Assembly: GCA_902594855.1 (NCBI GenBank)
Contig: CACJNS010000002.1
Coordinates: 18,003 to 82,002 of the forward strand
Length of the DNA stretch: 64,000 nt
From: an uncultured SAR86 cluster bacterium
Lineage (GTDB): Bacteria > Pseudomonadota > Gammaproteobacteria > Magnimaribacterales > AG-339-G14
Direction of reading: 5' to 3'
Part shown: positions 1-64,000 of the stretch, piece after piece
Position numbering within the stretch: the stretch's first letter is position 1
How the letters are laid out: every line of letters begins with the position of its first letter
The notes under the pieces: model-generated
What the model was told of the DNA's origin: nothing
Seen by the model: the letters and a program-made list of their open reading frames with translations, nothing else
Database searches by the model: none
Position numbers and translations under genes: made by a program

Positions 1-810
1 AGTGATCTTCAAACAACCAGTACCAAAATCTTTATCAACGTATGAATCAGCAATGATGGGGATGTATTTATCGGTAAAAGGTATTTTTGCTTTTAAACCT
101 ATTAATTTTTTATATCTTTTGTCTTTGGGATGAACAGCTATTGCCTGATCACCAAACATTGTTTCAGGCCGAGTTGTAGCAACAATAATAAAGCTATCTC
201 CAACTTCGTATTTGATATGCCAAATATTCCCATTTTCTTCTCTCGTAGTTACCTCTAAGTCGGATAAGCCAGTCTCATTTTTGGGATCCCAATTAACCAA
301 CCTATTCTTCTTATAAATCAGTCCTTTTTCATAAAGTTCAATGAATACTTTTCTTACAATATGCGCATAATCTTCATCCATGGTGAAAGCTTCATTTTCC
401 CAGTCTAAAGATGCACCTAACCTTCTCAATTGACTTGTGATGGTATTTCCTGACTTGCTTTTCCACTTCCAGACTTCCTTGATAAATCTATCTCTCCCTA
501 ATTTATTTTTACTTTTATTTTCCTTTTCAAGATTTCTTTCAACGACTATTTCTGTTGATATGCCAGCATGATCTGTACCTGGTTGCCATAACACATCGTA
601 TCCATTCATTCGTTTGTATCTACAAATCGAGTCCATGATAGATGTTTGAAAGCCATGCCCCATGTGTAGAACCCCTGTCACATTTGGGGGCGGAAGCATG
701 ATGGAGAAAGCTTTGCTATTTTTCTTTAAGCTTGGTGAAAATAATTTAGATTCTTCCCATTTAGAAGACCACAATCTCTCAATTTTTTTGGGTTGATATT
801 TAGAATCCAT
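1..810 (-). CDS. valS: valine--tRNA ligase (N-terminal part; runs off the window start)
   Basis: Manual translation from ATG 810: MDSKYQPKKIERLWSSKW...MLPPPNVTGVLHMGHGFQ (HIGH-like motif). TAATG overlap with holC stop; pepA-holC-valS order. Confidence 0.97.
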   Translation of the reverse strand, partial: MDSKYQPKKIERLWSSKWEESKLFSPSLKKNSKAFSIMLPPPNVTGVLHMGHGFQTSIMDSICRYKRMNGYDVLWQPGTDHAGISTEIVVERNLEKENKSKNKLGRDRFIKEVWKWKSKSGNTITSQLRRLGASLDWENEAFTMDEDYAHIVRKVFIELYEKGLIYKKNRLVNWDPKNETGLSDLEVTTREENGNIWHIKYEVGDSFIIVATTRPETMFGDQAIAVHPKDKRYKKLIGLKAKIPFTDKYIPIIADSYVDKDFGTGCLKIT

Positions 811-1247
811 TATCCAATATAGTTTGGTTTAATTCCGTATTCTAAACAAACTTTAAAACTCTCTCTCGCAATCTTTTGATATTCACCGCCATCTTCAATA
901 ACCAATTGATAAGAGGATTTAAAATCTTGAAAATTCGAAGGCAATTTTGGGTTCAAATTAATCAAATAAGTATTTTTATTACAAGGATGCTTTATTCCAG
1001 GGAAGGAAATCAAAATTGGAGCATCAGGTGAATCTAAATCATTACAGATTTTATGAGGTAGAAAAATATCTGAAATATTTTCCCACAGAAAGTCATCTAA
1101 TTTTTTTGCTTGATTTAGATCTTCACAATTTATGACAATATAATTTTTTTCGTCAGATTCAATATTTTGCCAATAGAGGTCTTTTGTAAACTGGCAGCAA
1201 AACTTTTCTCCCTCGTCTAAGGAAGTTCCAGCCTTGTAAAATTCCAT
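810..1247 (-). CDS. holC: DNA polymerase III chi subunit (diverged)
   Basis: AKKLDDFLW...IFLPH matches the HolC motif; lies between pepA and valS. Confidence 0.8.
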   Translation of the reverse strand: MEFYKAGTSLDEGEKFCCQFTKDLYWQNIESDEKNYIVINCEDLNQAKKLDDFLWENISDIFLPHKICNDLDSPDAPILISFPGIKHPCNKNTYLINLNPKLPSNFQDFKSSYQLVIEDGGEYQKIARESFKVCLEYGIKPNYIG

Positions 1248-1250
1248 TAA

Positions 1251-2756
1251 TTACGATTGAGACAATAGGTAATTAGTTAAGAGTGGAACAGGTCTTCCTT
1301 TAGAGGCTTTGGCTTTTCCAGAACCATGAGCTGTCCCAGCTACATCAAGATGCGCCCAAGGATACTTTTTAGTAAACCTTGAAAGGAAACACGCAGCAGT
1401 AATTGTTCCAGCTCGCCCACCAATGTTGGCTATATCAGCAAAATTACTATCTAAATCACCTTGATATTCATCCCATAGAGGCAATTGCCATGCTTTGTCC
1501 ATTGAAGCATGACCAGCATCTATTATTTTGTCGGCTAATTTCTGATTATTACTCATCAAACCTGAAGCAACATGACCTAAAGCTACTATCACTGCTCCAG
1601 TTAATGTCGCTATATCTATGACATTTTTAGGTTTAAATCTTTCTACATAGGTGAGTGCATCGCAAAGAACTAATCGTCCTTCTGCATCTGTATTAAGTAT
1701 CTCCACAGTTTGCCCAGACATTGTTTTAACAACATCTCCAGGTTTGGTTGCCTTGCTGCCAGGCATATTTTCAGCAGAGGCGACTACTCCAATGATATTA
1801 GACTTTGGTTTTATCAAAGCAATAGCCTCCATGGTTCCTAGAACGCTCGCAGCCCCACTCATGTCATATTTCATTTCATCCATTGCTGGACTTGGTTTTA
1901 AACTTATTCCGCCAGTATCAAAAGTTATACCTTTTCCAACAATAACTTCCGGTTGTTCTGTTTTTTTACCACCTTTGTACTCGATAATAATGAACTTAGA
2001 TTCTTGTACACTCCCATTTCCAACAGACAAAAGACAATGCATTCCAAGCTTTTCCATTTCTTTTTCACCTAGAACTTTCACAGATAGATTTTTATATTTT
2101 CTTCCAAGCTCTTTAGCTGTATTTCCAAGGTAAGTGGGCGTACAAATATTTGCAGGAGTATTGCCAAGCTCCTTCATTCTGTTTATACCAACACCTATGT
2201 TAGTCCCAATAGATATTGATTTTCTTAGATCGGTAATATCCTTTTTGGAGTTAACAAGTAAATTTACGGACGTAAGAATATTATTTTTTTGTTCTTTTTT
2301 TCCATCAAAAATATATTTATAAGTCGATGATTCCAATTGCATTGAAAGGTTTTGCAAGAACCAAGAAAAATCTCTTTTTTCAAATTTAATTTCTGGAAGA
2401 AACAAAGAAACTTTTTTTGTATTTGCAGTTTTTGCTAAGGTGCAAATCTTAGTTATCAACTTCGATGCACCATCATCTTTGAATTTATCTGACGTATTAC
2501 CTAAACCTAATAAGAAAAACTTTTTATCTTTTTGATCCGCTAGGGCGGGGATATAACAAGAAGTATTAACTTTTCCTGAGAATTCTTTTCTTTTTATCAA
2601 AGTGTTCATTAGGCCCTTAGAAGCCTTATTGAATATATTTTTACTGGATTGAGAGTTGCCGTTTTCTTGAATACCAATAATAAGAGTTTCGTTTTTATCA
2701 GAAAGCATCTCATTTGGAGAAGTTATAGATAGGTTTATTTTTAAATTTGATGTCAT
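1251..2756 (-). CDS. pepA: leucyl aminopeptidase (M17)
   Basis: GKGITFDTGG, MKYDMSG, NTDAEGRL and WAHLDVAG motifs. Confidence 0.97.
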   Translation of the reverse strand: MTSNLKINLSITSPNEMLSDKNETLIIGIQENGNSQSSKNIFNKASKGLMNTLIKRKEFSGKVNTSCYIPALADQKDKKFFLLGLGNTSDKFKDDGASKLITKICTLAKTANTKKVSLFLPEIKFEKRDFSWFLQNLSMQLESSTYKYIFDGKKEQKNNILTSVNLLVNSKKDITDLRKSISIGTNIGVGINRMKELGNTPANICTPTYLGNTAKELGRKYKNLSVKVLGEKEMEKLGMHCLLSVGNGSVQESKFIIIEYKGGKKTEQPEVIVGKGITFDTGGISLKPSPAMDEMKYDMSGAASVLGTMEAIALIKPKSNIIGVVASAENMPGSKATKPGDVVKTMSGQTVEILNTDAEGRLVLCDALTYVERFKPKNVIDIATLTGAVIVALGHVASGLMSNNQKLADKIIDAGHASMDKAWQLPLWDEYQGDLDSNFADIANIGGRAGTITAACFLSRFTKKYPWAHLDVAGTAHGSGKAKASKGRPVPLLTNYLLSQS

Positions 2757-2814
2757 TTATTACTCCTTAGTAAGCCAAATTTCTGTGGGATAATATCACC
2801 ATAGACAAATTAAA

Positions 2815-3981
2815 ATGTTCAGCATTATATCTAAGTATATTATCAGAAGCTTCTTACAGACTTTTTTAGTTATATTCTCAGTACTATTTTTAGCCTTTTT
2901 CTTTCTAAGAAGCATTGATTTCCTAGAGATTGCAGCCAGAGGAGATATGTATCCACAAATTGCCTTGGGTTATATATTTTTTAACATTCCAAGTGTTATT
3001 GAGATTATTCTCCCTTTGAGCATCTTCCTCTCAACTTTAATTTGCATTGCAAGAATGAACACAAGCAATGAAATAAATTTCATGAGGCAGATGGGGTTAA
3101 AGAGCGGTAACTTTCTTAAAATCCTTGCAATACCAATACTGTTAATGTCTTTTTTTGCACTATTTATATCTCTGATAGTCTCTCCTTATTCTCTTGACTC
3201 TTTGTACAAGCTTACAAGTAATCAAACTTTCTCTGATAGATTCAAAATGATGGGGGCAGGCAAGCCTACCTACTTTGAGGATGTGAATACTACCTTTTTT
3301 GCCAAAGAATCTAATGACTTTGATTTTGGATTCAGTGAAATATTTGCATCAATTGAACATGAGGATATGGAGATCATTTTAACGGCAGATCAAGTTTCTT
3401 CTATACCCACTGACAAATCTACCAATAGATTAACTTTTAAGAATGGGAAAATTGTTGGCCTAGAGATGGAGGGAGACTTTTTGATGAACTTTTCGCACCT
3501 AGAATTTACTTTTCCCAGAAAAATTAAAACCTCATCGACCGATCTAAGTCATCTTTCAATTACTGGCTTGATCTCAAATTTAGAGAATAATCGAGAACAA
3601 TCAGAACTTTTTAAAAGGCTATCAATTTTTGTATTAATTATTGTGAGTGCCTTCGTTGCTCTCAATTTTGGAATTTCAAATCATAGAATTGGCTTTACAG
3701 TATCGTTAATTACCGGATCGTTATTCTTTTTGCTTTATTTTGGTATTTATTTAGGTTTGCAAAACTGGACGCTATCTTCTGAGTACAATCCATCTATTTC
3801 TTTTGCTGCTTTTCACTTCGTATTTTTTTTGGCAGGTATTTTCCTTAGTTATTTTCTTAATAAAGAGTCACCCATAAATATTTACAGTAGTGGAGTAACT
3901 TCAATAAATAACTTCCAATTAATATTTAATCTAGCTCTTCTGATTTTTGTAATTTATATGTTTTTTTACTTTTTAATCTAA
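2815..3981 (+). CDS. lptF: LPS export ABC transporter permease LptF
   Basis: YjgP/YjgQ topology (3 TM, periplasmic domain, 3 TM); divergent from pepA. Confidence 0.85.
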   Translation: MFSIISKYIIRSFLQTFLVIFSVLFLAFFFLRSIDFLEIAARGDMYPQIALGYIFFNIPSVIEIILPLSIFLSTLICIARMNTSNEINFMRQMGLKSGNFLKILAIPILLMSFFALFISLIVSPYSLDSLYKLTSNQTFSDRFKMMGAGKPTYFEDVNTTFFAKESNDFDFGFSEIFASIEHEDMEIILTADQVSSIPTDKSTNRLTFKNGKIVGLEMEGDFLMNFSHLEFTFPRKIKTSSTDLSHLSITGLISNLENNREQSELFKRLSIFVLIIVSAFVALNFGISNHRIGFTVSLITGSLFFLLYFGIYLGLQNWTLSSEYNPSISFAAFHFVFFLAGIFLSYFLNKESPINIYSSGVTSINNFQLIFNLALLIFVIYMFFYFLI

Positions 3982-5001
3982 ATGTTTAAAAGTTTATTTG
4001 ATATAACTGGTGTGCTGATACAGCTTTCAATCCTCAAAAGCATAGGTTTGGTTTTTCTGATCCTTTTTTCTCTTGATTTCATTCTAATGATGGTGGGTGA
4101 GTTACAAAATATATCCGATTATCAGAATTTTGAATCTTTTATAATTTCTTTAACTTTTAGTCTGCCTAAAAGAATTTATGATGTGGTCCCTTTGGCCTGT
4201 TTGATTGGCGCAATAGTTTCATATGGAAGACTTCAAGAGTCTGGAGAACTGATTGCCATAAGGGTTTTGGGAAAATCTTTCAAACAAATCTTCTCTTCAA
4301 TGCTTCTTCCAATATTTATCCTCTTATCAATAATGCTCATGATAGGGGAATTTGTTATTCCAAGTTCAAATTTGATGTCTGAAGTTTATAAAACAAATCC
4401 TCAGCAAGCGCAAAAAGCTCAGTGGTTAACGAGAAAGAATGAACTCATTTACCTAGGTGATATATCTAGCGATAAAATTGATAATTTAAGAATTTATGAA
4501 TTTAACTCTGAAGGAGATATTGATTCAGTTTTTAAAAAAGATGAGTTTGATCTTTCGCTCGATCAAAAAGAAGCATTTTTTAAAGATAGAGCTTCCGATA
4601 ATCAAATACAAAAAATATGGAAAGCTCCTTCAAAAATTGAGCTTTCAAAATACATTAAATTAAACAGACAACCTCCATCTTTGCTTTTTCAGAATTTTAA
4701 ATTTTCAGATAGCACCAGAGAGAAGAACTTATTTCTGTGGCAGTTTTTAAAAAAAATTATACAACCAATATCTGTCTCAATTTTTGTGTTGTTAGCCCTC
4801 ATCTTTTGCCAAGCATTCTTAAGAGATTATTCCATCACTTATAAGGTACTCACAGGAGTGGTTTTAACAATATTTTTCAACTTTACAGAAAAAATAGCGG
4901 GGAACGTCTCCATCGTTTTTGGCTTCAGCCCACTTATAACTACTTTTATTTTTCTTCTTGGGCTTGTAAGTCTTATTTTTCTATTCAGTAAAAGACTTTA
5001 A
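3982..5001 (+). CDS. lptG: LPS export ABC transporter permease LptG
   Basis: LPKRIYDVVPLACLIGA and GELIAIR motifs; second YjgP/Q gene. Confidence 0.85.
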   Translation: MFKSLFDITGVLIQLSILKSIGLVFLILFSLDFILMMVGELQNISDYQNFESFIISLTFSLPKRIYDVVPLACLIGAIVSYGRLQESGELIAIRVLGKSFKQIFSSMLLPIFILLSIMLMIGEFVIPSSNLMSEVYKTNPQQAQKAQWLTRKNELIYLGDISSDKIDNLRIYEFNSEGDIDSVFKKDEFDLSLDQKEAFFKDRASDNQIQKIWKAPSKIELSKYIKLNRQPPSLLFQNFKFSDSTREKNLFLWQFLKKIIQPISVSIFVLLALIFCQAFLRDYSITYKVLTGVVLTIFFNFTEKIAGNVSIVFGFSPLITTFIFLLGLVSLIFLFSKRL

Positions 5002-5396
5002 GAGCGAACTATTCTGGTCTTTGAGAAGATATCATTGAGACTTTTTTTATCTGATCTAAACAGAATCACAAAAAAATTTAAACCTGCTATTGATCCAAAT
5101 AATAAGCCCAATACCAACCTTTGAAGCATTGATTTTATAGAGATTGCTTGATTGTCATCTGCAACTAATTTTATTTTCCAAGCTTGCATTCCAAGGGTTT
5201 GTCCATCGTTGAAATGCCAAAAATAAACATAAAAAATAAAAGAAATTAAAAAATACGAAAGAAGCATCAAGTTGCCTCCTAGGAAAGATGAAATCGCACC
5301 ACCGTTAATGATAACTATCAATAAGGTGAAACTGAGCAATATGCCTGCTATTAAAAGCAGGTCATAAAATAACGCCAATAATCTTCTAAAGAACAT
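4998..5396 (-). CDS. RDD family membrane protein
   Basis: RRLLALFYDLLL...GQTLGMQAWKIKLV...KSLNDIFSKT. Start moved to ATG 5396 to avoid overlapping the POT gene; the start is uncertain. Confidence 0.85.
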   Translation of the reverse strand: MFFRRLLALFYDLLLIAGILLSFTLLIVIINGGAISSFLGGNLMLLSYFLISFIFYVYFWHFNDGQTLGMQAWKIKLVADDNQAISIKSMLQRLVLGLLFGSIAGLNFFVILFRSDKKSLNDIFSKTRIVRS

Positions 5397-5429
5397 ACTA
5401 GAATTATGATATCTTAAATTCCTATATTT

Positions 5430-6923
5430 ATGATGAATCCAGATACAGAAAATACAGATTCGATCGACCAAGGATTTTTTGGTCATCCAAAAGGCTTAAG
5501 AACACTTTTTTTTACCGAACTTTGGGAAAGGATGTCCTACTACGGGATGCGTGGTTTATTGGTTCTCTATATGACCGTAGGGGTGACTGGTAATCCTGGT
5601 TTAAATTGGTCCAATGCAGAAGCAAATGCAATTTACGGCATCTATGCAGGAATGGTCTATTTCCTAGCTCTTCCAGGTGGTTGGTTAGCAGATAACCTAT
5701 TGGGCTATCAAAGAGCGGTTTTATTTGGAGCTTTGATCATAATGCTTGGTCACTTCACTTTAGCGATTCCATTAGAACAAACATTTATTCTAGGACTAAT
5801 TTTAGTTGCCGCTGGAACAGGTTTACTTAAACCCAATATATCATCGATTGTTGGTCAGCTTTATTCTACTAATGACGATAGAAGAGATTCCGGTTTTACT
5901 ATTTTCTACATGTCTATCAACATCGGAAGCATGCTTGGTTTTGCAGTCTGTGGATGGTTAGGGGAAAAAGTAGGATGGCATTGGGGATTTGGTGCAGCCG
6001 GATTTGGAATGCTCCTTGGTATAATCCAATTTATTTATTTTAGAGGCCAACTTGGAGAAGCCGGTTTGAATCCGAATCCTAATTCTGACGAGTATAAAAT
6101 TAAGCTCAGAAATATTTCTTTAGGGATTATTGTGTTAGTTACCTTAATAGTCCTCTCAGGCCTTTTAGGGTGGTGGTCGGTTGATGCAGTATTTTTTGCT
6201 GAAAGATTTAGAGATTTCCTTGTCATCCTTTCAATGGTTTATTTTGCCTACCTTTTCCTTTTTGCCGGACTTAACTCAGCAGAGAAAAGAAACGTCTTGA
6301 TGCTTCTATTATTGTTCATAGGTGCTGCAGCTTTTTGGTCTGGATTCGATCAATCAGCCGGATCTTTGACTATTTTTACAAGAGACTATGTTGATCTAAC
6401 CTTTGGATCATTTACTGCACCTGTTAGCTGGACTCAATTTGCAAATCCACTGTTCGTAGTAATGTTCGCTCCGTTTTTTGCCTACATATGGGTATTCTTA
6501 GGAAAAAGGAATCTCAATCCAAACACTCCTGTTAAATTTGCTATAGGTTTAATCTTCATGGCATTGGGTTTTATAATCATGCTCTTTGCAGTCGATTACG
6601 CTTTAGTTTCATCCCCAGTAGGTGTCCAGTGGTTACTGTTAACTTATTTACTCCATACCTTTGGAGAGTTAGCTTTATCTCCAGTAGGGTTATCAGCTTT
6701 TTCTAAATACTCTCCAAAGAGATACTTAGGACAGATGATGGGATTGTGGTTTCTTGCCTCTTCCTTGGGAGGAGTCCTAGCAGGATTGTTCGGTGGTGAG
6801 GCAACGTCAACTGGATTAGATAGCATGACGCCTATATTTTCAGAGCTAGTTTATTACTACCTTGTTTTAGCAGTGGTTTTAATTGTTTTATCTTTCTTTA
6901 TTAAAGGAAAAGTTGAAGAGTAA
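5430..6923 (+). CDS. proton-dependent oligopeptide transporter (POT/PTR2, MFS)
   Basis: FFGHPKGL, ELWERMSYYG (ExxERFxYY), GGWLAD, GTGLLKPN, FYMSINIGS and GELALSPVG motifs. Confidence 0.95.
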   Translation: MMNPDTENTDSIDQGFFGHPKGLRTLFFTELWERMSYYGMRGLLVLYMTVGVTGNPGLNWSNAEANAIYGIYAGMVYFLALPGGWLADNLLGYQRAVLFGALIIMLGHFTLAIPLEQTFILGLILVAAGTGLLKPNISSIVGQLYSTNDDRRDSGFTIFYMSINIGSMLGFAVCGWLGEKVGWHWGFGAAGFGMLLGIIQFIYFRGQLGEAGLNPNPNSDEYKIKLRNISLGIIVLVTLIVLSGLLGWWSVDAVFFAERFRDFLVILSMVYFAYLFLFAGLNSAEKRNVLMLLLLFIGAAAFWSGFDQSAGSLTIFTRDYVDLTFGSFTAPVSWTQFANPLFVVMFAPFFAYIWVFLGKRNLNPNTPVKFAIGLIFMALGFIIMLFAVDYALVSSPVGVQWLLLTYLLHTFGELALSPVGLSAFSKYSPKRYLGQMMGLWFLASSLGGVLAGLFGGEATSTGLDSMTPIFSELVYYYLVLAVVLIVLSFFIKGKVEE

Positions 6924-6927
6924 AACT

Positions 6928-7089
6928 TTAAAAAAAGTTATACCAAATTACCGATACTAGAAAACCTAAAAAGCTTAATTGTAAAGACAGCCACCATCTT
7001 TTCTTAGGATCGATACCCTTGAAAATAAAAGTTGTTGCGTATGCGATTACATAAAGAGCCAGCCAAGTTAGAAGAAGATTAATGACCAT
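6928..7089 (-). CDS. small two-helix membrane protein, 53 aa (not in the ORF track)
   Basis: Manual translation MVINLLLTWLALYVIAYATTFIFKGIDPKKRWWLSLQLSFLGFLVSVIWYNFF*. ATG overlaps the dapD stop (TAATG) and the ORF fills the whole gap. Confidence 0.75.
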   Translation of the reverse strand: MVINLLLTWLALYVIAYATTFIFKGIDPKKRWWLSLQLSFLGFLVSVIWYNFF

Positions 7090-7976
7090 TAATTATTATC
7101 GTGAAGGTCCTCGTTTAACTCGTTCACGTTTCGGTTGTCTCGGCATTCAATAGAGCCGGTGATTGAATTTCTAATGAACAATAGATCAGATTTATGCGCC
7201 AACTCCATCGCTTTGACAGTTTCTTTAACTTTTCCGTTTTCTATTACTTGAACCTTTGATGAACCAGTCACATAAAGGCCTGATTCAATTGTGCATCGAT
7301 CTCCAAGAGGAATGCCTAAACCTGAATTTGCACCCAGCAGACAACTTTCTCCGATGGATATGATCACTTGGTTGCCTCCGGATAGAGTTCCAAGAGTAGA
7401 TGCGCCTCCGCCAATATCTGATTTATCCCCAACTATCACCCCTTGAGCAATTCTGCCTTCAACCATTGCTTCTCCTAAGGTTCCACCATTGAAATTTACC
7501 GAACCTTCATGCATGACTGTTGTCCCTGGTCCAAGATAAGCTCCTAATCTGACTCTGCTGGCATCTGCTATCCTTACATCGTTCAATGCAATGTAATCCG
7601 TTAAGCACGGAAACTTATCTACTGAATAAACTTTTACATATTCGCCTTTATTTCTTTTTTCATTAAGAAATTCTTTTAATTCATTTGAATCTATTGGACC
7701 AGCTGAGGTCCATGCTACCGTGTGTAATATGCCAAAAATACCGTCTAAATTAGTTTCGTTGGGCTTTACCAAGCGAAGAGAAAGAAGATGTAACTTCAGA
7801 TAAGCTTCTGGGACTGAAGAAGGTGGCACATCATCAGAAACTTCTACCTTTTCATATCCTTCTTTGATTTCTGCAGCACTTGTAGATATATCATCAGGTG
7901 AAAAATACATTTCAATGTATTCACCCTTTTTATTTTTGGTTCCTTTACCAAAACCAATCCATTTTTGATTCATCAT
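7089..7976 (-). CDS. dapD: tetrahydrodipicolinate N-succinyltransferase (Pseudomonas-type)
   Basis: AYLKLHLLSLRLVKP, VDKFP and VRIADASRVRLGAYL motifs with hexapeptide repeats. Confidence 0.95.
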   Translation of the reverse strand: MMNQKWIGFGKGTKNKKGEYIEMYFSPDDISTSAAEIKEGYEKVEVSDDVPPSSVPEAYLKLHLLSLRLVKPNETNLDGIFGILHTVAWTSAGPIDSNELKEFLNEKRNKGEYVKVYSVDKFPCLTDYIALNDVRIADASRVRLGAYLGPGTTVMHEGSVNFNGGTLGEAMVEGRIAQGVIVGDKSDIGGGASTLGTLSGGNQVIISIGESCLLGANSGLGIPLGDRCTIESGLYVTGSSKVQVIENGKVKETVKAMELAHKSDLLFIRNSITGSIECRDNRNVNELNEDLHDNN

Positions 7977-7980
7977 TTTT

Positions 7981-9144
7981 TTATAAAAGATTATTGATTC
8001 TTTTCAATGCTTCTTCTGTGGTTTCAAGATCATACACTAAAGCAATTCTTACGTATTTTTCTCCAGGATTAAAACCATTGGCCTCGGCAGATAAATAACT
8101 TCCAGGAAGTACAATTAAACCCTCTTTTTCAAGAATATTTTTTGAGAAAGATTGACCGTCTTCAACATCCAACCAAAGATAGAAAGCACCTTCAGGAATT
8201 ACATTGCTTACTTTATCCTTAAACATATCTGCTGCCAGGCTAAATTTATCGTTGTAAGACTTTCTATTTTCAGCGACAAAATCATAATTCAGCCAAGCTT
8301 CAACGCTCGCCTTTTGAATTGGCAAAGGAACGCTGACCCCATGAAAAGACCTAAACTTCTTGTAGGCAGAAATGGTTTTTTTACCGGAGCAAGCAAAACC
8401 CGATCTAAAGCCAGGTAAATTAGATCTTTTCGATAAGCTATGAAGAGCAATCAATCTATCCGATCTATCTGATGAAGCTTGGAGGATACTTGGACAGGAT
8501 TTCTCAGAGGTATATAAATCTACATAGCACTCATCAGAAACAACATAAAAGTCATACTTTTCAGCTAAATCTAAAATATTCTTAAGTTTACTCAGAGGTA
8601 AAACAGACCCAGTTGGATTGTTTGGGGAACAGAGAACTAAAATTTGACACTTCTGCCAATCCTCACTTTTAAGGGAATCTAAATCAGGCTGAAAATTGTC
8701 TTCTTCAGGACAATCCAAAAACTTCGCTTCTCCACCGGCAAGAGTCGTTGCTCCGCCGTAAATTTGATAAAAAGGATTTGGCATTACAACATAGGGCTTT
8801 TCTTTAACATTCTCTTTATTAAAGAGAGCCTGAATGATTGAGAATGTTCCTTCTCTTGTGCCAGCTACAAGACAAACTTCATCCTCAGCAACATTCTCAA
8901 TACCGAAATGATTTTTCAAATATTGCCGATATGCCTCTGATAATTCAGGAACTGCATTCATAGGAGGGTAGTTTGAAAAAGAATTTGTTTCTTTATTCAA
9001 AATGCCCAGGACTTTGGAGTCAGCATTTAATTTTGGCTCACCAATGGACAGATTGATTACTTCTTTTGATGGCTTTATGTCCTTATGAAGAAGATTAAGT
9101 TTTTCAAATGGATAAGATCCAATTTTAGACAGTAAATGATTCAT
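7981..9144 (-). CDS. dapC: succinyldiaminopimelate aminotransferase
   Basis: LSIGEP, PNPFYQIY, SDECY and SLSKRSNLPGFRSG (PLP lysine); adjacent to dapD. Confidence 0.92.
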   Translation of the reverse strand: MNHLLSKIGSYPFEKLNLLHKDIKPSKEVINLSIGEPKLNADSKVLGILNKETNSFSNYPPMNAVPELSEAYRQYLKNHFGIENVAEDEVCLVAGTREGTFSIIQALFNKENVKEKPYVVMPNPFYQIYGGATTLAGGEAKFLDCPEEDNFQPDLDSLKSEDWQKCQILVLCSPNNPTGSVLPLSKLKNILDLAEKYDFYVVSDECYVDLYTSEKSCPSILQASSDRSDRLIALHSLSKRSNLPGFRSGFACSGKKTISAYKKFRSFHGVSVPLPIQKASVEAWLNYDFVAENRKSYNDKFSLAADMFKDKVSNVIPEGAFYLWLDVEDGQSFSKNILEKEGLIVLPGSYLSAEANGFNPGEKYVRIALVYDLETTEEALKRINNLL

Positions 9145-9905
9145 AGAGTTTCTTCTGATCTAGCAGTAAGAACTTCGCAGCCATCATCGGTTATAGCCAA
9201 CGTATGCTCCCATTGGGCTGACAATCTTCCATCAATAGTTTCTACTGTCCAGCCATCATTTTTAGATAATTTGGTTTTATGAGTCCCAAGATTAATCATA
9301 GGTTCAATGGTAAAACACATACCCGCTTTTAATTCCATTCCAGTTCCTGGATTTCCGTAGTGAAGAATTTGAGGATCCTCATGGAAAACTTTGCCAATAC
9401 CATGCCCGCAATAATCTCTGACAACTGAGTAGTGATTTTCTTCTGCATGTTTTTGAATCACATATCCTATGTCACCTAGGTTTATTCCTGGTTTGCATAT
9501 TGCTATGGCTTTATAAAGACATTCTTGAGTAATACTTACCAGCCTTTCTGCATGAGGTTGTTTTTTTCCAACAAAAAACATCTTACTTGTATCTCCGTGG
9601 TAACCATCTTTGATCACAGTTACATCAATATTGATAATATCTGCGTTTTTTAGGACTCTGTTGTCATCAGGTATTCCGTGACAAACCACTTGATTTATCG
9701 AAGTGCAAATAGATTTTGGAAAACCATTGTAATTTAAGGGAGCAGGAATACAGTCAATTTCATTGACAATGTAATCGTGACAGATTCTATCCAACTCACC
9801 TGTAGATACCCCTGGTTGAACGTGTTGTTCAATCATTTCCAAAGTTTGAGCTGCAAGCTTTCCTGCAACCTTCATTTTGGCTATTTCGTCAGAACTTTTA
9901 ATCAT
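9141..9905 (-). CDS. map: methionine aminopeptidase type I
   Basis: VCHGIP, DVTVIKDGYHGDTS, YCGHGIG, FTIEPM and SAQWEHT motifs. Confidence 0.97.
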   Translation of the reverse strand: MIKSSDEIAKMKVAGKLAAQTLEMIEQHVQPGVSTGELDRICHDYIVNEIDCIPAPLNYNGFPKSICTSINQVVCHGIPDDNRVLKNADIINIDVTVIKDGYHGDTSKMFFVGKKQPHAERLVSITQECLYKAIAICKPGINLGDIGYVIQKHAEENHYSVVRDYCGHGIGKVFHEDPQILHYGNPGTGMELKAGMCFTIEPMINLGTHKTKLSKNDGWTVETIDGRLSAQWEHTLAITDDGCEVLTARSEETL

Positions 9906-9931
9906 TTTTTAAGATTTTACATCATAAGTCA

Positions 9932-9960
9932 TAGACTTATTAAGTACTCTTCATTATAGT
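9932..9960 (+). promoter_or_regulatory. sigma70-like promoter for carAB
   Basis: TAGACT (9932-9937), 17 nt, TATAGT (9955-9960). Confidence 0.6.
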
Positions 9961-9969
9961 GTCCTTCTA

Positions 9970-10017
9970 ATGCCAGTAGCATTAGAAATCATCCAAGACG
10001 CGAGACTAAAAATTTAG
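9970..10017 (+). CDS. putative carA leader peptide, 15 aa (MPVALEIIQDARLKI)
   Basis: ATG 9970 lies just after the predicted TSS; the stop TAG is inside the 3' arm of the terminator hairpin. Confidence 0.45.
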   Translation: MPVALEIIQDARLKI

Positions 10018-10033
10018 TGCCGCGTTTTTTTTT
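9995..10033 (+). terminator. intrinsic terminator/attenuator in the carA leader
   Basis: ACGCG/CGCGT and ACTAA/TTAGT stems, followed by a run of 9 T (10025-10033) ending 6 nt before the carA ATG. Confidence 0.65.
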
Positions 10034-10039
10034 GCCTAA

Positions 10040-11161
10040 ATGACAGAAAAAAAAGCATATTTATATCTAGATTCCGAAAGATTTTTTGAAGGTTTTTCCG
10101 TTGGGAAAAATGCTGATACTTGCGGAGAAGTCGTTTTTAATACTTCCATGTCTGGGTATCAGGAAATAATTTCCGATCCATCTTATACCGATCAAATTAT
10201 TAATTTTACTTACCCTCACATAGGTAACGTAGGAACTAATGATGATGATTTAGAGTCCGATTCAAACGGATGTAATGGGGTCATCATCAGAGATCCGCCA
10301 AAAATTACAAGTAATTGGAGAAAACAGGATGATTTATCAAACTTCCTAAAGACAAAAAATATTTCAGGTATTTATGGAATTGATACTAGAAAAGTCACTC
10401 GAATAATCAGAAACGAAGGTGCAAAAGTAGGTGCCATCGTTTCCGGCAAAGATCATAAAAAGAAAGCGCTTAAATTAATTGAAGAGTTTGTGCCTTTAGG
10501 TGGAAAAGATCTCGCCTCAGTTGTTTCAACGAAAAAAGTATACGAATGGAAAGAACCCTCTTGGAGGAAGGATTTCGATGATAATAATTTAAAAATAGTT
10601 GCGATCGATTTTGGAGTAAAGCACAACATTTTACGAATGCTTAAAGATAGAGGATTTCAGGTGATCGTGGTTCCAGCTAAAACAATTGCTGCAGAGATTA
10701 TTGCAATGAAGCCCGATGGAGTATTTCTTTCTAATGGACCTGGTGATCCTGAACCCTGCAAGTATGCAATTGAATGCATTAAGGAACTAAGGACAAAAAG
10801 AATTCCAATGTTCGGCATTTGTTTAGGCCATCAACTTTTAGGATTAGCTTTGGGAATGAAAACTATCAAAATGAAGTTTGGACATCATGGCGCTAACCAT
10901 CCAGTTAAAGACTTGGATTCAAATAGAGTTTTCATAACGAGCCAAAATCATGGATTTACCATTGATTCGAAATCAATTCCTGAGGATGTCAAAATTACAC
11001 ACCTGTCTTTATTTGATGAAACCATTCAAGGAATAGAAACATACGATAAAAGATGCTTCAGTTTCCAAGGACATCCCGAAGCCAGTCCCGGTCCCCAAGA
11101 AATACAAGAATTATTTGATAAATTTTTAACAGTAGTAAAAAGCAATGCCAAAAAGAAATGA
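10040..11161 (+). CDS. carA: carbamoyl-phosphate synthase small subunit
   Basis: [28 protein letters not shown] and [10 protein letters not shown] motifs. Confidence 0.98.
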
Positions 11162-14100
11162 TTTAGATTCTATTTTGCTTATTGGAGCTGGTCCAATTGT
11201 GATTGGTCAGGCATGTGAATTTGATTACTCTGGTGTGCAAGCATGCAAAGCTCTTCGAGAAGAGGGATATAGAGTGATTTTGGTGAATTCTAATCCTGCA
11301 ACAATAATGACCGATCCTGAGACCGCTGACTCAACCTATATAGAACCTATTAATTGGAAGACATTAGAAAAGATAATCGAAAAAGAAAAACCATCAGCTC
11401 TTTTACCGACAATGGGAGGACAAACAGCCTTAAATACTGCTTTAGATCTAGATCAAAAGGGTATTTTGAAAAAACATAATGTCGAGTTGATAGGAGCCAC
11501 TAAAGAAGCTATCGATAAGGCAGAAGACAGAGAACTGTTTGCAAAAGCGATTAAAAAAATAGGTTTAAAGACTCCAAAAGCTGGATTAGCACATAATCTA
11601 GAGGAAGCACAAAAAATCCAACAGGAAATTGGTTTCCCTTGCATTCTTAGACCAAATTTCACTCTCGGCGGCATGGGCGGTGGAATAGCTTATAACTCTG
11701 AAGAATTCGAATCCATATGTTTAAGAGGTTTGGATTTATCGCCAACTTCTGAGCTATATATAGACCAGTATCTTTCGGGCTGGAAAGAATACGAAATGGA
11801 GGTTGTAAGGGATAAAGTGGATAACTGCATAATTATTTGTAGCATAGAAAACTTCGATCCTATGGGGGTGCATACAGGAGACTCCATTACTGTTGCACCT
11901 GCTCAAACGTTAACGGACAAGGAATATCAAGAAATGAGAAATGCTTCTTTTGCCATTCTCAGAGAAATAGGAGTGGAAACCGGCGGCTCAAATGTTCAGT
12001 TCGCTATAAATCCAGAAGATGGAGAAATGGTGGTTATTGAGATGAATCCAAGAGTCTCCAGGTCTTCAGCTCTAGCATCGAAAGCAACAGGATTTCCCAT
12101 AGCTAAAATCGCAGCAAAATTAGCTGTTGGGTTTACCTTAGATGAATTAAGTAATGATATCAGTGGAGGAAAAATTCCAGCTTCTTTCGAGCCAACTATT
12201 GATTATGTGGTGACTAAAATACCCAGATTTAACTTTGAAAAATTCCCTCAAGCTGATTCCACTCTAACTTCTCAAATGAAATCTGTTGGTGAAGTGATGG
12301 CGATAGGAAGTAATTTTGCGGAGTCATTACAAAAAGCTATAAGAGGAATGGAGAATGGAAAGACTGGTTTTGACAACATAGAGGAAGAACTAACAAAGAC
12401 TACTTTGAGATCAAAATTAATATCTCCTTCTCCTGAGAGACTTTGGTTTATTGGCGAAGCTTTTAGAGAAGGTAGTTCTCTGGAAGAAGTGCATGATTTA
12501 ACCAAAATAGATAAGTGGTTTCTTCAAACCATTGAGGAGATTATTTCTGCTGAGAAAAAAATAAATAAAAAATCTTTGTCTTCTAGAGATTTCTTTTTGA
12601 ATCTCAAAAAAATGGGTTTTTCTGATCAGCGTTTAGCAGCTCTTTCAGCTCAGTCAGAAGAAAAAATTAGATCTTTAAGACAGAAGCTAAATATTAAACC
12701 TGTCTTTAAGAGAGTTGATACATGTGCAGGAGAGTTTGAAACTACCACAGCTTATATGTACTCAACATATCAAGACGAATGTGAATCAAATCCAACTGAA
12801 GATAAAAAAGTAGTTGTTCTTGGAGGAGGGCCAAATAGGATCGGTCAGGGCATAGAGTTTGATTACTGCTGCGTTCATGCATCAATGGCAATGAAAGAAG
12901 AGGGGTATGAAACAATAATGATTAATTGTAATCCTGAAACTGTTTCCACTGACTACGATACTTCCGATAGATTGTATTTTGAACCAATTACTCTTGAAGA
13001 TGTTCTTGCAATAATTGAATTAGAAAATCCATATGGCGTAATCATTCAATTTGGAGGACAAACTCCATTAAAACTAGCACAAGAGCTAGAAAAAAATAAT
13101 GTCCCAATTCTTGGAACTTCACCAGATAAAATAGACCTTGCGGAGGACAGAGAAAGGTTTCAACAATTCGTTAATGAAAATAAATTAAAGCAGCCTCCAA
13201 ATGGGATGGCCTCAAATAAGTCTCAAGCTAAATCTATCGCACATCAAATTGGTTACCCTATAGTTGTAAGACCTTCATATGTCCTTGGCGGAAGAGCCAT
13301 GGAGATTGTGCATAACGATAATGATTTGGAAAAATATCTGGATGAAGCCATACAAGCTTCTGATTCTAACCCCGTACTTTTGGATAGATTTCTAGATATT
13401 GCCACTGAGTTGGATATTGAAGCGATATCCGATGGAAGCCAAGTTGAAATTTATGGAGTTATGCAACACATTGAGCAAGCAGGAATCCATTCAGGCGATT
13501 CAGCTTGTTCTCTTCCTCCTTACAGTCTCCCAGACAAAGTTATTAAGAAAATTAAGGAACAAGTGAAAGTCATTGCAAAGGAAATGGATATTATTGGATT
13601 AATGAACGTTCAAATGGCGTATGCCAACGAGGAAATATTTCTCTTAGAAGTTAACCCCAGAGCTTCAAGGACAATACCATTTGTTTCCAAGGCTATTGGA
13701 CTTCCTCTGGCAAAAATAGCTTCCAAGACAATGATTGGAAAGTCTCTTAAGCAACAAAAAATAAAAAATCCTTCAAATTTGAATCATTTTTCAGTTAAAG
13801 AAGCAGTACTTCCTTTTGATAGATTCCAAAACGTTGATCCTATTTTAGGCCCAGAAATGAAATCCACCGGGGAAGTAATGGGTATAGGTACATCATTTGC
13901 TGAGGCATACGATAAATCTCAAATCTCAGCCGGAACAATTATTCCAGATGGAGGGTCGGTATTTCTTAGCGTTAGAGAGAATGATAAACCTCATCTTGAA
14001 GAGCTCGCAACCAGGCTAGATCAATTGAACCTATCTATTGTGGCCACTAAGGGAACTGCTAGAGAGATTCAAAACATGGGGATTAAGGCAAGAATAATAA

Positions 14101-14348
14101 ATAAAGTAGCAGAGGGAAGACCACATGTTGTTGATTTAATTAAAAACAATGAAATTTCTTTGTTAATTAATACGACGGAAGGCAAAGAATCTATCCAAGA
14201 TTCTTCCTCTATCAGAAGAACTGCTCTAGATAATAAAATTCCATGTACGACAACTTTGCAAGGTGGTTTAGCCATATGCGAAGTCCTAGAAAAGAGACTT
14301 GATTGGTCCGTCCAAAACATTCAAGATATTCATAAAAGTATTGAATAA
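11145..14348 (+). CDS. carB: carbamoyl-phosphate synthase large subunit
   Basis: MPKRNDL...[10 protein letters not shown], two ATP-grasp halves and a C-terminal MGS domain. Confidence 0.99.
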
Positions 14349-14350
14349 AA

Positions 14351-14827
14351 TTGAACAGAGAGCCAATGACAGTCGAGGGAGAAGAAAGCCTTCGAACGGA
14401 ATTACAGCAACTAATTACGGATGTTAGACCAAACATTACCAAAAAAATTGCCGAAGCAAGAGAATTTGGCGATCTTAAAGAAAATGCTGAATATCATGCT
14501 GCCAAAGAACAGCAAGGTCTTACCGAAGCGAGGATAAGAGAAATTGAAGGAAAATTGAGTGCATCTCAAATTATAGATATCAAAAAAATTGAATGTACAG
14601 GTAGAGTCATTTTCGGATCTACGGTTTCCCTCTTGGATATGCAAAACGATGAAAAAATCAGCTATCAAATTGTAGGAGAGGATGAAGCAAACGTGAAAAA
14701 TGGAAAAATATCTTATTCTTCCCCTTTGGCAAGATCTCTCATTGGTAAAGAAGAAGGAGAAGCTACAAAATTTGAAAGTCCCTCCGGCATCAAAGAGTAT
14801 GAGATCCTAGAAGTTTTTCACATTTAA
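14351..14827 (+). CDS. greA: transcription elongation factor GreA (TTG start)
   Basis: [18 protein letters not shown] and [10 protein letters not shown] motifs. Confidence 0.97.
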
Positions 14828-15400
14828 ATGTCATATTCAGCAGGCGAGCACTTTAATAAGCTTGCTAAGTCTAGAGGGTATAGATCGAGAGCAGCCTTTA
14901 AGCTTCATCAAATAAATAATAAATTCAATCTTCTCAAAAAGGGTTGCTCTGTTATGGACTTAGGCAGTTCTCCAGGCGGTTGGAGTCAAGTAGCAAGAGA
15001 ATTAGTAGGCAATTCAGGAAAAGTATTTGCTTTAGACATCATTCCAATGAAACCCATAAAAGGGGTTGAATTTATAGAATTCGATTTTAGGGATAAAGAT
15101 ATAAAGAAATTTATTAATCTTGATTTTAATGTTGTAATTTCTGATATTGCGCCCAATATAAGTGGTATAGCTATTACAGATAAAGAAAACATGCTTGAAC
15201 TATTAAATAATGTCGTTGATTTCTGTAACTCCTCTTTAATGAAAGGAGGTTCTCTGATAGCAAAATGTTTTGAAAATTCAAAAAATGATCTAAAAAGATC
15301 TTTATTAAACCACTTCAGTAACGTAACTTTTTATAAGCCAGATGCATCAAGAAAAACATCTAAAGAAATTTATGTTATTGCACAAAATAAATTGAAATAA
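14828..15400 (+). CDS. rlmE: 23S rRNA Um2552 methyltransferase
   Basis: YRSRAAFKL, DLGSSPGGWSQ, SDIAP and SKEIY (K-D-K-E tetrad). Confidence 0.95.
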   Translation: MSYSAGEHFNKLAKSRGYRSRAAFKLHQINNKFNLLKKGCSVMDLGSSPGGWSQVARELVGNSGKVFALDIIPMKPIKGVEFIEFDFRDKDIKKFINLDFNVVISDIAPNISGIAITDKENMLELLNNVVDFCNSSLMKGGSLIAKCFENSKNDLKRSLLNHFSNVTFYKPDASRKTSKEIYVIAQNKLK

Positions 15401-15403
15401 GTT

Positions 15404-17308
15404 ATGTCAGATTTTCTAAGAAATATTTTCCTTTGGTTGGCAATTGCTGGTACTACCTTTTTTGTTATTCAAAGTCTTTCGGGTCCAGCAACTTCATCTT
15501 CGATGAATTATTCTGAGTTTGTGTCTCTTGTAAATTCAGATCAAGTTTCATCAGTAGAGTTCAAAGGTGATGGATATACACTTGAAGGTACACTTCAAGA
15601 TGGCTCTCAATTTAAAACAACACGTCCTGTCTATGTGCAAGACAATCAATTGATGGATGATCTTTTCGAACATAGAGTACAAGTATTAGGTGAAGAGCCA
15701 CAACAAGAAAGCATTTGGACTCAATTGTTGGTTGCAAGTTTTCCAATTCTAATAATTATTGCAATTTTTATGTTTTTTATGAGGCAGATGCAAGGCGGAA
15801 TGGGCGGCAGAGGTGGCCCTATGAGCTTTGGTCGAAGTAAGGCTAAACTCCTTGAAGGTGGTAAAGTTAAAACTACATTTGCAGATGTTGCCGGGGTTGA
15901 AGAAGCAAAAGAGGAAGTGCAGGAATTAGTCGATTTCTTAAGAGATCCATCAAAATTTCAAAAATTAGGAGGAAAGATTCCTCGAGGAATTTTAATGGTT
16001 GGGTCTCCTGGAACAGGTAAAACTTTGTTAGCTCGTGCTATAGCAGGTGAAGCAAAAGTTCCTTTTTTCTCAATATCAGGGTCTGATTTTGTTGAAATGT
16101 TTGTTGGAGTTGGTGCTTCAAGAGTGAGAGACATGTTTGAGCAAGCTAAAAGACAGTCACCATGTATTGTGTTTATAGATGAGATCGATGCTGTTGGAAG
16201 ACATCGTGGTGCGGGTCTCGGAGGAGGGCATGATGAAAGAGAACAAACATTAAACCAACTACTTGTAGAGATGGATGGTTTTGAAGCTAATGAAGGAATT
16301 ATCATAATTGCTGCAACAAATAGACCTGATGTTCTAGACCCAGCTCTTTTAAGGCCTGGTAGATTTGATAGACAGGTTGTCGTTCCTTTGCCAGATATCA
16401 AAGGTAGAGAACAAATACTTAAAGTGCACATTCGAAAAGTGCCAGTAGATAAGGATGTTGAAGTATCCTTTATTGCAAGAGGTACCCCAGGATTTTCAGG
16501 TGCTGATTTAGCTAACTTAGTTAACGAAGCTGCTTTGTTTTCTGCTCGAGCAGGAAAAAAGAAAGTCACTATGGAAGAGCTTGAATTGGCTAAAGACAAA
16601 GTCATGATGGGTGCAGAAAGAAAGTCCATGGTTATGAATGAAGCCGATAAAATTAAAACGGCTTACCATGAATCTGGTCATGCAATTGTCGGAAGATTGC
16701 TTGAAGAACATGATCCAGTTTACAAAGTATCCATAATTCCACGAGGAAGAGCTTTAGGAGTGACTGTCTTTCTCCCTGAAGAGGATAAATACAGTAACAG
16801 CAAACAAGAAATTCTCGATAGAATTTGTGGTTTATTTGGTGGCAGGATTGCAGAAGAATTAATCTATGGTGATAAAGGCATTACCACTGGTGCTTCTAAT
16901 GACATTGAAAGAGCTACAGATTTAGCAAGAAACATGGTTACTAAATGGGGTTTATCAACTGCAATCGGACCAATGAAATACGACGAAGATTCAGACGAGC
17001 CCTTTCTAGGAAGATCGGCTAGTTCGCAATCTAAGGGAATTTCTGATCAAACTGCTGAGAAGATTGACAAAGAAATCAAGAAAATTATTGATGATTGTTA
17101 CAAAAGAGCAACCAAAATTCTTAAGGATAATATTGATAAACTTCATTTAATGTCTGAGTCTTTAGTCGAGCTTGAAACTCTTGATACAGCACAAATTGAT
17201 GACATTATGGCAGGGGCTAAACCAAGAAGAGAGTCAGATGATGATTCTGCTCCAAAGAATACTGGCAAAAAAAGCTCTTCTATAGAAGAACCTGTGAATC
17301 AAACTTAA
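15404..17308 (+). CDS. ftsH: ATP-dependent zinc metalloprotease FtsH
   Basis: Two TMs, Walker A GSPGTGKT, second region of homology, and HESGH zinc motif. Confidence 0.99.
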
Positions 17309-17309
17309 T

Positions 17310-18122
17310 ATGCCTTCTATATCTAGGAGCCTCATAAAAGAGTCTCCTAGAATAATGGGGGTAATAAATCTAACTACTGATTCATTTTCAGATGGTGGTC
17401 ATCTATTCTCTGGTAATAAAGTTGATTTATCGAAAGCTCATAGAAAAGTTGAAAAACTCATAAATGAAGGCGCCGATATTCTAGATTTTGGAGCCGAGTC
17501 TACAAGGCCAGGCTTCACTGAAATTCCTTCACAAGTCCAAATAGATAGATTGATACCGATACTAGAACAGATTAAGGACGAAGATATTTTGATCTCTGTT
17601 GATTCAAGGGATTATAAAGTTCTCTACGAAGCTTCTAAATTTGGAATGAAATTTATAAACGATGTATCAAAGAATATATCTCAAAAGAAGTTAAAGTTAG
17701 CAAAAGAAAAAGAACTTTTCATATGCACAACTCATCATGGAAATAAAACAAAAAAAACATCAAATATTCTTTTGGATGTAGATAACTTCTTTGAGGCTAA
17801 AGAAAAATCATATCTTTCGAAAGGCATAAATATTAAACAATGCTTTTTTGATCCCGGGTTTGGTTATGGGAAAACACCCCTGGAGAATATATTTATGATG
17901 ACTAATATAAATTTTTTCAAAAAAGAAAACAGGAAAATACTTACTGGCACTTCAAGGAAGAAATCTTTTGCAGATTTCTTTAAAGATACCTCAAAAACTA
18001 AACTATCAGCTAGCTTACTGAGTGGTATAATTTGTGCTCTTGGCGGGAGCAATATAATAAGAAGTCACGAAGTTAAACAACTTCGAGAGGAATTAGAAAA
18101 ATTAGGTATTTATGAGAGATAG
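17310..18122 (+). CDS. folP: dihydropteroate synthase
   Basis: NLTTDSFSDGG, GAESTRPG, DPGFG and SRK motifs; ftsH-folP-glmM order. Confidence 0.93.
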   Translation: MPSISRSLIKESPRIMGVINLTTDSFSDGGHLFSGNKVDLSKAHRKVEKLINEGADILDFGAESTRPGFTEIPSQVQIDRLIPILEQIKDEDILISVDSRDYKVLYEASKFGMKFINDVSKNISQKKLKLAKEKELFICTTHHGNKTKKTSNILLDVDNFFEAKEKSYLSKGINIKQCFFDPGFGYGKTPLENIFMMTNINFFKKENRKILTGTSRKKSFADFFKDTSKTKLSASLLSGIICALGGSNIIRSHEVKQLREELEKLGIYER

Positions 18123-19461
18123 AAAACTAATATTTTTTGGTACCGACGGCGTAAGGGGATCCATAGATAATGAAGTTAATCCAGAGTCAGTTCTAAAACT
18201 TGGCCATGCAGCAGGAAGACACTTCAAAAAAAGAGGAATCAACACTTTAGTAATCGGAAAAGACACCAGAATTTCCGGATACATGTTGGAGTCAGCACTT
18301 CAAGCTGGAATTATTTCATCTGGAGTAAATGTGCGATTAGTAGGCCCTATGCCCACACCTGCAATTTCATATCTTGTATCTACTTTCAAAGGACATGCTG
18401 GTGTGGTGATAAGTGCCTCACATAATTCATTTGAAGATAATGGCATTAAATTTTTTGATGAAAATGGAGAAAAGTTATCCATTGAAAATGAAAGAGAAAT
18501 AGAAAAATTTGCTGAAGAAGCTTATGAATTTGTGCATCCTGAAAATCTTGGCAAGGCGGCAAGGATTAGTGATGCAAAAGGTAGATACATTGAATTTTGT
18601 AAGAATACTTTAAGTGAAGATATTTCATTTTCAAGTTTAACTCTTGTTATTGACTCTGCTAATGGCGCCGCCTATGAAGTTGCACCTAAAGTTTTTAAAG
18701 AGCTAGGAGCCGAAGTTTATTCGATTGCCGATAGTCCGGATGGTTTAAATATTAATAAAGATTGCGGAAGCACCAACATAGATTTTTTAAAAAATGAAGT
18801 TTTAAACAGAAATGCAGATTTTGGCATTGCTCTTGATGGTGATGGAGATCGATTAATTATTATTGATTCATACGGTCGAGAATTAGATGGAGATGATATT
18901 TTATATGTCATCGCAAAAAATAAATTTGAGTCAAAAATACATCTTGGCGTTAAAGGAGTAGTTGGTACTCTTATGACAAACAAAGGGTTAGAGAGAGCTT
19001 TTAACGATGAGGGTATTGAGTTGGTGAGATCGGATGTTGGAGATAAGTATGTTTTACAAAAGCTAAATGAACTTAATTGGACTCTTGGAGGAGAACAGTC
19101 TGGACATATTCTTTGCCTAGATAAGTCAAATACTGGAGATGGAATAATCGCTGCAATTCAGTTTCTTCAATCTATAGTAGTTTTAAATAAAACAATACCC
19201 GAATTACTTTCAGAGTTTAAAAAATATCCTCAAATTCTTACCAATGTAAAAGTTAAGGATGGAAATAAAGTTTTAAAAAATAAAAAATTACAGAAAGCTC
19301 AAAAAAAATCAGAGGAGTTATTAGAATCTTTTGATGGCAGAGTGCTTATAAGAAAATCTGGTACAGAAAACAAGATTAGAATAATGGTTGAAAGTAATTC
19401 TCAAGAAGCAACTTCAGAGCAATCGGTTTTATTAACTGAACTTGTAGAATCAATTTCATGA
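18112..19461 (+). CDS. glmM: phosphoglucosamine mutase
   Basis: FGTDGVRG, ISASHN, DGDGDR, GGEQSGH and RKSGTE motifs. Confidence 0.96.
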   Translation: MRDRKLIFFGTDGVRGSIDNEVNPESVLKLGHAAGRHFKKRGINTLVIGKDTRISGYMLESALQAGIISSGVNVRLVGPMPTPAISYLVSTFKGHAGVVISASHNSFEDNGIKFFDENGEKLSIENEREIEKFAEEAYEFVHPENLGKAARISDAKGRYIEFCKNTLSEDISFSSLTLVIDSANGAAYEVAPKVFKELGAEVYSIADSPDGLNINKDCGSTNIDFLKNEVLNRNADFGIALDGDGDRLIIIDSYGRELDGDDILYVIAKNKFESKIHLGVKGVVGTLMTNKGLERAFNDEGIELVRSDVGDKYVLQKLNELNWTLGGEQSGHILCLDKSNTGDGIIAAIQFLQSIVVLNKTIPELLSEFKKYPQILTNVKVKDGNKVLKNKKLQKAQKKSEELLESFDGRVLIRKSGTENKIRIMVESNSQEATSEQSVLLTELVESIS

Positions 19462-20186
19462 AGCATTTAATTGCAAATTGGAAAATGAATTTTATTAATT
19501 CAGATGCATGGTTGAAAGATTTTGATCTAAATAATATCCCAAAAGAAATTCAGGTAGTAATTTGCCCCAATTACCTAGATATAGAAGATTTTTATGAAAT
19601 TTCATCTAAAACTCACGAAAAAATTTTAATCGGTGCTCAAAATTTGTCTTCAGAGATTCAAGGCGCATTTACTGGTCAAATATCTGGAAAAATGCTGAAA
19701 AAAATTGGAGCTTCTTACTCGATAGTTGGCCATTCTGAGTGTAGGCTTCAAGGCGAGGACGATGAAACTATTCTGAATAAAGTCCAAACTGCTATAGAGT
19801 GTGAGCTCATACCCATTTTGTGCATAGGTGAAAATCAAGAGGAATACTCCGAAGGTAGAACAGAAAATAAAATAAAACACCAATTAACTGAAAATTTATT
19901 TCCTCTTAAAAACTTATCAAAAAGTGTTCTGATTGCCTACGAACCCATTTACGCTATTGGCTCTGGAATAGCTGTCCAAAACGATCATTTGGAAGAAGTT
20001 TCTCTTCTTGTAAAAGATTTAGTTAGAGACAATTTAGGAATAGATTTAACATTGATTTATGGGGGCAGCGTAACTTCAGAGAGCGCTAAGAATCTTGTCG
20101 AAGTAGATGGAATCGATGGATTTTTAGTAGGAAATGCTTCTCTTGACCCTAAAGAATTTGCTAATATCGCGCTGAGTTTAGAGTAA
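19458..20186 (+). CDS. tpiA: triosephosphate isomerase
   Basis: NWKMN, GHSE, AYEPIYAIG and YGGSV motifs. Confidence 0.95.
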   Translation: MKHLIANWKMNFINSDAWLKDFDLNNIPKEIQVVICPNYLDIEDFYEISSKTHEKILIGAQNLSSEIQGAFTGQISGKMLKKIGASYSIVGHSECRLQGEDDETILNKVQTAIECELIPILCIGENQEEYSEGRTENKIKHQLTENLFPLKNLSKSVLIAYEPIYAIGSGIAVQNDHLEEVSLLVKDLVRDNLGIDLTLIYGGSVTSESAKNLVEVDGIDGFLVGNASLDPKEFANIALSLE

Positions 20187-20500
20187 TGATTCTTTTTTTG
20201 ATTATATTCCAAGTGATTTCCGCCATATTATTGGTTGGAATAATTTTGTTGCAGCACGGTAAAGGAGCCGATATTGGTTCTGCATTTGGATCTGGTTCTT
20301 CAAATCCAATGCTTGGCCCAATCGATTCAACTAATTTGTTGACAAAAGTTACTTGGGTTTTAGTAGCTATATTCTTTGTTGTAACTATTTCTATATCAAT
20401 AGTTCAAAAAAATGAAATAAATAATGAATTTGATTTTCTTATTGATCAAAATAATATTGAACAGATTGAAGAAGAAATCATTCAAGAATTACCAGAATAA
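20186..20500 (+). CDS. secG: preprotein translocase subunit SecG
   Basis: ILLQHGKGADIGSAFGSG; tpiA-secG-tRNA-Leu order. Confidence 0.95.
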   Translation: MILFLIIFQVISAILLVGIILLQHGKGADIGSAFGSGSSNPMLGPIDSTNLLTKVTWVLVAIFFVVTISISIVQKNEINNEFDFLIDQNNIEQIEEEIIQELPE

Positions 20501-20502
20501 GG

Positions 20503-20589
20503 GCCGAAGTGGTGGAACTGGTAGACACGCTATCTTGAGGGGGTAGTGGACAACTGTCCGTGGAGGTTCGAATCCTCTCTTCGGCACCA
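20503..20589 (+). tRNA. tRNA-Leu(GAG)
   Basis: GCCGAAG/CTTCGGC acceptor stem, CTATC-TTGAGGG-GGTAG anticodon arm, long variable arm, encoded CCA. Confidence 0.97.
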
Positions 20590-20595
20590 ATTTAC

Positions 20596-20630
20596 TTGAA
20601 AAACAAGCTTTAAAAACCTATACTCGCGCA
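20596..20630 (+). promoter_or_regulatory. sigma70 promoter with GC-rich discriminator for tRNA-fMet-rimP-nusA-infB
   Basis: TTGAAA (20596-20601), 17 nt, TATACT (20619-20624), then CGCGCA. Confidence 0.75.
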
Positions 20631-20642
20631 GTTTAAGAATAT

Positions 20643-20719
<77 letters not shown>

Positions 20720-20725
20720 TTTTTT

Positions 20726-20747
20726 GGGCCCTTTATGGGCTTCTTTT
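20726..20747 (+). terminator. hairpin plus U-rich tail between tRNA-fMet and rimP (partial terminator/rimP leader)
   Basis: GGGCCC-TTTAT-GGGCTT followed by CTTTT. Confidence 0.5.
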
Positions 20748-20751
20748 ATAT

Positions 20752-21222
20752 GTGGTTATGACAAGTACGATAGAAAAGTTAGAAACAAACATTACAAAAG
20801 ATATTGAATCTTTTGGTCTTTCTCTTTGGGGGATTGAATTATCAGGGAATTCAAGATCAAAATTAATAAGGATTTTTATAGATAAAAAAAATGGCGTTGA
20901 CATAAATGACTGCCAGAAAGTTAGCAATCAAGTGAATGAATTACTCACCAATGTAGTGCTTGTGTCATTTGATTATACTTTAGAAGTATCTTCGCCAGGA
21001 CTTGATAGAAAATTCTTTAAATTAGAGCAATTTCATGAATTTATTGGACATGAGATTAAAATTAAATTTTATGACGGAAACAAAAAAGTAACCAAAATTG
21101 CTTTATTGCTAAATGCCAACGAGGAAGGTATTTTTTTGAAAGATGAAAATGAATTCTTTATTAATTTTGACAAAGTTATAGTCGCAAGACTTGAACCAAT
21201 TTTCGAGGTATCAAATGAATAA
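20752..21222 (+). CDS. rimP: ribosome maturation factor RimP
   Basis: IRIFIDKKNGVDINDCQKVS and YTLEVSSPGLDR motifs; start GTG 20752 or ATG 20758. Confidence 0.95.
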   Translation: MVMTSTIEKLETNITKDIESFGLSLWGIELSGNSRSKLIRIFIDKKNGVDINDCQKVSNQVNELLTNVVLVSFDYTLEVSSPGLDRKFFKLEQFHEFIGHEIKIKFYDGNKKVTKIALLLNANEEGIFLKDENEFFINFDKVIVARLEPIFEVSNE

Positions 21223-22672
21223 TGAAATATTAATGGTTGCAGAATCAGTCTCTAACGAAAAAGCATTACCAAAAGATACTATTTTTGAAGCAATTGAATT
21301 TGCTTTAGCTAGTGCTGCTAAGAAAAAATATGCTGATGAGGTAGATATTCGCGTGGATATAGATCATCAAACAGGAGATTATGAAACTTTCAGATGTTGG
21401 GAGGTAGTCGAAGTTGATGACTATGAAACTCCTGAAATGCATATTCTTATTGATAGTGATGATGCAGAGGAAAAAAATCTTTCTCTTGGTGATTTAGTCA
21501 AAGAAAAGATTGAAAATGTTGAGTTTGGAAGAATTGCTGCTCAAATAGCAAAACAAGTAATTGTTCAAAAAGTAAGGGATGCAGAAAGGCTTGAGATAAT
21601 TAAAAAATTCAGATCTTACTTAGGCCAACTTGTTACTGGGACAGTAAAGAAAGTTACAAGAGAAACAATCATTGTTGATATTGGAGAAGGAGCTGATGCA
21701 ATTCTACCTAGATCAGATTTGATACAAGGAGAGATATATCGCATTGGAGATAGGGTTAGGGCTATTCTTGAAGAAACTGTTCGTGAGAATAGAGGTTCAC
21801 AATTAACTTTATCTAGAGGGTCAAAAGAGATGTTAGTTGAATTATTCAAGCTAGAGGTTCCTGAGATAGCTGAAGAAGTAGTCCAGATAAGAGCTGTGGC
21901 TAGAGAACCTGGAGGAAGGTCTAAGATTGCAGTCAAAACAAATGATACAAGAATTGATCCTGTTGGAGCATGTGTGGGAATGAGAGGAGCGAGAGTTCAA
22001 GCAGTTTCAAATGAATTAGGTAATGAGAGAATTGATATTATTGTCTGGGAAGATGATCCAGCAAAATTGCTTATAAATACTTTGTCACCAGCTGAAGTTA
22101 CTTCGATAGTTTTAGATGAAGACGCAGATAAAATGGAAGTTCAGGTCAAAGATGAAAGCTTGGCTCAAGCAATAGGAAGAAATGGCCAAAATATAAGATT
22201 ATCTTCAGAACTTATTGGATGGGATATCCAGATTCGTGGAGAGAATGAGAATAAAGAATCTTCTGGGTCTGATCAAGCTTCAAATATTCTTGAAAAATAC
22301 TTAGATATCGATACTTCTACTTCAGAAATTTTAATTTCTAATGGTTTTGAATCAGTTAATTCTATTGCAGAAGCTGAAATATCAAAACTTTGTGAAATAG
22401 AGGAGATTAATGAGGAAATTGCTGAAACGTTAATTGAAAGAGCCTCTGATGCACTTATTGAAATTGCTCTTTCAGATATGGAAGAGGCATTTGACTTTAA
22501 TTCTTTAGATGATGTCGATGAAGAAATTGCAAAAGTTCTTTCAGATAATTTATCTAGTAAAGACGAGCTAGCTGATCTTTCTGTTGATGAATTAGTAGAA
22601 ATGATCAAAATAGATGAAGAATTAGCTGCAAAAATTATTATGGATGCTAGATCTGATTGGTTTGAGGGATAA
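21215..22672 (+). CDS. nusA: transcription termination/antitermination factor NusA
   Basis: FGRIAAQIAKQVIVQKVR, S1 and KH domains, acidic repeats. Start placed at ATG 21215 after a GAGG Shine-Dalgarno. Confidence 0.97.
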   Translation: MNNEILMVAESVSNEKALPKDTIFEAIEFALASAAKKKYADEVDIRVDIDHQTGDYETFRCWEVVEVDDYETPEMHILIDSDDAEEKNLSLGDLVKEKIENVEFGRIAAQIAKQVIVQKVRDAERLEIIKKFRSYLGQLVTGTVKKVTRETIIVDIGEGADAILPRSDLIQGEIYRIGDRVRAILEETVRENRGSQLTLSRGSKEMLVELFKLEVPEIAEEVVQIRAVAREPGGRSKIAVKTNDTRIDPVGACVGMRGARVQAVSNELGNERIDIIVWEDDPAKLLINTLSPAEVTSIVLDEDADKMEVQVKDESLAQAIGRNGQNIRLSSELIGWDIQIRGENENKESSGSDQASNILEKYLDIDTSTSEILISNGFESVNSIAEAEISKLCEIEEINEEIAETLIERASDALIEIALSDMEEAFDFNSLDDVDEEIAKVLSDNLSSKDELADLSVDELVEMIKIDEELAAKIIMDARSDWFEG

Positions 22673-22677
22673 AAAAT

Positions 22678-25032
22678 ATGGATGTAAGTGATTTAGCAAA
22701 AGTCATAGGATACGAAGTAGATTCATTGTTAGAAGCAATAAATCAAGCAGGTCTATCTCAATCATCTGCCGACGATAATATTTCTACGGAAGATAGAAAA
22801 AAAATTCTTGAACATATTAAGAGCACTAAGAAAGGTTCCAAGAAAACTATTTCTATTGCTAAGAAAACAAAGACCGAGACCAAGAATGATGAAGGACAAA
22901 TCTCTATAACTAGGTTTAAATCTGAGAGTCAATCTGCTAATCAAAAAACTTCATCAGGAGATTTATCTGGAACAATTGATTTTGAGGCTGCTGAAAAAAG
23001 GAGAGTTCAGGCGTCGAGTGATAAAAAAGCCCAAGACGAAGAAAGAGAAAAAAGAATAAAAGATTCTTCTACCAAGGTAATAAGGAAGACTAAACAGGAG
23101 CAGGCAAAACAAAGCAAAGGAAATACTTCAGCAAAAAAATCAACTAAAACTCAAAGAAAAGATCTCACAAGTCCTGCCAAAGATTCAAAACTAGATAAAA
23201 AAGAACAAGAAGGTGAAAAGTTTTTAGAATCTCAGCTTGCATCAGTTCAAAAATTTGAGAAGCCTTCTGAATTTATTCAAAAAGAGATATCAATCCCTGA
23301 AACTATTTCTGTAGCTGAACTTGCCAAAGGACTTTCCGTAAAGTCTTCTGACCTCATTAAAGCTCTTATGAATAATGGAATTATGGCTACTGTGAATCAA
23401 TCTCTTGATCAAGAAACTGCAGTTCTTATAACGACTGAACTTGGTCATGTAGGCAATCCGATTCAAGAAAATGAAGCTGAGGAAAAAATGCTCGAGGGAT
23501 TTGCTCAAGAAGGAGAACAAATTGGAAGAGATGCCATCGTTTCTGTACTGGGGCATGTTGATCATGGAAAAACTTCACTTCTGGATTACATAAGAAATTC
23601 CTCCGTTGCAGATAAAGAAGAGGGAGGCATCACTCAAAGCATAGGTGCTTATCAAGTATCAATTGAAGACAAGAATCTCACATTTATTGATACACCAGGA
23701 CACGCTGCATTTTCAAAAATGAGAGCTAGAGGTGCAAATTCTACAGATATTGTTGTTCTTGTAGTTGCTGCTGATGACGGAGTTCAACCTCAAACAGTGG
23801 AAGCCATAAATCATGCTAAAGCTGCTGGTGTGCAAATTGTGGTTGCAGTAAATAAAATCGACAAACCTGAGGCAGATGTAGACAAAATAAAAGGGGATTT
23901 AGCCAAGGAAGAACTTGTTTCAGAAGATTGGGGCGGTGATATTCAAATGGTTCCTGTATCAGCACAATCCGGAGAAGGAATCCCTGAATTATTAGAAACA
24001 ATTTTCTTAGTAGCAGAAATTATGGACTTGAAGGCATCTTTTGAAGGGCCTGCAACTGGAGTAGTTTTAGAATCTGGCGTAAAAAGAGGTGAAGGTGCAG
24101 TTGCTACATTATTAATTCAACAAGGCAGCCTAAATACAGGTGACTTTATTCTTGTAGGAGATCAAACCAGAAAAATTAGGGCTTTAAAAGATTTTAATGA
24201 TAAACCAATTAAAACTGCTCAACCTTCCTCACCTGTTTCAATATCAGGTTTGGAATATCCTCCATCAGCTGGGGATCAGTTTTATGTATTAAAAGATGAA
24301 AAAACAGCAAAAAATCTATCAGAAGAAAGAGCAACAAAAGAAAGAGAAAAAAGACTTTCTAGAATGGGCTCTCTAAATTCTGAAAATATATTTGCAAATG
24401 CTGATGGAACTAAACCTTCAATAAATCTTATTCTTAAATCAGACTCTAACGGAACATTGGAAGCTCTATCCGGTTCAGTTCTCAATATGAAGATAGATGA
24501 GGTTAATTTAAAGATTGTACTCGATGGAGTGGGCTCTATTACCGAAAATGATGTCAACTTAGCAATTGCATCGGAGGCAACAATTTTTGGCTACAACGTG
24601 AGAGCTGATACCACTGCACTCAACTTGGCAGAAAGCGAAGGTATAGAGATAAAGTATTTCGGCATAATTTATGATTTGCTGGATTCAATTAAAGCTTTGA
24701 TAGAAGGATCTTTAGAGCCAGAAATAAAAGAAAGACAGTTGGGCATCGCAGAAGTAAAAGAATTATTTAAATCACCCAAATTCGGCCTGATAGCAGGTTC
24801 AATGGTTACTGATGGAAGCATCATGGCAAATAAACTCGTAAGAGTTCTAAGAGATAATATTGTAATTCATGAAGGAAAATTAGACTCTCTAAGAAGATTT
24901 AAAGATGAGGCTTCAGAAGTAAAAAGCGGCACTGAATGTGGAATAGGAATTACTAATTATACTGATGCAAAAGTTGGTGATGTCATTGAAGTATACGAAA
25001 GAGAAGAAATAGCCAGAAAACTTGAATCTTGA
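22678..25032 (+). CDS. infB: translation initiation factor IF-2
   Basis: GHVDHGKTSLL, DTPGHAAF, NKID and C-terminal ECGIG motifs. Confidence 0.98.
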   Translation: MDVSDLAKVIGYEVDSLLEAINQAGLSQSSADDNISTEDRKKILEHIKSTKKGSKKTISIAKKTKTETKNDEGQISITRFKSESQSANQKTSSGDLSGTIDFEAAEKRRVQASSDKKAQDEEREKRIKDSSTKVIRKTKQEQAKQSKGNTSAKKSTKTQRKDLTSPAKDSKLDKKEQEGEKFLESQLASVQKFEKPSEFIQKEISIPETISVAELAKGLSVKSSDLIKALMNNGIMATVNQSLDQETAVLITTELGHVGNPIQENEAEEKMLEGFAQEGEQIGRDAIVSVLGHVDHGKTSLLDYIRNSSVADKEEGGITQSIGAYQVSIEDKNLTFIDTPGHAAFSKMRARGANSTDIVVLVVAADDGVQPQTVEAINHAKAAGVQIVVAVNKIDKPEADVDKIKGDLAKEELVSEDWGGDIQMVPVSAQSGEGIPELLETIFLVAEIMDLKASFEGPATGVVLESGVKRGEGAVATLLIQQGSLNTGDFILVGDQTRKIRALKDFNDKPIKTAQPSSPVSISGLEYPPSAGDQFYVLKDEKTAKNLSEERATKEREKRLSRMGSLNSENIFANADGTKPSINLILKSDSNGTLEALSGSVLNMKIDEVNLKIVLDGVGSITENDVNLAIASEATIFGYNVRADTTALNLAESEGIEIKYFGIIYDLLDSIKALIEGSLEPEIKERQLGIAEVKELFKSPKFGLIAGSMVTDGSIMANKLVRVLRDNIVIHEGKLDSLRRFKDEASEVKSGTECGIGITNYTDAKVGDVIEVYEREEIARKLES

Positions 25033-25346
25033 CAAATAAATACTCATTTAAGAGGTCTGACAGGATTGCAGATCTTATATTCAGGGAAATTTCTAATTTA
25101 GTTCAAACGCAGGTAAAAGATCCCCGACTAGAAAATACCGTCATCACTAAAGTAGAGATGTCTGACAATATGAAGATAGCCAAAATCTTCTACAGAAATT
25201 TGATATCTTCTTCCGATCAAGCAGAGTTAGAAAAAGGTTTTAAAAAGGCATCAGGCTTTTTAAGATCAAGTCTGGCAAGAAATTTATCTTTGAAAAGAGT
25301 TCCAAATCTGACTTTTATTTATGATGAGCTAAGCATTTATGATTAA
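25029..25346 (+). CDS. rbfA: 30S ribosome-binding factor RbfA (TTG start)
   Basis: RSDRIAD...VKDPRL...LKRVPNLTFIYD. Confidence 0.93.
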   Translation: MTNKYSFKRSDRIADLIFREISNLVQTQVKDPRLENTVITKVEMSDNMKIAKIFYRNLISSSDQAELEKGFKKASGFLRSSLARNLSLKRVPNLTFIYDELSIYD

Positions 25347-26223
25347 TGGTGTACTTCAAATCGATAAGCCAAAAGCTGAGTCGTCTGCTTCTCATATAAG
25401 AAGACTATCTAAATTAGAACCCGAACTAAAAATTGGACATTGTGGAACCCTTGATCCAATGGCTACTGGAATATTGGTAGTTTGTCTTAATCAAATGACC
25501 AGATTTGCTTCATATCTGAGCTCGTCTGAAAAAACTTATCAAGCTTGCATATACTTTGGGAAAAAGACTAGCACTGGTGACTCTGAGGGAGAGATAATCG
25601 ATTCAAAAGAATTTTCATTTGTAGATTTTTCTTCAAAAGATGTTGAAAATACGATTCAAAAATTCCTGGGCAAATCTAAACAAAAACCTCCAGCATTCTC
25701 AGCCTTAAAACACAAAGGAAAATCTCTATATGAATACGCAAGAGAAGGTATAAAAATAGACAAAGATGAAAGAGAAATTTTTATATCTTCAATAAAACTT
25801 TTATCCATAATTGGAAATGAAATCAATATTGAAGTCTCTTGTAGCTCTGGAACTTACGTAAGATCCTTAGCAGAAGATATCGGTGAACTATTTAATTGCC
25901 CTGCGTATTTGAAAGATCTTAGAAGAACCAGATCTGGAAATTTTTATGTGAAAAATGCAATCAAACTTCCTCAAGACAGTTTACCTATCGATAAAATAAT
26001 TTCACCAAATGATGCACTAAATTGCTTTAATGAGATACAATGCGCGCCAGATATAGTAGATAAATTAAGAAACGGCCAATTCGTCGAATCTAACTTGAAA
26101 TACGATTCTTCGACTATTTTAAGGCTAAGGGATTCCAAAAGGGGATTCATTGGATTGGTAGAATATAACAAAGGTTTACTTAAACCAAAACGATTCCTAG
26201 AAAATTTTCTATCTTTATCTTAA
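25339..26223 (+). CDS. truB: tRNA pseudouridine(55) synthase
   Basis: GHCGTLDPMATG, PPAFSALK, CSSGTYVRSL and LRRT motifs. Confidence 0.96.
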   Translation: MINGVLQIDKPKAESSASHIRRLSKLEPELKIGHCGTLDPMATGILVVCLNQMTRFASYLSSSEKTYQACIYFGKKTSTGDSEGEIIDSKEFSFVDFSSKDVENTIQKFLGKSKQKPPAFSALKHKGKSLYEYAREGIKIDKDEREIFISSIKLLSIIGNEINIEVSCSSGTYVRSLAEDIGELFNCPAYLKDLRRTRSGNFYVKNAIKLPQDSLPIDKIISPNDALNCFNEIQCAPDIVDKLRNGQFVESNLKYDSSTILRLRDSKRGFIGLVEYNKGLLKPKRFLENFLSLS

Positions 26224-26239
26224 AAACTAGGAGGACTCA

Positions 26240-26509
26240 TTGAGTTTAACAACAGAACAGAAAAATGAAATTGTAAGTAAATTCGCCGTATCGGATGGAG
26301 ATACTGGTTCACCTCAGGTTCAAATAGCTTTATTAACTGCGAATATTGAATCGTTACAAAAGCATTTTAAAGATCATGCAAAGGATCATCATTCCCGTCA
26401 GGGACTTATAAGAATGGTGAATTCTAGGAGAAAGTTATTAGATTATCTCAAAGGAAAAGATCCCGAGGCTTATTCTTCTGTTCTAGAAGCACTGAATCTA
26501 AGAAAGTAA
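26240..26509 (+). CDS. rpsO: 30S ribosomal protein S15 (TTG start)
   Basis: [13 protein letters not shown] and KDHHSRQGL motifs; AGGAGG Shine-Dalgarno. Confidence 0.98.
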
Positions 26510-26538
26510 TTTAGATTCAGATTTATAAAGGAAATTAA

Positions 26539-28644
26539 ATGTTTGAAGAGACTTATGCGTCAGTTACAACAAATGTAGCTGGAAGAGAAATAAAATTAGA
26601 AACAGGAAAAATAGCACGACAAGCAACAGCATCTATCATTGCTTCTTCTGGCGACAATCAAGTTCTAGTAACTGTTGTTGCTGGAAGAGAGCCAGAAGGC
26701 CAATCTTTTTTTCCACTAACAGTAAATTACACAGAAAAATATTATGCTGCAGGAAAGATTCCAGGTAGTTTTTTTCGTAGAGAGGGTAGACCAACTGAGA
26801 AAGAAACACTTGTCTCAAGACTTATTGATAGACCTTTAAGACCTTTATTTCCGAAAGGTTATTTTCAAGAAGTACAGGTAATATGCACAGTTTTATCTGC
26901 TGATAAGAATGAAAGTCCGGAGATTATTTCTCTCATTGGAGCATCTGCTGCTTTAGCGATATCTGGCCTTCCTTTTGAGGGTCCAATTTCTGCTGCAAGA
27001 GTGGGATTTGTGGATGGATCATATGTGCTCAATCCTGATAATGAATCACTTGAAAAATCGATGTTGGATATGGTTGTTGCTGGAACGAAAGATGCTATTT
27101 TGATGGTTGAATCTGAGGCAAAAGAACTTTCAGAAGATCAAATGCTCGGAGCTGTTTTATTTGCTCATCAAGAAATGCAAAAAACAATTACTTTAATTGA
27201 AGAGCTCGCTTCAAAAACCTCTATTCCTGAAATTGAATATTCTATAAAAGAAGATAATTCTGAATTAAAAGAAAAAATTATAAATATTGTAAGAGACGAC
27301 CTAGTGAGTGCTTATTCGATTCCAGAAAAGTCCAAAAGACAGGAATCAGTCTCTCTTGCTCGAGATAAAATGAAAGAGAGTCTTAACGATGAAGATTTGG
27401 AAGATGAAAACGCTGTTTCTGGATATTTCAAATCAGTAGAATCAGAAATAGTAAGATCTAGACTCCTCAACGGAGATTCAAGAATAGATGGAAGAGACCT
27501 TGATACAGTCAGACCAATAGATATAGAAGTTGGATTTTTAAATAAATCTCACGGTTCTTGTTTGTTTACGAGAGGTGAGACTCAATCTATTGGTGTTGCA
27601 ACACTAGGTGGGTCCAGAGATGCTCAATTGATAGATGCTCTAGAAGGTACAACAAATGATCCCTTTATGCTTCATTATAACTTTCCTCCATTTTCTGTTG
27701 GTGAGGCAGGTTTTATAGGGGCGCCAAAAAGAAGAGAAATCGGTCATGGAAAATTAGCACGAAGAGCTTTGGAAGCAGTTTTGCCATCCCAAGAAGAGTT
27801 TCCCTATACCATAAGGGTTGTATCCGAAATAACTGAATCGAATGGCTCTAGTTCCATGGCAACAGTTTGTTCTTCAAGTCTATCAATGATGGATGCAGGA
27901 ATTCCTATTAAGAAAGCTGTGGCAGGAGTAGCTATGGGGCTTGTTCTTGATGGTGATGATTTCTGCGTCATAACAGATATTTTAGGAGATGAAGATCATC
28001 TGGGAGATATGGATTTTAAGGTAGCAGGAACTTCAGATGGAGTAACGGCTCTTCAGATGGATATTAAAGTTAAAGGAATATCAGAAGAGATAATGGAGGT
28101 AGCTCTTGAGAAAGCACAGATAGCAAGGACTCACATCCTTGAAAAAATGGACTCTGTATTGGACTCACCAAGAAAAGAACTTTCTCCAAATGCCCCGCAA
28201 GCCGTAAATATGACCATTGAAAAAGATAAAATTAGAGAAGTGATTGGAAAAGGCGGTTCGGTAATTAAAAGTATTACCGAAAAATCTGGTGCAAATGTGG
28301 ATATTAATGATGATGGAGAGATTAAAATATTTGGCGATTCACCTGAATCAAGGCAAACAGCCATAGACCTTATTAATCAAATTGTTGCAGATCCTGAAGT
28401 CGGTCACATTTATACCGGAACTGTAGTTAAAATTGTCGAGTTCGGAGCTTTTGTTTCAATAGATGGTGGAAAAGAAGGCCTAGTCCATGTCTCAGAAATC
28501 ATGGAAGAAAGGGTTGAGAAAGTCTCTGACTACCTTGTTGAAGGAGAAGAAGTCGATGTTAAAGTCATTGGTATTGATGACAGAGGTAGGGTAAAACTTA
28601 GTATCAAAGCAGTAAATTCACCGGAAGAAACTACCGAAGGATAA
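26539..28644 (+). CDS. pnp: polyribonucleotide nucleotidyltransferase
   Basis: SRLIDRPLRPLFP, FTRGETQ, SNGSSSMA and GDMDFKVAG motifs, plus KH and S1 domains. Confidence 0.99.
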   Translation: MFEETYASVTTNVAGREIKLETGKIARQATASIIASSGDNQVLVTVVAGREPEGQSFFPLTVNYTEKYYAAGKIPGSFFRREGRPTEKETLVSRLIDRPLRPLFPKGYFQEVQVICTVLSADKNESPEIISLIGASAALAISGLPFEGPISAARVGFVDGSYVLNPDNESLEKSMLDMVVAGTKDAILMVESEAKELSEDQMLGAVLFAHQEMQKTITLIEELASKTSIPEIEYSIKEDNSELKEKIINIVRDDLVSAYSIPEKSKRQESVSLARDKMKESLNDEDLEDENAVSGYFKSVESEIVRSRLLNGDSRIDGRDLDTVRPIDIEVGFLNKSHGSCLFTRGETQSIGVATLGGSRDAQLIDALEGTTNDPFMLHYNFPPFSVGEAGFIGAPKRREIGHGKLARRALEAVLPSQEEFPYTIRVVSEITESNGSSSMATVCSSSLSMMDAGIPIKKAVAGVAMGLVLDGDDFCVITDILGDEDHLGDMDFKVAGTSDGVTALQMDIKVKGISEEIMEVALEKAQIARTHILEKMDSVLDSPRKELSPNAPQAVNMTIEKDKIREVIGKGGSVIKSITEKSGANVDINDDGEIKIFGDSPESRQTAIDLINQIVADPEVGHIYTGTVVKIVEFGAFVSIDGGKEGLVHVSEIMEERVEKVSDYLVEGEEVDVKVIGIDDRGRVKLSIKAVNSPEETTEG

Positions 28645-28647
28645 ATC

Positions 28648-28724
28648 TGGTGGCTATGGGTAGACTTGAACTACCGACCTCTGCGTTATGAGTGCAGCGC
28701 TCTAACCAGCTGAGCTACATAGCC
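28648..28724 (-). tRNA. tRNA-Met(CAT), probably elongator
   Basis: GGCTATG/CATAGCC acceptor stem, CTCATAA loop, encoded CCA. The acceptor resembles elongator Met more than Ile2. Confidence 0.92.
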
Positions 28725-28772
28725 AAAGAAAGAGAATTCTCTTAGTCTGATCATTAAAAGTCAAGCAACAAG

Positions 28773-29858
28773 CTATACATTGAATCTGAAGTGAACTATG
28801 TCTCCATCTTTAATGATGTATTCAGAACCTTCGGATCTTAATTTTCCTGCCTCCTTAGCTCCTAGCTCACCATTAAACTCAATATAGTCTTCATAGGAAA
28901 TGGTTTCAGCTCTGATAAAACCTTTTTCAAAGTCTGTATGAATTGTTCCTGCAGCTTGAGGAGCCAGAGATCCTTTTTTTATTTCCCAAGCTCTTACTTC
29001 TTTTTTTCCAGCCGTAAAAAAGGTTTGAAGACCTAAGCTATCAAATGCTGCCCTGATCATGACGTTTAATCCAGGCTCTTCCAGACCTATATCTTTCAGA
29101 AGATCATCTTTGTCATCTCCAAGTTCAGCTATTTCAGCTTCAAGCTGATTGCATAGACTAATGACTTGAGAATTATTTTCAGAGGCGAATTCTTTAACGG
29201 ATGAATAAAATTCATTTTCTTCAAGGCTATCATCTATGTTTGCAACATATATAACAGGTTTGATTGAAATAAGATTTAAGCCTTTAAGTTCAGCTAAATC
29301 GTTATTTTCAAAGTTTATATTTCTTAAATTCTCTTCTTTATTGAGAAATTCCAATGTTTTTTCGTAAACTTCTAAGGTAAAGAGAAGCTTTTTGTCGCCA
29401 CTTTTAGCTTTCCTCTTAACATTTTCAATGGCGTTCTCAAGAACTTCCATGTCTGCAAGGATAAGTTCAAGTTCTATCGTTTTTATATCATCTAGAGGAG
29501 ATATTTTATCTTTGACATGAATTATGCTTTCATCTTCAAAGCATCTAACTACATGAATAATCGCATCTGTTTCTCTGATATTGGCAAGAAACTTATTACC
29601 TAAACCCTCTCCCTTGGAAGCTCCCTCAACAAGACCAGCGATATCAACAAATTCAACAGTTGATTGAATTATTTCCTCAGGATCAACAATTTCAGCTATT
29701 TTATTAAGTCTTCTGTCAGGAAGATTTACTATTCCAACATTAGGATCGATTGTGCAGAATGGAAAATTTTCAGCTTGTATACCAGATGATGTTAACGCAT
29801 TGAACAAGGTAGATTTTCCTACGTTAGGTAATCCCACAATCCCACATTTAAGTCCCAT
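28773..29858 (-). CDS. ychF: redox-regulated ATPase YchF
   Basis: [28 protein letters not shown] and [12 protein letters not shown] motifs. Start placed at ATG 29858 (TAATG with pth). Confidence 0.97.
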
Positions 29859-30436
29859 TATTTTTTTGAATGTAATTGCGTCAAAGCCTTTTCCCAATCA
29901 TCAAAAGCAACAAGTTCAAAAACCTCCAAGGCATTATGCATCGCTATAAGTTTATTTTTTCTTTCACTAGAAGATCCTTTTTTTACGACAAAGGAATTAA
30001 CTTTTTTTGTATCGCCTGGATGACCTATACCAATTCTTAGCCTCTTAAAATCTTTTTTACCAGACAAGCTCTGCATAATATCTTTTAAGCCATTGTGACC
30101 TCCATCTCCTCCAGAGAATTTTAATTTTGATACTCCAGGAGGAAGATCTAGATCATCATGAACAACAAGAAGATTTTTTAATTTTATATTTTCCCCTTTT
30201 ACAATAGGAGCAACGCTTTTTCCACTTTGATTCATAAATAGGGTAGGGATAGAAAGGATGACTTCCATATCCTTCAATAGAAATTTTCCTATAGAAGCTT
30301 TATATTTTTTCTTTTCTGTTAACTCAACATCATACTTTTCACAAAGCATATGAACGAAATCAGTTCCTGCATTATGTCTTGTATTAGCATACCTTGAGCC
30401 AGGATTTCCTAACCCAACCACTAAAAAGGTTTCCAT
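29858..30436 (-). CDS. pth: peptidyl-tRNA hydrolase
   Basis: VGLGNPG, TRHNAG, FMNQSG, HDDLD and GHNGL motifs. Confidence 0.97.
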   Translation of the reverse strand: METFLVVGLGNPGSRYANTRHNAGTDFVHMLCEKYDVELTEKKKYKASIGKFLLKDMEVILSIPTLFMNQSGKSVAPIVKGENIKLKNLLVVHDDLDLPPGVSKLKFSGGDGGHNGLKDIMQSLSGKKDFKRLRIGIGHPGDTKKVNSFVVKKGSSSERKNKLIAMHNALEVFELVAFDDWEKALTQLHSKK

Positions 30437-30439
30437 AAA

Positions 30440-31141
30440 TTAGTTATCGTTAGATTCTTCTTCTTGAGACTCGTCTGTTTGAGATGAATCGGCAGAAGCT
30501 TCAGCATCGTCTGTAACTTCTTCACCATCTTCTCTAATAACAGGATCATCATCAATTTCAAGTGAAGCTCTGGTAACAGAACAAGAGAGAACAGGTTGAT
30601 CTTGGAGATCATTCAATACGCTGGTCAGTTCGACACCTTCGGGCAAGGAGATTTCTGACATCATCACAGATTGATTCAATTCAATGTTTTGAGTGTCGAT
30701 TTCAATAAATTCTGGAAGAGAGGCTGCAGAGCATAAAACTTCTACTTCGTTTCTGAGGTGAGAAATCATACCGCCTTGTTGTTTGACGCCAACACAAATA
30801 TCCTCATTAATAAATTTTAATGGGACATTAACAGTTACTTTGGTATCTTTTGAAACAACAAGGAAGTCAACGTGTGAAGGTCTATCATTTCTCGGGTTTC
30901 TTTGAATATCTTTCAATAGAACCTCAAAAGGGGATCCATCAATATTCAAATCGATAACTTGGGAAAAAATACTTGGGTTTTCAAGAATTTTCTTAAGATC
31001 TTTCTCCATGACTTTAATATTTGAAGATTTTTCTTCTCCGTATATAACCCCGGGGACTATTTCAGAAGATCTTAAGCTTCTTGAATTTGCCTTACCTGTT
31101 TCTTGTCTGGATTCTCCAGATATAGTTATTTTTTCGCTCAT
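30440..31141 (-). CDS. rplY: 50S ribosomal protein bL25, long (CTC-type) form
   Basis: VPGVIYG and HVDF motifs, C-terminal domain and acidic tail. Confidence 0.95.
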   Translation of the reverse strand: MSEKITISGESRQETGKANSRSLRSSEIVPGVIYGEEKSSNIKVMEKDLKKILENPSIFSQVIDLNIDGSPFEVLLKDIQRNPRNDRPSHVDFLVVSKDTKVTVNVPLKFINEDICVGVKQQGGMISHLRNEVEVLCSAASLPEFIEIDTQNIELNQSVMMSEISLPEGVELTSVLNDLQDQPVLSCSVTRASLEIDDDPVIREDGEEVTDDAEASADSSQTDESQEEESNDN

Positions 31142-31144
31142 TTT

Positions 31145-32101
31145 TTATAAAAACATTTCACTGATTGATTCTTCTCTATTCACTCTTGTTATAGCGCCTG
31201 CTAATGTTGAATCCATAGAGACAATCTTTATTTTCTTACAATTTTCAGCCTCTTTTGAGAGCGGAATTGTATCAGTTACTATCAATGAGTCTAGCTTTGA
31301 TTTGGATATTTTTTCAATTGCAGAACCAGAAAGAACTGGGTGAGAAATATAAGCATAAACTTTTTGAGCGCCTTGTTTTTTCAACGCATCGGCAGCGTTG
31401 CAGAGAGTTCCTGCTGTATCAATTATGTCATCGATAATAATGCATGTTTTTTTCTTAACGTCCCCAATAACATTCATGACTTCAGATTCATTCGCCTTTT
31501 CTCTTCTTTTATCAATGATAGCTAAATCAGTATCCCCCATATATTTTGCTAGTGCTCTTGCTCTTACAACACCACCTACATCAGGAGAAACTACAATTTG
31601 GTCTGGATATCTTGATCTGTTTATATGATTTAAGAATGCTTTTGTAACATAGATATTATCCACAGGTATATTGAAAAAACCCTGTATTTGGTCTGAGTGC
31701 AAATCCAGAGTCATGATTCTATTTGCACCAGCAATTTGAAGAATTTCAGCGACTAGTTTTGCTGAAATAGGCACTCTTTCAGATCTAACTCTTCGATCCT
31801 GTCTGGCATAACCAAAATAGGGAATCACTGCAGTAATTCTGGATGCAGATGCTCTCCTTAAAGCATCTATCATAATTGATAACTCCATAAGATTTTCATT
31901 TGCAGGAGAACAAGTTGATTGGATTATAAATACATCCTTTCCTCTGACATTAACGTTTATCCTTACATCTGACTCGCCATCGCTGAATCTTTCTACTTCA
32001 GCTTTTCCTAGATTTTTACCAAGTTTTTTAGCAATCTTTCCAGCTAACACACTGTTAGCATTACCTGAAAATAAAATAAGATTTTTAGCAGGCTTTAACA
32101 T
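31145..32101 (-). CDS. prs: ribose-phosphate diphosphokinase
   Basis: [26 protein letters not shown] and [10 protein letters not shown] motifs. Confidence 0.98.
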
Positions 32102-32107
32102 TTTGTC

Positions 32108-32182
32108 TGGCTGGGGTGGTAGGATTCGAACCTACGCATGGCGGCATCAAAAGCCGCTGCCTTACCGCTTGGCCACACCCCA
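32108..32182 (-). tRNA. tRNA-Gln(TTG)
   Basis: TGGGGTG/CACCCCA acceptor stem, GCGGC-TTTTGAT-GCCGC anticodon arm, CCA. Confidence 0.97.
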
Positions 32183-32983
32183 TTATTTATTAAGTTCATC
32201 ATATATCGGAGACTTGTCTAAACTTCTTGTTACAAAAAACTTACAGTTAGTCGGAACTTTCGTTGCAATTGTATACGCCTCTTCTGAAGAATTAAAATTT
32301 AAATACATTGAAGAGCCAGTTCCAGATAATTCTACAGTTCCATATTGAGACATGAGGTTAAAAATTTCATTTATTTCTGGGTATACTTTTCTTGCAAAAT
32401 ACTCAAAATCATTTTTTAAATGTTTTGGAAAATCTGTCTTATTTTCTTCATAAAACTTGAATGCATCAGCCGTGGATATTTTTATATCTGGATAGATAAT
32501 TAAATAATAGTTTGCCTCTATTTCAATATTTTCAAGTAATTCGCCTCTTCCTTTAGCAACAGAATTTTCTCCTTTTATGAAAAAAGGAACATCGCTTCCT
32601 AGACTAAGTCCAATTTTTAATAACTTACTGTCTGGTAAATTTAATTTAAAAAGTTTATTTAGAGCGATCAATGTAGAGGCACAATTTGAACTTCCACCCC
32701 CTAAGCCTGCACCAATTGGTATATTTTTCTGTACTTTAAATGAGAAATCAGATTTTTCATGGCATAAGTTTTTCATCAAAAAATAAGCTTTTGTAATTAG
32801 ATTATCTTCAGTTTTAATCTCATCATTATTGATGTTAAGTTGGAAATTTTTACTTTCTTTTATTTCAAGATAATCATACAAAGATATTAATCTGAACTCA
32901 GTTTCAAGATCATGATAGCCATCAGGTCTCTTTGAATTTATTTTCAGACCAATGTTTAACTTCGCTGGACAGGAAACTTTCAT
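32183..32983 (-). CDS. ispE: 4-diphosphocytidyl-2-C-methyl-D-erythritol kinase
   Basis: PAKLN, GYHDLET, KNIPIGAGLGGGSS, LGSDVPF and SGTGS motifs. Confidence 0.96.
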   Translation of the reverse strand: MKVSCPAKLNIGLKINSKRPDGYHDLETEFRLISLYDYLEIKESKNFQLNINNDEIKTEDNLITKAYFLMKNLCHEKSDFSFKVQKNIPIGAGLGGGSSNCASTLIALNKLFKLNLPDSKLLKIGLSLGSDVPFFIKGENSVAKGRGELLENIEIEANYYLIIYPDIKISTADAFKFYEENKTDFPKHLKNDFEYFARKVYPEINEIFNLMSQYGTVELSGTGSSMYLNFNSSEEAYTIATKVPTNCKFFVTRSLDKSPIYDELNK

Positions 32984-33495
32984 TTATTTATCAAAATCTT
33001 AAGTTTATAAAATGGATTAGTTGCAACTAATTTATCCGTATCTTCTTGAGCGTCGGATATTTTTTCAACAAGGATAGAATCTTCTATTATTTCTAGAAGT
33101 TTGCAGTCTCCAGATAAGCAATCTCTGTAGTACCAATCCACTACAGAATAAAGTGTAAAAATTAATTTATCATTCTTTTGAATTATTTCTTCTGCTTTGC
33201 TTCTAAAGGAATTATTGACTAGTAATTGATATGTATTTTTATTTTTGAACACAAGGCTGAATTTTGGATAGAACCTACTACTTTTAAAATTTATTATTAA
33301 TTTTTCTTTTTGTTTTAAAAAACTGACTTTTCCGTTAAGGAAAGATTCACTTGTTGTAAATGAAAAATTTGCATCTAAAAAATCTCTATCATTTTTTGAA
33401 GTAATTAAGTCATCTTTAACAGTTGCACAAGATGAAAGATAGGATACTAAAATAAAAATAAGTAGAATTGACCTCAGGATTGAATTTTTATTCAT
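32980..33495 (-). CDS. outer-membrane lipoprotein, probably a highly diverged LolB
   Basis: Lipobox-like LSSC. Position directly upstream of ispE is the usual lolB site, but the sequence is not clearly recognisable. Confidence 0.5.
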   Translation of the reverse strand: MNKNSILRSILLIFILVSYLSSCATVKDDLITSKNDRDFLDANFSFTTSESFLNGKVSFLKQKEKLIINFKSSRFYPKFSLVFKNKNTYQLLVNNSFRSKAEEIIQKNDKLIFTLYSVVDWYYRDCLSGDCKLLEIIEDSILVEKISDAQEDTDKLVATNPFYKLKILINK

Positions 33496-33513
33496 CTTTT
33501 AAAAATTTTATAA

Positions 33514-34605
33514 ATGTTAGATTCAATAAAAACAAGATTAACTGAGATTAAGGATAATTTCTCTGATATTCAGACTAAATTGAGTATGCCAGATGTAATA
33601 AATGATCAAAAGCAGTATGCATCTTTATCGAAAGAATATTCTAATTTAAAACCTATTGTAGAAAAATTCGAAGAGTACATTCAGTGCGAAAGCAATATCT
33701 CAAGTGCTGAAGAAGTCCTTAATGAATCTGATATAGATTTAGCGGAGTTAGCAAAAGAGGAAATTAAAGAAAATAACGAAAGAATTTCTGAGATTGAAAT
33801 AGAGCTGAAGAATCTTCTTATACCAGTTGATGAGAATGATGATAAAAATGTTTTTGTTGAAGTTAGAGCCGGAACCGGTGGCGATGAGGCAGCACTTTTT
33901 GTTGGAGACCTTTATAGAATGTATCTAAGGCTAGCAGAAAGAAATAGATGGAAGAGTGACCTTATTTCGTCAAGAGAAAGCGAGCAAGGTGGATTTAAAG
34001 AAGTTGTAATAAAAATTTCTGGAGAGAATGTTTATAAAAAATTGAAGTTTGAATCTGGGATACATCGTGTTCAAAGAGTTCCTTCAACTGAATCACAAGG
34101 AAGAATTCATACCTCAGCATGCTCGGTAGCTGTTCTTGCAGAAATAGAAGATGTTGAAGAAGTCGAGATAGATAAGTCTGAAATCAGAACTGACACTTTT
34201 CGTGCCTCTGGTGCAGGAGGACAGCATGTTAATAAGACAGATTCAGCTGTGAGGTTAACCCACATTCCGACCGGAATAGTCGTTGAATGCCAGGATGATA
34301 GGTCTCAACATAAGAATAAAGCAAAAGCACTTACTTTGCTTGGTGCAAAGCTCAAAGCAATGGCAGAACAAGAACTAACTCAAGAGCAAGCTGAAAAAAG
34401 AAAAAATATGGTTGGGTCAGGAGATCGATCTGAAAAAATTAGAACATATAATTTTCCTCAAAGTAGAATCACTGATCATAGAATTGAATTTTCGGTTCAT
34501 AATTTGGATGGTTTCCTCGATGGTGAAATGGAAATCATGATCTCAACGTTATTGGAAGAAAATCAAGCTAGATTATTATCAAACCTTGAAAAAACATTCT
34601 CGTGA
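33514..34605 (+). CDS. prfA: peptide chain release factor 1
   Basis: GGQ motif (GAGGQHVN), PST specificity tripeptide, RTYNFPQ. Confidence 0.98.
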
Positions 34606-35408
34606 CGAATCTTCGAAAGTTATTTTCAATTTCTAACCTGCCAACATTAGATAAGGAACTGATTTTGTGTCACATCCTCAAAATTGAAAGAGTTGATCTT
34701 TATAAAAAGTCTGATATTGAAATTCAAGATAAAACAAACAAAGCCTTTACCGACCTTGTAAAGAAGAGAGAAGAAGGTTTTCCTTTGGCATACATAACAG
34801 GCATAAAACCTTTCTGGAATGATGAATTTCAGGTTAATGAAAGTACGTTAATCCCAAGACCAGAGTCAGAATTATTAGTAGAAACAGCCATCTCTTTTGA
34901 TTTAGAGAATTGTTCACTTCTTGAGCTTGGAACAGGATCTGGAGCTATAGGTATGTCTATAGCTAAAGAAAAGCCTTTTTGGACTTGTACCTTAACAGAT
35001 AAAAGTTTTGAAGCTTTATCTGTTGCGAGAGAAAATATGAAAGCTCTAAATCTAAAAAACTCTCTTCTAGTTCAGCATGATTGGCATAAAAGATGGCTTT
35101 TTGAGCCTATGGATTTGATAATTTCTAATCCACCATATATTTATCGTAATGATTTAGATGGTGATGAGGATGGAATTTGGTTTGAGCCACCATCAGCACT
35201 TTTTTCTGAGAAAAAGGGACTGGCTGACATTAGTACAATCGTAAAAAAAAGTGTTACTTTCTTAAAAGAAAATGGGAAGTTGCTTTTAGAACATGGATTT
35301 GATCAGAAGGATCCAATTAATAAAATGGCAAATCAAAATGACTACAGTGATGTTTCTTTTTTAAAAGATTTGAATGGAAAATGGAGAGTAGCGTGTCTAA
35401 CCAAGTGA
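34602..35408 (+). CDS. prmC: release factor glutamine methyltransferase (GTG start)
   Basis: [23 protein letters not shown] and SNPPY motifs. Confidence 0.96.
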
Positions 35409-36151
35409 ACTTTAGTGAAAAAGAGCTGATGAAATACAGCAGAAACATCATGCTTACTGACATAGGGGTTGAGGGACAAAAGCTACTAAAAAATTCTACT
35501 GTCACGATTATTGGGGTTGGTGGTTTGGGTTGTGCCTGCTCGCAGTATCTGGTTGCAAGCGGAATTGGTAACTTAAACCTCTTTGATCCTGACCAAGTTG
35601 ATCTAAGTAACTTACAAAGGCAAATTTTATTTCGTGAAGAGGACTTAAATGCTTTTAAAGTCGATGCTGCAGTTATATCTTTACTGAGACTTAATCCTGA
35701 TGTGAATATAAAAAAATTCAGACAAAGTTTTGAAAAAAATAGTGTTCCTGATGAAATAACAAAGAGCGAAATTGTTATAGATTGTTCTGATAATTTTGAA
35801 ACAAGAAGGTATACAAATAATTTTTGTTATAAAAATAAAATACCCTTAATTTCAGGTTCATGCATTCAGTGGAAAGGGCAGCTTATGAAATTTGATTTCC
35901 AAAATGATAGTGCATGTTATGAATGCTTATTCGAAGATACATCTTCGGAAGACTTAAGCTGCACAGAATCAGCAATATTTTCTCCAATAGTAGGGATAAT
36001 TGGGTCAATGTTAGCTTCAGAATCAATAAAAACAATTACTAAGATATCCAAGAAATGCCAAATTTTCCAAGATTATGATTTCAAAGATAATTTAAGCAGG
36101 GAAATATCTTTTAAAAAAAATAACCAATGTAAAATTTGTGGTAAGTGTTAA
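35381..36151 (+). CDS. moeB: MoeB/ThiF-family E1-like adenylyltransferase
   Basis: YSRNIML, GVGGLG and SNLQRQ motifs, CYEC and CKIC zinc ligands, and a crossover-loop Cys. Confidence 0.85.
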   Translation: MESSVSNQVNFSEKELMKYSRNIMLTDIGVEGQKLLKNSTVTIIGVGGLGCACSQYLVASGIGNLNLFDPDQVDLSNLQRQILFREEDLNAFKVDAAVISLLRLNPDVNIKKFRQSFEKNSVPDEITKSEIVIDCSDNFETRRYTNNFCYKNKIPLISGSCIQWKGQLMKFDFQNDSACYECLFEDTSSEDLSCTESAIFSPIVGIIGSMLASESIKTITKISKKCQIFQDYDFKDNLSREISFKKNNQCKICGKC

Positions 36152-37209
36152 TGATGAAAATCAGAGGATTCATAGAAGGTTTTTATAATAGAAAGCCAAA
36201 AAAGAACGATTATGGTTTTGAGAATAGTAATATTACCCATTACATTTATGCGCCAAAAGAAGATTCTTACATCAGACAAAAATGGCGATTAAAAGATAAA
36301 TCTCTTGAAGCACGAAGCATTCCCAAAAATATAGCTCAAGTATATACATTATCTCCAGGAGCAGACTTTAATAGAAAATCTAAGAAGGATTTTAACTTTC
36401 TGCTTTCAAAGTTTAATTTTGCCATTAATAAAGGATTTTCCGAGGTAGGTTTATTGTTTGATGATATTGATATAAATAACATTGGAATAGAATCTGATGA
36501 TAAGGATTTAGGTAAATTTCACGGCGAATTAATTTCAGAGGTAACTACTAAGTTGGGTCTTAGTAATGGATGGTTTTGTCCATCAATTTATTGCGAAAGC
36601 TTTTCTAAAAAAGGAATTCAAAATGATAAGTATCTCGAAGGAGTATCAGAAACCATAAATAATGATTTATTTTTTCTTTGGACGGGTCCAAAAGTAATTA
36701 GCAATTTTATTTCTCAAGACCACCTCAAAGAGCTAGGTCAAGTAATAAAGAATCCTGTGGTTATTTGGGATAATTTTTATGCAAACGATTATTGTCCTAC
36801 AAGGCTTTTTTTAGGCGATATTACGGGCAGGGATTTTTTTAGAGGTAATCCTTATGGACACGTTATTAATGGCACCGGACTCATAAACACTGATGAATTT
36901 TTAACAGGTAAAGTTTTTGATAAGAAAAAAAAGATAAATTTACCCAGTGAACTGCTGCCTTTATTTGATAGTCCATTCAAAAATATCAAGAAATCTGAAA
37001 TCAATAAAATGATTAGAAATTTTAAAGGTATTAAGAAAGCAGTTTTTGAGACTACAGATGATAATTTGTTTTTGGAATGGAAACCTTATTTAGTGCAAGC
37101 CTTAAACGATATAGAGCTAATAAAAAATTTTAAATCTAAGCAGACTATTGAAACTTACTTGCATCGAAGATATTCTCCATTAGTAAGTCAGACTTTCAAT
37201 AAATATTAA
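36151..37209 (+). CDS. GH84-family beta-N-acetylglucosaminidase (O-GlcNAcase-like), no signal peptide
   Basis: GFIEGFY, YIYAPKED, catalytic LLFDDI, CPSIY, WTGPKV and WDNFYANDY motifs. Start placed at ATG 36151 (TAATG with moeB). Confidence 0.85.
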   Translation: MMKIRGFIEGFYNRKPKKNDYGFENSNITHYIYAPKEDSYIRQKWRLKDKSLEARSIPKNIAQVYTLSPGADFNRKSKKDFNFLLSKFNFAINKGFSEVGLLFDDIDINNIGIESDDKDLGKFHGELISEVTTKLGLSNGWFCPSIYCESFSKKGIQNDKYLEGVSETINNDLFFLWTGPKVISNFISQDHLKELGQVIKNPVVIWDNFYANDYCPTRLFLGDITGRDFFRGNPYGHVINGTGLINTDEFLTGKVFDKKKKINLPSELLPLFDSPFKNIKKSEINKMIRNFKGIKKAVFETTDDNLFLEWKPYLVQALNDIELIKNFKSKQTIETYLHRRYSPLVSQTFNKY

Positions 37210-37224
37210 TCAAAAGAGGTAATA

Positions 37225-38850
37225 ATGCTGGGTAATATGATGACTGAACCTTTGCTCATTTCAGGAATTCTTGAGCATGCAATTCAAAATAATTCTAAAA
37301 CTGAAATAGTAAGCAAGAGAGTTGAAGGAGACATTCATAGATATTCTATTTTAGATGCTGCAAAAAGATCAAAGCAGCTTGCCAATGCTTTAGTTAACTT
37401 AGGAGTTAAAGAAGGCGATGTTCTCGGCACAATGGCTGTCAATGGCTACCGACATTTTGAACTTTATTTTGGAATCTCTGGGATTGGAGCAGTATTGCAT
37501 ACTTTAAACCCCAGGCTTTTTCCGGAGCAGATAGATTTCATTGTTAATCATGCTGAAGACAAGTATCTTTTCATTGATCTTCCTTTTATACCAATAATTG
37601 AGGCAGTAGCTAAAAATTTAAAAAATGTGAAAGGCTTCATTGTTTTATGTGATAAAGAAAACCTTCCCAAAGATTCCAAGCTAGAAAATTTGATTTGTTA
37701 CGAAGAGTTAATTAAAGATGAAAGTGAAGAGTTTGATTGGCCAACTTTTGACGAAAACACAGCATCTTCTTTGTGTTATACGTCTGGCACAACAGGAAAT
37801 CCAAAAGGAGTTCTTTATTCTCATAGATCTACAATACTTCATGCTTGGTACTCAAGTGCAGGAAATGCAATGAATTTAACTTCAAAAAGTGTGGTCCTCC
37901 CTGTGGTTCCAATGTTTCACGTTAATGCCTGGGGAGTTCCTTATGCAGCTAGTATGCTTGGGTGTAAATTAGTATTTCCTGGTCCTTTCACTGATGGAGA
38001 GTCTATTTACAACTTGATTAACGATGAAGGAGTAAATAATTTGCTTGGTGTTCCCACAGTATGGCTCGGATTACTAAATTATTTAGATGAAAAGGACATT
38101 ACCCTAAAAAATGTAAATTCAGTATTGGTAGGTGGATCTGCCGCTCCAAAGTCGATGATAAAAGACTTCCAAGAAAAACATAACGTTTTTCTTTTGCATG
38201 GGTGGGGAATGACTGAAATGAGTCCTCTGGGGACATTAAATCAAGATACAGCAGAGATGGATTTAATGGAGTTAGATGATCGTTATGAGCTTCAAACCAG
38301 TCAAGGAAGAGCAATATATGGATGCCAAATTAAAATTGTTAATGATGAAGGAAATACTTTACCTAACGATGGGAAAACTTTTGGCAGGTTAATGGTTAAA
38401 GGACCAGCAATAATTGAAAGATATTACAAGTCATCAGAGAGCGCTTTAGAAAATGGTTGGTTTGATACTGGAGATGTATCAACTATTTCGCCAGACGGAT
38501 ACATGAGGATAGTAGATAGGAGTAAGGATGTAATCAAGTCTGGAGGTGAGTGGATAAGTTCTATTGACCTAGAAAATACCGCCCTCGGATGCCCTGGAGT
38601 TTTAGAAGCATGTGTCGTTGGAGTTGCTCACGAAAAATGGGATGAGAGACCTCTACTGTTTGTTGTTAAAAATTCTGACGAATGTACAAAAGAATCTGTT
38701 TTGGAGTATCTTTCTGATAAAGTTGCAAAGTGGTGGTTGCCTGATGATGTGATCTTCATTGATGAGTTACCTCACGGAGCAACCGGAAAACTATTGAAAA
38801 CAGGTTTAAGAGAAGATTATAAAAATCATTTAATTACGAAAGGAGATTGA
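37225..38850 (+). CDS. acyl-CoA ligase of the DmdB (3-methylmercaptopropionate-CoA)/medium-long-chain fatty acid family
   Basis: [51 protein letters not shown] and ATGK motifs. Confidence 0.9.
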
Positions 38851-38851
38851 A

Positions 38852-39304
38852 ATGGCGGGATTAGTACCAGCAGATACTTTAAAAGATTACATAGGAAAAG
38901 ACATGGGTACATCAGATTGGTTGGAAATTGATCAAGAGAGAATAAATCAATTTGCTGATGTAACGTTAGATCATCAATTCATTCATGTCGATGAAGAAAA
39001 GGCAACACCATTATTCGGTTCCACTATTGCTCATGGTTTTCTTTCATTATCTTTGATGGCTGGAATGCCTGCTCCTCAAGTAGCTCCAGATAATATGAAA
39101 ATGGCTTTTAATTATGGTTTAGATAAGGTTAGATTTCTAACTCCTGTAAATGTTGGCTCAAAAGTTCGAACAAAAGCTACTTTGTTATCTGTAGATGATA
39201 AAGGAGATGGAAGGTATCTAGTTAAAAATGAAATAAAAATGGAAATTGAAGGGCAAGAAAAACCAGCATATATAGCTGAAGCTCTTACTATGTATGTGAC
39301 TTAG
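38852..39304 (+). CDS. MaoC-family (R)-enoyl-CoA hydratase/dehydratase
   Basis: FADVTLDHQFIHVD hydratase-2 motif, TIAHGFLSLSL and NYGLDKVRF. Confidence 0.9.
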   Translation: MAGLVPADTLKDYIGKDMGTSDWLEIDQERINQFADVTLDHQFIHVDEEKATPLFGSTIAHGFLSLSLMAGMPAPQVAPDNMKMAFNYGLDKVRFLTPVNVGSKVRTKATLLSVDDKGDGRYLVKNEIKMEIEGQEKPAYIAEALTMYVT

Positions 39305-40740
39305 ACTAATTTCTTTTTTAGAATCTCATTTACCAGCTTAGGATTGGCCTTGCCCTTGGATTCTTTCATTACCTGGCCCACAAAGAATCCGAATAAACGA
39401 TCTTTTCCAGAAAGAAACTGCTCTTTTTGATCAGGGTTATTATTTATAACTTTTTCTATTATCTCTTCAATCTCGTTGTCGTCTGATATTTGCTCTAAAC
39501 CCAGGTCTTGAATGCTTTTGGAAACCGATAAATCTGGATTTTCCCATATGTTTTCCAGAACCTTTTTCGTAGCTTGTCCAGAGATTTTTTCTTCCTTGAG
39601 ATAAGTCAGTAGTTCGGCGAATTTGACTGCATCAACTTTTGAGTCTTTAGCCTCTACGTCAAATTTATTTAATATGGCTGAGAAGTCTCCTAATATCCAA
39701 TTTGTCACAAGCTTAGGATCATCAATATTAACCAAGGTTTTTTCAAAGAAATCTGCAAGTTCTAGATCATATGTAAGATTCCTCGCATCATATTCTGATA
39801 GACCTAATTCATTTATAAATCTTTCTTTTTTCTCATCAGGCAGTTCTGGTAATTCATTTTTGATTCTTTGGATTTGATCAGATGTTATTTGAATAGGGAT
39901 TATGTCTGGTTCAGGAAAATATCTATAATCGTTAGCTTCCTCTTTCGATCTCATTGATCTAGTGGTGTTATTTATTGCATCATACAGCCTAGTCTCTTGA
40001 ATAATTTCTTCTCCTTTCTCCAAACAAGAAATTTGGCGTTTTATTTCAAAATTAATTGCTTTTTCGACAAATTTGAAAGAATTTATATTTTTAAGTTCTG
40101 TTCTTGTACCTAATTTTTCATCACCTTTCTTCCTTATAGAGACATTTGCATCGCATCTCATTGAACCTTGAGACATATTTCCATCAGAAATTTCCAAAGC
40201 ACAAACTATAGAATGAATTTTTTTTAAGTAAGCAACCGCTTCTTCAGCATTCGACATATCTGGCTCAGAGACAATTTCCAATAAAGGTGTGCCAGCTCTA
40301 TTAAGATCAATCGCAGTCTCATTTTCAAATAGATCATGTATCGACTTGCCCGCATCTTCTTCGAGATGAGCTCTTGTGATTCCAATAGTTTTGATCTCTT
40401 GATCTCTTAGTTGAATTTCAATTGATCCTTTGCCAACTATTGGATCATCAAGTTGACTTATTTGATATCCTTTTGGTAAATCAGGATAAAAATAGTTTTT
40501 TCTAGCAAAGCCTACTTTCTCAGCAATCTCTGCATTGATTGCAACTCCAAACTTAATTGCCTTTTCAATGGCTTTTTCATTTAAAACTGGAAGAGTGCCA
40601 GGCATGCCAAGATCAACTTCGCATGCTTGCAGATTTTGATCAGATCCAAATTTAGTAGGAGCATTAGAAAATATTTTAGATTCTGAATTCAACTGAACAT
40701 GAATTTCTAGTCCGATAACACTTTCCCAATTGTTTGTCAT
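39301..40740 (-). CDS. gatB: Asp/Glu-tRNA amidotransferase subunit B
   Basis: IGLEIHVQL, YFYPDLPKGYQISQ, HLEEDAGK and YRYFPEPD motifs. Confidence 0.98.
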   Translation of the reverse strand: MTNNWESVIGLEIHVQLNSESKIFSNAPTKFGSDQNLQACEVDLGMPGTLPVLNEKAIEKAIKFGVAINAEIAEKVGFARKNYFYPDLPKGYQISQLDDPIVGKGSIEIQLRDQEIKTIGITRAHLEEDAGKSIHDLFENETAIDLNRAGTPLLEIVSEPDMSNAEEAVAYLKKIHSIVCALEISDGNMSQGSMRCDANVSIRKKGDEKLGTRTELKNINSFKFVEKAINFEIKRQISCLEKGEEIIQETRLYDAINNTTRSMRSKEEANDYRYFPEPDIIPIQITSDQIQRIKNELPELPDEKKERFINELGLSEYDARNLTYDLELADFFEKTLVNIDDPKLVTNWILGDFSAILNKFDVEAKDSKVDAVKFAELLTYLKEEKISGQATKKVLENIWENPDLSVSKSIQDLGLEQISDDNEIEEIIEKVINNNPDQKEQFLSGKDRLFGFFVGQVMKESKGKANPKLVNEILKKKLV

Positions 40741-42161
40741 TTTTCACCTAACTGAAATTTATTTGAAATATTTAGAAGAGAGGACTCCTCTAAAATGTTC
40801 CCTATGAATTGTATTCCAAGGGGCATATTATTCTTTTCTCCAAATGGTACAGATGTAGCAGGCAAACCTCCAAGGTTTGCAGGAATAGTAAAAATATCCT
40901 GTTTATACATTTCAACAGGATCAGTTATTGAACCTAAATCAAAAGCTTCTCCAGATGTTGTAGGTAACATTACTGAAGTAACATCTTTGAATGCATTAAC
41001 AAAATCACTTGAAATCAGGTTTCTAATCTTTTGTGCCTTTTTGTAGTAAGCGTCGTAAAATCCTGAAGATAAGCAATAAGTTCCTATAAGTATCCTTTTT
41101 TTTGTTTCGTTTCCAAAACCTTCTCCTCTAGATTTAAAATATAGATCTTCGAGATTTTCAACGTTCTCAGCTCTGTATCCAAACCTGATCCCATCATATC
41201 TAGCTAAGTTAGCTGAACATTCAGCAGGGGCTATTACGTAATAAACGGGTAATGATAATTCTAAATTTGGTAATTCAATCTCTTTCGTCTTAATTTTTAA
41301 TTTTTCTAGCCTCTCGATGGCTTCGCCATAATTTTTTGATAAATCTTCATCTCCAAAAGAATGAATTAAATCAGTAACCAAACCAACAACATGCTCAAAT
41401 TCACTTGATTCACAATCTTCAGAAAAATTGGGAACTTCCGCTTTTATCGAAGTAGCATCTTTTGAGTCATACCCTGATATGCATTCAAGAGCAATCGCCG
41501 CATCTTTAATATTTTTTGCAAGTATTCCTCCCTGATCAAGACTTGATGCAAAGGCAATCATTCCATACCTAGATACTCTTCCGTAGGTTGGCTTAATTCC
41601 TGCTATACCGCAGAATGAAGCGGGTTGTCTGATAGATCCTCCTGTGTCAGTTCCAGTTGAAAAGCTACTGAAGTTTGCGGCAACCGCTGCTGCAGATCCT
41701 CCAGAAGAACCTCCTGGAGTTTTTTTAATGTTAAGCGGATTTTTTACTGCCCCATAAAAGCTTGTTTCATTTGAAGATCCCATCGCAAATTCATCCATGT
41801 TTGCCTTTCCTAGACAAATTGATCCAGCTTGTTCTAACTTTTCTACAACTGTTGCCGAGTAGGGAGGATAAAAATTATCCAACATTTTTGATCCACATGA
41901 TGTTTTGATCCCTTTAGTACAAAAAATGTCTTTGTGTACCATTGGTATTCCATTCAATGGAAAATCTTCTTGGCTCTTTTTGGACCCATCAGACTTTTTT
42001 GCTTCCTCAAGCGCTTTTTCAAAATCATTGGATACAAAGATATTGAGATCTTCTTTATCTTCTATTACCGAAATATAATTTTCTACCAGCTCTACGGAAG
42101 AAAATTTCTTTTCTCTTAAGCCATCTATCTGCTCTTGAAGTGTTAATGTTTCCAAATTCAT
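40737..42161 (-). CDS. gatA: Asp/Glu-tRNA amidotransferase subunit A
   Basis: Amidase signature GGSSGGS, GTDTGGSIRQPA. Confidence 0.98.
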   Translation of the reverse strand: MNLETLTLQEQIDGLREKKFSSVELVENYISVIEDKEDLNIFVSNDFEKALEEAKKSDGSKKSQEDFPLNGIPMVHKDIFCTKGIKTSCGSKMLDNFYPPYSATVVEKLEQAGSICLGKANMDEFAMGSSNETSFYGAVKNPLNIKKTPGGSSGGSAAAVAANFSSFSTGTDTGGSIRQPASFCGIAGIKPTYGRVSRYGMIAFASSLDQGGILAKNIKDAAIALECISGYDSKDATSIKAEVPNFSEDCESSEFEHVVGLVTDLIHSFGDEDLSKNYGEAIERLEKLKIKTKEIELPNLELSLPVYYVIAPAECSANLARYDGIRFGYRAENVENLEDLYFKSRGEGFGNETKKRILIGTYCLSSGFYDAYYKKAQKIRNLISSDFVNAFKDVTSVMLPTTSGEAFDLGSITDPVEMYKQDIFTIPANLGGLPATSVPFGEKNNMPLGIQFIGNILEESSLLNISNKFQLGEK

Positions 42162-42449
42162 TTATTCAATAACTTTAGGCACGAGGTAAAATCCGTCTTC
42201 AGTTTTATTTGAAGTTTTTTGAAGACTTTCTCTGTTGATATCTTTAGAAACTACATCTTCTCTTAAATTAAAATTATTTTTTATTGGATGACTTAGTTCT
42301 TCTATTTGATCGCAATCAATTTTATTGATTTTATCAATCATATTCATCGTCAAATTAAGATCTTCCTTCAATTTATCTCTCAGATTATCGTCAATTTTAA
42401 TCTTAGATAATTTCGAAAGATTTTCTAAAGTCTTATCATTTATTGTCAT
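42162..42449 (-). CDS. gatC: Asp/Glu-tRNA amidotransferase subunit C
   Basis: LREDVV...FYLVPKVIE; first gene of gatCAB. Confidence 0.92.
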   Translation of the reverse strand: MTINDKTLENLSKLSKIKIDDNLRDKLKEDLNLTMNMIDKINKIDCDQIEELSHPIKNNFNLREDVVSKDINRESLQKTSNKTEDGFYLVPKVIE

Positions 42450-42478
42450 TTTTTTAAATTTTATTTTATTGCTATTTC

Positions 42479-42507
42479 TTGCCCCTTCGACACAGCATTG
42501 ATACGAT
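42479..42507 (+). promoter_or_regulatory. sigma70-like promoter for mreBCD
   Basis: TTGCCC (42479-42484), 17 nt, TACGAT (42502-42507). Confidence 0.55.
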
Positions 42508-42529
42508 TCGCTTATAAAACGAGAAACTA

Positions 42530-43570
42530 ATGGTACTAAAATATTTTAGAGGATTATACTCCAATGATTTATCAATTGATCTTGGAACGGCAAATACTCT
42601 TGTTTACGTCCGAGATAAAGGAATTGTCCTCAATGAACCAAGTGTAGTTGCCATTAGAAAAACTGAAGGGGCAAGAACAGTAGTAGCAGTTGGAACTGAA
42701 GCAAAAAGGATGCTTGGAAGAGTACCAGGAAACATTGAAGCTATAAGACCACTGAAAGATGGAGTGATAGCAGATTTTCAGGTTACTGAGAAAATGCTTC
42801 AACACTTCATTCAACAAGTTCATGGCGATAACTTTATGCGACCTAGCCCGAGAATTCTCGTGTGCGTACCTTGTCAGTCAACACAAGTGGAGCGAAGAGC
42901 AATCAGAGAGTCTGTGCTTGGAGCTGGGGCAAGAGAAGTAAGATTAATAGAAGAGCCCATGGCGGCTGCAATTGGAGCAGGACTTCCTGTAGAGGAGGCT
43001 TTTGGATCCATGGTAGTTGATATTGGTGGCGGTACCACTGAGGTTGCAATTCTGGCGCTTAATGGAGTGGTTTACTCAAATTCACTAAAAACTGGTGGAG
43101 ACAGGCTTAATGAATCAATAATTTCTTATTTAAGAAGAAAATATGGAATTCTCATTGGTGAATCTACTGCTGAAAGAATAAAAGAAACTATTGGATGTGC
43201 TACCCCTGAAAGTGAGTTACAAGAGATGGAAATCAGAGGGCGTAATTTAGCTGAGGGTGTGCCTAACACTCTTTCTATTTCAAGTTTAGAAGTATATGAA
43301 GCAATGTCTGGCCCTCTATCTTCTATATTGCAAGCAATTAAAAATGGCCTTGAGCAATCTCCGCCTGAGCTGAGTTCCGATATATCAGAAAGAGGAATTG
43401 TTTTGACTGGTGGAGGAGCCTTACTCAGAGACCTTGATGTTATGATCTCAGAACAAACAGGTATACCTGTTATCCCAGCTGATGATCCTCTTACTTGCGT
43501 TGCAAGAGGAGGGGGAGTTGCCCTAGAAATAATGGATAAATACGATATCGATCTTTTATCAACAGATTAA
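42530..43570 (+). CDS. mreB: rod shape-determining protein MreB
   Basis: [26 protein letters not shown] and VLTGGGALL motifs. Confidence 0.99.
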
Positions 43571-43579
43571 TAATCCCTT

Positions 43580-44425
43580 ATGGCCAAGGAGCATAAACAA
43601 GCTGTAATTGCTCAAAAAGCCATTTTTACAACTGGCTCCATGAGGCTTTCCAGAGTGGTTCCATCTATACTCTTTGCCATTTTAATTCTCGCAGCTGACG
43701 TTCGATTTAATGTAGGTGAAAAAGTAAAGATTTATGTTGGCTTTGCAACTGAGCCTATTATTTATATACCGCAGTTTGTAAGAGGAGGATGGATTTCTTT
43801 TTCTGATTATTTCGAGGATAGGGAAATATTACAAAATGAAATACTTCGCTTAGAAAAAGACGTCGATGATCAAAGATTCAATCTTATAAATTATGAAAGG
43901 GTCCTTCAGGAAAATATAGAACTGAAAAAATTACTGGGATACCTAGAAAAGACTAGTAAAAAAGAGTTCATCTATGGCGAAATAGAGGAGATAAATTATG
44001 CTCCTAAACCTTCACTAACTGTGGGGATTGATAGGAGTCAAAGAGCAGATCAAATGGTAGCATTTAATTGGACGGGCTTGATAGGATCGGTAGAATTATC
44101 AGCAGGTTCCAAAGTTGAAATTAAACCAATCTTTGCCGAAGATTCTCAAATTCCTATAAGGAATAGAAGGACAAATTCAAACATGATTTTGGTTGGAACT
44201 GACATGCCTCAGAATTTTTTAATTAAAGGATTAAAGAAAAACGAAGATATTGTTCCAGGCGATAAACTTGTAACATCTGGTCTTGGCAAGAAATATCCCA
44301 AGGGAATTGATGTAGGAATAGTTAATAAAATTTCAGCAACATCAAATAATGAATTTTTAGAAATTGAGGTACTAGGAACTTCAGAATTTAGTTCCGGCGA
44401 TCAAATTTTGTTAACTTTACCGTAA
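43580..44425 (+). CDS. mreC: rod shape-determining protein MreC
   Basis: TM, coiled coil (ENIELKKLL) and GDKLVTSGLGKKYPKG. Confidence 0.93.
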   Translation: MAKEHKQAVIAQKAIFTTGSMRLSRVVPSILFAILILAADVRFNVGEKVKIYVGFATEPIIYIPQFVRGGWISFSDYFEDREILQNEILRLEKDVDDQRFNLINYERVLQENIELKKLLGYLEKTSKKEFIYGEIEEINYAPKPSLTVGIDRSQRADQMVAFNWTGLIGSVELSAGSKVEIKPIFAEDSQIPIRNRRTNSNMILVGTDMPQNFLIKGLKKNEDIVPGDKLVTSGLGKKYPKGIDVGIVNKISATSNNEFLEIEVLGTSEFSSGDQILLTLP

Positions 44426-44937
44426 TGGCTTATTTTTCTTCAAGAAATCCTAATAAGACTTTTTCCACTCAATTAGCAATTGGCATTTCATTAATATTTG
44501 GAGTTTTTTTTCAATCGCTCTTAAATTTCTTTTCATTGGAAATTTATGGATCTTCCATTCCAATTACTTTAATGATTCTAATCTATTGGAATATTGCTTT
44601 ACCAAAAAATATTGGTCTGTCTTGGTCATTTATTTCAGGGATTCTTTTAGATTTGAATCTGGGATATTTTTTAGGATCTCATGTAATTTTATTTTTATTT
44701 ATTTCTTATTTAACTCAGAGATATTTTCATCGTATTAGAGCTATGTTTCAAATTCAACAATCTCTCTTGATAGCAAGTATCGTATTTCTTTATCTTTTAA
44801 GTCTTTATGTTTTTTTTCAGGAATTCAGTTTTTTTGTCATCCTTGCAATTATATTAAATAGTTCGATCTCAGCTTTTGTATGGCCAATTTTATTTGGATT
44901 ATTAAGGATCATCAGAAGAAAATATACCTATGCGTAA
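44425..44937 (+). CDS. mreD: rod shape-determining protein MreD
   Basis: Hydrophobic; LIYWNIALP...GILLD; follows mreC. Confidence 0.88.
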   Translation: MAYFSSRNPNKTFSTQLAIGISLIFGVFFQSLLNFFSLEIYGSSIPITLMILIYWNIALPKNIGLSWSFISGILLDLNLGYFLGSHVILFLFISYLTQRYFHRIRAMFQIQQSLLIASIVFLYLLSLYVFFQEFSFFVILAIILNSSISAFVWPILFGLLRIIRRKYTYA

Positions 44938-46268
44938 ACGACAGATGCAAATCCAAGGAAAGTAAAAAAACCAACGATATCCGTTATTGTTGTAACTATT
45001 ACTCCACCGCCAATGGCAGGATCAAATTTTAATTTTCTCAATACCAGAGGTATGGAGATACCTGACAAGGCTGCTGAAATTAAATTAATGGTCATAGAGA
45101 AGATAATAATTAAGAAGATATCAAAATCTTTAAACCAAAATGAAGCTATTAAACCTAAAATTATTGACCAAAAAAGACCGTTCCAAAAAGAAACAATTAA
45201 TTCTCTAGATAATATCCATTTTAAGTTGCCTGAAACTATTTGACCTAATGCCAAGCCCCTCACTGTAATGGCAAGAGTTTGAGTTGCAGCAACACCGCCC
45301 ATACTCGCAATAATTGGCATTAAAACTGCTAAAAATATGACTTTTTCAATAGTATCTTGGAAGAGATTAATAACTGAAGAAGCAAGAAGAGCTGTTATGA
45401 GGTTTGCACCCAACCACAAGCCTCGAGATCTTAAAGCTAAGAAGGTTTCTTGAAAAGTATCCCTACTTAAACCTGAAATTTGTCTGAAGGGCTGATCAAC
45501 TTCTTCTTTGATAGAATCAATGACATCATCAATGGTAATTCTTCCTAAAAGTTCACCATCATCGTTAGTGACTGGAGCAGAAATTAGATGATTACGTTCA
45601 AATAATCTATCTACTTCTTTTTCTGAGTTCGTAGCAAGCAAAGAATGAAATTTTCTGATCATCAAGTCTTCGGCTTTCTCTGAACTTTTGGCGGATAAGA
45701 TCTTAGTAAGAGGCAAATTTCCTCTTAAAACATTATTTCTATTCACAACAAAGACTTTATCCATATCCTGAGGAAGCTCATCTCTAATCCTAAGGTAACG
45801 TCTTATCACTTCAATAGTATGAGAGGGTCTTACCACCACAACGTCAGGATTCATCATTCTTCCTGCAGTACCTTTGGCAAAAGAGAGATCTTTACTAACA
45901 AGCGTTCTGTTTTGGCTTGACATTGCTTTCAAAACATCTCGAATTACCTTTTCAGGCAATTCCTGAATAATTTCAACTATTTCATCCGCTTCAAGCTTTT
46001 CTGTTACTTGAGCAACCTCAGTTGCATCCATATTAGAAAGGAAGAATTCTCTTACCTCTATTGATAACTCATTTAATACTTCTCCTTCGACATTAAAATC
46101 TACAAGCTCCCATAAAATTCTTCTGTTATATGGGCTACTTGATTCTAAAGCTGATGCAATATCAAAGGGCGACATGCTATTAAACATGCCTCTAATAAGT
46201 TCAAATCTTTTTTTTGTGAGTTGTTTTTGGATTTCTTCAGAGAGAGAAATGTCGCTTCCTTGGATCAT
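44928..46268 (-). CDS. mgtE: magnesium transporter MgtE
   Basis: TAGRMM, CBS pair, GRITIDD, PIIASMGG and DPA...TTITD motifs. Confidence 0.96.
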   Translation of the reverse strand: MIQGSDISLSEEIQKQLTKKRFELIRGMFNSMSPFDIASALESSSPYNRRILWELVDFNVEGEVLNELSIEVREFFLSNMDATEVAQVTEKLEADEIVEIIQELPEKVIRDVLKAMSSQNRTLVSKDLSFAKGTAGRMMNPDVVVVRPSHTIEVIRRYLRIRDELPQDMDKVFVVNRNNVLRGNLPLTKILSAKSSEKAEDLMIRKFHSLLATNSEKEVDRLFERNHLISAPVTNDDGELLGRITIDDVIDSIKEEVDQPFRQISGLSRDTFQETFLALRSRGLWLGANLITALLASSVINLFQDTIEKVIFLAVLMPIIASMGGVAATQTLAITVRGLALGQIVSGNLKWILSRELIVSFWNGLFWSIILGLIASFWFKDFDIFLIIIFSMTINLISAALSGISIPLVLRKLKFDPAIGGGVIVTTITDIVGFFTFLGFASVVYA

Positions 46269-46279
46269 CTCAAGAAATT

Positions 46280-46996
46280 TTAAGTTAAATTTTCGCCTAA
46301 ATAAATTTGTTGAACGGTATTATTTTCTTTAATGCTGGAAGGATTACCCGATGCAATTATTTCTCCATTATTAATAACCGAAATATTGTCACAAATATCC
46401 ATTGTTGCTTGAGCATTGTGATCACTTATAACGACACCGACATTTTTGGCACGAAGTTTTGAAATAATATTTTTGATTTCATTTATTGTTAATGGATCAA
46501 TCCCTGCAAAAGGTTCGTCTAATAAAATAAATTTAGGTTCAAGTGCAAAAGCTCTGGCTATCTCAAGTTTTCTTCTTTGGCCGCCCGAAAGATTTTCGGA
46601 GATTTGTTTTTCTAAACTAAGAAGATCAAATTCTTTCATTATGCTTGTATATTTATCTTCTATTTCAATATTTTTGAATTTAGTCTGCAGGGCAGCTTTA
46701 ATATTATCTGCAACTGATAGTTTTCTAAAAACAGATGGTTCTTGTGGCAAATAAATTATCCCTTTTGAAGCTCTAAAAGAAATATCCCTGAAAGTAATAT
46801 CGTATTCATCAAGAAAAATTTTTCCTGAGGTAGTGATCTCCAAACCAGAGATTAAAGAAAATAAAGTAGTTTTCCCTGCACCGTTAGGTCCCAGTAGACC
46901 AAATACTTCAGAGCTTCTTATTTGAAGATTGATCCCGTGTAAGATTTCTTTTTTCTTAAAGCTTTTTTTAATATTTTTGAGTTCAAGAGTTTTCAC
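46280..46996 (-). CDS. lptB: LPS export ABC transporter ATPase LptB
   Basis: GPNGAGKTT, YLPQEPSVFRKL, LSGGQRR, DEPFAGIDP and SDHN motifs. Confidence 0.95.
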   Translation of the reverse strand: MKTLELKNIKKSFKKKEILHGINLQIRSSEVFGLLGPNGAGKTTLFSLISGLEITTSGKIFLDEYDITFRDISFRASKGIIYLPQEPSVFRKLSVADNIKAALQTKFKNIEIEDKYTSIMKEFDLLSLEKQISENLSGGQRRKLEIARAFALEPKFILLDEPFAGIDPLTINEIKNIISKLRAKNVGVVISDHNAQATMDICDNISVINNGEIIASGNPSSIKENNTVQQIYLGENLT

Positions 46997-47702
46997 TTTT
47001 GATCCTCAAATTTTTCGAATTTAAAATGCTGTTATTTTCATAGTCAAAAACGATATCTGCACCAGAGATATTTTTCCCATCAATATAAATGCTTGATGTT
47101 CCAGAAAGATATAAAAGCTTTCTTTTTAAATCTATTTTAATTTCATTAGAAAGCCCTTTAAAAATATTCTTTTTAGCAAAACTTATAGGATTTCCAGACA
47201 CAGAAATCAATTCATCAGACAAAGAAACTTCTTTCCCTGAAAAGGTAATATCATTGTGGTTCAGATTCAGATTATTTGAACTTAAATATTCTTTATCAAT
47301 ATCTACAAAAACTTTTTCTGCAAAAAGCTCTATCTTTTCTTTATCTTTGATAAGGTTCACATTTATTTTTTCTGATAGATCAAACTGATTACTCTCAAAG
47401 AAAAAAACACCCTTATTTGCAGACAAGTTTACTAGATAGCTATCTTTATTATTTATTTCAATTTTAGGTTTGAAGATTGATAAGTTATCGGAATTAGAGA
47501 GAGCATTAATCATCTCGCTTTCGATGGTGTAAAGAATTTCTTTATTCTTTGAAGAAGCTCTAATTTCAATTTCTTTTGCATTGAAAATTGAAGAATTATT
47601 TTCTTTTGAGGAAAGAGACTCATTTTCAATTGTTATAAAAAGAAACGAGCCTGTTAGCGCTAATGCTAGGACACAATAAACAATTAATCTCCATCCCATC
47701 AA
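46983..47702 (-). CDS. LptC-like protein with an LptA-like C-terminal half (apparent fusion)
   Basis: N-terminal TM plus LptC-like jellyroll, then SGNPISF...LYLSG...ISGADIVFD resembling the LptA C-terminus. Sole gene between kdsD and lptB. Confidence 0.7.
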   Translation of the reverse strand: MMGWRLIVYCVLALALTGSFLFITIENESLSSKENNSSIFNAKEIEIRASSKNKEILYTIESEMINALSNSDNLSIFKPKIEINNKDSYLVNLSANKGVFFFESNQFDLSEKINVNLIKDKEKIELFAEKVFVDIDKEYLSSNNLNLNHNDITFSGKEVSLSDELISVSGNPISFAKKNIFKGLSNEIKIDLKRKLLYLSGTSSIYIDGKNISGADIVFDYENNSILNSKNLRIKSENS

Positions 47703-48667
47703 AATACTCTTGATTCATTCAACTCATGCATCCTTATGACACCAATAACTTTTTTTTGATTTTTTACAACCAAGCTATAGATTTTATTCTTGGACATGAT
47801 CTCTCTAGCTAAGTAGGCATTTTTATTATGCTCAATGCTTTTAAAAGATTTTGTCATTACTTTTGATATTGATAAATTTCTTATATCGATTTTTTTATTA
47901 AGAGTTCTTCTCAAATCACCATCAGTGAAAATTGCATTAATGGTTTGTTTTGAATTTTTAACTAAACAAAACCCTAAGCCAAATTGTGTAATGACTTTAA
48001 TTGCCTCTAAGATAGAAGTATTTTCTTTTACTATGGGTATTTCTTTAATATCAATCATTAGATCTTTCGCAAGGAGAAATCTTTTTCCTAATTTCCCGCC
48101 TGGATGATTCTCTGCAAATTCTTTTGGACTGAATCTATTATTTTTTAGTAATGCAATAGATATTGCATCCCCTAATATAAGCATGAATGAAGTGCTTGTT
48201 GTAGGTGCTAAATTATTTGGACAAGCTTCTTTATCTACTTTTGCTTCTAGATGTACCAGTGATTTTTTGGCAATAGAAGACTCTTTATTGCCAGTAATTG
48301 AAAGAATATTCTTTGTCTTTTTTATGAGGCCGCTAAGTATAAAAACAATTTCATCGGTTTCGCCTGAATTTGAAATTATCAAAATTCCATCACTTTTGGA
48401 AATAGCTCCAAGATCACCATGACTAGCTTCTGATGGATTAATAAAAAAAGAAGGAGTGCCAGTGCTTGATAAAGTAGAAGAAATTTTTGCAGCAATGTGG
48501 CCTGATTTACCAACACCCATCAAAACTAATTTTCCCTTAAGATTTTTTATATTATTGCAAATTGAATTGAAATCTTTTTTAGATAGACAATCTAAAGAGT
48601 GATTTATTGATGAAATTTCATCCTTAAAAGTTTTTTTAGCATGAATGAAAAAGTTATTTGTAGTCAT
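47699..48667 (-). CDS. kdsD: arabinose-5-phosphate isomerase
   Basis: GVGKSGHIA, EASHGDLG, EACPNNLAPTTS and HPGGKLG motifs, CBS pair. Confidence 0.95.
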   Translation of the reverse strand: MTTNNFFIHAKKTFKDEISSINHSLDCLSKKDFNSICNNIKNLKGKLVLMGVGKSGHIAAKISSTLSSTGTPSFFINPSEASHGDLGAISKSDGILIISNSGETDEIVFILSGLIKKTKNILSITGNKESSIAKKSLVHLEAKVDKEACPNNLAPTTSTSFMLILGDAISIALLKNNRFSPKEFAENHPGGKLGKRFLLAKDLMIDIKEIPIVKENTSILEAIKVITQFGLGFCLVKNSKQTINAIFTDGDLRRTLNKKIDIRNLSISKVMTKSFKSIEHNKNAYLAREIMSKNKIYSLVVKNQKKVIGVIRMHELNESRVF

Positions 48668-48711
48668 TATTTTTAAATTTCATTAAAGAACATATAGTAA
48701 ACTTAGAAACC

Positions 48712-49332
48712 ATGTTAGGGAAATTTGCTTCACAGATTAATTTTATATTAATTGCATTGCTGTTATTGATTCATCCTGTCTACGCAGATGATGAATTAGA
48801 TGATTATGTCAATAATCAACATGAAAAAATATTTTCATTCTTGAAGGAAAATACCGAAATTTTGAGTGAAAACAATCGAATTGATCTTATAGAGAAAGAA
48901 TTTTCAGGACTTATTTCTATAAGCGAAATATCCAAACGGGTTATGGGTAAGAAATATTTCATGAGCGCCTCAGAGGAACAAAGAAAGAGATTTACAAACA
49001 AATTCAAGGAGACTTTTTTTAACACTTATTCGAGTGCTTTAAGTAATTTAGAGGACCAAAAAATTGAAGTAATAGGTCATGCTCATCCAAAGGATAAGCC
49101 CAATGCAGCAATCGTAAGAGTGAGAATAACATCAGGTGAGGATTCATATGATCTCAATTATCAAATGATAAAAAAGAAAAATAGATGGGGAGTTATTAAT
49201 ATAATTTTCAGTGGAGTGAATATCGTTTCTATTTTTAAGACTCAATTCTCATCTCTTGCCTCTGAATATCAAAATGATCTTGATAAAGTAATTGATAACT
49301 GGGAAATTTCAGATATTAGGCAGAATTCTTAA
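48712..49332 (+). CDS. mlaC: phospholipid-binding periplasmic protein MlaC (Ttg2D)
   Basis: Signal peptide, SKRVMGKKY...ASEEQRKRF and W.VINIIFSGVNIVSIFKTQF; upstream of murA. Confidence 0.85.
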   Translation: MLGKFASQINFILIALLLLIHPVYADDELDDYVNNQHEKIFSFLKENTEILSENNRIDLIEKEFSGLISISEISKRVMGKKYFMSASEEQRKRFTNKFKETFFNTYSSALSNLEDQKIEVIGHAHPKDKPNAAIVRVRITSGEDSYDLNYQMIKKKNRWGVINIIFSGVNIVSIFKTQFSSLASEYQNDLDKVIDNWEISDIRQNS

Positions 49333-50598
49333 ATGGATAAATTGGTCGTCGAGGGCGGTTTTCAGCTTAATGGTTCTATCACATCATCCGGAGCAAAAAA
49401 TTCTGCCTTGCCAATCCTAGCTGCATCAATTCTCCTCGATGACACAATAATTATAAAAAATATTCCGCATCTTAATGATGTCACAACTATGCTTGAATTG
49501 CTTGGTTCTATGGGGGTCGATATGACTTTATCTGAAGACATGGAAGTGGAATTAGATCCATCAGGTTTGAATGATGTAGGTGCAAGATATGAATTGGTAA
49601 AAACAATGAGGGCATCCGTGCTAGTTTTGGGGCCTCTTTTAGCAAAAACTGGCTACGCTAAAGTAGCTCTTCCAGGCGGATGTGCAATCGGCAGTCGCCC
49701 AGTCAATCTTCACATTGATATTATGAAGAAAATGGGCTCACAAATTTTTATAAAAGATGGATACATAGAGGCGAAGTCTAAGGGTAGGCTTAAAGGTTGT
49801 GAGTTTCACTTTGATCTTGTAAGCGTGACTGCAACTGAGAATGCTCTTATGGCAGCATGTTTGGCAGAAGGAAAGACAATACTCAAAAACTGCGCAAGGG
49901 AGCCAGAGGTATCTGATCTAGCAAATTGTTTAAATTATTGCGGTGCAAAAATATCTGGAATTGGATCTGATGAACTGGTTATTGAAGGAGTAAAAGAATT
50001 ACACGGAACATCTTTCTCAATAATGCCTGATAGAATCGAAACTGCAACATATTTAGTTGCAACCACTATGACAGGCGGTGAGATTACTATTAAGAACTGT
50101 CAACCAAATTCCTTGGGCGCAGTAATTACTAAATTAGAAGAGGCTGGAGCTAATATAATTTGTAGTGATAATGAAATTAATTTAAAAATGAAAGAAGATT
50201 TACCAAAATCAACTTCTCTTAGCACCGCACCGTTTCCTTCATTTCCAACAGATATGCAAGCACAGTTCATAGCCCTGAATTCCATTTCCAATGGGTCTGC
50301 AACTGTTACTGAAACTGTATTTGAAAATAGGTTTATGCATGTAAATGAACTCATAAGAATGGGAGGAGACATAGAACTGAGGGGAAATACTGCCTTTATA
50401 AAAGGCAAAGGCAGGAAATTAATCGCAGCTCCGGTAATGGCTACAGATTTAAGAGCTTCAGCTAGTCTAGTCTTAGCAGGCCTTGTTGCCAAAGGAGAAA
50501 CTTTAGTTGATAGGATTTATCACATTGATAGAGGATACGAAAGAATCGAGGAAAAACTTAAGCTTTTGGGCGCAAAAATAGAAAGGATTTCAGCATGA
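49333..50598 (+). CDS. murA: UDP-N-acetylglucosamine enolpyruvyl transferase
   Basis: [23 protein letters not shown] (catalytic Cys retained), FPTDMQ and HIDRGY motifs. Confidence 0.99.
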
Positions 50599-51200
50599 TA
50601 TTAATTGGATTACCAAAAGGAAGAATCTATAAGGAAATAAGGCAGTTACTAGAGAACTCAGGAATACATTTAAAGGAAGATAAAAGAAAATTAATTTTTG
50701 GTTCCTCAGAAAAGAATATTCAGTTTTCTATTCTTCGAGGTTGGGACATTCCTAAGTTCGTAAGTTATGGAGCAGTTGATATTGGAATCGTTGGAAAAGA
50801 TGTTCTTTTGGAAACAGAAGAAGAAAATTTTTTTGAAGTCCTAGATCTAGAGATTGGGAAATGTAGATTATCTTTGGCTGCTAAAGAAAAAAAAGTCAGT
50901 GAATTAGCTGGTTCTACTATAGCCTCAAAATTTCCCAAAGAAACAAATAATTTTCTATCAGAAAATTTTATAGATGCTGAAATAATTGAGTTGAAAGGAT
51001 CTATTGAAATTGCTCCTATTTTGGGAATATCGGACTATATTGTTGACTTAGTTAATACAGGCAATACTCTGAAAGAAAACGGATTGAAGGAACTTAAAGT
51101 TATAAAGGAGATCTCGACTAGACTGATTGTCAATAAATCAAAATTTAGAACAAAAAATAAAGAAATTAAAAAATTTATTCAAAGGATTAAGAGTGATTAA
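50595..51200 (+). CDS. hisG: ATP phosphoribosyltransferase, short form
   Basis: [20 protein letters not shown] and DLVNTGNTL motifs; no C-terminal regulatory domain. Confidence 0.95.
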
Positions 51201-52482
51201 AAAGATCGAAAGCCATTATTTAGAAGATTATTTAGTAAAAGAAAAAAATCTTCGAAATGAAATCACCGTCACAGATGTTGTAAGAGAAATAATTCAAGAA
51301 GTCAAAGACTATGGAAACGAAGCATTACTTAAATTTATAAATAAACATGAAGGAAAAAAACTTAAATCTATTGATGAAGTTTTATTTAATCAAGATTTTT
51401 TAGAGGATAAGTTCAATTCCTTGAGAGATAAAGATAGAAATATGTTGATCTACATGGCTGAAAGAATAGAAAAATTTCACAATAACGATATTAGATTATC
51501 TGAAGAGCTTGAAGATGACACGGTAGAAAAGTATGGATATTTTTTGAGGCCTATAGATAAAGTAGGCTTGTATGCTCCGGGAGGAAAAGCGCAGTATCCT
51601 TCTTCTGTTCTCATGACGGGTGTTTTAGCTAAGTTAGCAAGAGTTAATGAGATAACCGTTATGTTTCCTGGAAACATTGATGACTTGAATCTTATGTTTG
51701 CGGCTTCTCATTTAATCGGAGCAAAAAGTGTTTTAAATTCTGGTGGGGCGCACACTTTAGCTGCTGTTGCATTCGGGACTGAGTCCATAGGAAGAGTTGA
51801 TAAAGTATTTGGACCAGGAAATAGCTATGTTTCTGAGGCAAAAAGACAACTTTATGGCGAGGTAGGAATTGATTCTCTTAATGGACCATCAGAAGTTGCA
51901 ATTATTGTTGATGAAAACTCTTCAATTGAATATGCAGCGAAGGATTTTTTAGCTCAAGCTGAACATGGTGAGGACTCTAGGTGTTTTCTAATACATCTTC
52001 CAGGCTTTGATTTAAATCAGTTCAATAAAACGTTAAAAAAGAATCTATCAACATCAAAAAGAAAAAAAATTATCAATGAAGCTTTAAAAAATTGTTGCTC
52101 AATTGAAGCCTCATCATTAAAAAATGCTATTTCGTTATCGAATTTAATTATCCCTGAACACTTAGAAATTTTGATTGATGAAATTGATTTAAATCAGATG
52201 CCAGTAATCAAGGCCGGTGCAATTTTTATTGGAGCAGAGGCTTCTGCAGTAATGGGAGATTATTGTGCAGGACCATCACATGTTATTCCTACCGGGGGTC
52301 AAGGAAGATTTAGTTCACAAGTTTCATTGAATGACTTCTTTATAAAAACTTCCTACATTGTTACTTCAAAAAACTCATATAAAAAAAATGGGTACAAAAC
52401 GCTTCTCAGTGAGTCAATAAATATTGCTGAAAGCGAGGGTCTCTGGGAGCACGCTAATGCTCTAAAAGAGAGAGAGAATTAA
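51193..52482 (+). CDS. hisD: histidinol dehydrogenase
   Basis: YAPGGKAQYPSS, GPGNSYV, GPSEV, QAEH, PEHL and GDYCAGPSHV motifs. Start placed at GTG 51193 after AAGGA. Confidence 0.95.
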   Translation: MIKKIESHYLEDYLVKEKNLRNEITVTDVVREIIQEVKDYGNEALLKFINKHEGKKLKSIDEVLFNQDFLEDKFNSLRDKDRNMLIYMAERIEKFHNNDIRLSEELEDDTVEKYGYFLRPIDKVGLYAPGGKAQYPSSVLMTGVLAKLARVNEITVMFPGNIDDLNLMFAASHLIGAKSVLNSGGAHTLAAVAFGTESIGRVDKVFGPGNSYVSEAKRQLYGEVGIDSLNGPSEVAIIVDENSSIEYAAKDFLAQAEHGEDSRCFLIHLPGFDLNQFNKTLKKNLSTSKRKKIINEALKNCCSIEASSLKNAISLSNLIIPEHLEILIDEIDLNQMPVIKAGAIFIGAEASAVMGDYCAGPSHVIPTGGQGRFSSQVSLNDFFIKTSYIVTSKNSYKKNGYKTLLSESINIAESEGLWEHANALKEREN

Positions 52483-53259
52483 CTATCTTTTTGTTTCTTT
52501 AAGGATTTTAGAATAACTCTCTGATACAACATCAATTGGAATGGCAAAATTTAAACCTTGATTCCCACCAGTTGTCGATTCAATGAAATTAATTACGCCT
52601 AATAAATTTCCATTTGAATCAACCAACGCTCCACCAGAATTTCCAGGATTGATAGAAGCATCAGTCTGTATAAACGAACCTTGCTTGTTAATGAACTTCC
52701 TGCCGATTGCGGAAATTATTCCCATGGTGACTGATTGTCCAAGCCCTTGAGGGTTACCAATCGCATAAACAGTTTCACCAATATTTATATCTTCTATTTT
52801 TCTTTTTCTTTGAATCGGTGAAATATTTGCAGTTTTTTCTACTAATTTTAATACTGCTAAATCATTGTCTCTATCTATGCCTATAATTACAACTTCGTGA
52901 TTTGATCCGTCATAAAATTCAGCAAGAAGTTTTTGTTTCAATTTAATTGAATTATTCAAAACATGTAGATTAGTGATTACATGACCTTCATCATCAAAAA
53001 TTACTCCAGATCCATCAGGAAAAAAACCTGTTTTGATGACTTGTTTCCATCTTCTTAGGCCTAATGAAGGAGTTTTTTCTTGCCATTCTCTCCACCGACG
53101 AAGACTCCAAATATTTACAACAGATGATGAAGATTTTTCGAAGTTAAATCCTCTCGAAGAATATTCATTTCTATCTCCTAAACCTACCAAAGTTAGGAAA
53201 CCATACCCTGCAAAGGTTCCCAGTATTATCCATATAGATAGTGTGTAAAAAGAGCGCAT
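52483..53259 (-). CDS. membrane-anchored HtrA/DegS-like serine protease lacking a PDZ domain
   Basis: N-terminal TM, GSGVI, TNLHV (His), DLAVLK (Asp) and NPGNSGG (Ser). Ends shortly after NFAIP; degS/algW position next to rplM. Confidence 0.88.
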   Translation of the reverse strand: MRSFYTLSIWIILGTFAGYGFLTLVGLGDRNEYSSRGFNFEKSSSSVVNIWSLRRWREWQEKTPSLGLRRWKQVIKTGFFPDGSGVIFDDEGHVITNLHVLNNSIKLKQKLLAEFYDGSNHEVVIIGIDRDNDLAVLKLVEKTANISPIQRKRKIEDINIGETVYAIGNPQGLGQSVTMGIISAIGRKFINKQGSFIQTDASINPGNSGGALVDSNGNLLGVINFIESTTGGNQGLNFAIPIDVVSESYSKILKETKR

Positions 53260-53275
53260 TTTTTATTATTCAGAG

Positions 53276-53314
53276 TTGTAAATTATAACCTCTCTAATGT
53301 ATCATTCACGCGCC
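53276..53314 (+). promoter_or_regulatory. promoter for rplM-rpsI with GC-rich discriminator
   Basis: TTGTAA (53276-53281), 18 nt, TATCAT (53300-53305), then TCACGCGCC. Confidence 0.65.
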
Positions 53315-53327
53315 TTTTACGTTAATT

Positions 53328-53756
53328 ATGGATACAAAATCTTACAAACTAGATTCACTTGATAAAGGTTGGTTGTTAGTAGATGCTTCCGACAAAACCT
53401 TAGGTCGTTTAAGCACTAACATTGCAAAGATTTTAATGGGGAAAAATAAACCTGAGTATACCCCTCATAATGACGTTGGAGACTATGTAGTTGTTATAAA
53501 TGCTGAGAAAATAAAAGTAACTGGAAATAAAAACGAGCAAAAAATGTATTACCGACATACCGGTTATCCTGGTGGAATAAAATCTCAAAATTTTAATGAC
53601 CTAATTGCTTCATATCCGGATAGAATAATTACCTCTGCAGTTAAAGGTATGTTGCCTAAAAATAAACTATCAAACTCAGTTATAAAAAAACTTAAAGTCT
53701 ATAAGGGAGAATCTCATCCGCATAGCGCTCAAAATCCTGTAAAACTCGAGATCTAA
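53328..53756 (+). CDS. rplM: 50S ribosomal protein L13
   Basis: [25 protein letters not shown] and GMLPK motifs. Confidence 0.99.
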
Positions 53757-53764
53757 AATAAAAT

Positions 53765-54157
53765 ATGAGCGATAATCAGTATTATTCAACCGGCAGAAGA
53801 AAAACTTCTACAGCCAGGGTTTATCTCAGTTCTGGCGGGGGCTCCATATTAGTTAACGATCTACCATTAGAAGAATATTTCGGTCGAGAAGTAGCTAGAA
53901 TATTGGTCAAACAACCAATTGAGCTAGTTGAGATGGTAGACAAATTCGACTTGAAAATTTATGTTTCTGGTGGTGGATATTTTGGCCAAGCAGGGGCTAT
54001 AAGACATGGACTCTCTAGGGCCCTTGTCAAATATGACGAATCTCTTAAGCCAGTTCTTAAAGAGGCCGGTTTCCTTACAAGAGATTCAAGAAAAGTAGAA
54101 AGGAAAAAGGTAGGTTTAAGAAAAGCTAGAAAAGCTCCTCAGTTCAGCAAAAGATAG
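53765..54157 (+). CDS. rpsI: 30S ribosomal protein S9
   Basis: [14 protein letters not shown] and [11 protein letters not shown]...QFSKR. Confidence 0.99.
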
Positions 54158-54162
54158 ACTTT

Positions 54163-54756
54163 ATGCAGCCAAAATCTCCTCCTAACCCAATAAGACGACA
54201 ATTACTAACCTCAATCACATCCTTGCTTGGGTTTGTGGGTGTTATTTTTGCAGCTATTCCTTTTCTAAGTGCATTCAAGCCTAGTGCTCGAGCTGAAGCT
54301 GCTGGAGCACCTGTAAAAGTTAATATTAGCAAGCTAAGTCCAGGAGAATTAATGACTGTGGAATGGAGAGGTATGCCTGTATTTGTTTACAAAGTCTCAA
54401 GCGAAGCTCAAAACGCTTTATCCGCAGATAAATCTAAATTAGCTGACCCTAATTCAGATCAACAACAACAACCTGAGTACGCACAAAACGATACAAGATC
54501 TAGAAAAAAGGGTATCGCCGTTGTAAAAGGAGTTTGTACTCATTTAGGCTGTGCCCCAAAGTTTTATCCAGAAGCCACCTCACAGGATTTTGATCCTAAT
54601 TGGCAGGGTGGTTTTTTCTGTCCATGCCATGGATCAAAATTTGATCTCGCTGGAAGAGTTTATGCCAATGTACCTGCCCCAACCAACCTTGAAGTCCCAC
54701 CTCATTATTTTGAGACCGATTCTACGTTGGTAATCGGTTCCGATGGAGCAAGTTAA
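54163..54756 (+). CDS. petA: cytochrome bc1 Rieske iron-sulfur subunit
   Basis: Tat-like RRQLL anchor; CTHLGC and CPCHGS boxes. Confidence 0.98.
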
Positions 54757-56009
54757 TGACAACTGATACTAGAACGAAACGTTTCCTTAGTTGGATAGAT
54801 TTTAGATTTCCTTTAACTGAAGTTTTCGAAAGGCATTTATCTAAATATCCTGCACCCACTAACCTCAATATTTGGTATCTCTTTGGATTTCTTCTTATTG
54901 TTGTATTGGCAATGCAAATTGTCACAGGTCTTTGGCTGATGATGAATTATACAAATTCAGCAGAAGAGGCTTTTTCTTCTGTTGAATATATCATGAGAGA
55001 TGTAGAGTATGGATGGCTTATCCGTTACATGCATGCTGCAGGAGCCTCAGCATTTTTTGCACTTATCTATTTGCATATGTTTAGAGGAATGATGTACGGA
55101 TCCTATCAAAAACCTAGAGAGCTGATATGGCTCGGAGGTTGGTTTACCTATCTCATTCTAATGGCTGAAGGTTTCACAGGCTATGTTCTTCCTTGGGGTC
55201 AAATGTCGTTTTGGGCTGCTCAAGTTATCATTTCATTGTTTAGTTCAATACCTGTTGTAGGAGAAGATTTGGCAACATGGATAAGGGGTGATTACTTGGT
55301 ATCAGGAATTACTCTATCAAGGCTATTTGCATTTCATGTAGTCCTTCTTCCAATATTACTAATTGCAATTGTTTTCTTTCATATACTTGCACTTCATGAA
55401 ATTGGTTCAAATAATCCAGATGGAATAGACGTTAAAAAACATCTTGATGAAGACGGAGTTCCATTGGATACAAAACCATTTTTTCCCTACGACATTAGTC
55501 ATGATATTTTTGCTCTCGGCGTATTCCTGATTATATTCTGTTCTGTGGTCTTCTTCTTTCCAACAGGTGGTGGGTACATTATCGAATATGTAAATTATGA
55601 GCCAGCTAATCCCCTTTCTACTCCAGCTCACATCGTTCCCTCATGGTATTACACTCCGTTCTATGCCATGTTGAGAGCTGTGGATTTCCCTTTATTCGGA
55701 CTAACTGCAAAATTTCTTGGGTTTGCCACTATGATGGCTGCAGTTGCTATCTTTGCTGTTCTACCTTGGCTTGATCGAAGCCCTGTGAAATCGATCAAAT
55801 ATAAAGGGATATTAAGTAAGACTTTCTTAGGAATCTTTGTGGTAAGTTTCTTTGCCCTTTGTTATCTAGGTATGGTTCCTCCCACAGAAACAAAAACACT
55901 GCTATCAAAAATTTTCACATTGGGTTATTTCTCATATTTTCTATTGATGCCAATTTATACAAGGATAGAGAAATGCAAACCTGTTCCGGAGAGAGTAGCA
56001 GAAGCATGA
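54756..56009 (+). CDS. petB: cytochrome b
   Basis: [23 protein letters not shown] and FAFH motifs; PSWY variant of PEWY. Confidence 0.98.
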
Positions 56010-56668
56010 AGCTATTAGTTTTTTTGGCTTTTGCTTTTTTTTCAGGGCTATCTATTTCCGCAGGAGATTACAAATGCGGCTCAATTGAATGTTATGAATT
56101 CAGCCCTGATACAAAAGATAAAGAATCCCTTCAAAGAGGTCTTTCAGCATATATGAACTATTGTTATGGATGTCACTCTCTCAAATATTCACGTTACAAA
56201 AGAGTTGCCGAAGATCTCTCAATCCCTCTTGATATTTATGAGCAAAACTTGATTTTTGATGACTCTAAAATAGGTGACTTGATGCATATAAGTCTCAAGG
56301 AATCCAAGGCTATAGAGCTATTAGGAGCCAAACCTCCTGATTTGACTTTAGAAGCAAGATTAAGATCTCCCGAGTGGGTTTATACTTATTTAGATACTTT
56401 TTATGAGGACTCCTCTAGACCTTATGGAGTCAATAATAAAGTTTATGTAAATGTTTCCATGCCACATGTTTTGGAAGACATCCAGTTAGAATTATCTGAA
56501 GAGGAATACGATAGATATATTGCTGATATAACCAATTTTCTTACGTATGTTTCAGATCCATCAGCTGAAACCAGAAAACAGCTTGGTATATATGTTATCC
56601 TTTTTCTTTTAATCTTCACTGCTTTCGCTTATCTGGTTTATAGAGAGTTTAAAAAAGACTTAAAATAA
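56006..56668 (+). CDS. petC: cytochrome c1
   Basis: CYGCH heme motif, PPDL, SMPHVL and C-terminal TM. Start placed at ATG 56006 (ATGA overlap with petB). Confidence 0.96.
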
Positions 56669-56677
56669 ATTTATAAA

Positions 56678-57322
56678 ATGACAAGTTTATTAGGTAAAAG
56701 ATCATCCATGGTCTTATTTCATAATGAAATTGGACATCAAAGCCATAAAGTAAGAATAGTACTATCAGAAAAGGGTATAACCGCCGATCTTGAAGCTTTA
56801 GATCCTGAAAATCTTCCAAAAGAAATTCTAGAAGTTAATCCAAAAGGTTTTCTTCCTTTACTCATAGACAGAGAGTTAGCCTTGTATAAGTCTCAACTAA
56901 TTGTTGAATACTTGGATGAAAGATTTCCTCATCCCCCCTTGCTTCCTGTTTATCCTGTGGCAAGAGCTCAAACAAGATTAATTCTTCATAGAATTGAGGA
57001 AGAGTGGACTTATCATGTTGATATTCTGGAAGATGCATCTGCCACAACAGCAAAAAAGAATTCTTCAAGAAAGGAGCTCAAAAAAAATATAACAAATTCA
57101 ATGATGCTTTTTGATGGCTCTGAATACTTCCGAAGCGAGGAATTTTCCGTATTAGATGCAACAATCATTCCTATTTTGATTAGATTGAAATTCTTAGGCG
57201 TGGATATTCCCAACAATAAATCAACTAAAAATATGCATGAATACGTTGAGAGGATGGTTGAAAATGAGCTTATACAAGAGAGTTTAACGTTACGCGAGAG
57301 AGAATCTTTTTTTACCGATTAA
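56678..57322 (+). CDS. sspA: stringent starvation protein A
   Basis: SHKVRIVLSEKG and YLDERFPHPPLLPVYPVAR motifs. Confidence 0.95.
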   Translation: MTSLLGKRSSMVLFHNEIGHQSHKVRIVLSEKGITADLEALDPENLPKEILEVNPKGFLPLLIDRELALYKSQLIVEYLDERFPHPPLLPVYPVARAQTRLILHRIEEEWTYHVDILEDASATTAKKNSSRKELKKNITNSMMLFDGSEYFRSEEFSVLDATIIPILIRLKFLGVDIPNNKSTKNMHEYVERMVENELIQESLTLRERESFFTD

Positions 57323-57323
57323 G

Positions 57324-58379
57324 TTAACCTTGCTTTACTCCGCTAAGATCTATTCTGAATTTTAAAGGATTAGAATAAAGAAAATTCTCTTTAATTTCAT
57401 ATTTACCAAGTAATCCAGAAAAATTAGAAGATCTGCCTCTAATTTTTGCTCCAAAGAAGAAAATATCAAAGCCAGCCGAAAAAGCAATTTTCTCGTTAAC
57501 ATTCAATTCAGGAATGATTTTTTCAAAGATATTCATTCTGTTTAATAATACTGGATACTCAAGGCCTTCAACTTTATTAAGTTCGCTTAAGCTTAATTCT
57601 GAATTCCAAACATCTAATGATTTAGGGTAAGTTAAAACCTCAGCATCAAAAATTAAATTATAGCGAATAGCAGGAATAATTCTTTTTGTTTCATTCGGTA
57701 AGGCATTGATAAATATTTTATCAATATCCTTTCTTTTTCGAGGAGAGAAGTTAATTTTTTCTTTTAAAACATTCCTCAAGGACCTTGCTCTTTCATTGCT
57801 TAAATTGATTTCAAAGTAATCAGCAATTTTTTGTTCGTAGTCCGAACTGTTCCTTAAAGACAAGGTATTTTCATTATTTTTTGAATTTCGATTTTTTCCA
57901 GTAATGAGAAGAGATTTTTCATCGATCTGGATAAACTCATTTTCACTATTTATATTTATCGATGTGAAGAGAGAATTTCTTGATAATCTTCTTTTGCACT
58001 TTCTGTAGAATTCTGAATTGATATCACTCACTAGTATTAAATTGAAACCCCTGGCTTTAATTATGCTGCAATCACTTTCTTCATTAAAAGCGATAAATGA
58101 GAGTTTCGACTTCATAGAATCTTCATTAGAAAAAAACCCAAACTCTATACCTTTCATGAAAGAAGAAATGAGTTTTTCATCAATCTCTTCCGAGAAGAAA
58201 ATATGATAAGAAGAAGAGAAGTTTTTATTTTTATAGAAATTTTCAACAAAAGACTGCGAAAAGTTACTATCGATGATTTGCTCTTTATCTAATAAAACTT
58301 TATCTTCCATATTCATAGAACAGTGAAATAGGAATACACTGATGATTAAAAAATAAACTTTTTTCAAATAGTCTTTCAT
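57324..58379 (-). CDS. shortened LpoA/LppC-family outer-membrane lipoprotein
   Basis: Lipobox-like LFHC; SPRKRKDIDKIFI...KRIIPAIRY resembles the LpoA C-domain; divergent from rsmI. Confidence 0.65.
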   Translation of the reverse strand: MKDYLKKVYFLIISVFLFHCSMNMEDKVLLDKEQIIDSNFSQSFVENFYKNKNFSSSYHIFFSEEIDEKLISSFMKGIEFGFFSNEDSMKSKLSFIAFNEESDCSIIKARGFNLILVSDINSEFYRKCKRRLSRNSLFTSININSENEFIQIDEKSLLITGKNRNSKNNENTLSLRNSSDYEQKIADYFEINLSNERARSLRNVLKEKINFSPRKRKDIDKIFINALPNETKRIIPAIRYNLIFDAEVLTYPKSLDVWNSELSLSELNKVEGLEYPVLLNRMNIFEKIIPELNVNEKIAFSAGFDIFFFGAKIRGRSSNFSGLLGKYEIKENFLYSNPLKFRIDLSGVKQG

Positions 58380-58382
58380 AAA

Positions 58383-59219
58383 TTGCCTACATTATATTTA
58401 GTCAGTACACCGATAGGAAATAAATTAGATGTTTCTTTAAGGGCTCAAAATGTGCTTTCCTCAGTTGATGTCATTCTATGCGAGGACACAAAAAAATCGG
58501 GTATCTTTTTGAAAGATTTAGGCATAAAAAATAAATTACTCTCTTATCATGATCACTCGAATGTTTCGAAAATTAATTATTTCCTAAAGCTACTAAAAGA
58601 AGGCGCCTCTTTGGCCATAATCTCTGATGCAGGAACACCTTTAATATCTGATCCCGGATACGAATTAGTTGCTAAAGCCATTGATGAGAAAATTAAAGTT
58701 ACCTCAATACCAGGACCTTCTGCTGTTACTTCGGCTTTAATATCGTCAGGTTTACCAACAAGTTCTTTTGTATTTGAAGGTTATGCTCCAAAAAAAAAGG
58801 GTCAGCTAGAAACGTTCTTAAAAAATTTACAATATGAGATGAGAACTATCATTCTGTTTGAATCTCCAAAGAGGATAGAAAGATTGATGCAGATGATTGT
58901 AAAAATTTTAGGTCCTAAAAGGAAAGTATCCTTAGCAAAAGAGCTCACAAAGAAATTTGAGAGAGTCATAACAGATGAGGCTAAAGAAATTCATGAATTA
59001 ATAATAAAAGATGAAACTTTAAAAAAAGGTGAGATGGTTATAGTGATTGAAGGCTCCAAAGAGAAGCAACTTATTTTAGTCGAACATGAGAAAGTCCTCT
59101 TTAAAGAGATCCAAAAATTAAACGGAACCAAGGCAGCATCCAAAATTGTCTCAAAGATTTCCTCAAAAACCTCAAAAGAGATTTACTCAATTTTCAGCGA
59201 ATCAAAGAATGACAAATGA
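58383..59219 (+). CDS. rsmI: 16S rRNA C1402 2'-O-methyltransferase (TTG start)
   Basis: LYLVSTPIGN, CEDT, SDAGTPLISDPG, FESP and KELTKKFE motifs. Confidence 0.97.
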   Translation: MPTLYLVSTPIGNKLDVSLRAQNVLSSVDVILCEDTKKSGIFLKDLGIKNKLLSYHDHSNVSKINYFLKLLKEGASLAIISDAGTPLISDPGYELVAKAIDEKIKVTSIPGPSAVTSALISSGLPTSSFVFEGYAPKKKGQLETFLKNLQYEMRTIILFESPKRIERLMQMIVKILGPKRKVSLAKELTKKFERVITDEAKEIHELIIKDETLKKGEMVIVIEGSKEKQLILVEHEKVLFKEIQKLNGTKAASKIVSKISSKTSKEIYSIFSESKNDK

Positions 59220-59243
59220 GTCCAAATACTTATAATTAGCATC

Positions 59244-59574
59244 GAGCTGACCGGGTAATCGCTGTCAAATAGATAGAGGAAAGTCCGGGCTCCATAGAGA
59301 ATGATGCCAGATAACATCTGGGTGCTGCGAAGTAACGGATAGTGCAACAGAAAATAAACCGCCTTGTGTTAAAAGGTAAGGGTGAAAAGGTGCGGTAAGA
59401 GCGCACCAGACTTTTGGTAACAAAAGTCGTTGGCAAACCCCATCAGGAGCAAGACCAAATAGAGACCTGCTAATGTTTCTCGCATTAGGTCAGGGTAGGT
59501 TGCTAGAGGTTTATGGCAACATAAATCCTAGAGGAATGATTACCAATTACAGAACCCGGCTTATAGGTCAGCTC
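59244..59574 (+). ncRNA. rnpB: RNase P RNA, bacterial type A
   Basis: GAGGAAAGTCCGGGCTCC, AGTGCAACAGAAA, GGTAAGGGTGAAA, GAGCAAGACCAAATAG and ACAGAACCCGGCTTA; P1 is GAGCTGACC/GGTCAGCTC. Confidence 0.98.
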
Positions 59575-59620
59575 ACATAATAAATATCCTTAAAACCCTT
59601 ATATTTTGGGACTAAACCTC

Positions 59621-59649
59621 TTGACAGTGATTATACAAATGTCTAAAGT
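59621..59649 (+). promoter_or_regulatory. dcw (mraZ) promoter
   Basis: TTGACA (59621-59626), 17 nt, TAAAGT (59644-59649). Confidence 0.8.
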
Positions 59650-59690
59650 GTGCTGAAGTGCACATTTGTGTATCTATGTGTGTAAAAGGG
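59648..59690 (+). promoter_or_regulatory. MraZ operator: GTG direct repeats at a 10-bp period
   Basis: GTG at 59648, 59658, 59668 and 59678, and GGG at 59688; overlaps the -10 element and TSS. Confidence 0.8.
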
Positions 59691-59697
59691 GTCTTGT

Positions 59698-60180
59698 TTG
59701 ATGGCTATAGGACTTTATGGATACAGTAGTTTGGCATTGGATTCTAAAGGACGAATTGCAATGCCAGCAAAGTATAAAGAAGCTTTAAAAGAAGTTTCAG
59801 AGGGTTCTTTGGTCATTACTAGGGACCCACAATATCCTTCCTTAAGAATCTATCCAGGCAGTTTATGGAAAACCATATCGAAAGCTTTTGAAAACTTATC
59901 TGGCCTAGATTCAAAAATTAGATCTATTCAGTGGAATTTTCTTGGATATGCAAATTTAATTGATTTTGAAGTCAATGATCGGATGCAAATACTTATTCCT
60001 CAAAGCTTAAGAGATTACGCTCAATTAAAAGTTAAAGAAAAAGTATCTTTGATTGGTATGGGTCAGAAATTTGAAGTATGGAATGAAAAAAATTGGCTTG
60101 CAAAAGAGAAAGGTCAACAAATTCAAGGTGAAAAATTAGATATCGACTTACCTTCTAACGTCCAGGAGATCCCTTTTTAG
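59698..60180 (+). CDS. mraZ: division/cell-wall cluster transcriptional repressor MraZ
   Basis: LDSKGRIAMP, ILIPQSLRDYAQL and FEVW motifs; start TTG 59698 or ATG 59701. Confidence 0.92.
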   Translation: MMAIGLYGYSSLALDSKGRIAMPAKYKEALKEVSEGSLVITRDPQYPSLRIYPGSLWKTISKAFENLSGLDSKIRSIQWNFLGYANLIDFEVNDRMQILIPQSLRDYAQLKVKEKVSLIGMGQKFEVWNEKNWLAKEKGQQIQGEKLDIDLPSNVQEIPF

Positions 60181-60184
60181 CATC

Positions 60185-61039
60185 ATGTTCACTCATCAGC
60201 CAGTAATGATCAACGAAACTATTAAAAATTTAGTTCATGATCCTGCCGGCACTTATTTAGATTGTACTTTTGGCTTAGGGGGACATTCAAAAAAGATTTT
60301 AGAAAACCTTAACGATAATGGCCGATTAATTGCAATAGACAGAGACAAAGAAACTGTCTTGTATTCACAAAAAATAAAAGACAAAAGATTTCATTTTAAA
60401 AATCTAAATTTTTCAAAAATTGAAAGTTTAGATACAAGACTAGACGGTATCTTTTTTGATCTAGGGAATTCTTCTATGCAATTAGATGATCCAGAAAGAG
60501 GATTTAGCTTTCAAAAGGATGGTCCTCTTGATATGAGAATGAACAAAGAAGAGGAAATTACAGCAGAACAATGGATAAATACTGCAACAGAGAAAGAAAT
60601 AAGTGACGTCTTATTTCATTTGGGCGAAGAGCGAAAATCTAGGTTTTATGCCAGGAAAATTGTTGAATCAAGAAAAAAGACCAAGTTTAAAAGCACAGCA
60701 CAGCTTTCTTTATTTATTCAGAAATATAGCAGTTCACAAAAGCGTCATCCAGCAACTAATGTATTCAGAGCAATAAGAATGCATATAAATAATGAAATTG
60801 AAGAGATGATCAATGGATTTAAATCAGCAGCTTGCCTACTCAAGCAAAATGGAAAATTAATCATCATAAGCTTTCATTCCATAGAAGATAGAATAGCTAA
60901 AAACTTTCTCAGATCAGAGGAAGCAAAAAATCTTAATCTTAAAAAGCAAGGAAAGCCTATTAAGCCAACAAATAATGAAATTAAGTCTAATCCGAGATCA
61001 AGGAGCGCAATAATGAGAATTGCGATAAAAAATGTTTAA
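60185..61039 (+). CDS. rsmH: 16S rRNA C1402 N4-methyltransferase
   Basis: HQPVM, DCTFGLGGHS, QLDDPERGFSF, PLDMRM, SFHSIEDR and NPRSRSA motifs. Confidence 0.97.
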   Translation: MFTHQPVMINETIKNLVHDPAGTYLDCTFGLGGHSKKILENLNDNGRLIAIDRDKETVLYSQKIKDKRFHFKNLNFSKIESLDTRLDGIFFDLGNSSMQLDDPERGFSFQKDGPLDMRMNKEEEITAEQWINTATEKEISDVLFHLGEERKSRFYARKIVESRKKTKFKSTAQLSLFIQKYSSSQKRHPATNVFRAIRMHINNEIEEMINGFKSAACLLKQNGKLIIISFHSIEDRIAKNFLRSEEAKNLNLKKQGKPIKPTNNEIKSNPRSRSAIMRIAIKNV

Positions 61040-61310
61040 TCAAATGATATTGATATTTATTTTAGGATCTCTGATTTCTGCTTTTTTTAGTTCCTGCTTA
61101 GTTTTGAACAAGAATGCTAGTTACAAGCAATTAGTCTCAGAAAAGTATCTTTTAAACGACTATAAGTCAAAACTAGATGAGGAATCAGTTTATCTCAAGA
61201 ATAAGATATTAAATCTAACTTCTCACAATTCAGTAAAGGAAAAAACGGTTGACGAATATGGAATGATTTTGCCTGAATCCGTTCTTTTGATTCAAGGAGC
61301 AGAAAAGTGA
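61032..61310 (+). CDS. ftsL: probable cell division protein FtsL
   Basis: Single TM, coiled coil and YGMILP tail; immediately follows rsmH. Confidence 0.7.
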   Translation: MFNQMILIFILGSLISAFFSSCLVLNKNASYKQLVSEKYLLNDYKSKLDEESVYLKNKILNLTSHNSVKEKTVDEYGMILPESVLLIQGAEK

Positions 61311-61858
61311 AATTCTTAACTTTCATTGTAATGATTTTTTCTTCAACCTTTGTTTTATCCGAAGTTTTTGAAGACCCAAAACCTTTGTTTTCAAAACATA
61401 ATCCTAACTTTGTTGAATCATCTAAGGAAGTCAATTCTTGGCCAATAAAAAGATTGCATGTGAAAGAATTTCAACCTCTTGCTTTTTGGGGAAAAGACCA
61501 GATACTGACCCAATCTGGTCGCCTCCTCAAATTTAAAACAAAAGAAAATTTGAAGTTAGTTAATATTGAAGCAAACAGAAATAATATTGACTTTGTCTTA
61601 AGGTATTTTTTTGAGCTAAATCAAATTTTGAAAGGATCTAACTTGGTTCTTAATAGAATTCTAATTGAAGAGTTTGATTTAATGACCTTAGAGGATAATT
61701 CCGGCATAAGGTTTCACATGAATAAATCAAAAATAGAAATTCAATTAGAAAACCTTAAAACATTCCTGAAGAGCGAATACTTTAACAACATAAAAGATAC
61801 CTTTTCATATTTAGATTTAAGGTATCAAAACAAAGGAGCAATTGGGTTAAGGGATTAA
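61307..61858 (+). CDS. ftsQ: truncated FtsQ/DivIB (beta domain, most of POTRA missing; GTG start)
   Basis: WPIKRLHVKEFQPLAFW...SGRL and C-terminal YLDLRYQNKGAIG; directly upstream of ftsA. Confidence 0.8.
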   Translation: MKFLTFIVMIFSSTFVLSEVFEDPKPLFSKHNPNFVESSKEVNSWPIKRLHVKEFQPLAFWGKDQILTQSGRLLKFKTKENLKLVNIEANRNNIDFVLRYFFELNQILKGSNLVLNRILIEEFDLMTLEDNSGIRFHMNKSKIEIQLENLKTFLKSEYFNNIKDTFSYLDLRYQNKGAIGLRD

Positions 61859-61859
61859 T

Positions 61860-63089
61860 ATGGCCAGCAACGGATCAAATAACATCAGAGTAGGTATTGA
61901 CATAGGCACCTCGAAAGTCGTGTGTCTAATCGCTGAATATGTTGATCACGAATTACGAGTTATCGGCTTAGGAAGCCAAACTTCTCAAGGTTTAAAAAAC
62001 GGTGTGATTGTTGATATTGAATCAACTGTATCCGCAATAGAATCCGCGGTAAATGATGCAGAATTGATGTCTGGAAAACAAGTTACATCAGCTTTTGTAG
62101 GTATAAGTGGAGGTCATATAAATGGTTTAAATTCTGAAGGTGTTGTAGGTATTAAAGATAAAAAAGTCAAAGTTAGTGATGTTGATAGAGTCATCACTGC
62201 CGCACAAGCATATGCTATTCCAGATGACTCTCAATTGCTTCATGTTCTGCCAAGAGACTACATTATTGATCAACAAAATGGCATTAAAGAACCTCTTGGA
62301 ATGGCTGGCGTCAGACTGGAGACCAAAGTTCATTTAGTCACCTGTAACAGGAACTCTGCTCAAAACATATCCTCTTGTATGAAAGCTTGTGGTATTACTG
62401 TTGAAGGATTTGTTTTGGAGCAACTAGCGTCAAGTTACTCCGTCCTATCAGAAGATGAAAAAGAGCTGGGAACGTGTTTAATTGACATGGGCGGTGGAAC
62501 TTCAGACGTTGCAGTTTTTCAAAATGGAGCGATAAGTCATACAGCTAATATTCCAACTTCAGGCGATCATATTACTAAAGACATTGCTAGAGCGCTTCAA
62601 ACTCCAAGTATGCAAGCAGAAGAACTTAAGAAGAAGTATGGCTGTGCTTCAAGCTCGATAATTCATGAGAATGAAACAATTGAGGTTCCAGGTATGGCAG
62701 GAAGAAAAAATAAAATTTTCTCAAGAATGGCCCTAGCCAGTGTAATAGAGCAAAGGTATTTGGATATTTTTGGCTTAATAAAACAAAAACTTAACTTATC
62801 TTCTTTAGAAAATAATATTCCCGCTGGGATTGTAATCACAGGTGGAACATCCAGAATGGAAGGAGTAGCTCAATTAGCAGAGGAAGTTTTTAATGCTCCT
62901 GTTCGTATTGGTTCGCCATCAGGATTGATAGGATTGAGCGATATTTTAAGGAATCCAATATATGCAACTGCTGTAGGGTTGGTTTTATATAGCCAGAAAT
63001 CACAAGAAGAAGACCATATGAACTATCTGTTCATGAAAGATAAGAACATTTTTAACAAAGCTTTTAGATGGATCCAAAACAATTTCTAA
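61860..63089 (+). CDS. ftsA: cell division protein FtsA
   Basis: GIDIGTSKV, IDMGGGTSD and VITGGTSRMEG motifs, C-terminal amphipathic helix. Confidence 0.98.
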   Translation: MASNGSNNIRVGIDIGTSKVVCLIAEYVDHELRVIGLGSQTSQGLKNGVIVDIESTVSAIESAVNDAELMSGKQVTSAFVGISGGHINGLNSEGVVGIKDKKVKVSDVDRVITAAQAYAIPDDSQLLHVLPRDYIIDQQNGIKEPLGMAGVRLETKVHLVTCNRNSAQNISSCMKACGITVEGFVLEQLASSYSVLSEDEKELGTCLIDMGGGTSDVAVFQNGAISHTANIPTSGDHITKDIARALQTPSMQAEELKKKYGCASSSIIHENETIEVPGMAGRKNKIFSRMALASVIEQRYLDIFGLIKQKLNLSSLENNIPAGIVITGGTSRMEGVAQLAEEVFNAPVRIGSPSGLIGLSDILRNPIYATAVGLVLYSQKSQEEDHMNYLFMKDKNIFNKAFRWIQNNF

Positions 63090-63107
63090 TTTAAATAAGG
63101 AGGGACT

Positions 63108-64000
63108 ATGAACTGGACCGTTGTAGAAAATGAAACTAAATCATCTGCTCTTATAAGAGTAGTTGGAGTAGGTGGAGCTGGAGGAAACGCAGTGAACCAT
63201 ATGGTTGAAAGCGGTATCGAAGGCGTGCAAATGATTTGTGCTAATACAGATGAGCAAGCGCTTGATACCAACTTAGCAGAATTAAAAATTACTCTTGGGA
63301 CTGGTATTTCGAATGGTCTTGGAGCAGGAGGGAAACCTGAGGTTGGAAGAGATGCTGCTCTTGATGATCTTGAAAGAATTAAAACCTTGCTTGAGGGTTC
63401 AGATATGGTTTTTGTTGCAGCAGGAATGGGTGGCGGTACTGGAACTGGTGCAGCCCCAATTGTTGCTAGAGCTGCTAAAGAAATAGGTGCTTTGACAGTT
63501 GCAGTAGTCACCAAGCCATTAGAGCTTGAAATGAGAGATCAAATTGCAGATGCTGGTTTAAAAGAACTTACTGATGAAGTTGATTCACTAATCGCAATCC
63601 CTAACCAAAAATTATTGGAAGTTCTTGGAAGAGAACATAGTCTTCTTGATGCCTTCAAGCAAGCAAACGATGTTTTACTTGGAGCTGTTAGAGGTATATC
63701 AGATATCATCACACAAACCGGGCTCGTAAATGTTGATTTTCAAGATGTTAAAACAGTAATGTCAGAAAAAGGAACGGCTATGATGGGAACGGGAATTGCA
63801 AATGGGCCAAGCAGGGCAAAAGAGGCAGCCTCCGCAGCTGTAGGAAGTCCACTATTAGAAGATATTAATCTAGAAAACGCAAAAGGAGTTCTTGTTAATA
63901 TCACAGCTGGGCCAGATATGAAAACGGGTGAAATTGAGGAAGTTCTCGCCTTGGTAAGAGAATTTGCTGCTCAAGATGCAACAATCATACACGGTGTGGC
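63108..64000 (+). CDS. ftsZ: cell division protein FtsZ (runs off the window end)
   Basis: Manual translation from ATG 63108: VGVGGAGGNAVNHM, GMGGGTGTGAAP and NVDFQDV; AGGAGG Shine-Dalgarno. Confidence 0.98.
   Translation, partial: MNWTVVENETKSSALIRVVGVGGAGGNAVNHMVESGIEGVQMICANTDEQALDTNLAELKITLGTGISNGLGAGGKPEVGRDAALDDLERIKTLLEGSDMVFVAAGMGGGTGTGAAPIVARAAKEIGALTVAVVTKPLELEMRDQIADAGLKELTDEVDSLIAIPNQKLLEVLGREHSLLDAFKQANDVLLGAVRGISDIITQTGLVNVDFQDVKTVMSEKGTAMMGTGIANGPSRAKEAASAAVGSPLLEDINLENAKGVLVNITAGPDMKTGEIEEVLALVREFAAQDATIIHGV

What the first reader, a model, noticed from the sequence alone, without database searches (positions are those of the whole stretch)
36151..37209. Minimal cytoplasmic O-GlcNAcase-like (GH84) enzyme wired into the prfA-prmC-moeB operon
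Seen: all the main GH84 motifs, including the catalytic Asp-Asp (LLFDDI), in about 352 aa with no signal peptide and no carbohydrate-binding module. It is coupled to moeB by TAATG. Known: GH84 includes human OGA (D174/D175) and large secreted bacterial hyaluronidases, and cytoplasmic bacterial OGA-like enzymes have no well-established physiological substrate. In Pseudomonas-like genomes murI follows moeB, so this gene occupies the murI slot. Inference: two candidate roles are (a) eraser of a bacterial protein O-GlcNAc cycle, which predicts a TPR-GT41 OGT elsewhere, and (b) a NagZ substitute recycling GlcNAc from muropeptides or chitin fragments. Retention in such a streamlined core operon implies an important function.
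Basis: partly seen in the sequence, partly recalled or inferred. Interest (0 to 1): 0.68.

Follow-up and report, generated by a model that had tools for sequence, protein, structure and literature searches.

The report
Short cytoplasmic GH84 glucosaminidase in SAR86
The gene is a real, intact, stripped-down GH84 beta-N-acetylglucosaminidase of a SAR86 marine bacterium, and comparative evidence suggests it recycles the cell's own wall fragments in place of the usual enzyme NagZ, rather than removing O-GlcNAc from proteins.

Summary
**Observation: confirmed.** Window 36151-37209 (+) encodes a 352-aa GH84 protein.
- Pfam NAGidase E = 7e-37.
- All catalytic and sugar-binding residues are present.
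- There is no signal peptide and no extra domain.
- The AlphaFold2 model has pLDDT 92 and is closest to OgOGA and human OGA.
- The gene abuts moeB. The conserved start is probably the second ATG, at 36154.

**Organism and conservation.** The window is from a SAR86 single-cell genome. About 40 SAR86 species keep this gene at the same locus (31-98% identity, dN/dS about 0.1-0.2). Metatranscriptome contigs bridge moeB and GH84.

**Family.** The protein belongs to a distinct family of short (about 310-460 aa) GH84 proteins. Outside SAR86, members repeatedly sit inside peptidoglycan-recycling clusters with AmpG, AmpD, AnmK, MurQ and NlpC/P60. This is seen in SAR116, Granulosicoccaceae and some Fibrobacterota, and in 57 of 76 metagenome loci across at least 7 gene arrangements.

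**Published SAR86 tables.**
- ampG occurs in 21 of 22 genera, nagZ in only 5.
- A GH84-positive SAR86 MAG has AmpG, AmpD, AnmK and Mpl but no NagZ, OGT, NagA, NagB or NagK.
- A GH84-negative SAR86 MAG has NagZ.

**Best reading (confidence about 0.6).** It is a non-orthologous NagZ substitute that cleaves GlcNAc from GlcNAc-anhMurNAc(-peptide).

**Limits.** The O-GlcNAc-eraser reading is not supported. The NagZ status of the window's own genus could not be determined, and nothing has been tested biochemically.

The parts
36151..37209 (+). GH84 beta-N-acetylglucosaminidase gene, 352 aa. The conserved start codon is probably ATG 36154, which gives 351 aa.
   Evidence: ORF list and sequence. Pfam NAGidase E = 6.8e-37. 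Start-codon comparison across SAR86 orthologues. dN/dS 0.09-0.24.
36163..36834 (+). Catalytic (beta/alpha)8 domain, residues 5-228. The model predicts no helix after strands beta-1 and beta-2.
   Evidence: Pfam match to residues 5-228. AlphaFold2 secondary structure: E4-9, E30-33 and E62-67 with no helix between them. Two clade-specific deletions in the alignment.
36460..36465 (+). Catalytic Asp-Asp pair D104-D105 (GAT GAT) within GLLFDDIDI. It corresponds to human OGA D174/D175.
   Evidence: Sequence. Alignment to human OGA. Nearly invariant in the family.
36766..36792 (+). WDNFYANDY motif (W206, N208, D213). These are sugar-binding residues corresponding to human OGA W278, N280 and D285.
   Evidence: Invariant columns in A1 and A2. 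Alignment to human OGA.
36883..37203 (+). C-terminal helical bundle (residues 245-351). It is alignable only within the short GH84 family and carries the EW and RYSP motifs.
   Evidence: AlphaFold2 helices H245-257 through H343-351. The profile search shows that only 310-460 aa proteins match profile positions 280-382. Foldseek aligns it to the OgOGA and human OGA stalk region.
35381..36151 (+). Upstream ThiF/MoeB-family adenylyltransferase gene. Its stop abuts the GH84 start.
   Evidence: Pfam ThiF and NCBIfam MoeB-like match, 262.6 bits, just below the cut-off of 266. A metatranscriptome contig at 35855-37160 bridges the junction.
33514..35408 (+). prfA (33514-34605) and prmC (34602-35408), the head of the same-strand gene array.
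   Evidence: ORFs and Pfam. The order is conserved in all SAR86 loci.
37225..39304 (+). Downstream acyl-CoA ligase (37225-38850) and MaoC-like hydratase (38852-39304). An orthologous pair in a SAR86 MAG is annotated as 3-methylmercaptopropionyl-CoA ligase.
   Evidence: Pfam. The pair is conserved after GH84 in all SAR86 loci. MAG annotation. Metatranscriptome contig depth is higher from about 37120 onward.

Best explanation
The gene encodes a cytoplasmic exo-beta-N-acetylglucosaminidase of family GH84. It should use substrate-assisted catalysis, with D104 polarising the 2-acetamido group and D105 acting as general acid/base.

I propose that it is the missing glucosaminidase of peptidoglycan recycling in this SAR86 lineage:
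1. Muropeptides (GlcNAc-1,6-anhydroMurNAc-peptides) released by lytic transglycosylases are imported by AmpG.
2. This enzyme removes the non-reducing GlcNAc, which is the step done by the GH3 enzyme NagZ in model Gram-negatives.
3. AmpD, AnmK and Mpl then process the remainder.

It would therefore be a non-orthologous replacement of NagZ, expressed at a low housekeeping level from the prfA-prmC-moeB gene array.

**Shown:** GH84 identity, intact active site, fold, cytoplasmic architecture, conservation, purifying selection, transcription, the linkage of family members to recycling genes, and the scarcity of nagZ in SAR86.

**Inferred:** the substrate, and that the window's own genome lacks NagZ and has AmpG, AmpD and AnmK.
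For: **Enzyme**
- Pfam E = 6.8e-37, with all catalytic and sugar-binding residues invariant.
- AlphaFold2 pLDDT 92.4 and pTM 0.90. Foldseek top hits are OgOGA and human OGA, E about 1e-21, TM 0.73-0.77.
- No signal peptide.

**Family**
- A profile search finds about 65 cluster representatives of 310-460 aa that match over the full length, including the C-terminal domain. Long OGA-like proteins match only the barrel.
- In an NJ tree, the short family (SAR86, SAR116, Granulosicoccaceae, Fibrobacterota) separates from the long clade that contains human OGA, with 62% bootstrap.

**Context of relatives**
- Granulosicoccaceae L091: AmpD-like, AmpG (370 bits against a cut-off of 350), GH84, AnmK (509 bits), MurQ (477 bits), with the GH84 stop overlapping the anmK start.
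- Granulosicoccaceae L088: the ampG stop coincides with the GH84 start.
- SAR116 type: MurQ, AnmK, PIG-L, GH84.
- Fibrobacterota: AmgK, MurU and NamZ lie upstream in some loci.
- In 76 metagenome loci, 57 have a recycling-related gene within 4 genes, and 54 have AmpG, AmpD, AnmK or MurQ. At least 7 different arrangements occur.

**SAR86 itself**
- The gene is kept at the same locus in about 40 species at 31-98% identity, even where moeB is absent.
- dN/dS is 0.09-0.24.
- PMC11582366: nagZ occurs in 5 of 22 genera and ampG in 21 of 22. The isolate HIMB1674 has ampG but no nagZ.
- Gene tables of bioRxiv 10.1101/2022.08.12.503524, GH84-positive SAR86 MAG: AmpG, AmpD, AnmK and Mpl are present. There is no K01207 NagZ, no GT41, and no NagA, NagB, NagK or chitinase.
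- Same tables, GH84-negative SAR86 MAG: same locus without GH84, and NagZ is present.

**Transcription**
- Metatranscriptome contigs cover the gene and bridge moeB/GH84 and GH84/CoA ligase.
Against: - In SAR86 the gene is not next to any recycling gene. Its neighbours are translation-related genes and CoA-ligase/hydratase genes.
- The 64-kb window holds no ampG, ampD or anmK.
- The window's genome (GCA_902570595.1, 66% complete) has no genus assignment in the published tables, so its NagZ status is unknown.
- The complementarity within SAR86 rests on two or three MAGs, which may be incomplete.
- Relationships inside the short family are unresolved. SAR86 plus the SAR116/Granulosicoccaceae group has only 12% bootstrap, so function transfer is at family level.
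- By sequence, the barrel is as close to eukaryotic OGA as to the recycling-linked clades.
- Many Fibrobacterota members, and one SAR86 locus (L087), have unrelated neighbours.
- No GH84 enzyme has been shown to cleave muropeptides; I found no paper reporting this.
- The fate of MurNAc-6-P in the GH84-positive MAG is unclear, since no MurQ, AmgK or MurU KO was found.
Confidence: 0.6

Rival explanations
1. Protein O-GlcNAcase: it removes O-GlcNAc from Ser/Thr of cytoplasmic proteins as the eraser of a bacterial O-GlcNAc cycle.
For: - The closest solved structures and sequences are O-GlcNAcases: human OGA, OgOGA and TtOGA.
- The active site is identical to that of OGA.
- It has a C-terminal helical bundle like the OGA stalk.
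Against: - There is no GT41/TPR transferase in the window.
- There is none in the dbCAN-annotated GH84-positive SAR86 MAG, although GT41 was detected in other MAGs of the same study.
- Family members are linked to peptidoglycan-recycling genes, not to transferases.
- Residues next to the sugar-binding motifs differ systematically from the OGA-like clade: Y210, C215, P216, T242, G243 and D248.
Confidence: 0.07
2. Nutritional glycosidase: it hydrolyses imported GlcNAc-terminated oligosaccharides (chitobiose, glycan fragments, or muropeptides from other bacteria) to feed carbon and nitrogen metabolism.
For: - GH84 enzymes are exo-beta-GlcNAcases with loose aglycone requirements (established knowledge).
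- SAR86 has been proposed to degrade peptidoglycan from its surroundings (PMC3358033).
- An AmpG-type permease could equally import foreign muropeptides.
Against: - The GH84-positive SAR86 MAG has no NagA, NagB, NagK or chitinase KOs, so released GlcNAc has no evident catabolic route.
- The gene sits in a low-expression housekeeping array, not a polysaccharide-utilisation or TonB-receptor locus.
Confidence: 0.15
3. Another housekeeping role on an unidentified GlcNAc conjugate (for example an envelope precursor, a small-molecule glycoside or a thiol conjugate), unrelated to muropeptide recycling in SAR86.
For: - In SAR86 the conserved neighbours are prfA, prmC, moeB and a CoA ligase/MaoC pair, none tied to the cell wall.
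- In the SAR116 type, a PIG-L/LmbE deacetylase is the immediate divergent partner. That family acts on GlcNAc conjugates (established knowledge).
Against: - No candidate substrate pathway is visible.
- The recurrent AmpG, AmpD, AnmK and MurQ linkage in several arrangements points to muropeptides.
- The NagZ gap in SAR86 needs filling.
Confidence: 0.15
4. A functionless passenger gene, recently acquired and neutrally retained.
For: - It is absent from some SAR86 lineages.
- The window clade has lost two barrel helices.
Against: - It occupies the same locus across SAR86 clades at 31-98% identity.
- dN/dS is 0.09-0.24.
- All catalytic residues are invariant.
- The fold is predicted with confidence.
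- It is transcribed.
- GC content matches its surroundings.
Confidence: 0.03

Closest known systems
OgOGA (Oceanicola granulosus GH84; PDB 2XSA, 2XSB, 7KHS)
   Same: It is a cytoplasmic bacterial GH84 made of a TIM barrel plus a C-terminal helical bundle, with no carbohydrate-binding module. It is the best Foldseek match (E = 5e-22, TM 0.73), with sequence E = 3e-25.
   Different: OgOGA is 447 aa, against 352 aa here. The window protein lacks two barrel helices. Proteins of OgOGA-like length fall in the OGA-like half of the tree, not in the short family. OgOGA's own physiological substrate is not established (own knowledge).
Human O-GlcNAcase (OGA), catalytic and stalk domains (for example PDB 5UHK, 5M7R, 5VVT)
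   Same: The catalytic DD pair and all sugar-binding residues are the same. It is about 30% identical over residues 6-228, E = 3e-30, with TM up to 0.77.
   Different: Human OGA is 916 aa with a disordered region and a HAT-like domain. It acts on glycoproteins and is paired with OGT. No OGT is evident here. Signature residues around the active site differ.
NagZ (GH3 beta-N-acetylglucosaminidase of peptidoglycan recycling)
   Same: The proposed job is the same: cytoplasmic removal of GlcNAc from GlcNAc-anhMurNAc-peptides downstream of AmpG. Relatives of the window protein occupy the place of a glucosaminidase in ampG/ampD/anmK/murQ clusters. NagZ is absent from most SAR86 genera.
   Different: It has an unrelated fold and mechanism. 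GH3 uses an Asp/His dyad and the motif KH(F/I)PG(H/L)G (PMC13436218). GH84 uses substrate-assisted catalysis. It is an analogue, not a homologue.
BtGH84 (BT_4395) and Clostridium perfringens NagJ
   Same: They share the GH84 catalytic domain, E = 1e-16 to 3e-20.
   Different: These are 600-1000 aa secreted, multi-domain enzymes with N-terminal and carbohydrate-binding domains. The NCBIfam GlcNAcase equivalog scores 76 bits against a cut-off of 1000.
NagX (GH20, periplasmic) of Stenotrophomonas maltophilia
   Same: It is a precedent for a non-GH3 hexosaminidase acting in the muropeptide pathway in place of NagZ (PMC13436218).
   Different: It belongs to GH20 and is periplasmic. It was shown experimentally, whereas the GH84 role here is inferred.

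Membership tests
GH84 (CAZy) / Pfam PF07555 NAGidase | Significant match to the family HMM above the curated threshold | tested here: met
   127.8 bits against a gathering score of 25, E = 6.8e-37, residues 5-228.
GH84 (CAZy) / Pfam PF07555 NAGidase | Adjacent catalytic Asp-Asp pair (human OGA D174/D175) | tested here: met
   D104-D105 in GLLFDDIDI, aligned to human OGA LLFDDID. At least 90% conserved in 70 homologues.
GH84 (CAZy) / Pfam PF07555 NAGidase | GlcNAc-binding residues (human OGA G67, K98, Y219, W278, N280, D285, N313) | tested here: met
   G10, K36, Y147, W206, N208, D213 and N240 are invariant or nearly invariant.
GH84 (CAZy) / Pfam PF07555 NAGidase | (beta/alpha)8 barrel followed by a helical bundle | tested here: met
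   AlphaFold2 pLDDT 92.4. The top 50 Foldseek hits are all GH84 structures. The model lacks helices after beta-1 and beta-2.
GH84 (CAZy) / Pfam PF07555 NAGidase | Hydrolysis of terminal beta-GlcNAc | not testable with these tools
   This needs an enzyme assay.
Protein O-GlcNAcase system (OGA with OGT) | A GT41 O-GlcNAc transferase in the same genome | tested here: not met
   There is none in the 64-kb window. There is none in the annotated GH84-positive SAR86 MAG, while GT41 was called in other MAGs of that study. The whole genome of the window's organism could not be searched.
Protein O-GlcNAcase system (OGA with OGT) | Activity on O-GlcNAc-modified proteins or peptides | not testable with these tools
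   This needs an assay.
NagZ (GH3, EC 3.2.1.52) as a protein family | GH3 domain with the KH(F/I)PG(H/L)GX4D(S/T)H motif | tested here: not met
   The protein is GH84, with no GH3 Pfam hit. It can only be a functional analogue.
NagZ-like function (muropeptide glucosaminidase) | Genomic linkage with ampG, ampD, anmK or murQ | tested here: inconclusive
   Met in relatives: Granulosicoccaceae, SAR116-type and 57 of 76 metagenome loci. Not met in the window or in any SAR86 locus.
NagZ-like function (muropeptide glucosaminidase) | Complementary distribution with GH3 NagZ in genomes that have AmpG, AmpD and AnmK | tested here: inconclusive
   Order level: ampG in 21 of 22 genera and nagZ in 5 of 22. 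One GH84-positive/NagZ-negative SAR86 MAG and one GH84-negative/NagZ-positive SAR86 MAG, plus a second GH84-negative/NagZ-positive MAG with the same locus whose taxon I could not confirm. The window's own genus was not resolved.
NagZ-like function (muropeptide glucosaminidase) | Cytoplasmic location | tested here: met
   There is no N-terminal hydrophobic segment, and beta-1 starts at residue 4. No dedicated signal-peptide predictor was available.
NCBIfam NF041654 GlcNAcase (BT_4395-like equivalog) | Score above the equivalog cut-off | tested here: not met
   76.4 bits against a cut-off of 1000. Only the barrel aligns.

The most novel reading that the evidence does not exclude
The short cytoplasmic GH84 family is the long-missing physiological role of bacterial 'OGA-like' enzymes. 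On this reading it is a non-orthologous replacement of NagZ that closes the peptidoglycan-recycling pathway in a large share of abundant marine bacteria: most SAR86 genera, SAR116, Granulosicoccaceae and part of Fibrobacterota. That would raise the possibility that the eukaryotic O-GlcNAcase fold descends from a muropeptide-recycling enzyme.
Probability: 0.5. Interest if true: 0.75.

Novelty: new variant of a known kind. Interest (0 to 1): 0.6.

Why it matters
- **An open question about enzymes.** Bacterial cytoplasmic GH84 enzymes have served for years as structural stand-ins for human OGA, yet their own substrate is unknown. A role in muropeptide recycling would give them a physiological function.
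- **A gap in SAR86.** Most SAR86 genomes encode the AmpG permease but no NagZ. This gene would explain how the pathway is closed.
- **A wider lesson.** It would add a third glycoside-hydrolase family (after GH3 and GH20) to a pathway studied mainly in pathogens, where NagZ is an antibiotic-adjuvant target.
- **Ecology.** SAR86 and SAR116 are among the most abundant ocean bacteria, so the enzyme would matter for the turnover of cell-wall amino sugars in seawater.
- **Testability.** The claim can be tested directly with a 352-aa soluble protein.

Tried and rejected
1. **Phylogeny.** I tried to link the SAR86 clade to the recycling-linked clades by an NJ tree of the barrel domain. Distances are saturated (1.2-1.4). 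Human OGA is as near as the SAR116 and Granulosicoccaceae proteins. The grouping of SAR86 with SAR116/Granulosicoccaceae has only 12% bootstrap. Only family-level monophyly (62%) and the shared C-terminal domain hold.
2. **Placing the window's genome in the published SAR86 genus scheme.** The aim was to read off its NagZ status. The SAG (GCA_902570595.1) and one sister SAG (GCA_902620865.1) are listed without family or genus. Another sister SAG (GCA_902583465.1) and an AH-series SAG (GCA_028141385.1) are not listed. SAG names are not used in the tables, and a second preprint has no held supplements.
3. **Promoter and terminator scan of 32.9-39.5 kb.** It found fewer promoter-like sites than shuffles give, and no convincing terminator, so it is uninformative.
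4. **P0006.** This 53%-identical protein is a chimeric assembly, with an N-terminal half like SAR116 and a C-terminal half nearly identical to the window. I ignored it.
5. **L087.** This SAR86 locus has GH84 elsewhere in the genome, next to photolyase, cytochrome b561 and TPR genes. It gives no functional hint.
6. **Literature.** I searched for GH84 combined with peptidoglycan recycling, muropeptide, NagZ and AmpG. I found no experimental report, only a passing phrase in one preprint that groups GH84 with peptidoglycan recycling.
7. **The 'murI slot' idea.** It could not be tested, because no Pseudomonas genomes are in the collections available.
Full report
**1. The observation**

Window 36151-37209 (+) is an open reading frame of 352 codons.
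- It matches Pfam NAGidase (PF07555, family GH84) at 127.8 bits against a cut-off of 25, E = 6.8e-37, over residues 5-228.
- It matches solved O-GlcNAcases at E = 2e-31 to 3e-30, OgOGA at 3e-25, TtOGA at 7e-21, BtGH84 at 3e-20 and NagJ at about 1e-16.
- The catalytic pair D104-D105 sits in GLLFDDIDI (nt 36460-36465).
- G10, K36, Y147, W206, N208, D213 and N240 align with human OGA G67, K98, Y219, W278, N280, D285 and N313. They are invariant or nearly so in 22 and 70 homologues.
- There is no hydrophobic N-terminus and no extra domain.
- The moeB stop and ATG 36151 overlap as TAATG. Sister genomes read TAATTATG or TAACGATG, so the conserved start is the next ATG (36154).

**2. Structure**

An AlphaFold2 model built on a 70-sequence alignment has mean pLDDT 92.4 and pTM 0.90.
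- It is a TIM barrel followed by a helical bundle (residues 245-351).
- No helix is predicted between beta-1 (4-9), beta-2 (30-33) and beta-3 (62-67). This matches two deletions that are specific to the window's clade.
- The 50 Foldseek PDB matches listed are all GH84 structures. They are led by OgOGA (E = 5e-22, TM 0.73) and human OGA (TM up to 0.77).

**3. Organism and conservation**

A scan of 185,579 species genomes found 199 relatives. The nearest (92-98% identity) are SAR86 single-cell genomes.
- The window itself is contig CACFYU010000006.1 of GCA_902570595.1.
- GC content is even across the window, at 30-40%.
- All of about 40 SAR86 loci keep the order prfA-prmC-(moeB)-GH84-acyl-CoA ligase-MaoC, followed by gatB and gatA on the other strand.
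- In one SAR86 subclade (about 31% identity) moeB is missing, but GH84 stays directly behind prmC.
- dN/dS against 11 orthologues of the window's subclade is 0.09-0.24.
- Marine metatranscriptome contigs cover the gene. One (35855-37160) bridges moeB and GH84, and others bridge GH84 and the CoA ligase.
- Contig depth is 10-30 from prfA to GH84 and 50-230 from about 37120 onward. Contig depth is a poor measure of expression, and DNA carry-over is possible.

**4. A distinct short GH84 family**

A profile search of 1.84 billion representatives found 4,596 GH84 proteins.
- The best 65 or so are 310-460 aa and match the profile over its full length, including the C-terminal domain.
- Longer proteins (600-1100 aa) match only the barrel.
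- In an NJ tree of the barrel, a clade of 119 short proteins (SAR86, SAR116, Granulosicoccaceae, Fibrobacterota and unnamed representatives) separates from the clade containing human OGA. The bootstrap is 62%.
- The window plus its sister SAR86 clade has 100% support. Deeper relations are unresolved.
- Family-specific residues flank the sugar-binding motifs: Y210, C215, P216, T242, G243 and D248 (numbering corrected to the A1 alignment).

**5. Genomic context of relatives**

This is the key result. Outside SAR86, short GH84 genes sit among peptidoglycan-recycling genes.
- **Granulosicoccaceae L091:** NlpC/P60, an AmpD-like amidase, AmpG (TIGR00901, 370 bits against a cut-off of 350), GH84, AnmK (509 bits) and MurQ (477 bits). 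The GH84 stop overlaps the anmK start.
- **Granulosicoccaceae L088:** AmpD, then AmpG (511 bits), whose stop coincides with the GH84 start.
- **SAR116 and SAR116-like contigs:** MurQ, AnmK, a PIG-L deacetylase and GH84, often with AmpD and NlpC/P60 upstream and YkuD plus an MFS/AmpG permease downstream.
- **Some Fibrobacterota:** AmgK, MurU and NamZ lie a few genes upstream.
- **A metagenome scan led by the Granulosicoccaceae protein gave 76 loci with the gene.**
  - 57 have a recycling-related gene within four genes, and 54 have AmpG, AmpD, AnmK or MurQ.
  - At least seven arrangements occur.
  - Most exceptions are short contigs.
- No GH3 NagZ motif occurs in any held locus.

These clusters contain every cytoplasmic step of the classical pathway except the glucosaminidase, and GH84 fills that place.

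**6. SAR86 itself**

The window contains only housekeeping genes. It has no GT41, GH3, murI, ampG, ampD or anmK. Published annotation fills part of the gap.
- **PMC11582366 (text):** nagZ is confined to several genera of one SAR86 family and one genus of another.
- **PMC11582366 (Table S5):**
  - nagZ is in 5 of 22 genera, and ampG in 21 of 22.
  - The closed isolate genome HIMB1674 has ampG but no nagZ.
- **Gene tables of bioRxiv 10.1101/2022.08.12.503524, GH84-positive SAR86 MAG:**
  - The locus order is prfA-prmC-GH84-CoA ligase-hydratase.
  - AmpG, AmpD, AnmK and Mpl are present.
  - There is no K01207 NagZ. Its single GH3 gene is a K05349 beta-glucosidase.
  - There is no GT41, NagA, NagB, NagK or chitinase.
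- **Same tables, GH84-negative MAGs:**
  - A SAR86 MAG of genus SCGC-AAA076-P13 has the same locus without GH84, and has NagZ.
  - A further MAG with that locus shows the same pattern.
- **That preprint's text** groups GH84 with 'peptidoglycan recycling' in passing, without evidence.

**7. Interpretation**

The best-supported reading is that this is the muropeptide glucosaminidase of NagZ-less SAR86. It would be a non-orthologous replacement of GH3 NagZ by a GH84 enzyme, acting on GlcNAc-1,6-anhMurNAc(-peptide) imported by AmpG. I put this at about 0.6. Four things hold the confidence down:
- There is no recycling neighbour in SAR86.
- The NagZ status of the window's own genus could not be established.
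- The within-SAR86 complementarity rests on a few MAGs.
- No GH84 has been shown to cleave muropeptides.

The rival readings:
- **O-GlcNAc eraser (about 0.07):** it lacks its defining partner, OGT, wherever that could be checked.
- **Nutritional role on chitobiose or foreign glycans (about 0.15):** it is weakened by the absence of GlcNAc catabolic genes in the relative.
- **An unidentified GlcNAc conjugate (about 0.15):** this cannot be excluded.
- **A neutral passenger:** this is essentially excluded by conservation, purifying selection and transcription.

**8. Comparison with known systems, and novelty**

As a protein it is a member of GH84, since all testable family features are met. It is closest in architecture to OgOGA and to the human OGA catalytic and stalk domains, but it is shorter and belongs to a separate clade. 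It is not a member of the NagZ (GH3) family and would be an analogue only. A precedent for a non-GH3 hexosaminidase in this pathway is the periplasmic GH20 enzyme NagX (PMC13436218). I rate it a new variant of a known kind: a known enzyme family in a role not experimentally described for it.

Noticed in passing
window 59698-64000: The division and cell-wall cluster is drastically shortened. mraZ, rsmH, a 92-aa ORF (ftsL-like position, no Pfam hit) and a 183-aa ORF (no Pfam hit) are followed directly by ftsA and ftsZ. None of ftsI, murE, murF, mraY, murD, ftsW, murG, murC or ddl lies in between.
   Followed up: partly
window 33495-33514: hemA is absent between the lolB-like gene and prfA, here and in all GH84-positive SAR86 loci. 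The NagZ-positive, GH84-negative SAR86 MAG and other gammaproteobacterial MAGs have hemA-prfA-prmC.
   Followed up: partly
window 37120-39300: Metatranscriptome contig depth rises 3- to 10-fold near the 3' end of GH84 and stays high over the CoA ligase and MaoC genes. This hints at an internal promoter, or at separate regulation of that pair. An orthologue of the ligase is annotated as 3-methylmercaptopropionyl-CoA ligase (DmdB, DMSP pathway).
   Followed up: partly
window 37212: A 1-nt insertion variant (an extra T) in the GH84/CoA-ligase spacer is seen in contigs of three of four metatranscriptomes.
   Followed up: no
L008 7255-7944, L010, L011, L090 and most of L098-L171: In SAR116-type loci a PIG-L/LmbE-family deacetylase is always divergently paired with GH84, and a 3-hydroxyisobutyrate-dehydrogenase-like gene follows it. 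Their role beside AnmK and MurQ is unexplained.
   Followed up: no
L091 202-1170: An integron integrase (TIGR02249, 384 bits) lies directly next to the NlpC/AmpD/AmpG/GH84/AnmK/MurQ cluster of a Granulosicoccaceae MAG.
   Followed up: no
P0006 (ENA contig, 367 aa): This is an apparent chimeric assembly. The N-terminal half resembles SAR116-type GH84, and the C-terminal half is nearly identical to the window protein.
   Followed up: partly
L042, L004, L069, L071 and others (Fibrobacterota): There is a recurrent block of flavodoxin/metallo-beta-lactamase protein, a 316-aa protein with no Pfam family, GH84, a SprT-like protein and HisRS. The 316-aa partner is uncharacterised.
   Followed up: no
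window 35381-36151: The 'moeB' gene scores just below the NCBIfam MoeB subfamily cut-off (262.6 against 266). It is dispensable at this locus in one SAR86 subclade, so its assignment to molybdopterin synthesis is uncertain.
   Followed up: no
window 42530-43570: The exact MreB sequence is indexed in 1,384 blocks of the public assembly collection, including single contigs of 1.0-1.29 Mb. Near-complete genomes of this lineage therefore exist in long-read reef metagenomes.
   Followed up: partly

Follow-up and report, generated by a model that had tools for sequence, protein, structure and literature searches.

In SAR86 (Magnimaribacterales), a single membrane-anchored protein of the LptC family fills the slot of both lptC and lptA, as the sequence-only reading of this DNA had proposed: its gene adjoins kdsD and lptB, and no lptA was found in the operon of the relatives examined. 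The C-terminal part of the protein resembles LptA. Judged from the profile comparisons described below, this resemblance appears real and specific, but it is weak. The explanation that we prefer, and whose chances we put at about even, is that an in-frame lptC-lptA fusion has replaced the soluble LptA; the membrane-anchored protein may then do the jobs of both LptC and LptA.

The lptC-like gene and its operon

The window, i.e. the whole stretch of SAR86 DNA that was analysed (64 kb), carries the genes listed in Table 1. The open reading frame at 46983..47702 on the minus strand was confirmed, but its true start lies one codon inside, at the ATG at 47699. We chose this ATG because the homologues all begin with MGWRL and nearly all of them have 238 amino acids. 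The TTG at 47702, which the ORF caller had used, was rejected, since every homologue begins at the ATG one codon on. The gene of 239 amino acids reported from the letters of the DNA thus exists, but is one codon shorter, and the strings quoted from it (LSANKG, DLSEKINV, ISVSGNPISF and GLSNEIKIDLKRKLLYLSGTSSIYIDGKNISGADIVFD) are all present in the translation. The TGA of kdsD shares 1 nt with the ATG of the lptC-like gene, whose 3′ end is overlapped by lptB (GTG start 14 nt inside); the lptC-like gene is translationally coupled to both neighbours. In the window, mgtE follows 11 bp after lptB, and kdsC, lptA and rpoN are all missing from the kdsD/lptB operon.

Table 1 Features of the lptC-like gene, its operon and the permease genes in the window (residue numbers refer to the 238-aa protein)
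Feature	Position	Strand	Basis
lptC-like gene with LptA-like C-terminal part	46983..47699	-	238 aa + stop; ATG start
N-terminal TM anchor, residues 3-27	47619..47693	-	AlphaFold2 helix; hydrophobic stretch LIVYCVLALALTGSFLFITI
Part N, residues 38-117, LptC-like first half of the jellyroll	47349..47588	-	Pfam LptC/TIGR04409 alignments start here
Unit A, residues 118-179	47163..47348	-	LptC model reaches 155; LptA model begins at 118 or ~160
Unit B, residues 180-238, LptA-like C-terminal strands	46986..47162	-	GLSNEIKIDL..LLYLSG..ISGADIVFD; TIGR03002 alignment, PDB LptA matches, hhalign
kdsD, arabinose-5-phosphate isomerase	47699..48667	-	HMM; first gene of the operon
lptB, LPS export ABC ATPase	46280..46996	-	TIGR04406, 289.9 bits; directly downstream of the lptC-like gene
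LptF/LptG-family permease, presumably lptF	2815..3981	+	PF03739, 144.7 bits; position next to divergent pepA
LptF/LptG-family permease, presumably lptG	3982..5001	+	PF03739, 119.1 bits

A scan of species-representative genomes with KdsD gave 14 SAR86 single-cell and metagenome genomes, whose KdsD proteins are 89-98% identical to that of the window. Every one of the 14 had an intact ORF of the same size at the corresponding position, and from 13 of them we could extract the 238-codon gene. Pairwise dN/dS was 0.15 overall and 0.10-0.17 in the TM/linker, N-terminal, middle and C-terminal (59 residues) segments alike. With purifying selection acting on each segment, we conclude that the lptC-like gene is functional and under constraint. 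Past the 14 SAR86 loci, the KdsD scan dropped to 45% identity (Thioglobus with kdsD-murE, KpsF paralogues, and Bacteroidota), and the canonical order lptC-lptA-lptB was encountered only in two Burkholderiales loci, which served as controls. At 90% identity, homologues of the lptC-like protein fall into >170 clusters, and metagenomes contain hundreds of copies. An exhaustive phmmer search against 1.84 billion representatives gave 23 hits only and no paralogue; as far as these searches reach, the protein family is isolated.

Could the gene be an annotation or assembly artefact, or a pseudogene that decays after loss of the Lpt pathway? The unusual length of the protein would be consistent with this, and so would two short chimeric contigs that carry the C-terminus (P0130 and P0132, singleton contigs of 773 and 1023 bp in which the C-terminal unit stands on unrelated N-termini; we treated them as assembly chimeras). 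Nevertheless, we regard this explanation as hardly credible, given the ORF of the same size in 14 of 14 genomes (13 recovered intact), the hundreds of metagenomic copies, the low dN/dS, the confidently predicted fold (see below) and the intact lptB, lptF, lptG and kdsD in the window. In the marker table of the paper on the SAR86 isolate (PMC11582366), lpxB and lpxK for lipid A are present across SAR86 genomes. Together with the four intact genes of the window, they indicate that the LPS pathway is in use.

LptC-like and LptA-like parts of one jellyroll

The only family models that the protein passed at threshold were those for LptC. Together, these HMMs matched residues 5/11 to 143/155, just over the family cut-offs: the Pfam model PF06835 with 31.5 bits (cut-off 21; positions 2-138 of 175 of the model) and TIGR04409, marginally, with 38.7 bits (cut-off 38; positions 2-157 of 180). 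The LptC model was matched by 43 of the 45 members of our alignment. The C-terminal remainder past these alignments had no match to the LptC models. HMM scores, topology, fold and operon position all identify the protein as a member of the LptC family, and the LptC-like region pointed out in the sequence-only reading was confirmed. Like LptC (YrbK) of E. coli and other Proteobacteria, the protein has one TM anchor at its N-terminus and an Lpt jellyroll in the periplasm, and its gene lies between kdsD(/kdsC) and lptB. It differs from E. coli LptC in its length (238 versus 191 aa), and from LptC in the size of its jellyroll (~200 residues, versus ~125-140 ordered ones in solved LptC chains), in that its last 80-120 residues score with LptA and in that no lptA gene follows it.

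The AlphaFold2 model based on the 45-sequence alignment had a mean pLDDT of 84.6, with ~90 over the periplasmic part. It contains the expected N-terminal TM segment as a helix of residues 3-27, followed by a low-confidence, disordered linker (residues 28-37). Residues 38-235 were predicted to form 17 consecutive β-strands in an unbroken row, i.e. one Lpt-type β-jellyroll of ~200 residues, whereas solved LptC and LptA chains have ~125-143 ordered residues. In this model, the jellyroll thus corresponds to roughly 1.5 canonical domains, not two, and no second domain is recognisable. A Foldseek search of the PDB with the model found LptC of LptB2FGC complexes (E 2e-5), E. coli LptA, P. aeruginosa LptH and the N-terminal domain of LptD; the good superpositions comprised ~120-135 columns at ~3 Å. 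The AlphaFold2 model of a 187-aa relative had a pLDDT of 46.7 and was unusable.

The LptA model TIGR03002 matched residues 118/160-226 with its positions 20/56-123 of 142, at 17-23 bits (cut-off 71.7). This match was found for 41 of the 45 members, with E-values from 1e-3 to 4e-7 (the best), and it persisted when the last 88 or 124 residues were queried alone. With PF03968 (OstA/LptD_N), the 238-aa type reached 12.9-14 bits, while 20.4 bits are needed, so that the Pfam check suggested for the two domains was passed by LptC only. When the family profile was compared with all PDB sequences, the top matches were nine LptA/LptH entries (E 0.02-0.4), and there were no LptC chains among the matches. 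The register was constant in this search: ELISVSGNPISF was paired with EVIDGYGKPATF, GLSNEIKIDLKRKLLYLSG with GHASQMHYELAKDFVVLTG, and NISGADIVF with NIKGDKITY. The C-terminal half of LptA (GKPATF...EGHASQMHYE...LTGNA...IKGDKITY) is thus in register with residues ~160-226 of the SAR86 protein.

In hhalign profile-profile alignments of residues 156-238, two LptA alignments scored P=0.0014 and 0.018 (probability <20%), whereas P was 0.12 for the same-species LptC alignment and ~0.3 for reversed controls. For unit B, P was 0.005 against LptA and 0.22 against LptC. In addition, hhalign aligned residues 88-235 collinearly with almost the whole LptA alignment (P=0.009). Of 12 invariant positions of the LptA alignment, ~7 are identical and 3 conservative, as read by eye from the alignments. 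An LptA profile search returned Burkholderiaceae LptA only, and hhalign was no sharper for it. Neither phmmer with the single E. coli LptA and LptC sequences nor small local HMMs were sensitive enough to be informative, also on other OstA-like ORFs. By NCBIfam, the PDB profile search and hhalign, the C-terminal part appears to be nearer to LptA than to LptC, at modest significance. Accordingly, the likeness to the C-terminal half of E. coli LptA that had been noticed by eye proved reproducible and specific, but weak by both bit score and hhalign probability. Since the alignments of the LptC and LptA models overlap on residues 118-155 and hhalign covers 88-235, the junction can be placed only between ~118 and ~165, and the LptA-type portion may comprise anything from the C-terminal half alone up to most of a domain.

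Canonical LptC proteins served as controls. Those from E. coli and from two Burkholderiales (the latter taken from kdsD-kdsC-lptC-lptA-lptB loci) matched the LptC model end to end and gave no LptA match, either whole or as C-terminal fragments. The E. coli LptC and LptA control sequences were validated by scores of 364 and 368 bits with the E. coli-level NCBIfam models. E. coli LptA itself matched the LptC model at 21 bits, which means that cross-matches of ~20 bits occur between these paralogous, repeat-built families. This cross-talk would fit another explanation: the SAR86 protein would be a long, fast-evolving LptC in the usual LptC-LptA-LptD stack, with a normal soluble LptA encoded elsewhere and with LptA-like scores that reflect common ancestry and the repeat nature of the families. 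The existence of such cross-family matches and the low hhalign probabilities would fit a long LptC, as would the facts that thresholds were passed by the LptC models only and that the protein is labelled LptC in NCBI and in most JGI entries. On the other hand, the LptA match shared by 41 of 45 family members never appeared with the canonical LptC controls.

Is the protein, then, an LptA? It shares the fold with LptA (YhbN) of E. coli and LptH of P. aeruginosa, and its LptA-like region lies directly upstream of lptB. However, this region comes without its own signal peptide, as part of a TM-anchored polypeptide instead of a free soluble protein, and its scores are far below the LptA cut-offs. 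With a score below the family cut-off and a TM anchor in place of a soluble, secreted form, the protein is not a member of the LptA family. The proposed LptC-LptA fusion is partly supported by the split HMM affinities, with LptC at the front and LptA at the back, but not as two joined domains, as the predicted jellyroll is continuous and has only ~1.5 times the canonical length.

Length classes, gene neighbourhood and the search for lptA

The distant full-length relatives (25-34% identity) form two shorter classes, of 185-187 and of 210 aa. Part N is common to all three length classes, as seen in alignments with proteins of 185-211 aa. The 185-187-aa class consists of part N and unit B (z=12.3 and 6.7) without unit A (118-179), whereas the 210-aa class combines part N and unit A (z=10) with no more than the first strands of unit B, about half of it. 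Unit A, which holds the GNPISF motif aligned to GKPATF of LptA, is thus kept in one class and missing from the other, and unit B, ending in the conserved last strand ILNSxNLRIK, is common to the 238-aa and the 185-187-aa proteins. No similarity was detected between units A and B (z=1.0), nor an internal repeat when the protein was aligned to itself with hhalign. On these grounds, we rejected the idea that the extra length stems from a recent internal tandem duplication.

The same classes bear on a further explanation, in which SAR86 has no LptA, its LptC was lengthened or shortened by β-hairpin blocks of its own and contacts LptD directly, and the extra strands do not come from lptA. Indeed, the compositions N+B, N+A+half B and N+A+B differ by whole strand blocks, so the jellyroll tolerates modular insertions and deletions. 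Moreover, P0138, a protein of 185 aa with unit B, aligned weakly to the LptC model over 2-168, and unit B could therefore be LptC's own C-terminus; by eye, ILNSxNLRIK could fit the C-terminal motif of either family. The C-terminal part of its cousin P0137 (187 aa) scored 21.5 bits with PF03968, above the gathering score, and P0137 had no LptC match, so that the discrimination between the two families is thin. We still consider an origin of the extra strands from LptC itself improbable: neither units A and B nor other parts of the protein are detectably similar to one another, and LptA outscored LptC on the C-terminal part in every method tried.

In each of the 14 SAR86 genomes and in three divergent relatives, kdsD, the lptC-like gene and lptB stand directly side by side. 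The length classes share a block with hisD-hisG-murA-mlaC on one strand and kdsD, the lptC-like gene, lptB and mgtE on the other, followed by mreDCB and gatCAB; mgtE is missing from the loci of the 210-aa class. At the loci of the 185-187-aa class, lptB is followed by an ORF of 75-76 aa that contains the sigma-54 DNA-binding domain (Sigma54_DBD) only, i.e. by a stump of rpoN. The SAR86 neighbourhood is a collinear copy, with deletions, of the canonical gammaproteobacterial block, which in E. coli reads murA-mla / kdsD-kdsC-lptC-lptA-lptB-rpoN. The rpoN stump shows that this block decayed in situ.

A search of low sensitivity detected no lptA in the operon, nor in the 7-10 kb that flank it on either side, in the 14 SAR86 genomes and the three divergent relatives, and no OstA-like ORF was found among the scanned proteins of the 64-kb window. 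The marker table of PMC11582366 has no OstA/LptA marker and is thus silent on lptA. In the fusion explanation, lptA would be missing from SAR86 genome-wide. These results do not favour a soluble LptA encoded elsewhere, because the collinear deleted block and the rpoN stump point to loss in situ rather than relocation; the missing OstA-like ORF in the window and around the relatives' loci (with the sensitivity just mentioned) and the missing paralogue in the exhaustive phmmer search count in the same direction. In favour of a relocated lptA, relatives of canonical length (185 aa) have no operon lptA either, which suggests a clade-wide absence unrelated to the extension of the protein, and LptA counts as essential in the model organisms studied. 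On balance, we consider a long LptC working with a relocated lptA to be rather unlikely, though still the strongest rival of the fusion.

Possible origin and role of the SAR86 protein

According to the fusion explanation, an in-frame deletion in a SAR86 ancestor would have joined lptC to lptA within the ancestral kdsD-kdsC-lptC-lptA-lptB-rpoN operon in the course of genome streamlining. Later in-frame, lineage-specific losses of strand blocks in the more reduced lineages would have led to the versions of 210 and 185 aa. The protein would form the periplasmic arm, anchored in the inner membrane, of the machine that exports LPS in SAR86, and its TM helix would tether one uninterrupted jellyroll of ~200 residues to LptB2FG. 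The N-terminal LptC-type strands would dock on LptF/LptG and receive LPS, and the C-terminal 80-120 LptA-type residues would present the edge that normally contacts the N-terminal jellyroll of LptD. LPS would then move along a covalently anchored LptC-A chimera, and a free, oligomerising LptA would not exist in SAR86.

LptA self-associates head-to-tail. As the N-terminal edge of LptA would be either missing from the SAR86 protein or continuous with the LptC-type strands, such self-association is not expected for it, and its function would at most be that of LptC plus part of LptA. A bridge of fixed length, as initially proposed, is contradicted by the syntenic relatives with their 185-, 210- and 238-aa versions. 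The shorter versions also count against the fusion, because jellyrolls of 185- and 210-aa proteins are no longer than that of a canonical LptC and likewise occur without an operon lptA; they are hard to reconcile with a bridge that has to span a set distance, unless another component exists. The narrow periplasm proposed at the outset is speculation. The fuller proposal, to which we give somewhat less than an even chance, is that SAR86 has a six-gene Lpt machine without soluble LptA, in which the anchored chimera makes up the whole span from LptFG to LptD and was trimmed stepwise (238, 210, 185 aa) across streamlined lineages. This would imply a distance between inner and outer membrane that is shorter or more flexible than in E. 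coli.

The contacts of LptC with LptA and of LptA with LptD are targets of thanatin-type antibiotics, and the Lpt bridge has been described as a seven-protein machine. In our literature search, we found no natural LptC-LptA fusion, no LPS-producing bacterium without LptA and no account of Lpt in SAR86. A six-component Lpt machine without LptC was described for E. coli with LptF suppressor mutants (PMC4986956); the jellyroll stack works there one module short, as it would in SAR86. In contrast, this laboratory strain keeps LptA and lost LptC, whereas SAR86 appears to keep an LptC-type anchor without a separate LptA.

In the global surface ocean, SAR86 ranks among the most abundant bacterial groups according to PMC11582366. 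A SAR86 culture, HIMB1674, now exists. If a separate lptA does exist in SAR86, the finding is an unusually long, modular LptC. If the fusion explanation is true, it would define a smaller working Lpt architecture, reveal which edges of the jellyroll stack cannot be dispensed with, and bear on the need for a free or oligomeric LptA in setting the length of the bridge. It would also link the geometry of the envelope to the streamlining of the genome in a dominant ocean bacterium.

LPS export genes, mlaC and a probable lolB in the window

Divergent from pepA are two permease genes of the LptF/LptG family, with products of 388 and 339 aa, so the window also encodes the inner-membrane LPS exporter. 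On the side of kdsD away from the lptC-like gene, 45 bp separate kdsD from the divergently oriented mlaC. The latter stands alone beside murA, and mlaB, ibaG and mlaDEF, its neighbours on the E. coli map, are not in place around it; kdsC is likewise missing from the window operon of kdsD, the lptC-like gene and lptB. A predicted lipoprotein (171 aa, no Pfam match) is encoded upstream of ispE-prs-rplY-pth-ychF, the position occupied by LolB in other Gammaproteobacteria, and is probably a very divergent LolB.

Coordinates or sizes of the features discussed
Feature	Location or size	Strand	Remark
pepA, two LptF/LptG-family permease genes	window 1251-5001
Predicted lipoprotein, 171 aa	window 32980-33495	(-)	lipobox LSSC
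lptB-mgtE spacer	window 46269-46279		11 bp
mlaC, murA	window 48712-50598		adjoining
mraZ, 284-aa ORF, short FtsQ-like protein (183 aa), 409-aa ORF	window 59698-63089		consecutive
Sigma54 DNA-binding-domain-only ORF	L084:11258-11485; L085:11258-11485; L086:11257-11487; L087:10097-10327		PF04552; loci of 185-187-aa relatives
P0155, P0156			210-aa class; relatives of L088:10001-10633
L090	773 bp		metagenomic singleton contig, C-terminus of the LptC-like protein
L091	1023 bp		metagenomic singleton contig, C-terminus of the LptC-like protein

A probably reduced dcw cluster and a putative rpoN remnant

The ftsL/ftsI/mur genes, which usually separate such members of the dcw cluster, are absent from the run of four ORFs that starts with mraZ, in which the 284-aa one is a putative rsmH; their absence suggests that the cluster is heavily reduced. 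Between lptB and mgtE, the loci of the 185-187-aa relatives carry an ORF of 75-76 aa that has Sigma54 DNA-binding as its sole domain and looks like a stump of rpoN. No such stump is present between these genes in the window.

C-terminal variants among relatives

In some relatives of the 210-aa class (proteins P0155 and P0156), the stop codon is read through, adding 13 residues that extend into the lptB start region. On contigs L090 and L091, the last ~55 residues of the 238-aa LptC-like protein are joined to unrelated N-termini, one of which carries a signal peptide. Both metagenomic singletons were judged assembly chimeras; should they be genuine, their products would be secreted mini-proteins bearing the LptA-like unit.

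Follow-up and report, generated by a model that had tools for sequence, protein, structure and literature searches.

The canonical lipopolysaccharide (LPS) transport bridge is LptB2FGC-LptA-LptDE, in which LptA is the part contacting LptD in E. coli. In the same organism the beta domain of FtsQ binds FtsB/FtsL, the C-terminal domain of LpoA is the part that interacts with PBP1A, and a DegS variant engineered to lack its PDZ domain acts independently of signal. Trans-envelope systems must fit the distance between the inner and outer membranes, as periplasm-size "ruler" studies of Lpp length in E. coli and Salmonella have established (PMC5736177, PMC8824477, PMC5771553). Those studies changed Lpp length experimentally; a natural lineage with coordinately shortened components is shown neither there nor here. 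A further point of comparison is the streamlining of marine oligotrophs such as SAR86 (Magnimaribacterales) and SAR11, which have small, low-GC, dense genomes that have lost regulatory and accessory genes. SAR86 is fast evolving and strongly streamlined, with genomes of ~1 to 1.7 Mb; the literature describes its genomes as small and ascribes to it a "rapid evolutionary clock." In an isolate study, 28 of 280 gammaproteobacterial markers, including FtsQ_C, SspB, LolA, LolD, and FtsY, were scored as missing and MurE and TolB as present (PMC11582366). By this report, SAR86 lacks those five named markers or has them in unrecognizable form. That study scores marker presence or absence and does not report domain-level losses, their concentration in the periplasm, or an lptCAB operon without lptA; a keyword search of its main text returned no instance of "envelope," "peptidoglycan," or "outer membrane" (PMC11582366).

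The stretch of DNA analyzed here (the window; 64,000 nucleotides) is a syntenic core-genome stretch of a SAR86 marine gammaproteobacterium (Table 1). An earlier note on it had proposed that periplasm-spanning proteins are shortened together, consistent with a narrower periplasm and simplified envelope biogenesis. Overall, its observation was partly confirmed and its interpretation partly supported.

Table 1. Positions in the window of the features discussed in the text, with the basis of each assignment
Feature	Positions	Strand	Basis or context
lptG, 339 aa, essentially full length	3982..5001	+	whole profile covered
putative LolB, 171-aa lipoprotein, lipobox LSSC	32980..33495	-	position only (ispE-X, divergent to prfA)
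lptB, LPS-export ABC ATPase, 238 aa, full length	46280..46996	-	TIGR04406, 289.9 bits, covers 2-237/239
anchored Lpt beta-jellyroll protein (lptC-like), 239 aa	46983..47702	-	N-terminal half LptC-like, C-terminal half weakly LptA-like
kdsD, 322 aa, full length	47699..48667	-	profile matches, length ratio
mlaC-family periplasmic lipid-binding protein, 206 aa	48712..49332	+	Pfam MlaC, 118.6 bits, covers 4-165/166
DegS/AlgW-like membrane-anchored HtrA protease, 258 aa, no PDZ	52483..53259	-	profile and PDB alignments
cytochrome c1, 220 aa from likely start	56006..56668	+	Pfam covers 9-216/219; 220 aa also called on related contigs
LpoA-like (LppC family) lipoprotein, 351 aa, C-terminal domain only	57324..58379	-	divergent to rsmI
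rnpB (RNase P RNA)	59243..59579	+	Rfam RF00010, 324 bits; between rsmI and mraZ
permuted dcw cluster mraZ-rsmH-ftsL-ftsQ-ftsA-ftsZ	59698..64000	+	continues beyond window
FtsL-like protein, 92 aa	61032..61310	+	gene position; weak Pfam FtsL match (E = 0.08); comparison with E. coli FtsL
FtsQ, 183 aa, transmembrane helix and FtsQ_DivIB_C beta domain	61307..61858	+	profile, E. coli alignment

SAR86 shares lptB, lptF, lptG, and an anchored Lpt jellyroll protein with the canonical bridge but differs in that its operon lacks lptA and the C-terminal half of the anchored protein is weakly LptA-like. Neither lptA nor kdsC was found at the canonical kdsD-lptC-lptB locus (for lptA, in both SAR86 clades), where there is a 14-nt overlap between lptC and lptB. 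The lptC-like product matched Pfam LptC (E = 1.6e-7) and TIGR04409 LptC (38.7 bits, cutoff 38; residues 6 to 155), with a weak LptA match over residues 120 to 226 (E = 1e-3). Six of seven sub-threshold matches in a PDB profile search were also to LptA, aligned over residues 139 to 222. Homologs of this protein, one of them labeled "SAR86 cluster bacterium," are 238 aa long; in the second SAR86 clade the protein has ~210 aa. It had been read as a two-domain LptC-LptA fusion, but the AF2 model (pLDDT 74.5) predicts a single jellyroll of ~16 strands, for which the top Foldseek matches were LptA, LptH, and LptC, and the fusion reading falls. The supposed truncation of LptG likewise amounts to just 6% (339 versus 360 aa), with ~21 residues fewer than in E. 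coli in its periplasmic jellyroll. The lptCAB operon would have become lptC-lptB, with an anchored jellyroll that may pass LPS on without soluble LptA; alternatively, lptA may be encoded at another site in the genome.

In the DegS/AlgW-like protease, the trypsin-like domain extends to residue 255 to 257 and corresponds to positions 80 to 250 of the 351-position DegS profile, and residues 83 to 255 align with DegS, AlgW, and DegP over their protease domains. As had been claimed, the 258-aa protein has no PDZ domain: none was detected by domain or profile searches, and because its stop codon abuts that of hisD there is no space for one. Its length is 256 to 261 aa in every SAR86 locus with an intact gene. 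The same architecture, an HtrA protease domain with His-Asp-Ser motifs and no PDZ, is found in the PDZ-less E. coli DegS and in HtrA proteases that naturally lack a PDZ, such as chloroplast Deg5 (PDB 4ic5). The SAR86 form retains a DegS-like N-terminal membrane anchor and, unlike the engineered E. coli variant, is natural and lineage-wide. The protease would have kept its anchor and intact His-Asp-Ser site and lost the inhibitory PDZ that senses outer membrane proteins (OMPs), and by analogy with PDZ-less E. coli DegS it probably acts without an OMP signal.

A comparable loss is seen in FtsQ, in which FtsQ_DivIB_C was the only domain detected. Residues 43 to 180 align with E. coli FtsQ 113 to 255; the POTRA domain is cut down to its last strand, the cytoplasmic tail is missing, and the start codon overlaps the ftsL stop. 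In the second SAR86 clade FtsQ is 166 aa long. The proposed lack of a POTRA domain is therefore borne out, and the retained beta domain would, as in E. coli, bind FtsB/FtsL. The FtsL-like protein was considered as a further periplasmic shortening (92 versus 121 aa) and rejected, as the lost part is the cytoplasmic tail and the periplasmic part has 67 versus 64 residues. MreC was also rejected, its shortfall being a C-terminal tail specific to E. coli. The dcw cluster had been described as collapsed; it is permuted rather than reduced, since on related contigs that encode the window's exact FtsA protein and share the upstream gene order, ftsZ is followed directly by ftsI-murE-murF-mraY-murD-ftsW-murG-murC.

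The LpoA-like lipoprotein matched Pfam LppC just below the cutoff (28.5 bits against 28.8; E = 7.8e-7; positions 375 to 489 of 563), and a profile search gathered 309 homologs. Full-length homologs (550 to 700 aa) align at a constant offset of ~+245 residues, which confirms that ~245 N-terminal residues are absent, and the lipobox Cys is conserved. Long homologs carry LppC positions 3 to 563 and TPR, and short ones just LppC 216 to 563. The protein would have lost its TPR-like N-domain and kept the C-terminal domain, whose role with PBP1A we infer from E. coli. C-domain-only homologs also occur outside SAR86 in other Pseudomonadota; these "penicillin-binding protein activators" (~390 to 410 aa) are similarly lipoproteins with only LppC ~216 to 563, the periplasmic-binding-protein-like domain, but they score 230 to 280 bits, so that the SAR86 protein is far more diverged.

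Cytochrome c1 is also shortened, as proposed, by an internal deletion of ~43 residues after the Met-ligand motif relative to PDB 8smr_J (residues 35 to 160 align with 9 to 134 of 8smr_J, and 162 to 216 with 178 to 232); the lost part is a surface loop and not a distance-setting spacer. MlaC is full length (ratio to E. coli, 0.98) and an orphan, as claimed: none of mlaF, mlaE, mlaD, or mlaB lies beside it at that locus in either SAR86 clade. The putative LolB gave no match in Pfam, NCBIfam, or BLAST, and its candidate identity derives from gene position and the lipobox.

All of the short forms and the gene order recur across 28 loci that represent two divergent SAR86 clades (85 to 96% and 43 to 54% identity). 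These loci lack the neighboring accessory genes kdsC, mlaFEDB, and sspB, and presumably also hisC, yraN, and diaA, judging by the P. aeruginosa gene order. Errors of assembly or annotation, that is, frameshifts or truncated open reading frames in the window, could produce short proteins, and some related long-read contigs do contain frameshifts (split ftsZ, ftsI, and murE in L043/L044; several short calls in L037). Dozens of assemblies made independently from single cells and metagenomes nonetheless give identical protein lengths, which makes this explanation extremely improbable.

Lengths in the window were compared with those of E. coli K-12 orthologs, a single distant reference, for 36 cytoplasmic proteins (with LptB, at 0.99, among these controls) and 10 envelope proteins. 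The cytoplasmic proteins had a median ratio of 0.99 and a summed ratio of 0.972 (~3% shorter), and the envelope proteins had values of 0.80 and 0.801 (~20% shorter; one-sided Mann-Whitney P = 0.012). Ratios below 0.85 were found for 6 of 10 envelope and 2 of 36 cytoplasmic proteins (Fisher P = 5e-4). Within this window, then, a length comparison of the kind that the earlier note had suggested genome-wide shows a much stronger loss in envelope proteins. Its statement that cytoplasmic enzymes keep ordinary architectures does not hold for all of them: IF2 and RbfA are shorter by 106 and 28 aa, ~45 positions of the profile are missing at the N terminus of DapD, and the ratio is 0.91 for both MurF and MurD. 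Cytoplasmic HolC, DapD, TruB, HisD, FolP, IspE, and PrmC, at 23 to 34% identity, have ratios of 0.94 to 1.08; as these diverged proteins keep their length, divergence alone fails to explain the envelope shortening.

It might still be argued that E. coli is not a typical reference and that diverged SAR86 domains and genes are present but unrecognized, so that the shortening is partly illusory. The MreC and FtsL deficits are of this kind, and without these contested proteins (and HisG) the test weakens to P = 0.05. The second-clade LptC, FtsQ, and LpoA-like proteins lie under Pfam thresholds, and FtsQ_C and LolA were scored as missing in the isolate study (PMC11582366), yet FtsQ_DivIB_C is detectable here. 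Against this, the tight packing of abutting and overlapping genes leaves no room at these loci for the PDZ, the POTRA, the LpoA N-domain, or lptA; Pseudomonas proteins in the PDB agree with those of E. coli (AlgW, 389 aa; FtsQ, 287 aa; c1, 233 aa); and family profiles yield the same boundaries. We regard such an artifact as quite improbable.

A narrower periplasm, with the proteins crossing it shortened in coordination (an Lpt bridge with one jellyroll less, LpoA without its spacer, compact heads), would account for the envelope bias, the lack of lptA at the canonical site in both clades, the predicted single anchored jellyroll with its LptA-like C-terminal half, the ~245 residues missing from LpoA, and the smaller deficits in LptG (~21 aa) and c1 (~43 aa). 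The width constraint on envelope-spanning machines is itself established (PMC5736177, PMC8824477). However, the DegS PDZ, the FtsQ POTRA, and the c1 loop do not span the periplasm, short LpoA occurs in other Pseudomonadota, and lptA may sit elsewhere. MlaC, LptF, the MreC core, FtsI, and FtsH with its periplasmic domain are of normal size, as is the Rieske protein. The isolate study gives cell size only, not membrane spacing, and cells of 0.46 by 0.66 µm are not extreme (PMC11582366); small cell size does not imply a thin periplasm, and for SAR11, an oligotroph smaller still, a modeling paper refers to observations that suggest a large periplasm. Of the losses, just those of lptA and the LpoA N-domain have a bearing on membrane geometry, and nothing in the window shows a thinner intermembrane space. 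We consider this explanation unlikely. The losses had been described as falling on spacer and sensor domains; most of the lost modules are for sensing or recruitment (DegS PDZ, FtsQ POTRA) or are surface loops (c1), and not distance-setting spacers.

The reading that we favor, as reasonably probable, is a lineage-wide streamlining of accessory periplasmic modules in SAR86. What is observed directly is that domains and genes are missing, that these absences are conserved across SAR86, and that in the window they are biased toward periplasmic parts. Streamlining alone gives no reason why periplasmic parts lose ~7-fold more than cytoplasmic ones, and the losses of LptA and the LpoA N-domain, which contribute to the span in E. 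coli, fit a change in geometry equally well. On the favored reading, the bias would reflect selection for economy, loss of regulation, and faster evolution of extracytoplasmic proteins rather than altered membrane spacing. Deletion in the ancestor that the sampled SAR86 clades share would have trimmed accessory periplasmic modules from the machines of envelope biogenesis and kept the catalytic and core-binding ones. Envelope biogenesis in SAR86 does look simplified, as had been suggested, because the domain and gene losses are real and are conserved across the lineage.

Lengths were compared for every protein of the window that has a fetched Escherichia coli K-12 orthologue. The median length ratio was 0.99 for the cytoplasmic proteins (n = 36, summed ratio 0.972), 0.98 for the integral inner-membrane proteins (n = 3, summed ratio 0.991), and 0.80 for the periplasm-exposed, or envelope, proteins (n = 10, summed ratio 0.801, or 0.756 with LptA added to the denominator). 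The envelope ratios were lower than the cytoplasmic ones (one-sided Mann-Whitney p = 0.012), and ratios below 0.85 were found for 6 of 10 envelope versus 2 of 36 cytoplasmic proteins (Fisher p = 5e-4). Cytoplasmic proteins with only 23 to 34% identity to their E. coli counterparts still had ratios of 0.94 to 1.08, so divergence alone does not explain the bias. The MreC deficit is a C-terminal tail specific to E. coli, FtsL is short only of its cytoplasmic tail (67 periplasmic residues versus 64), and HisG is the normal short form; when these three proteins are left out, the bias has p = 0.05. A normal size is kept by FtsI (0.92), FtsH, MlaC, LptF, the core of MreC, and the Rieske protein. An earlier note had proposed, from the sequence, a coordinated shortening of periplasm-spanning proteins that would accompany a narrower periplasm, with cytoplasmic enzymes left ordinary. 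Unequal shortening of the two classes does hold within the window. The second part of the proposal agrees with the cytoplasmic median but is too strong as worded, since IF2 is shorter by 106 aa and RbfA by 28 aa, about 45 profile positions are missing from DapD, and MurF, MurD, and RsmH each have a ratio of 0.91. The bias toward periplasm-exposed proteins is real in this sample; it is carried by four or five genuine losses, measured against one distant reference genome.

The window has 35% G+C and is very densely packed, its start and stop codons often overlapping. Its LptC-like protein has 173 database relatives; among the 120 matches listed, all but one are 238 aa long, with 79 to 95% identity, and one bears the name "SAR86 cluster bacterium." The DegS-like protein, used as a query against species-representative genomes, identified 28 SAR86 or SAR86-like loci. 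Together these results place the host within SAR86 (order Magnimaribacterales). All 28 loci share this gene arrangement and these short forms; they fall into two clades by identity to the window's DegS-like protein (85 to 96% in the window's own clade and 43 to 54% in the second). In both clades kdsD-lptC-lptB lacks lptA and mlaC stands alone. An assembly artifact was rejected, as identical lengths occur in many assemblies. Both sampled clades have the losses, which are old; the truncations are not independent, recent events in this one genome, although the earlier note had called them independent. The second-clade forms of these short proteins score under Pfam thresholds. Such subthreshold scores may lie behind some of the markers scored as missing in the study of the first SAR86 isolate, HIMB1674, which lists FtsQ_C, LolA, LolD, and others (PMC11582366). 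That study describes SAR86 as an abundant marine gammaproteobacterial lineage, streamlined and evolving fast, and reports a cell of 0.46 by 0.66 µm and a genome of 1.62 Mb for the isolate (PMC11582366).

The gene order in the window is lptB-lptC-kdsD, mlaC-murA-hisG-hisD, degS/algW, rplM-rpsI-petABC-sspA, lpoA, and rsmI-rnpB-mraZ-rsmH-ftsL-ftsQ-ftsA-ftsZ. Pseudomonas aeruginosa has a collinear region at PA4461-PA4407, where algW occupies the position of the degS-like gene; in Pseudomonas, too, rnpB lies between rsmI and mraZ. Set against that template, hisC, yraN, and diaA are missing here, the last two from the neighborhood of sspA. The short-form HisG (201 aa) normally requires HisZ. The maximal open reading frame of hisD overlaps hisG by 74 nt, the true start being probably further downstream; hisD is called as 429 aa on related contigs, and no hisC follows it. 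By comparison with the fetched E. coli loci, lptA, kdsC, mlaFEDB, and sspB are absent from the window loci. The convergent lpoA-like gene follows sspA at once, with no sspB in between, in agreement with the absence of SspB scored in the isolate study (PMC11582366).

Positions of features in the window and in related SAR86 contigs
Feature	Position	Strand	Remarks
RDD-family membrane protein	4998-5486	-	162 aa; gene overlaps start of dtpA-like peptide transporter gene
DapD	7089-7976	-	Long "gpp/actino" type, not E. coli type; match to profile positions 89-341 of 341 only, N-terminal domain shortened
IF2	22678-25032		N-terminal region before residue ~130 barely alignable to E. coli
RbfA	25029-25346		C-terminal tail of ~28 aa missing
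Beta-N-acetylglucosaminidase-like (NagZ/GH3-type) protein	36145-37209	+	354 aa
hisG/hisD region	50595-52482		
sspA	56678-57324		
lpoA-like gene	57324-58379	-	
RNase P RNA, bacterial class A	59243-59579	+	324 bits; between rsmI and mraZ
Permuted dcw cluster	59698-64000	+	Continues in long-read contigs L043 (11249-21230) and L044
Second-clade lptC	about 15593-16231		Positions in related SAR86 loci L023-L037

The DegS PDZ domain is lost, as the earlier note had identified correctly. The DegS-like protein (258 aa; 256 to 261 aa across SAR86 loci) starts with a hydrophobic stretch and contains a complete trypsin-like domain, with a match to the full Trypsin_2 model (PF13365, 100.8 bits) and the motifs TNxHV, DLAV, and GNSGG. 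In alignments with DegS, AlgW, and DegP, residues 83 to 255 match the protease domain, and the protein ends 3 residues later. Against the model of the DegS architecture (TIGR02038; anchor, protease, and one PDZ) it scores 161 bits versus a cutoff of 423 and covers positions 80 to 250 of 351. No PDZ domain was found in the window's protein, and none can be encoded at that site because the stop codon abuts that of hisD. By its domain content it is classed as a PDZ-less HtrA-family protease. Removal of the PDZ domain from E. coli DegS gives a signal-independent protease, and the domain is an inhibitory sensor, not a spacer.

FtsQ has likewise lost its POTRA domain, as proposed. The 183-aa protein contains the beta domain (PF03799, FtsQ_DivIB_C; 24 bits, cutoff 21), and its residues 43 to 180 align to residues 113 to 255 of E. 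coli FtsQ, which correspond to the last POTRA strand and the beta domain. Nothing else of the POTRA domain is present in the window's protein, nor is the cytoplasmic tail; the transmembrane segment begins at residue 3, and the ftsQ start overlaps the ftsL stop. It is the FtsQ orthologue by position (ftsL-ftsQ-ftsA), with an incomplete architecture, and is 183 or 166 aa long across SAR86 loci. The FtsQ POTRA domain is a recruitment and interaction module, not a spacer.

A collapse of the surrounding dcw cluster was ruled out, and that claim falls: the genes stand in a permuted order, and the window stops within ftsZ, with the missing genes just beyond. Measured against the order mraZ-rsmH-ftsL-ftsI-murE-murF-mraY-murD-ftsW-murG-murC-ddl-ftsQ-ftsA-ftsZ, all genes save ddl were seen in a stretch ending at murC, in which ftsQAZ precedes ftsI to murC. 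Two contigs of ~0.9 Mb encode exactly the window's FtsA protein in the same upstream order, and on them ftsZ is followed directly by ftsI (542 aa), murE, murF, mraY, murD, ftsW, murG, and murC. MurE is scored as present in the isolate study (PMC11582366). The polished long-read metagenome contigs L043, L044, and L037 (0.9 to 1.1 Mb) contain apparent frameshifts, with ftsZ, ftsI, and murE split and several shortened calls in L037, and lengths taken from them need care.

The LpoA-like putative lipoprotein (351 aa; ~350 aa across SAR86 loci) scores 28.5 bits with PF04348 (LppC), just under the cutoff of 28.8, over profile positions 375 to 489 of 563. A word-indexed protein search reached close SAR86 relatives only, and the lengths across the family come from an exhaustive profile search, which identified 309 homologues, including bona fide LppC proteins. 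Homologues of 550 to 700 aa, with full LppC and TPR signatures, align with a constant offset of ~245 residues, which indicates that the SAR86 protein corresponds to the C-terminal, periplasmic-binding-protein-like domain only and bears out the claim that the N-domain is missing. Other homologues of ~390 to 410 aa, one of them annotated [quoted passage not shown] have strong LppC scores over profile positions 216 to 563 only, and N-domain-less LpoA is thus not unique to SAR86. Single-sequence and profile searches of the PDB with the LpoA-like protein gave no significant match, and its AF2 model (pLDDT 42) was too poor for a fold search. The lipobox in the window's clade is LFHC, with an unusual His at -1, and that in the second clade is a canonical LVGC or LTCC.

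Cytochrome c1 was also correctly described as shortened. It is recognized by PF02167 (81.5 bits), with CYGCH and the MP motif kept and the C-terminal hydrophobic helix aligned, and has 220 aa from its likely start (220 aa, or up to 232 aa as the maximal open reading frame in the second clade, across SAR86). Compared with the c1 of PDB 8smr, it has an internal deletion of ~43 residues directly after the conserved Met-ligand motif; the deleted piece is a surface loop, not a spacer. MlaC retains a full-length domain (118.6 bits) and is, as had been noted, an orphan at this locus, with no mlaFEDB beside it in the window or any SAR86 locus examined. At the lolB position is a 171-aa lipoprotein, a LolB candidate for which homology searches detect nothing. 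LptG (339 versus 360 aa) covers the whole family profile and has ~21 residues fewer in its periplasmic jellyroll, which does not amount to the truncation claimed, and LptF is full length.

The most interesting component of the thin-periplasm idea is an Lpt bridge that may lack LptA. The LptC-like protein (239 aa, with a hydrophobic N-terminus; its gene overlaps lptB by 14 nt) is recognized as LptC by TIGR04409 (38.7 bits, cutoff 38, residues 6 to 155) and by PF06835 (E = 1.6e-7). A weak match to the LptA model (residues 120 to 226, E = 1e-3, far under the 71.7-bit cutoff) overlaps the LptC match on the same protein. Single-sequence and profile searches of the PDB gave no significant match, and six of the seven subthreshold profile matches were LptA; when shallow SAR86 alignments (Neff ~1.4) were compared by hhalign with LpoA, LptA, and LptC of E. 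coli as single sequences, the probabilities did not exceed 3%. The AF2 model (pLDDT 74.5) is all-beta, with ~16 strands forming one jellyroll, and LptA, LptH, and LptC were its only significant Foldseek matches. A two-domain LptC-LptA fusion, which the gene had been taken to encode, would have two consecutive jellyrolls in ~300 or more periplasmic residues; it was ruled out by the total length, the single predicted jellyroll, and the weak, overlapping LptA similarity. What stands of that claim is that lptA is missing between lptC and lptB, there being no separate gene for LptA (TIGR03002/OstA) at this locus in the window or in either SAR86 clade. LptA/OstA, POTRA, and LppC are not among the markers in the supplementary table of the isolate study (PMC11582366). 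We describe the protein, as modeled, as a predicted anchored single-jellyroll Lpt protein whose similarity is LptC-like and then LptA-like. Its length is 238 to 239 aa in the window's clade and 208 to 211 aa in the second, and BLAST between the two forms aligns the first ~175 residues only, leaving ~65 C-terminal residues in the former and ~35 in the latter, which points to a weakly LptA-like C-terminal extension specific to the window's clade.

A thin periplasm in SAR86 is a legitimate hypothesis for these losses but an unlikely one. The suggestion that loss is concentrated on spacer and sensor domains is right for a sensor, the DegS PDZ, but the lost pieces are mostly not spacers, the others being a recruitment module and a surface loop; only LptA and the LpoA N-domain have a part in spanning distance in E. 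coli, and a short LpoA exists in other Pseudomonadota. The small size of an oligotroph does not imply a thin periplasm. Still more doubtful is a joint reading in which a single anchored hybrid jellyroll, resembling LptC where it faces LptF/G and LptA where it faces LptD, would meet LptD directly without LptA, and a spacer-less LpoA would reach PBP1A, both being workable through substantially smaller inner-to-outer-membrane and outer-membrane-to-peptidoglycan distances than in E. coli. The best-supported explanation of the envelope losses is lineage-wide streamlining. Streamlining would have removed accessory or regulatory periplasmic modules together with adjoining accessory genes, and catalytic or core-binding modules would have been kept. 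Extracytoplasmic proteins in general evolve faster, and cheaper ones are selected for; both tendencies probably helped the trimming.

SAR86 streamlining and the "missing" envelope markers are already published, and periplasmic rulers are an established concept (PMC5736177, PMC8824477). No description at the level of domains (DegS without PDZ, FtsQ without POTRA, LpoA with its C-domain only, lptC-lptB without lptA, permuted dcw) was found in the searchable literature, and searches on FtsQ that lacks POTRA, on Proteobacteria that lack LptA, and on shortened proteins in streamlined marine bacteria returned nothing directly relevant. Should lptA be truly missing from the whole genome, the SAR86 Lpt bridge would be a minimal one, and the lineage could serve to test in nature whether periplasm width and machine length coevolve; if it is not, this is an ordinary case of streamlining, neatly documented. 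Should the joint reading prove true, SAR86 would show in nature how an entire envelope is rescaled to a thinner periplasm. The modules dispensed with, namely, the sensor PDZ of DegS, the POTRA domain of FtsQ, the N-domain of LpoA, a soluble LptA encoded at the operon, and the partners of MlaC at the locus, reveal which parts of the textbook envelope machines are accessory in nature.

Follow-up and report, generated by a model that had tools for sequence, protein, structure and literature searches.

An apparently complete dcw cluster in permuted gene order in SAR86 bacteria (Magnimaribacterales)

The canonical dcw cluster of E. coli runs mraZ-rsmH-ftsL-ftsI-murE-murF-mraY-murD-ftsW-murG-murC-ddlB-ftsQ-ftsA-ftsZ, and few gene clusters in Bacteria keep their order as stably as dcw (PMC8871954). 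A much smaller relative is the minimal operon of the Mollicutes, mraZ-mraW-ftsA-ftsZ, and it is this operon that our locus resembles at first sight, in that division genes follow mraZ-rsmH (PMC12957436). The locus lies at the downstream end of a 64,000-nucleotide stretch of DNA from an uncultured SAR86 cluster bacterium, referred to here as the window. Because of the resemblance, an earlier, sequence-only reading was misled into describing a collapsed dcw cluster. We consider it very probable (about 0.9) that the window holds the first third of a complete, permuted dcw operon that is characteristic of SAR86 and derives from a swap of two adjacent blocks. What is new is the gene-order variant; the cluster itself is known, and the lineage is not a wall-less one.

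The cluster at the end of the window

The window sequence and profile searches place the following features in the cluster and just upstream of it.

59243..59579, + strand: rnpB, RNase P RNA (Rfam RF00010, 324 bits, full length)
59621..59649, + strand: candidate cluster promoter Pmra (-35 TTGACA at 59621-59626, 17-nt spacer, -10 TAAAGT at 59644-59649)
59648..59682, + strand: putative MraZ operator of four GTG(T/C)(G/A) boxes, from direct reading of the sequence
59698..60180, + strand: mraZ (TIGR00242, E 5e-24; Pfam MraZ, 57.6 bits)
60185..61039, + strand: rsmH (mraW), 16S rRNA m4C1402 methyltransferase (TIGR00006, 297.5 bits, above cut-off)
61032..61310, + strand: probable ftsL, 92 aa (position after rsmH and weak similarity)
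61307..61858, + strand: ftsQ, short form, 183 aa (Pfam FtsQ_DivIB_C and PDB profile matches)
61860..63089, + strand: ftsA, 409 aa, 1 nt after ftsQ (TIGR01174, 459 bits)
63108..64000, + strand: ftsZ, 5' part, 297 of its 375 codons lying inside the window (TIGR00065, 356 bits)

The order mraZ-rsmH-ftsL-ftsQ-ftsA-ftsZ, as first read from the sequence, is borne out at the stated coordinates. Upstream the cluster is bounded by rnpB, which sits between rsmI and the dcw promoter and has a promoter-like site near it (ATGACA-16-TATAAT, 59209-59236). The start of mraZ is likelier to be the ATG at 59701, behind AAGGGG, than 59698; on same-species contigs the gene is called at 159 aa. The GC content, about 34%, and contigs of up to 1.34 Mb fall within the ranges given for SAR86 (PMC11582366), and the window contains no rRNA gene. 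The exact ftsA sequence is present on 808 contigs, and the 90% cluster of FtsA includes MDA9729582.1, labelled by NCBI 'FtsA [SAR86 cluster bacterium]'.

The junction of ftsL with ftsQ is the unusual one. The GTG start of ftsQ (61307-61309) overlaps the TGA stop of ftsL (61308-61310), so that GTGA at 61307-61310 can be read directly, as had been claimed; with the two genes overlapping, no space is left in which pseudogene debris could lie, again as claimed. Upstream, ftsL overlaps rsmH by 8 nt. Might the junction be an assembly artefact, a chimeric join or a collapsed contig? Its unusual look would be the only ground for thinking so, together with the frameshift errors that several nanopore contigs show elsewhere. 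Against this, the same 4-nt overlap is found in GCA_902581455.1, in GCA_902570595.1 and in nine same-species nanopore metagenome contigs, and the ftsL-ftsQ join is kept in Tara, SPAdes and JGI contigs of other lineages, with an overlap of 4 nt in L095-L098 and of 11 nt in L100, L104 and L105. Misassembly is excluded, for practical purposes, because nanopore, Illumina, Tara, JGI and NCBI assemblies all show the junction independently.

The peptidoglycan genes and their position

Where, then, are the ten peptidoglycan genes that were said to be absent? They are indeed missing between ftsL and ftsQ, but the claim fails at the level of the genome. The window stops 235 nt short of the ftsZ stop codon, as judged by comparison with L114, a strain 99.72% identical to window positions 51307-64000 and collinear with it to the last base. 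Past the window, L114 has the ftsZ stop at +235 nt and a TTG start for ftsI at +242 nt; the stop is followed by 6 nt and then by ftsI-murE-murF-mraY-murD-ftsW. Ten same-species contigs (L001-L010, 0.9-1.3 Mb, 97.0-97.6% identity) have the same order and reach murG and into murC; on same-species contigs NCBIfam models confirm FtsZ, an FtsI-type PBP, MurE, MurF, MraY, MurD, FtsW and MurG. Short-read contigs L107 and L110 supply murC (485 bits) and ddl (292 bits), after which come rpsF-rpsR-rplI-dnaB-alr. On these contigs all of the dcw genes are intact and co-directional, and neighbouring genes either overlap or stand no more than 18 nt apart. The set ftsL, ftsI, murE, murF, mraY, murD, ftsW, murG, murC, ddl, ftsQ, ftsA and ftsZ is present in full, contiguous and on one strand in the 99.7%-identical strain and the same-species contigs, the window itself showing mraZ to ftsZ. 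The apparent absence of the ten genes is evidently a window-edge effect, the continuation beyond the edge being predicted from the 99.7%-identical strain and from the relatives. In these contigs the cluster is complete, not collapsed.

It follows from the same contigs what is to be made of a reduced or altered septal peptidoglycan pathway, in which ftsI, ftsW, mraY, murC-G and ddl would have been lost as in Mollicutes-type operons. The window, ending as it does inside ftsZ, gives that appearance and nothing beyond it, and the genomic absence of these genes that defines the Mollicutes type was not found: the nine genes from ftsI through murE, murF, mraY, murD, ftsW, murG and murC to ddl lie intact right after ftsZ, and do so in L114, in the same-species contigs and in all of the related lineages. 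The window also carries murA, glmM, dapC, dapD and mreBCD, and alr is nearby. Gene loss can be dismissed almost entirely, and neither peptidoglycan synthesis nor septal synthesis would be reduced. The accessory genes had been correctly listed: murA (49333-50598) has its Cys, glmM is at 18112-19461, dapD and dapC are at 7089-9144, mreB, mreC and mreD at 42530-44937, and a short LpoA/LppC-like gene at 57324-58379. The observation that murI is missing after moeB also holds, the gene there (36145-37209) being a GH84-type N-acetylglucosaminidase. Neither murB nor murI was located in this analysis or in the literature supplement searched; in E. coli too both lie outside the dcw cluster (PMC8871954).

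The sequence-only reading had offered as its first alternative that the mur/fts block moved as a unit and escaped MraZ control, and had held that the matter would shrink to a translocation if the block turned up intact elsewhere. A move to a distant site, with expression independent of MraZ, is supported by no data and is very improbable, since only 6 nt part the block from the end of ftsZ and both are on one strand. An intact block was found, displaced relative to the canonical order, but it adjoins ftsZ and is still in the same cluster, which is translocation in its mildest form.

The order in SAR86 is mraZ-rsmH-ftsL-[ftsQ-ftsA-ftsZ]-[ftsI-murE-murF-mraY-murD-ftsW-murG-murC-ddl], to be compared with the canonical mraZ-rsmH-ftsL-[ftsI...ddl]-[ftsQ-ftsA-ftsZ]. 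In place of the canonical junctions ftsL-ftsI and ddl-ftsQ, with ftsZ last, we find ftsL-ftsQ, ftsZ-ftsI and ddl-rpsF. How widespread is the arrangement? The next conserved gene after rsmH is ftsA in 23 of 23 SAR86-like loci, and ftsI directly follows ftsZ in 27 of 27. The permuted order occurs in lineages L091, L092, L094 and L101-L103 (67-68% FtsA identity), in L100, L104 and L105 (63-65%) and in L095-L099 (59-61%), that is, in all the SAR86-like lineages sampled, as far out as 59% identity in FtsA and 37-46% in MurG. The controls came from a scan of a genome collection with MraY; the protein proved too conserved, in that the scan returned 80 distant gammaproteobacterial loci (54-61% identity), none of the clade, and these were reused as the canonical-order set. 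Among 71 other gammaproteobacterial loci, ftsI is the next conserved gene after rsmH in 70, and the SAR86 permutation is seen in none. A homologue search with the FtsQ-like protein returned only near-identical sequences (at least 84%) and was uninformative on the breadth of the clade. It would seem that a single swap of the two adjacent blocks took place, no later than the common ancestor of the sampled SAR86 lineages. We found no mention of SAR86 dcw order in the literature searched, and in its main text the SAR86 isolate paper is silent on fts, dcw and peptidoglycan.

FtsL and a shortened FtsQ

The 92-aa open reading frame is, by its position and by weak similarity, probably FtsL. Its N-terminal hydrophobic segment and the coiled-coil-like region after it fit the build of FtsL, a small bitopic protein; it scores 13.4 bits against Pfam FtsL (PF04999), where the cut-off is 22.9. 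The two top PDB matches of a profile of the SAR86 orthologues are the FtsL proteins of P. aeruginosa (E 2e-4) and E. coli (E 0.02), hhalign against bona fide FtsL gives E 2e-4 with a probability of 46%, and the L095 orthologue has a precomputed Pfam FtsL match.

FtsQ consists of a hydrophobic N-terminus and a C-terminal beta domain, without a cytoplasmic tail. Its identity is taken from the Pfam match (FtsQ_DivIB_C, 24.0 bits against a cut-off of 21, residues 59-172) and from the SAR86 profile, which matches the FtsQ chains 8bh1, 2vh1, 6h9n and 8hhf (E 1e-14 to 6e-12) over E. coli residues 97-256, since an AlphaFold2 model of the 183-aa protein from a shallow alignment (mean pLDDT 33.9) was unusable. 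The DLRY end of the FtsQ beta domain pairs with FtsB, and D170, R172 and Y173 do not vary across the alignment. No POTRA_1 match was obtained from Pfam for the 183-aa protein at E values up to 1; as a control, the FtsQ of L032 scores 58.5 bits. The stretch linking the hydrophobic N-terminus to the beta domain is only about 38 residues long, and the alignment shows a deletion relative both to E. coli and to SAR86 forms of 226-227 aa. The size and even the presence of FtsQ vary over SAR86: besides the 183-aa form seen here there is one of 155 aa in a second lineage, while the cluster of a third has no ftsQ and has lost the C-terminal end of FtsL too. A 71-74-aa open reading frame of that third lineage was considered as an FtsQ remnant and rejected, since what it matches is SAR86 FtsL, in its N-terminal two thirds (41% identity, E 3e-8). 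FtsQ appears to be eroding in SAR86. This graded erosion is of interest for the question of which parts of the FtsQLB module a cell can do without, and if FtsQ is truly gone, there would be a free-living gammaproteobacterium that divides without it.

Transcription, origin and known clusters

Pmra is the sole good match to a sigma-70 promoter (10/12) on the + strand between rnpB and mraZ, and the same layout stands upstream of mraZ in lineages L095 and L097. The four boxes start at 59648, 59658, 59668 and 59678, an exact 10-bp period, and the array overlaps the -10 and the transcription start; they match the GTG(G/T) box motif of published MraZ sites (PMC12957436). L095 and L097 have three AAAGTGT(G/A) boxes, also with a 10-bp period, and L094 three GTGT boxes of a similar kind with looser spacing. 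At its 5' end, then, the cluster has mraZ and rsmH behind a promoter with phased MraZ-type boxes, a putative operator. Promoter-like and terminator-like matches inside the cluster are at or below the expectation from shuffled sequence, though such consensus scans cannot exclude promoters within coding sequence, and at the ftsZ-ftsI junction there is neither a promoter-sized gap nor a terminator-like site. The displaced block was supposed to have escaped MraZ control; it remains in the same co-directional, tightly packed cluster, apparently behind the MraZ-type promoter, and such an escape is unsupported.

What might the swap do? The 15 genes may be transcribed as one unit from the MraZ-controlled promoter, in which case the swap would have made ftsQAZ promoter-proximal, its distance from the start falling from about 13 kb to about 1.6 kb. 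Where the genome is streamlined and internal promoters have hardly any intergenic room, this could favour a high output of FtsA and FtsZ over that of the low-copy Mur, FtsI and FtsW proteins. One might go further and propose an adaptive rewiring, by which, no intergenic room being left for the internal ftsQAZ promoters that model bacteria have, ftsQAZ was moved beside a single MraZ-controlled promoter, transcript polarity sets a high-FtsZ/low-Mur stoichiometry, and the divisome was minimised in parallel at FtsQ, with a Thiotrichales MAG reaching a similar solution independently. We regard this as rather unlikely: its base is one clade and one convergent MAG, and a neutral rearrangement fits equally well. 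Under neutrality, drift in the SAR86 ancestor would have fixed a chance rearrangement within the operon, one that did no harm since co-orientation and co-transcription were kept; the promoter-proximal place of ftsQAZ would then mean nothing for regulation, levels being set by translation or by embedded promoters, on which the consensus scans are uninformative. Gene content, orientation and packing are unchanged, and there is a single fixation event in SAR86 besides the one MAG. One would think, however, that drift would not leave an order frozen over lineages as far apart as those sampled here, in a cluster of such general stability; moreover, the sole other exception among the 71 gammaproteobacterial loci also takes ftsZ to the promoter-proximal end. 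We give the neutral swap somewhat less than an even chance.

Whichever origin applies, the record needs correcting, as an abundant surface-ocean bacterium does not lack septal peptidoglycan synthesis. To judge from the lineages sampled, a dcw permutation with ftsQAZ promoter-proximal is fixed throughout an order of marine bacteria that are very abundant, a natural experiment on a question: does dcw gene order matter for expression or assembly? There is also a practical consequence, in that annotation pipelines and completeness markers that count on FtsQ (PF03799) or on a canonical neighbourhood will judge SAR86 genomes wrongly (Table S1, PMC11582366).

Set beside known systems, the SAR86 cluster shares with that of E. 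coli its 15 genes, their close packing and their single orientation. In both, a promoter with phased GTG boxes precedes mraZ-rsmH-ftsL as the first genes, and ftsQ-ftsA-ftsZ stay together. The SAR86 cluster differs in that ftsQAZ lies between ftsL and ftsI and ddl is the last gene, so that ddl is followed by rpsF and not ftsQ, and ftsZ by ftsI and not lpxC; in the lack of a POTRA domain in this FtsQ; and in its gaps, at most 18 nt as against 53-60 nt before murC and ftsZ in E. coli. With M. genitalium it shares a four-box GTG operator (PMC12957436), the SAR86 one being putative, but the Mollicutes are without the peptidoglycan genes, whereas SAR86 has all of them, intact, after ftsZ. The Thiotrichales MAG 2016_B01_C_3 (L032, a single, unreplicated MAG contig) has mraZ-rsmH-ftsZ-ftsL-ftsI...ddl-ftsQ-ftsA-lpxC, an independent case of a permutation inside a complete dcw cluster that brings ftsZ next to the mraZ promoter. 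Unlike SAR86, it moved ftsZ only; its ftsQ, with POTRA, and its ftsA stay after ddl, with lpxC at the 3' end.

The dcw cluster at and beyond the window's end

From 59698 to the window end, all six reading frames were enumerated, and NCBIfam and Pfam models were used to score them.

[quoted passage not shown]
59698/59701-60180, mraZ, unambiguous by NCBIfam/Pfam
60185-61039, rsmH, 297 bits, unambiguous
61032-61310, FtsL ORF, 92 aa, assigned by position and weak, consistent similarity (Pfam 13.4 bits, below threshold)
61307-61858, FtsQ ORF, 183 aa, Pfam FtsQ/DivIB C-terminal domain at residues 59-172 (24.0 bits, threshold 21)
61860-63089, ftsA, 459 bits, unambiguous
from 63108, ftsZ, 356 bits, unambiguous, 297 of 375 codons inside the window

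A profile of the window FtsQ and its SAR86 orthologues matched the solved P. aeruginosa and E. coli FtsQ structures (E 1e-14 to 6e-12), and the two best PDB matches of the SAR86 FtsL profile were the FtsL proteins of P. aeruginosa (E 2e-4) and E. coli (E 0.02). The gene order from mraZ to ftsZ and the GTGA overlap of ftsL and ftsQ at 61307-61310, read directly, are as the sequence-only reading described them.

Where are the remaining wall genes? That reading had taken ten (ftsI, murE, murF, mraY, murD, ftsW, murG, murC, ddl and, in brackets, murB) to be absent, and had proposed a reduced or altered septal peptidoglycan pathway as one explanation. The apparent absence arises because the window stops after ftsZ codon 297; the nine unbracketed genes lie intact and adjacent beyond ftsQAZ in the relatives, so that ftsI to ddl are all present and the proposal falls. 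The window's exact FtsQ is encoded on one contig only, that of the closest strain (L114, NCBI GCA_902570595.1), which is collinear with window 51307-64000 to the last base at 99.72% identity. Past the window end it has the ftsZ stop 235 nt on, six bases, a TTG-initiated ftsI, and then murE-murF-mraY-murD-ftsW. Ten same-species contigs of 0.9-1.3 Mb, found by exact match to the window's FtsA (nine assembled from nanopore metagenomes, and one from NCBI, GCA_902581455.1), are collinear with window 51860-64000 at 97.0-97.6% identity. Directly after ftsZ, all ten carry ftsI, murE, murF, mraY, murD, ftsW, murG and the start of murC, each identity being confirmed by NCBIfam, and every gene is whole in three of them (L004, L005, L009). 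On two short-read metagenome contigs of the species (L107, L110) the cluster goes on with murC (485 bits) and ddl (292 bits), behind which lie rpsF, rpsR, rplI, dnaB and alr. Neither murB nor murI was found in the sequences covered; in E. coli, too, both lie outside the cluster (PMC8871954). The striking interpretation was a window-edge effect; the underlying observation was right.

Several details of these contigs deserve mention. The last dcw gene is ddl, followed by rpsF-rpsR-rplI-dnaB and then alr (L107 12441-17209; 12445-17147 in L091, from another SAR86-like lineage), which places both D-alanine enzymes, ddl and alr, less than 3 kb apart; lpxC does not adjoin the cluster in either contig. 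The many frameshift-split genes (e.g. ftsZ, ftsI, murE) in the nanopore-derived, pilon-polished contigs L001-L003, L006-L008, L010, L093 and L099 are assembly errors, not pseudogenes. No ATG, GTG or TTG is found upstream of the GGTGGH motif of murG (L004 20104-20293; same in L005 and L009), and gene callers cut MurG to 259 aa. An ATT at 20119 of L004, 4 nt behind a GGAGG and overlapping the ftsW stop, is probably a rare murG start.

Elsewhere in the window, murA with its catalytic Cys, glmM, dapC, dapD, mreBCD and an LppC/LpoA-like gene were all found as reported, and murI is indeed missing after moeB. The slot after prfA-prmC-moeB (36145-37209) is taken by a gene for a GH84-type beta-N-acetylglucosaminidase (128 bits to Pfam NAGidase). 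The next stretch, 37225-38850, strongly matches the DmdB-like 3-(methylthio)propionyl-CoA ligase, at 803 bits narrowly below the 822-bit cut-off, a hint that products of DMSP breakdown are used. The LpoA/LppC-like gene (57324-58379, minus strand) encodes 351 aa, as against 384-389 aa in other SAR86 lineages, with a 115-residue match to the 563-position Pfam model at threshold (28.5 bits). It is paired divergently with rsmI, an arrangement shared with Pseudomonas.

Gene order in SAR86 and in other gammaproteobacteria

Is the order peculiar to one strain? The window's 34% GC fits SAR86/Magnimaribacterales (PMC11582366), and a member of its 90% FtsA cluster is labelled 'SAR86 cluster bacterium' by NCBI. 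The neighbourhoods of all FtsA or MurG relatives in the SAR86-like lineages sampled read mraZ-rsmH-ftsL-(ftsQ)-ftsA-ftsZ-ftsI-murE-..., with ddl last wherever the end can be seen.

SAR86-like loci with the permuted order, by FtsA identity to the window
L091, L092, L094, L101-L103: 67-68%
L100, L104, L105: 63-65%
L095-L099: 59-61%

By tblastn tally, the next conserved gene after rsmH is ftsA in 23/23 informative SAR86-like loci, and ftsI follows ftsZ in all 27. The controls were 80 other gammaproteobacterial loci from a MraY scan, with FtsA 38-54% identical to the window's; rsmH is followed by ftsI in 70 of the 71 that were informative, with ...murC-(ddl)-ftsA-ftsZ downstream, and E. coli has this textbook canonical order. 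The junctions keep their kind from one SAR86 lineage to another: the ftsL-ftsQ overlap measures 4-11 nt and the ftsZ-ftsI gap 1-12 nt. Misassembly is excluded because the junctions recur in assemblies from nanopore, SPAdes, Tara, JGI and NCBI. The order is a clade character of SAR86, neither a strain oddity nor an artefact. We put at about 90% the structural statement that this is a complete dcw operon, permuted across the clade.

The one exception among the 71 controls is a Thiotrichales MAG (bacterium 2016_B01_C_3; L032 256-17902, JAEMQD010000063.1), which on one contig has mraZ-rsmH-ftsZ-ftsL-ftsI...ddl-ftsQ-ftsA-lpxC. Here ftsZ alone has moved beside rsmH (2-nt gap), and the place before lpxC that it normally takes is vacant. 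This permutation is independent of that in SAR86, and is one datum in favour of a non-random direction of rearrangement.

Promoter proximity and the erosion of FtsQ

The sequence-only reading also raised the possibility that a moved block had escaped MraZ control. The genes instead stay in a tightly packed cluster: in the window's species all junctions from mraZ to ddl are 18 nt or less, mostly overlaps. Behind the only good promoter match before the cluster (TTGACA-17-TAAAGT, 59621-59649) come four GTG(T/C)(G/A) boxes, which begin at 59648, 59658, 59668 and 59678. Two other SAR86 lineages (L095, L097) have three AAAGTGT(G/A) boxes in the same place with the same 10-bp period, and L094 has three similar GTGT boxes with looser spacing. 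A single MraZ-regulated transcript may well span all 15 genes, in which case no gene would have escaped MraZ. An RNase P RNA gene (Rfam, 324 bits) with its own near-consensus promoter (ATGACA-16-TATAAT) lies between rsmI and mraZ, at 59209-59579 including that promoter; the dcw promoter is only about 40 nt past its 3' end.

What might the swap achieve? It would put ftsQAZ about 1.6 kb from the promoter instead of about 13 kb. Promoters within ddlB-ftsA account for much of the transcription of ftsZ in model bacteria, and a spacer-free genome may use operon position in place of internal promoters. We consider the odds of an adaptive and a neutral swap roughly even, leaning to neutral or unknown.

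FtsQ is eroding across SAR86 lineages, by a stepwise shrinkage that retains only the C-terminal beta domain with its DLRY end; every FtsQ that is present still has the conserved DLRY segment. E. coli FtsQ has 276 aa, and that of the Thiotrichales MAG scores for both POTRA_1 and FtsQ_DivIB_C. In L095-L098 the protein has 226-227 aa (L095 9325-10008; L097 9324-10004) and lipobox-like N-termini (LSFGC, LLLGC). The starts are MKNLLLVSLILLSFGC in L095 (9325-9375) and MMKNKLLFIFFTILLLGC in L097 (9324-9380), and suggest a lipoprotein anchor replacing the usual bitopic one; the window FtsQ has no Cys at the lipobox position. Pfam finds no POTRA domain in the window's 183-aa FtsQ, which has only about 38 residues between anchor and beta domain, and FtsQ is down to 155 aa in L100 (9534-10001), L104 (9226-9693) and L105. 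Between ftsL and ftsA, the locus searched, no ftsQ was found in four independent Tara scaffolds of one SAR86-like lineage. In this lineage FtsA is 406 aa long and shares 67-68% identity with the FtsA of the window, and a 71-74-aa ORF after rsmH overlaps ftsA; it corresponds to FtsL shortened by about 20 residues at the C-terminus (41% identical to L100 FtsL, E 3e-8).

FtsL-like ORFs of the FtsQ-less lineage
L094 3218-3442
L101 4700-4915
L102 4548-4772
L103 548-772

The FtsQ marker PF03799 was scored absent, without comment, in most SAR86 genomes (Table S1, PMC11582366).

Comparison with known dcw types

No description of the SAR86 order was found in the searchable literature, from which a good number of subscription papers are missing, the largest dcw survey among them. 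The finding would gain interest if either the promoter-proximity or the FtsQ-loss reading held true. A Mollicutes-type collapsed operon was rejected: the absence of peptidoglycan genes that defines it was tested, and the genes are there. The closest likeness is to the canonical proteobacterial dcw operon, mraZ-rsmH-ftsL-[ftsI...ddl]-[ftsQ-ftsA-ftsZ], with the two bracketed blocks exchanged; the SAR86 cluster has the same parts and works alike, and gene order is the sole criterion by which it falls outside that type.
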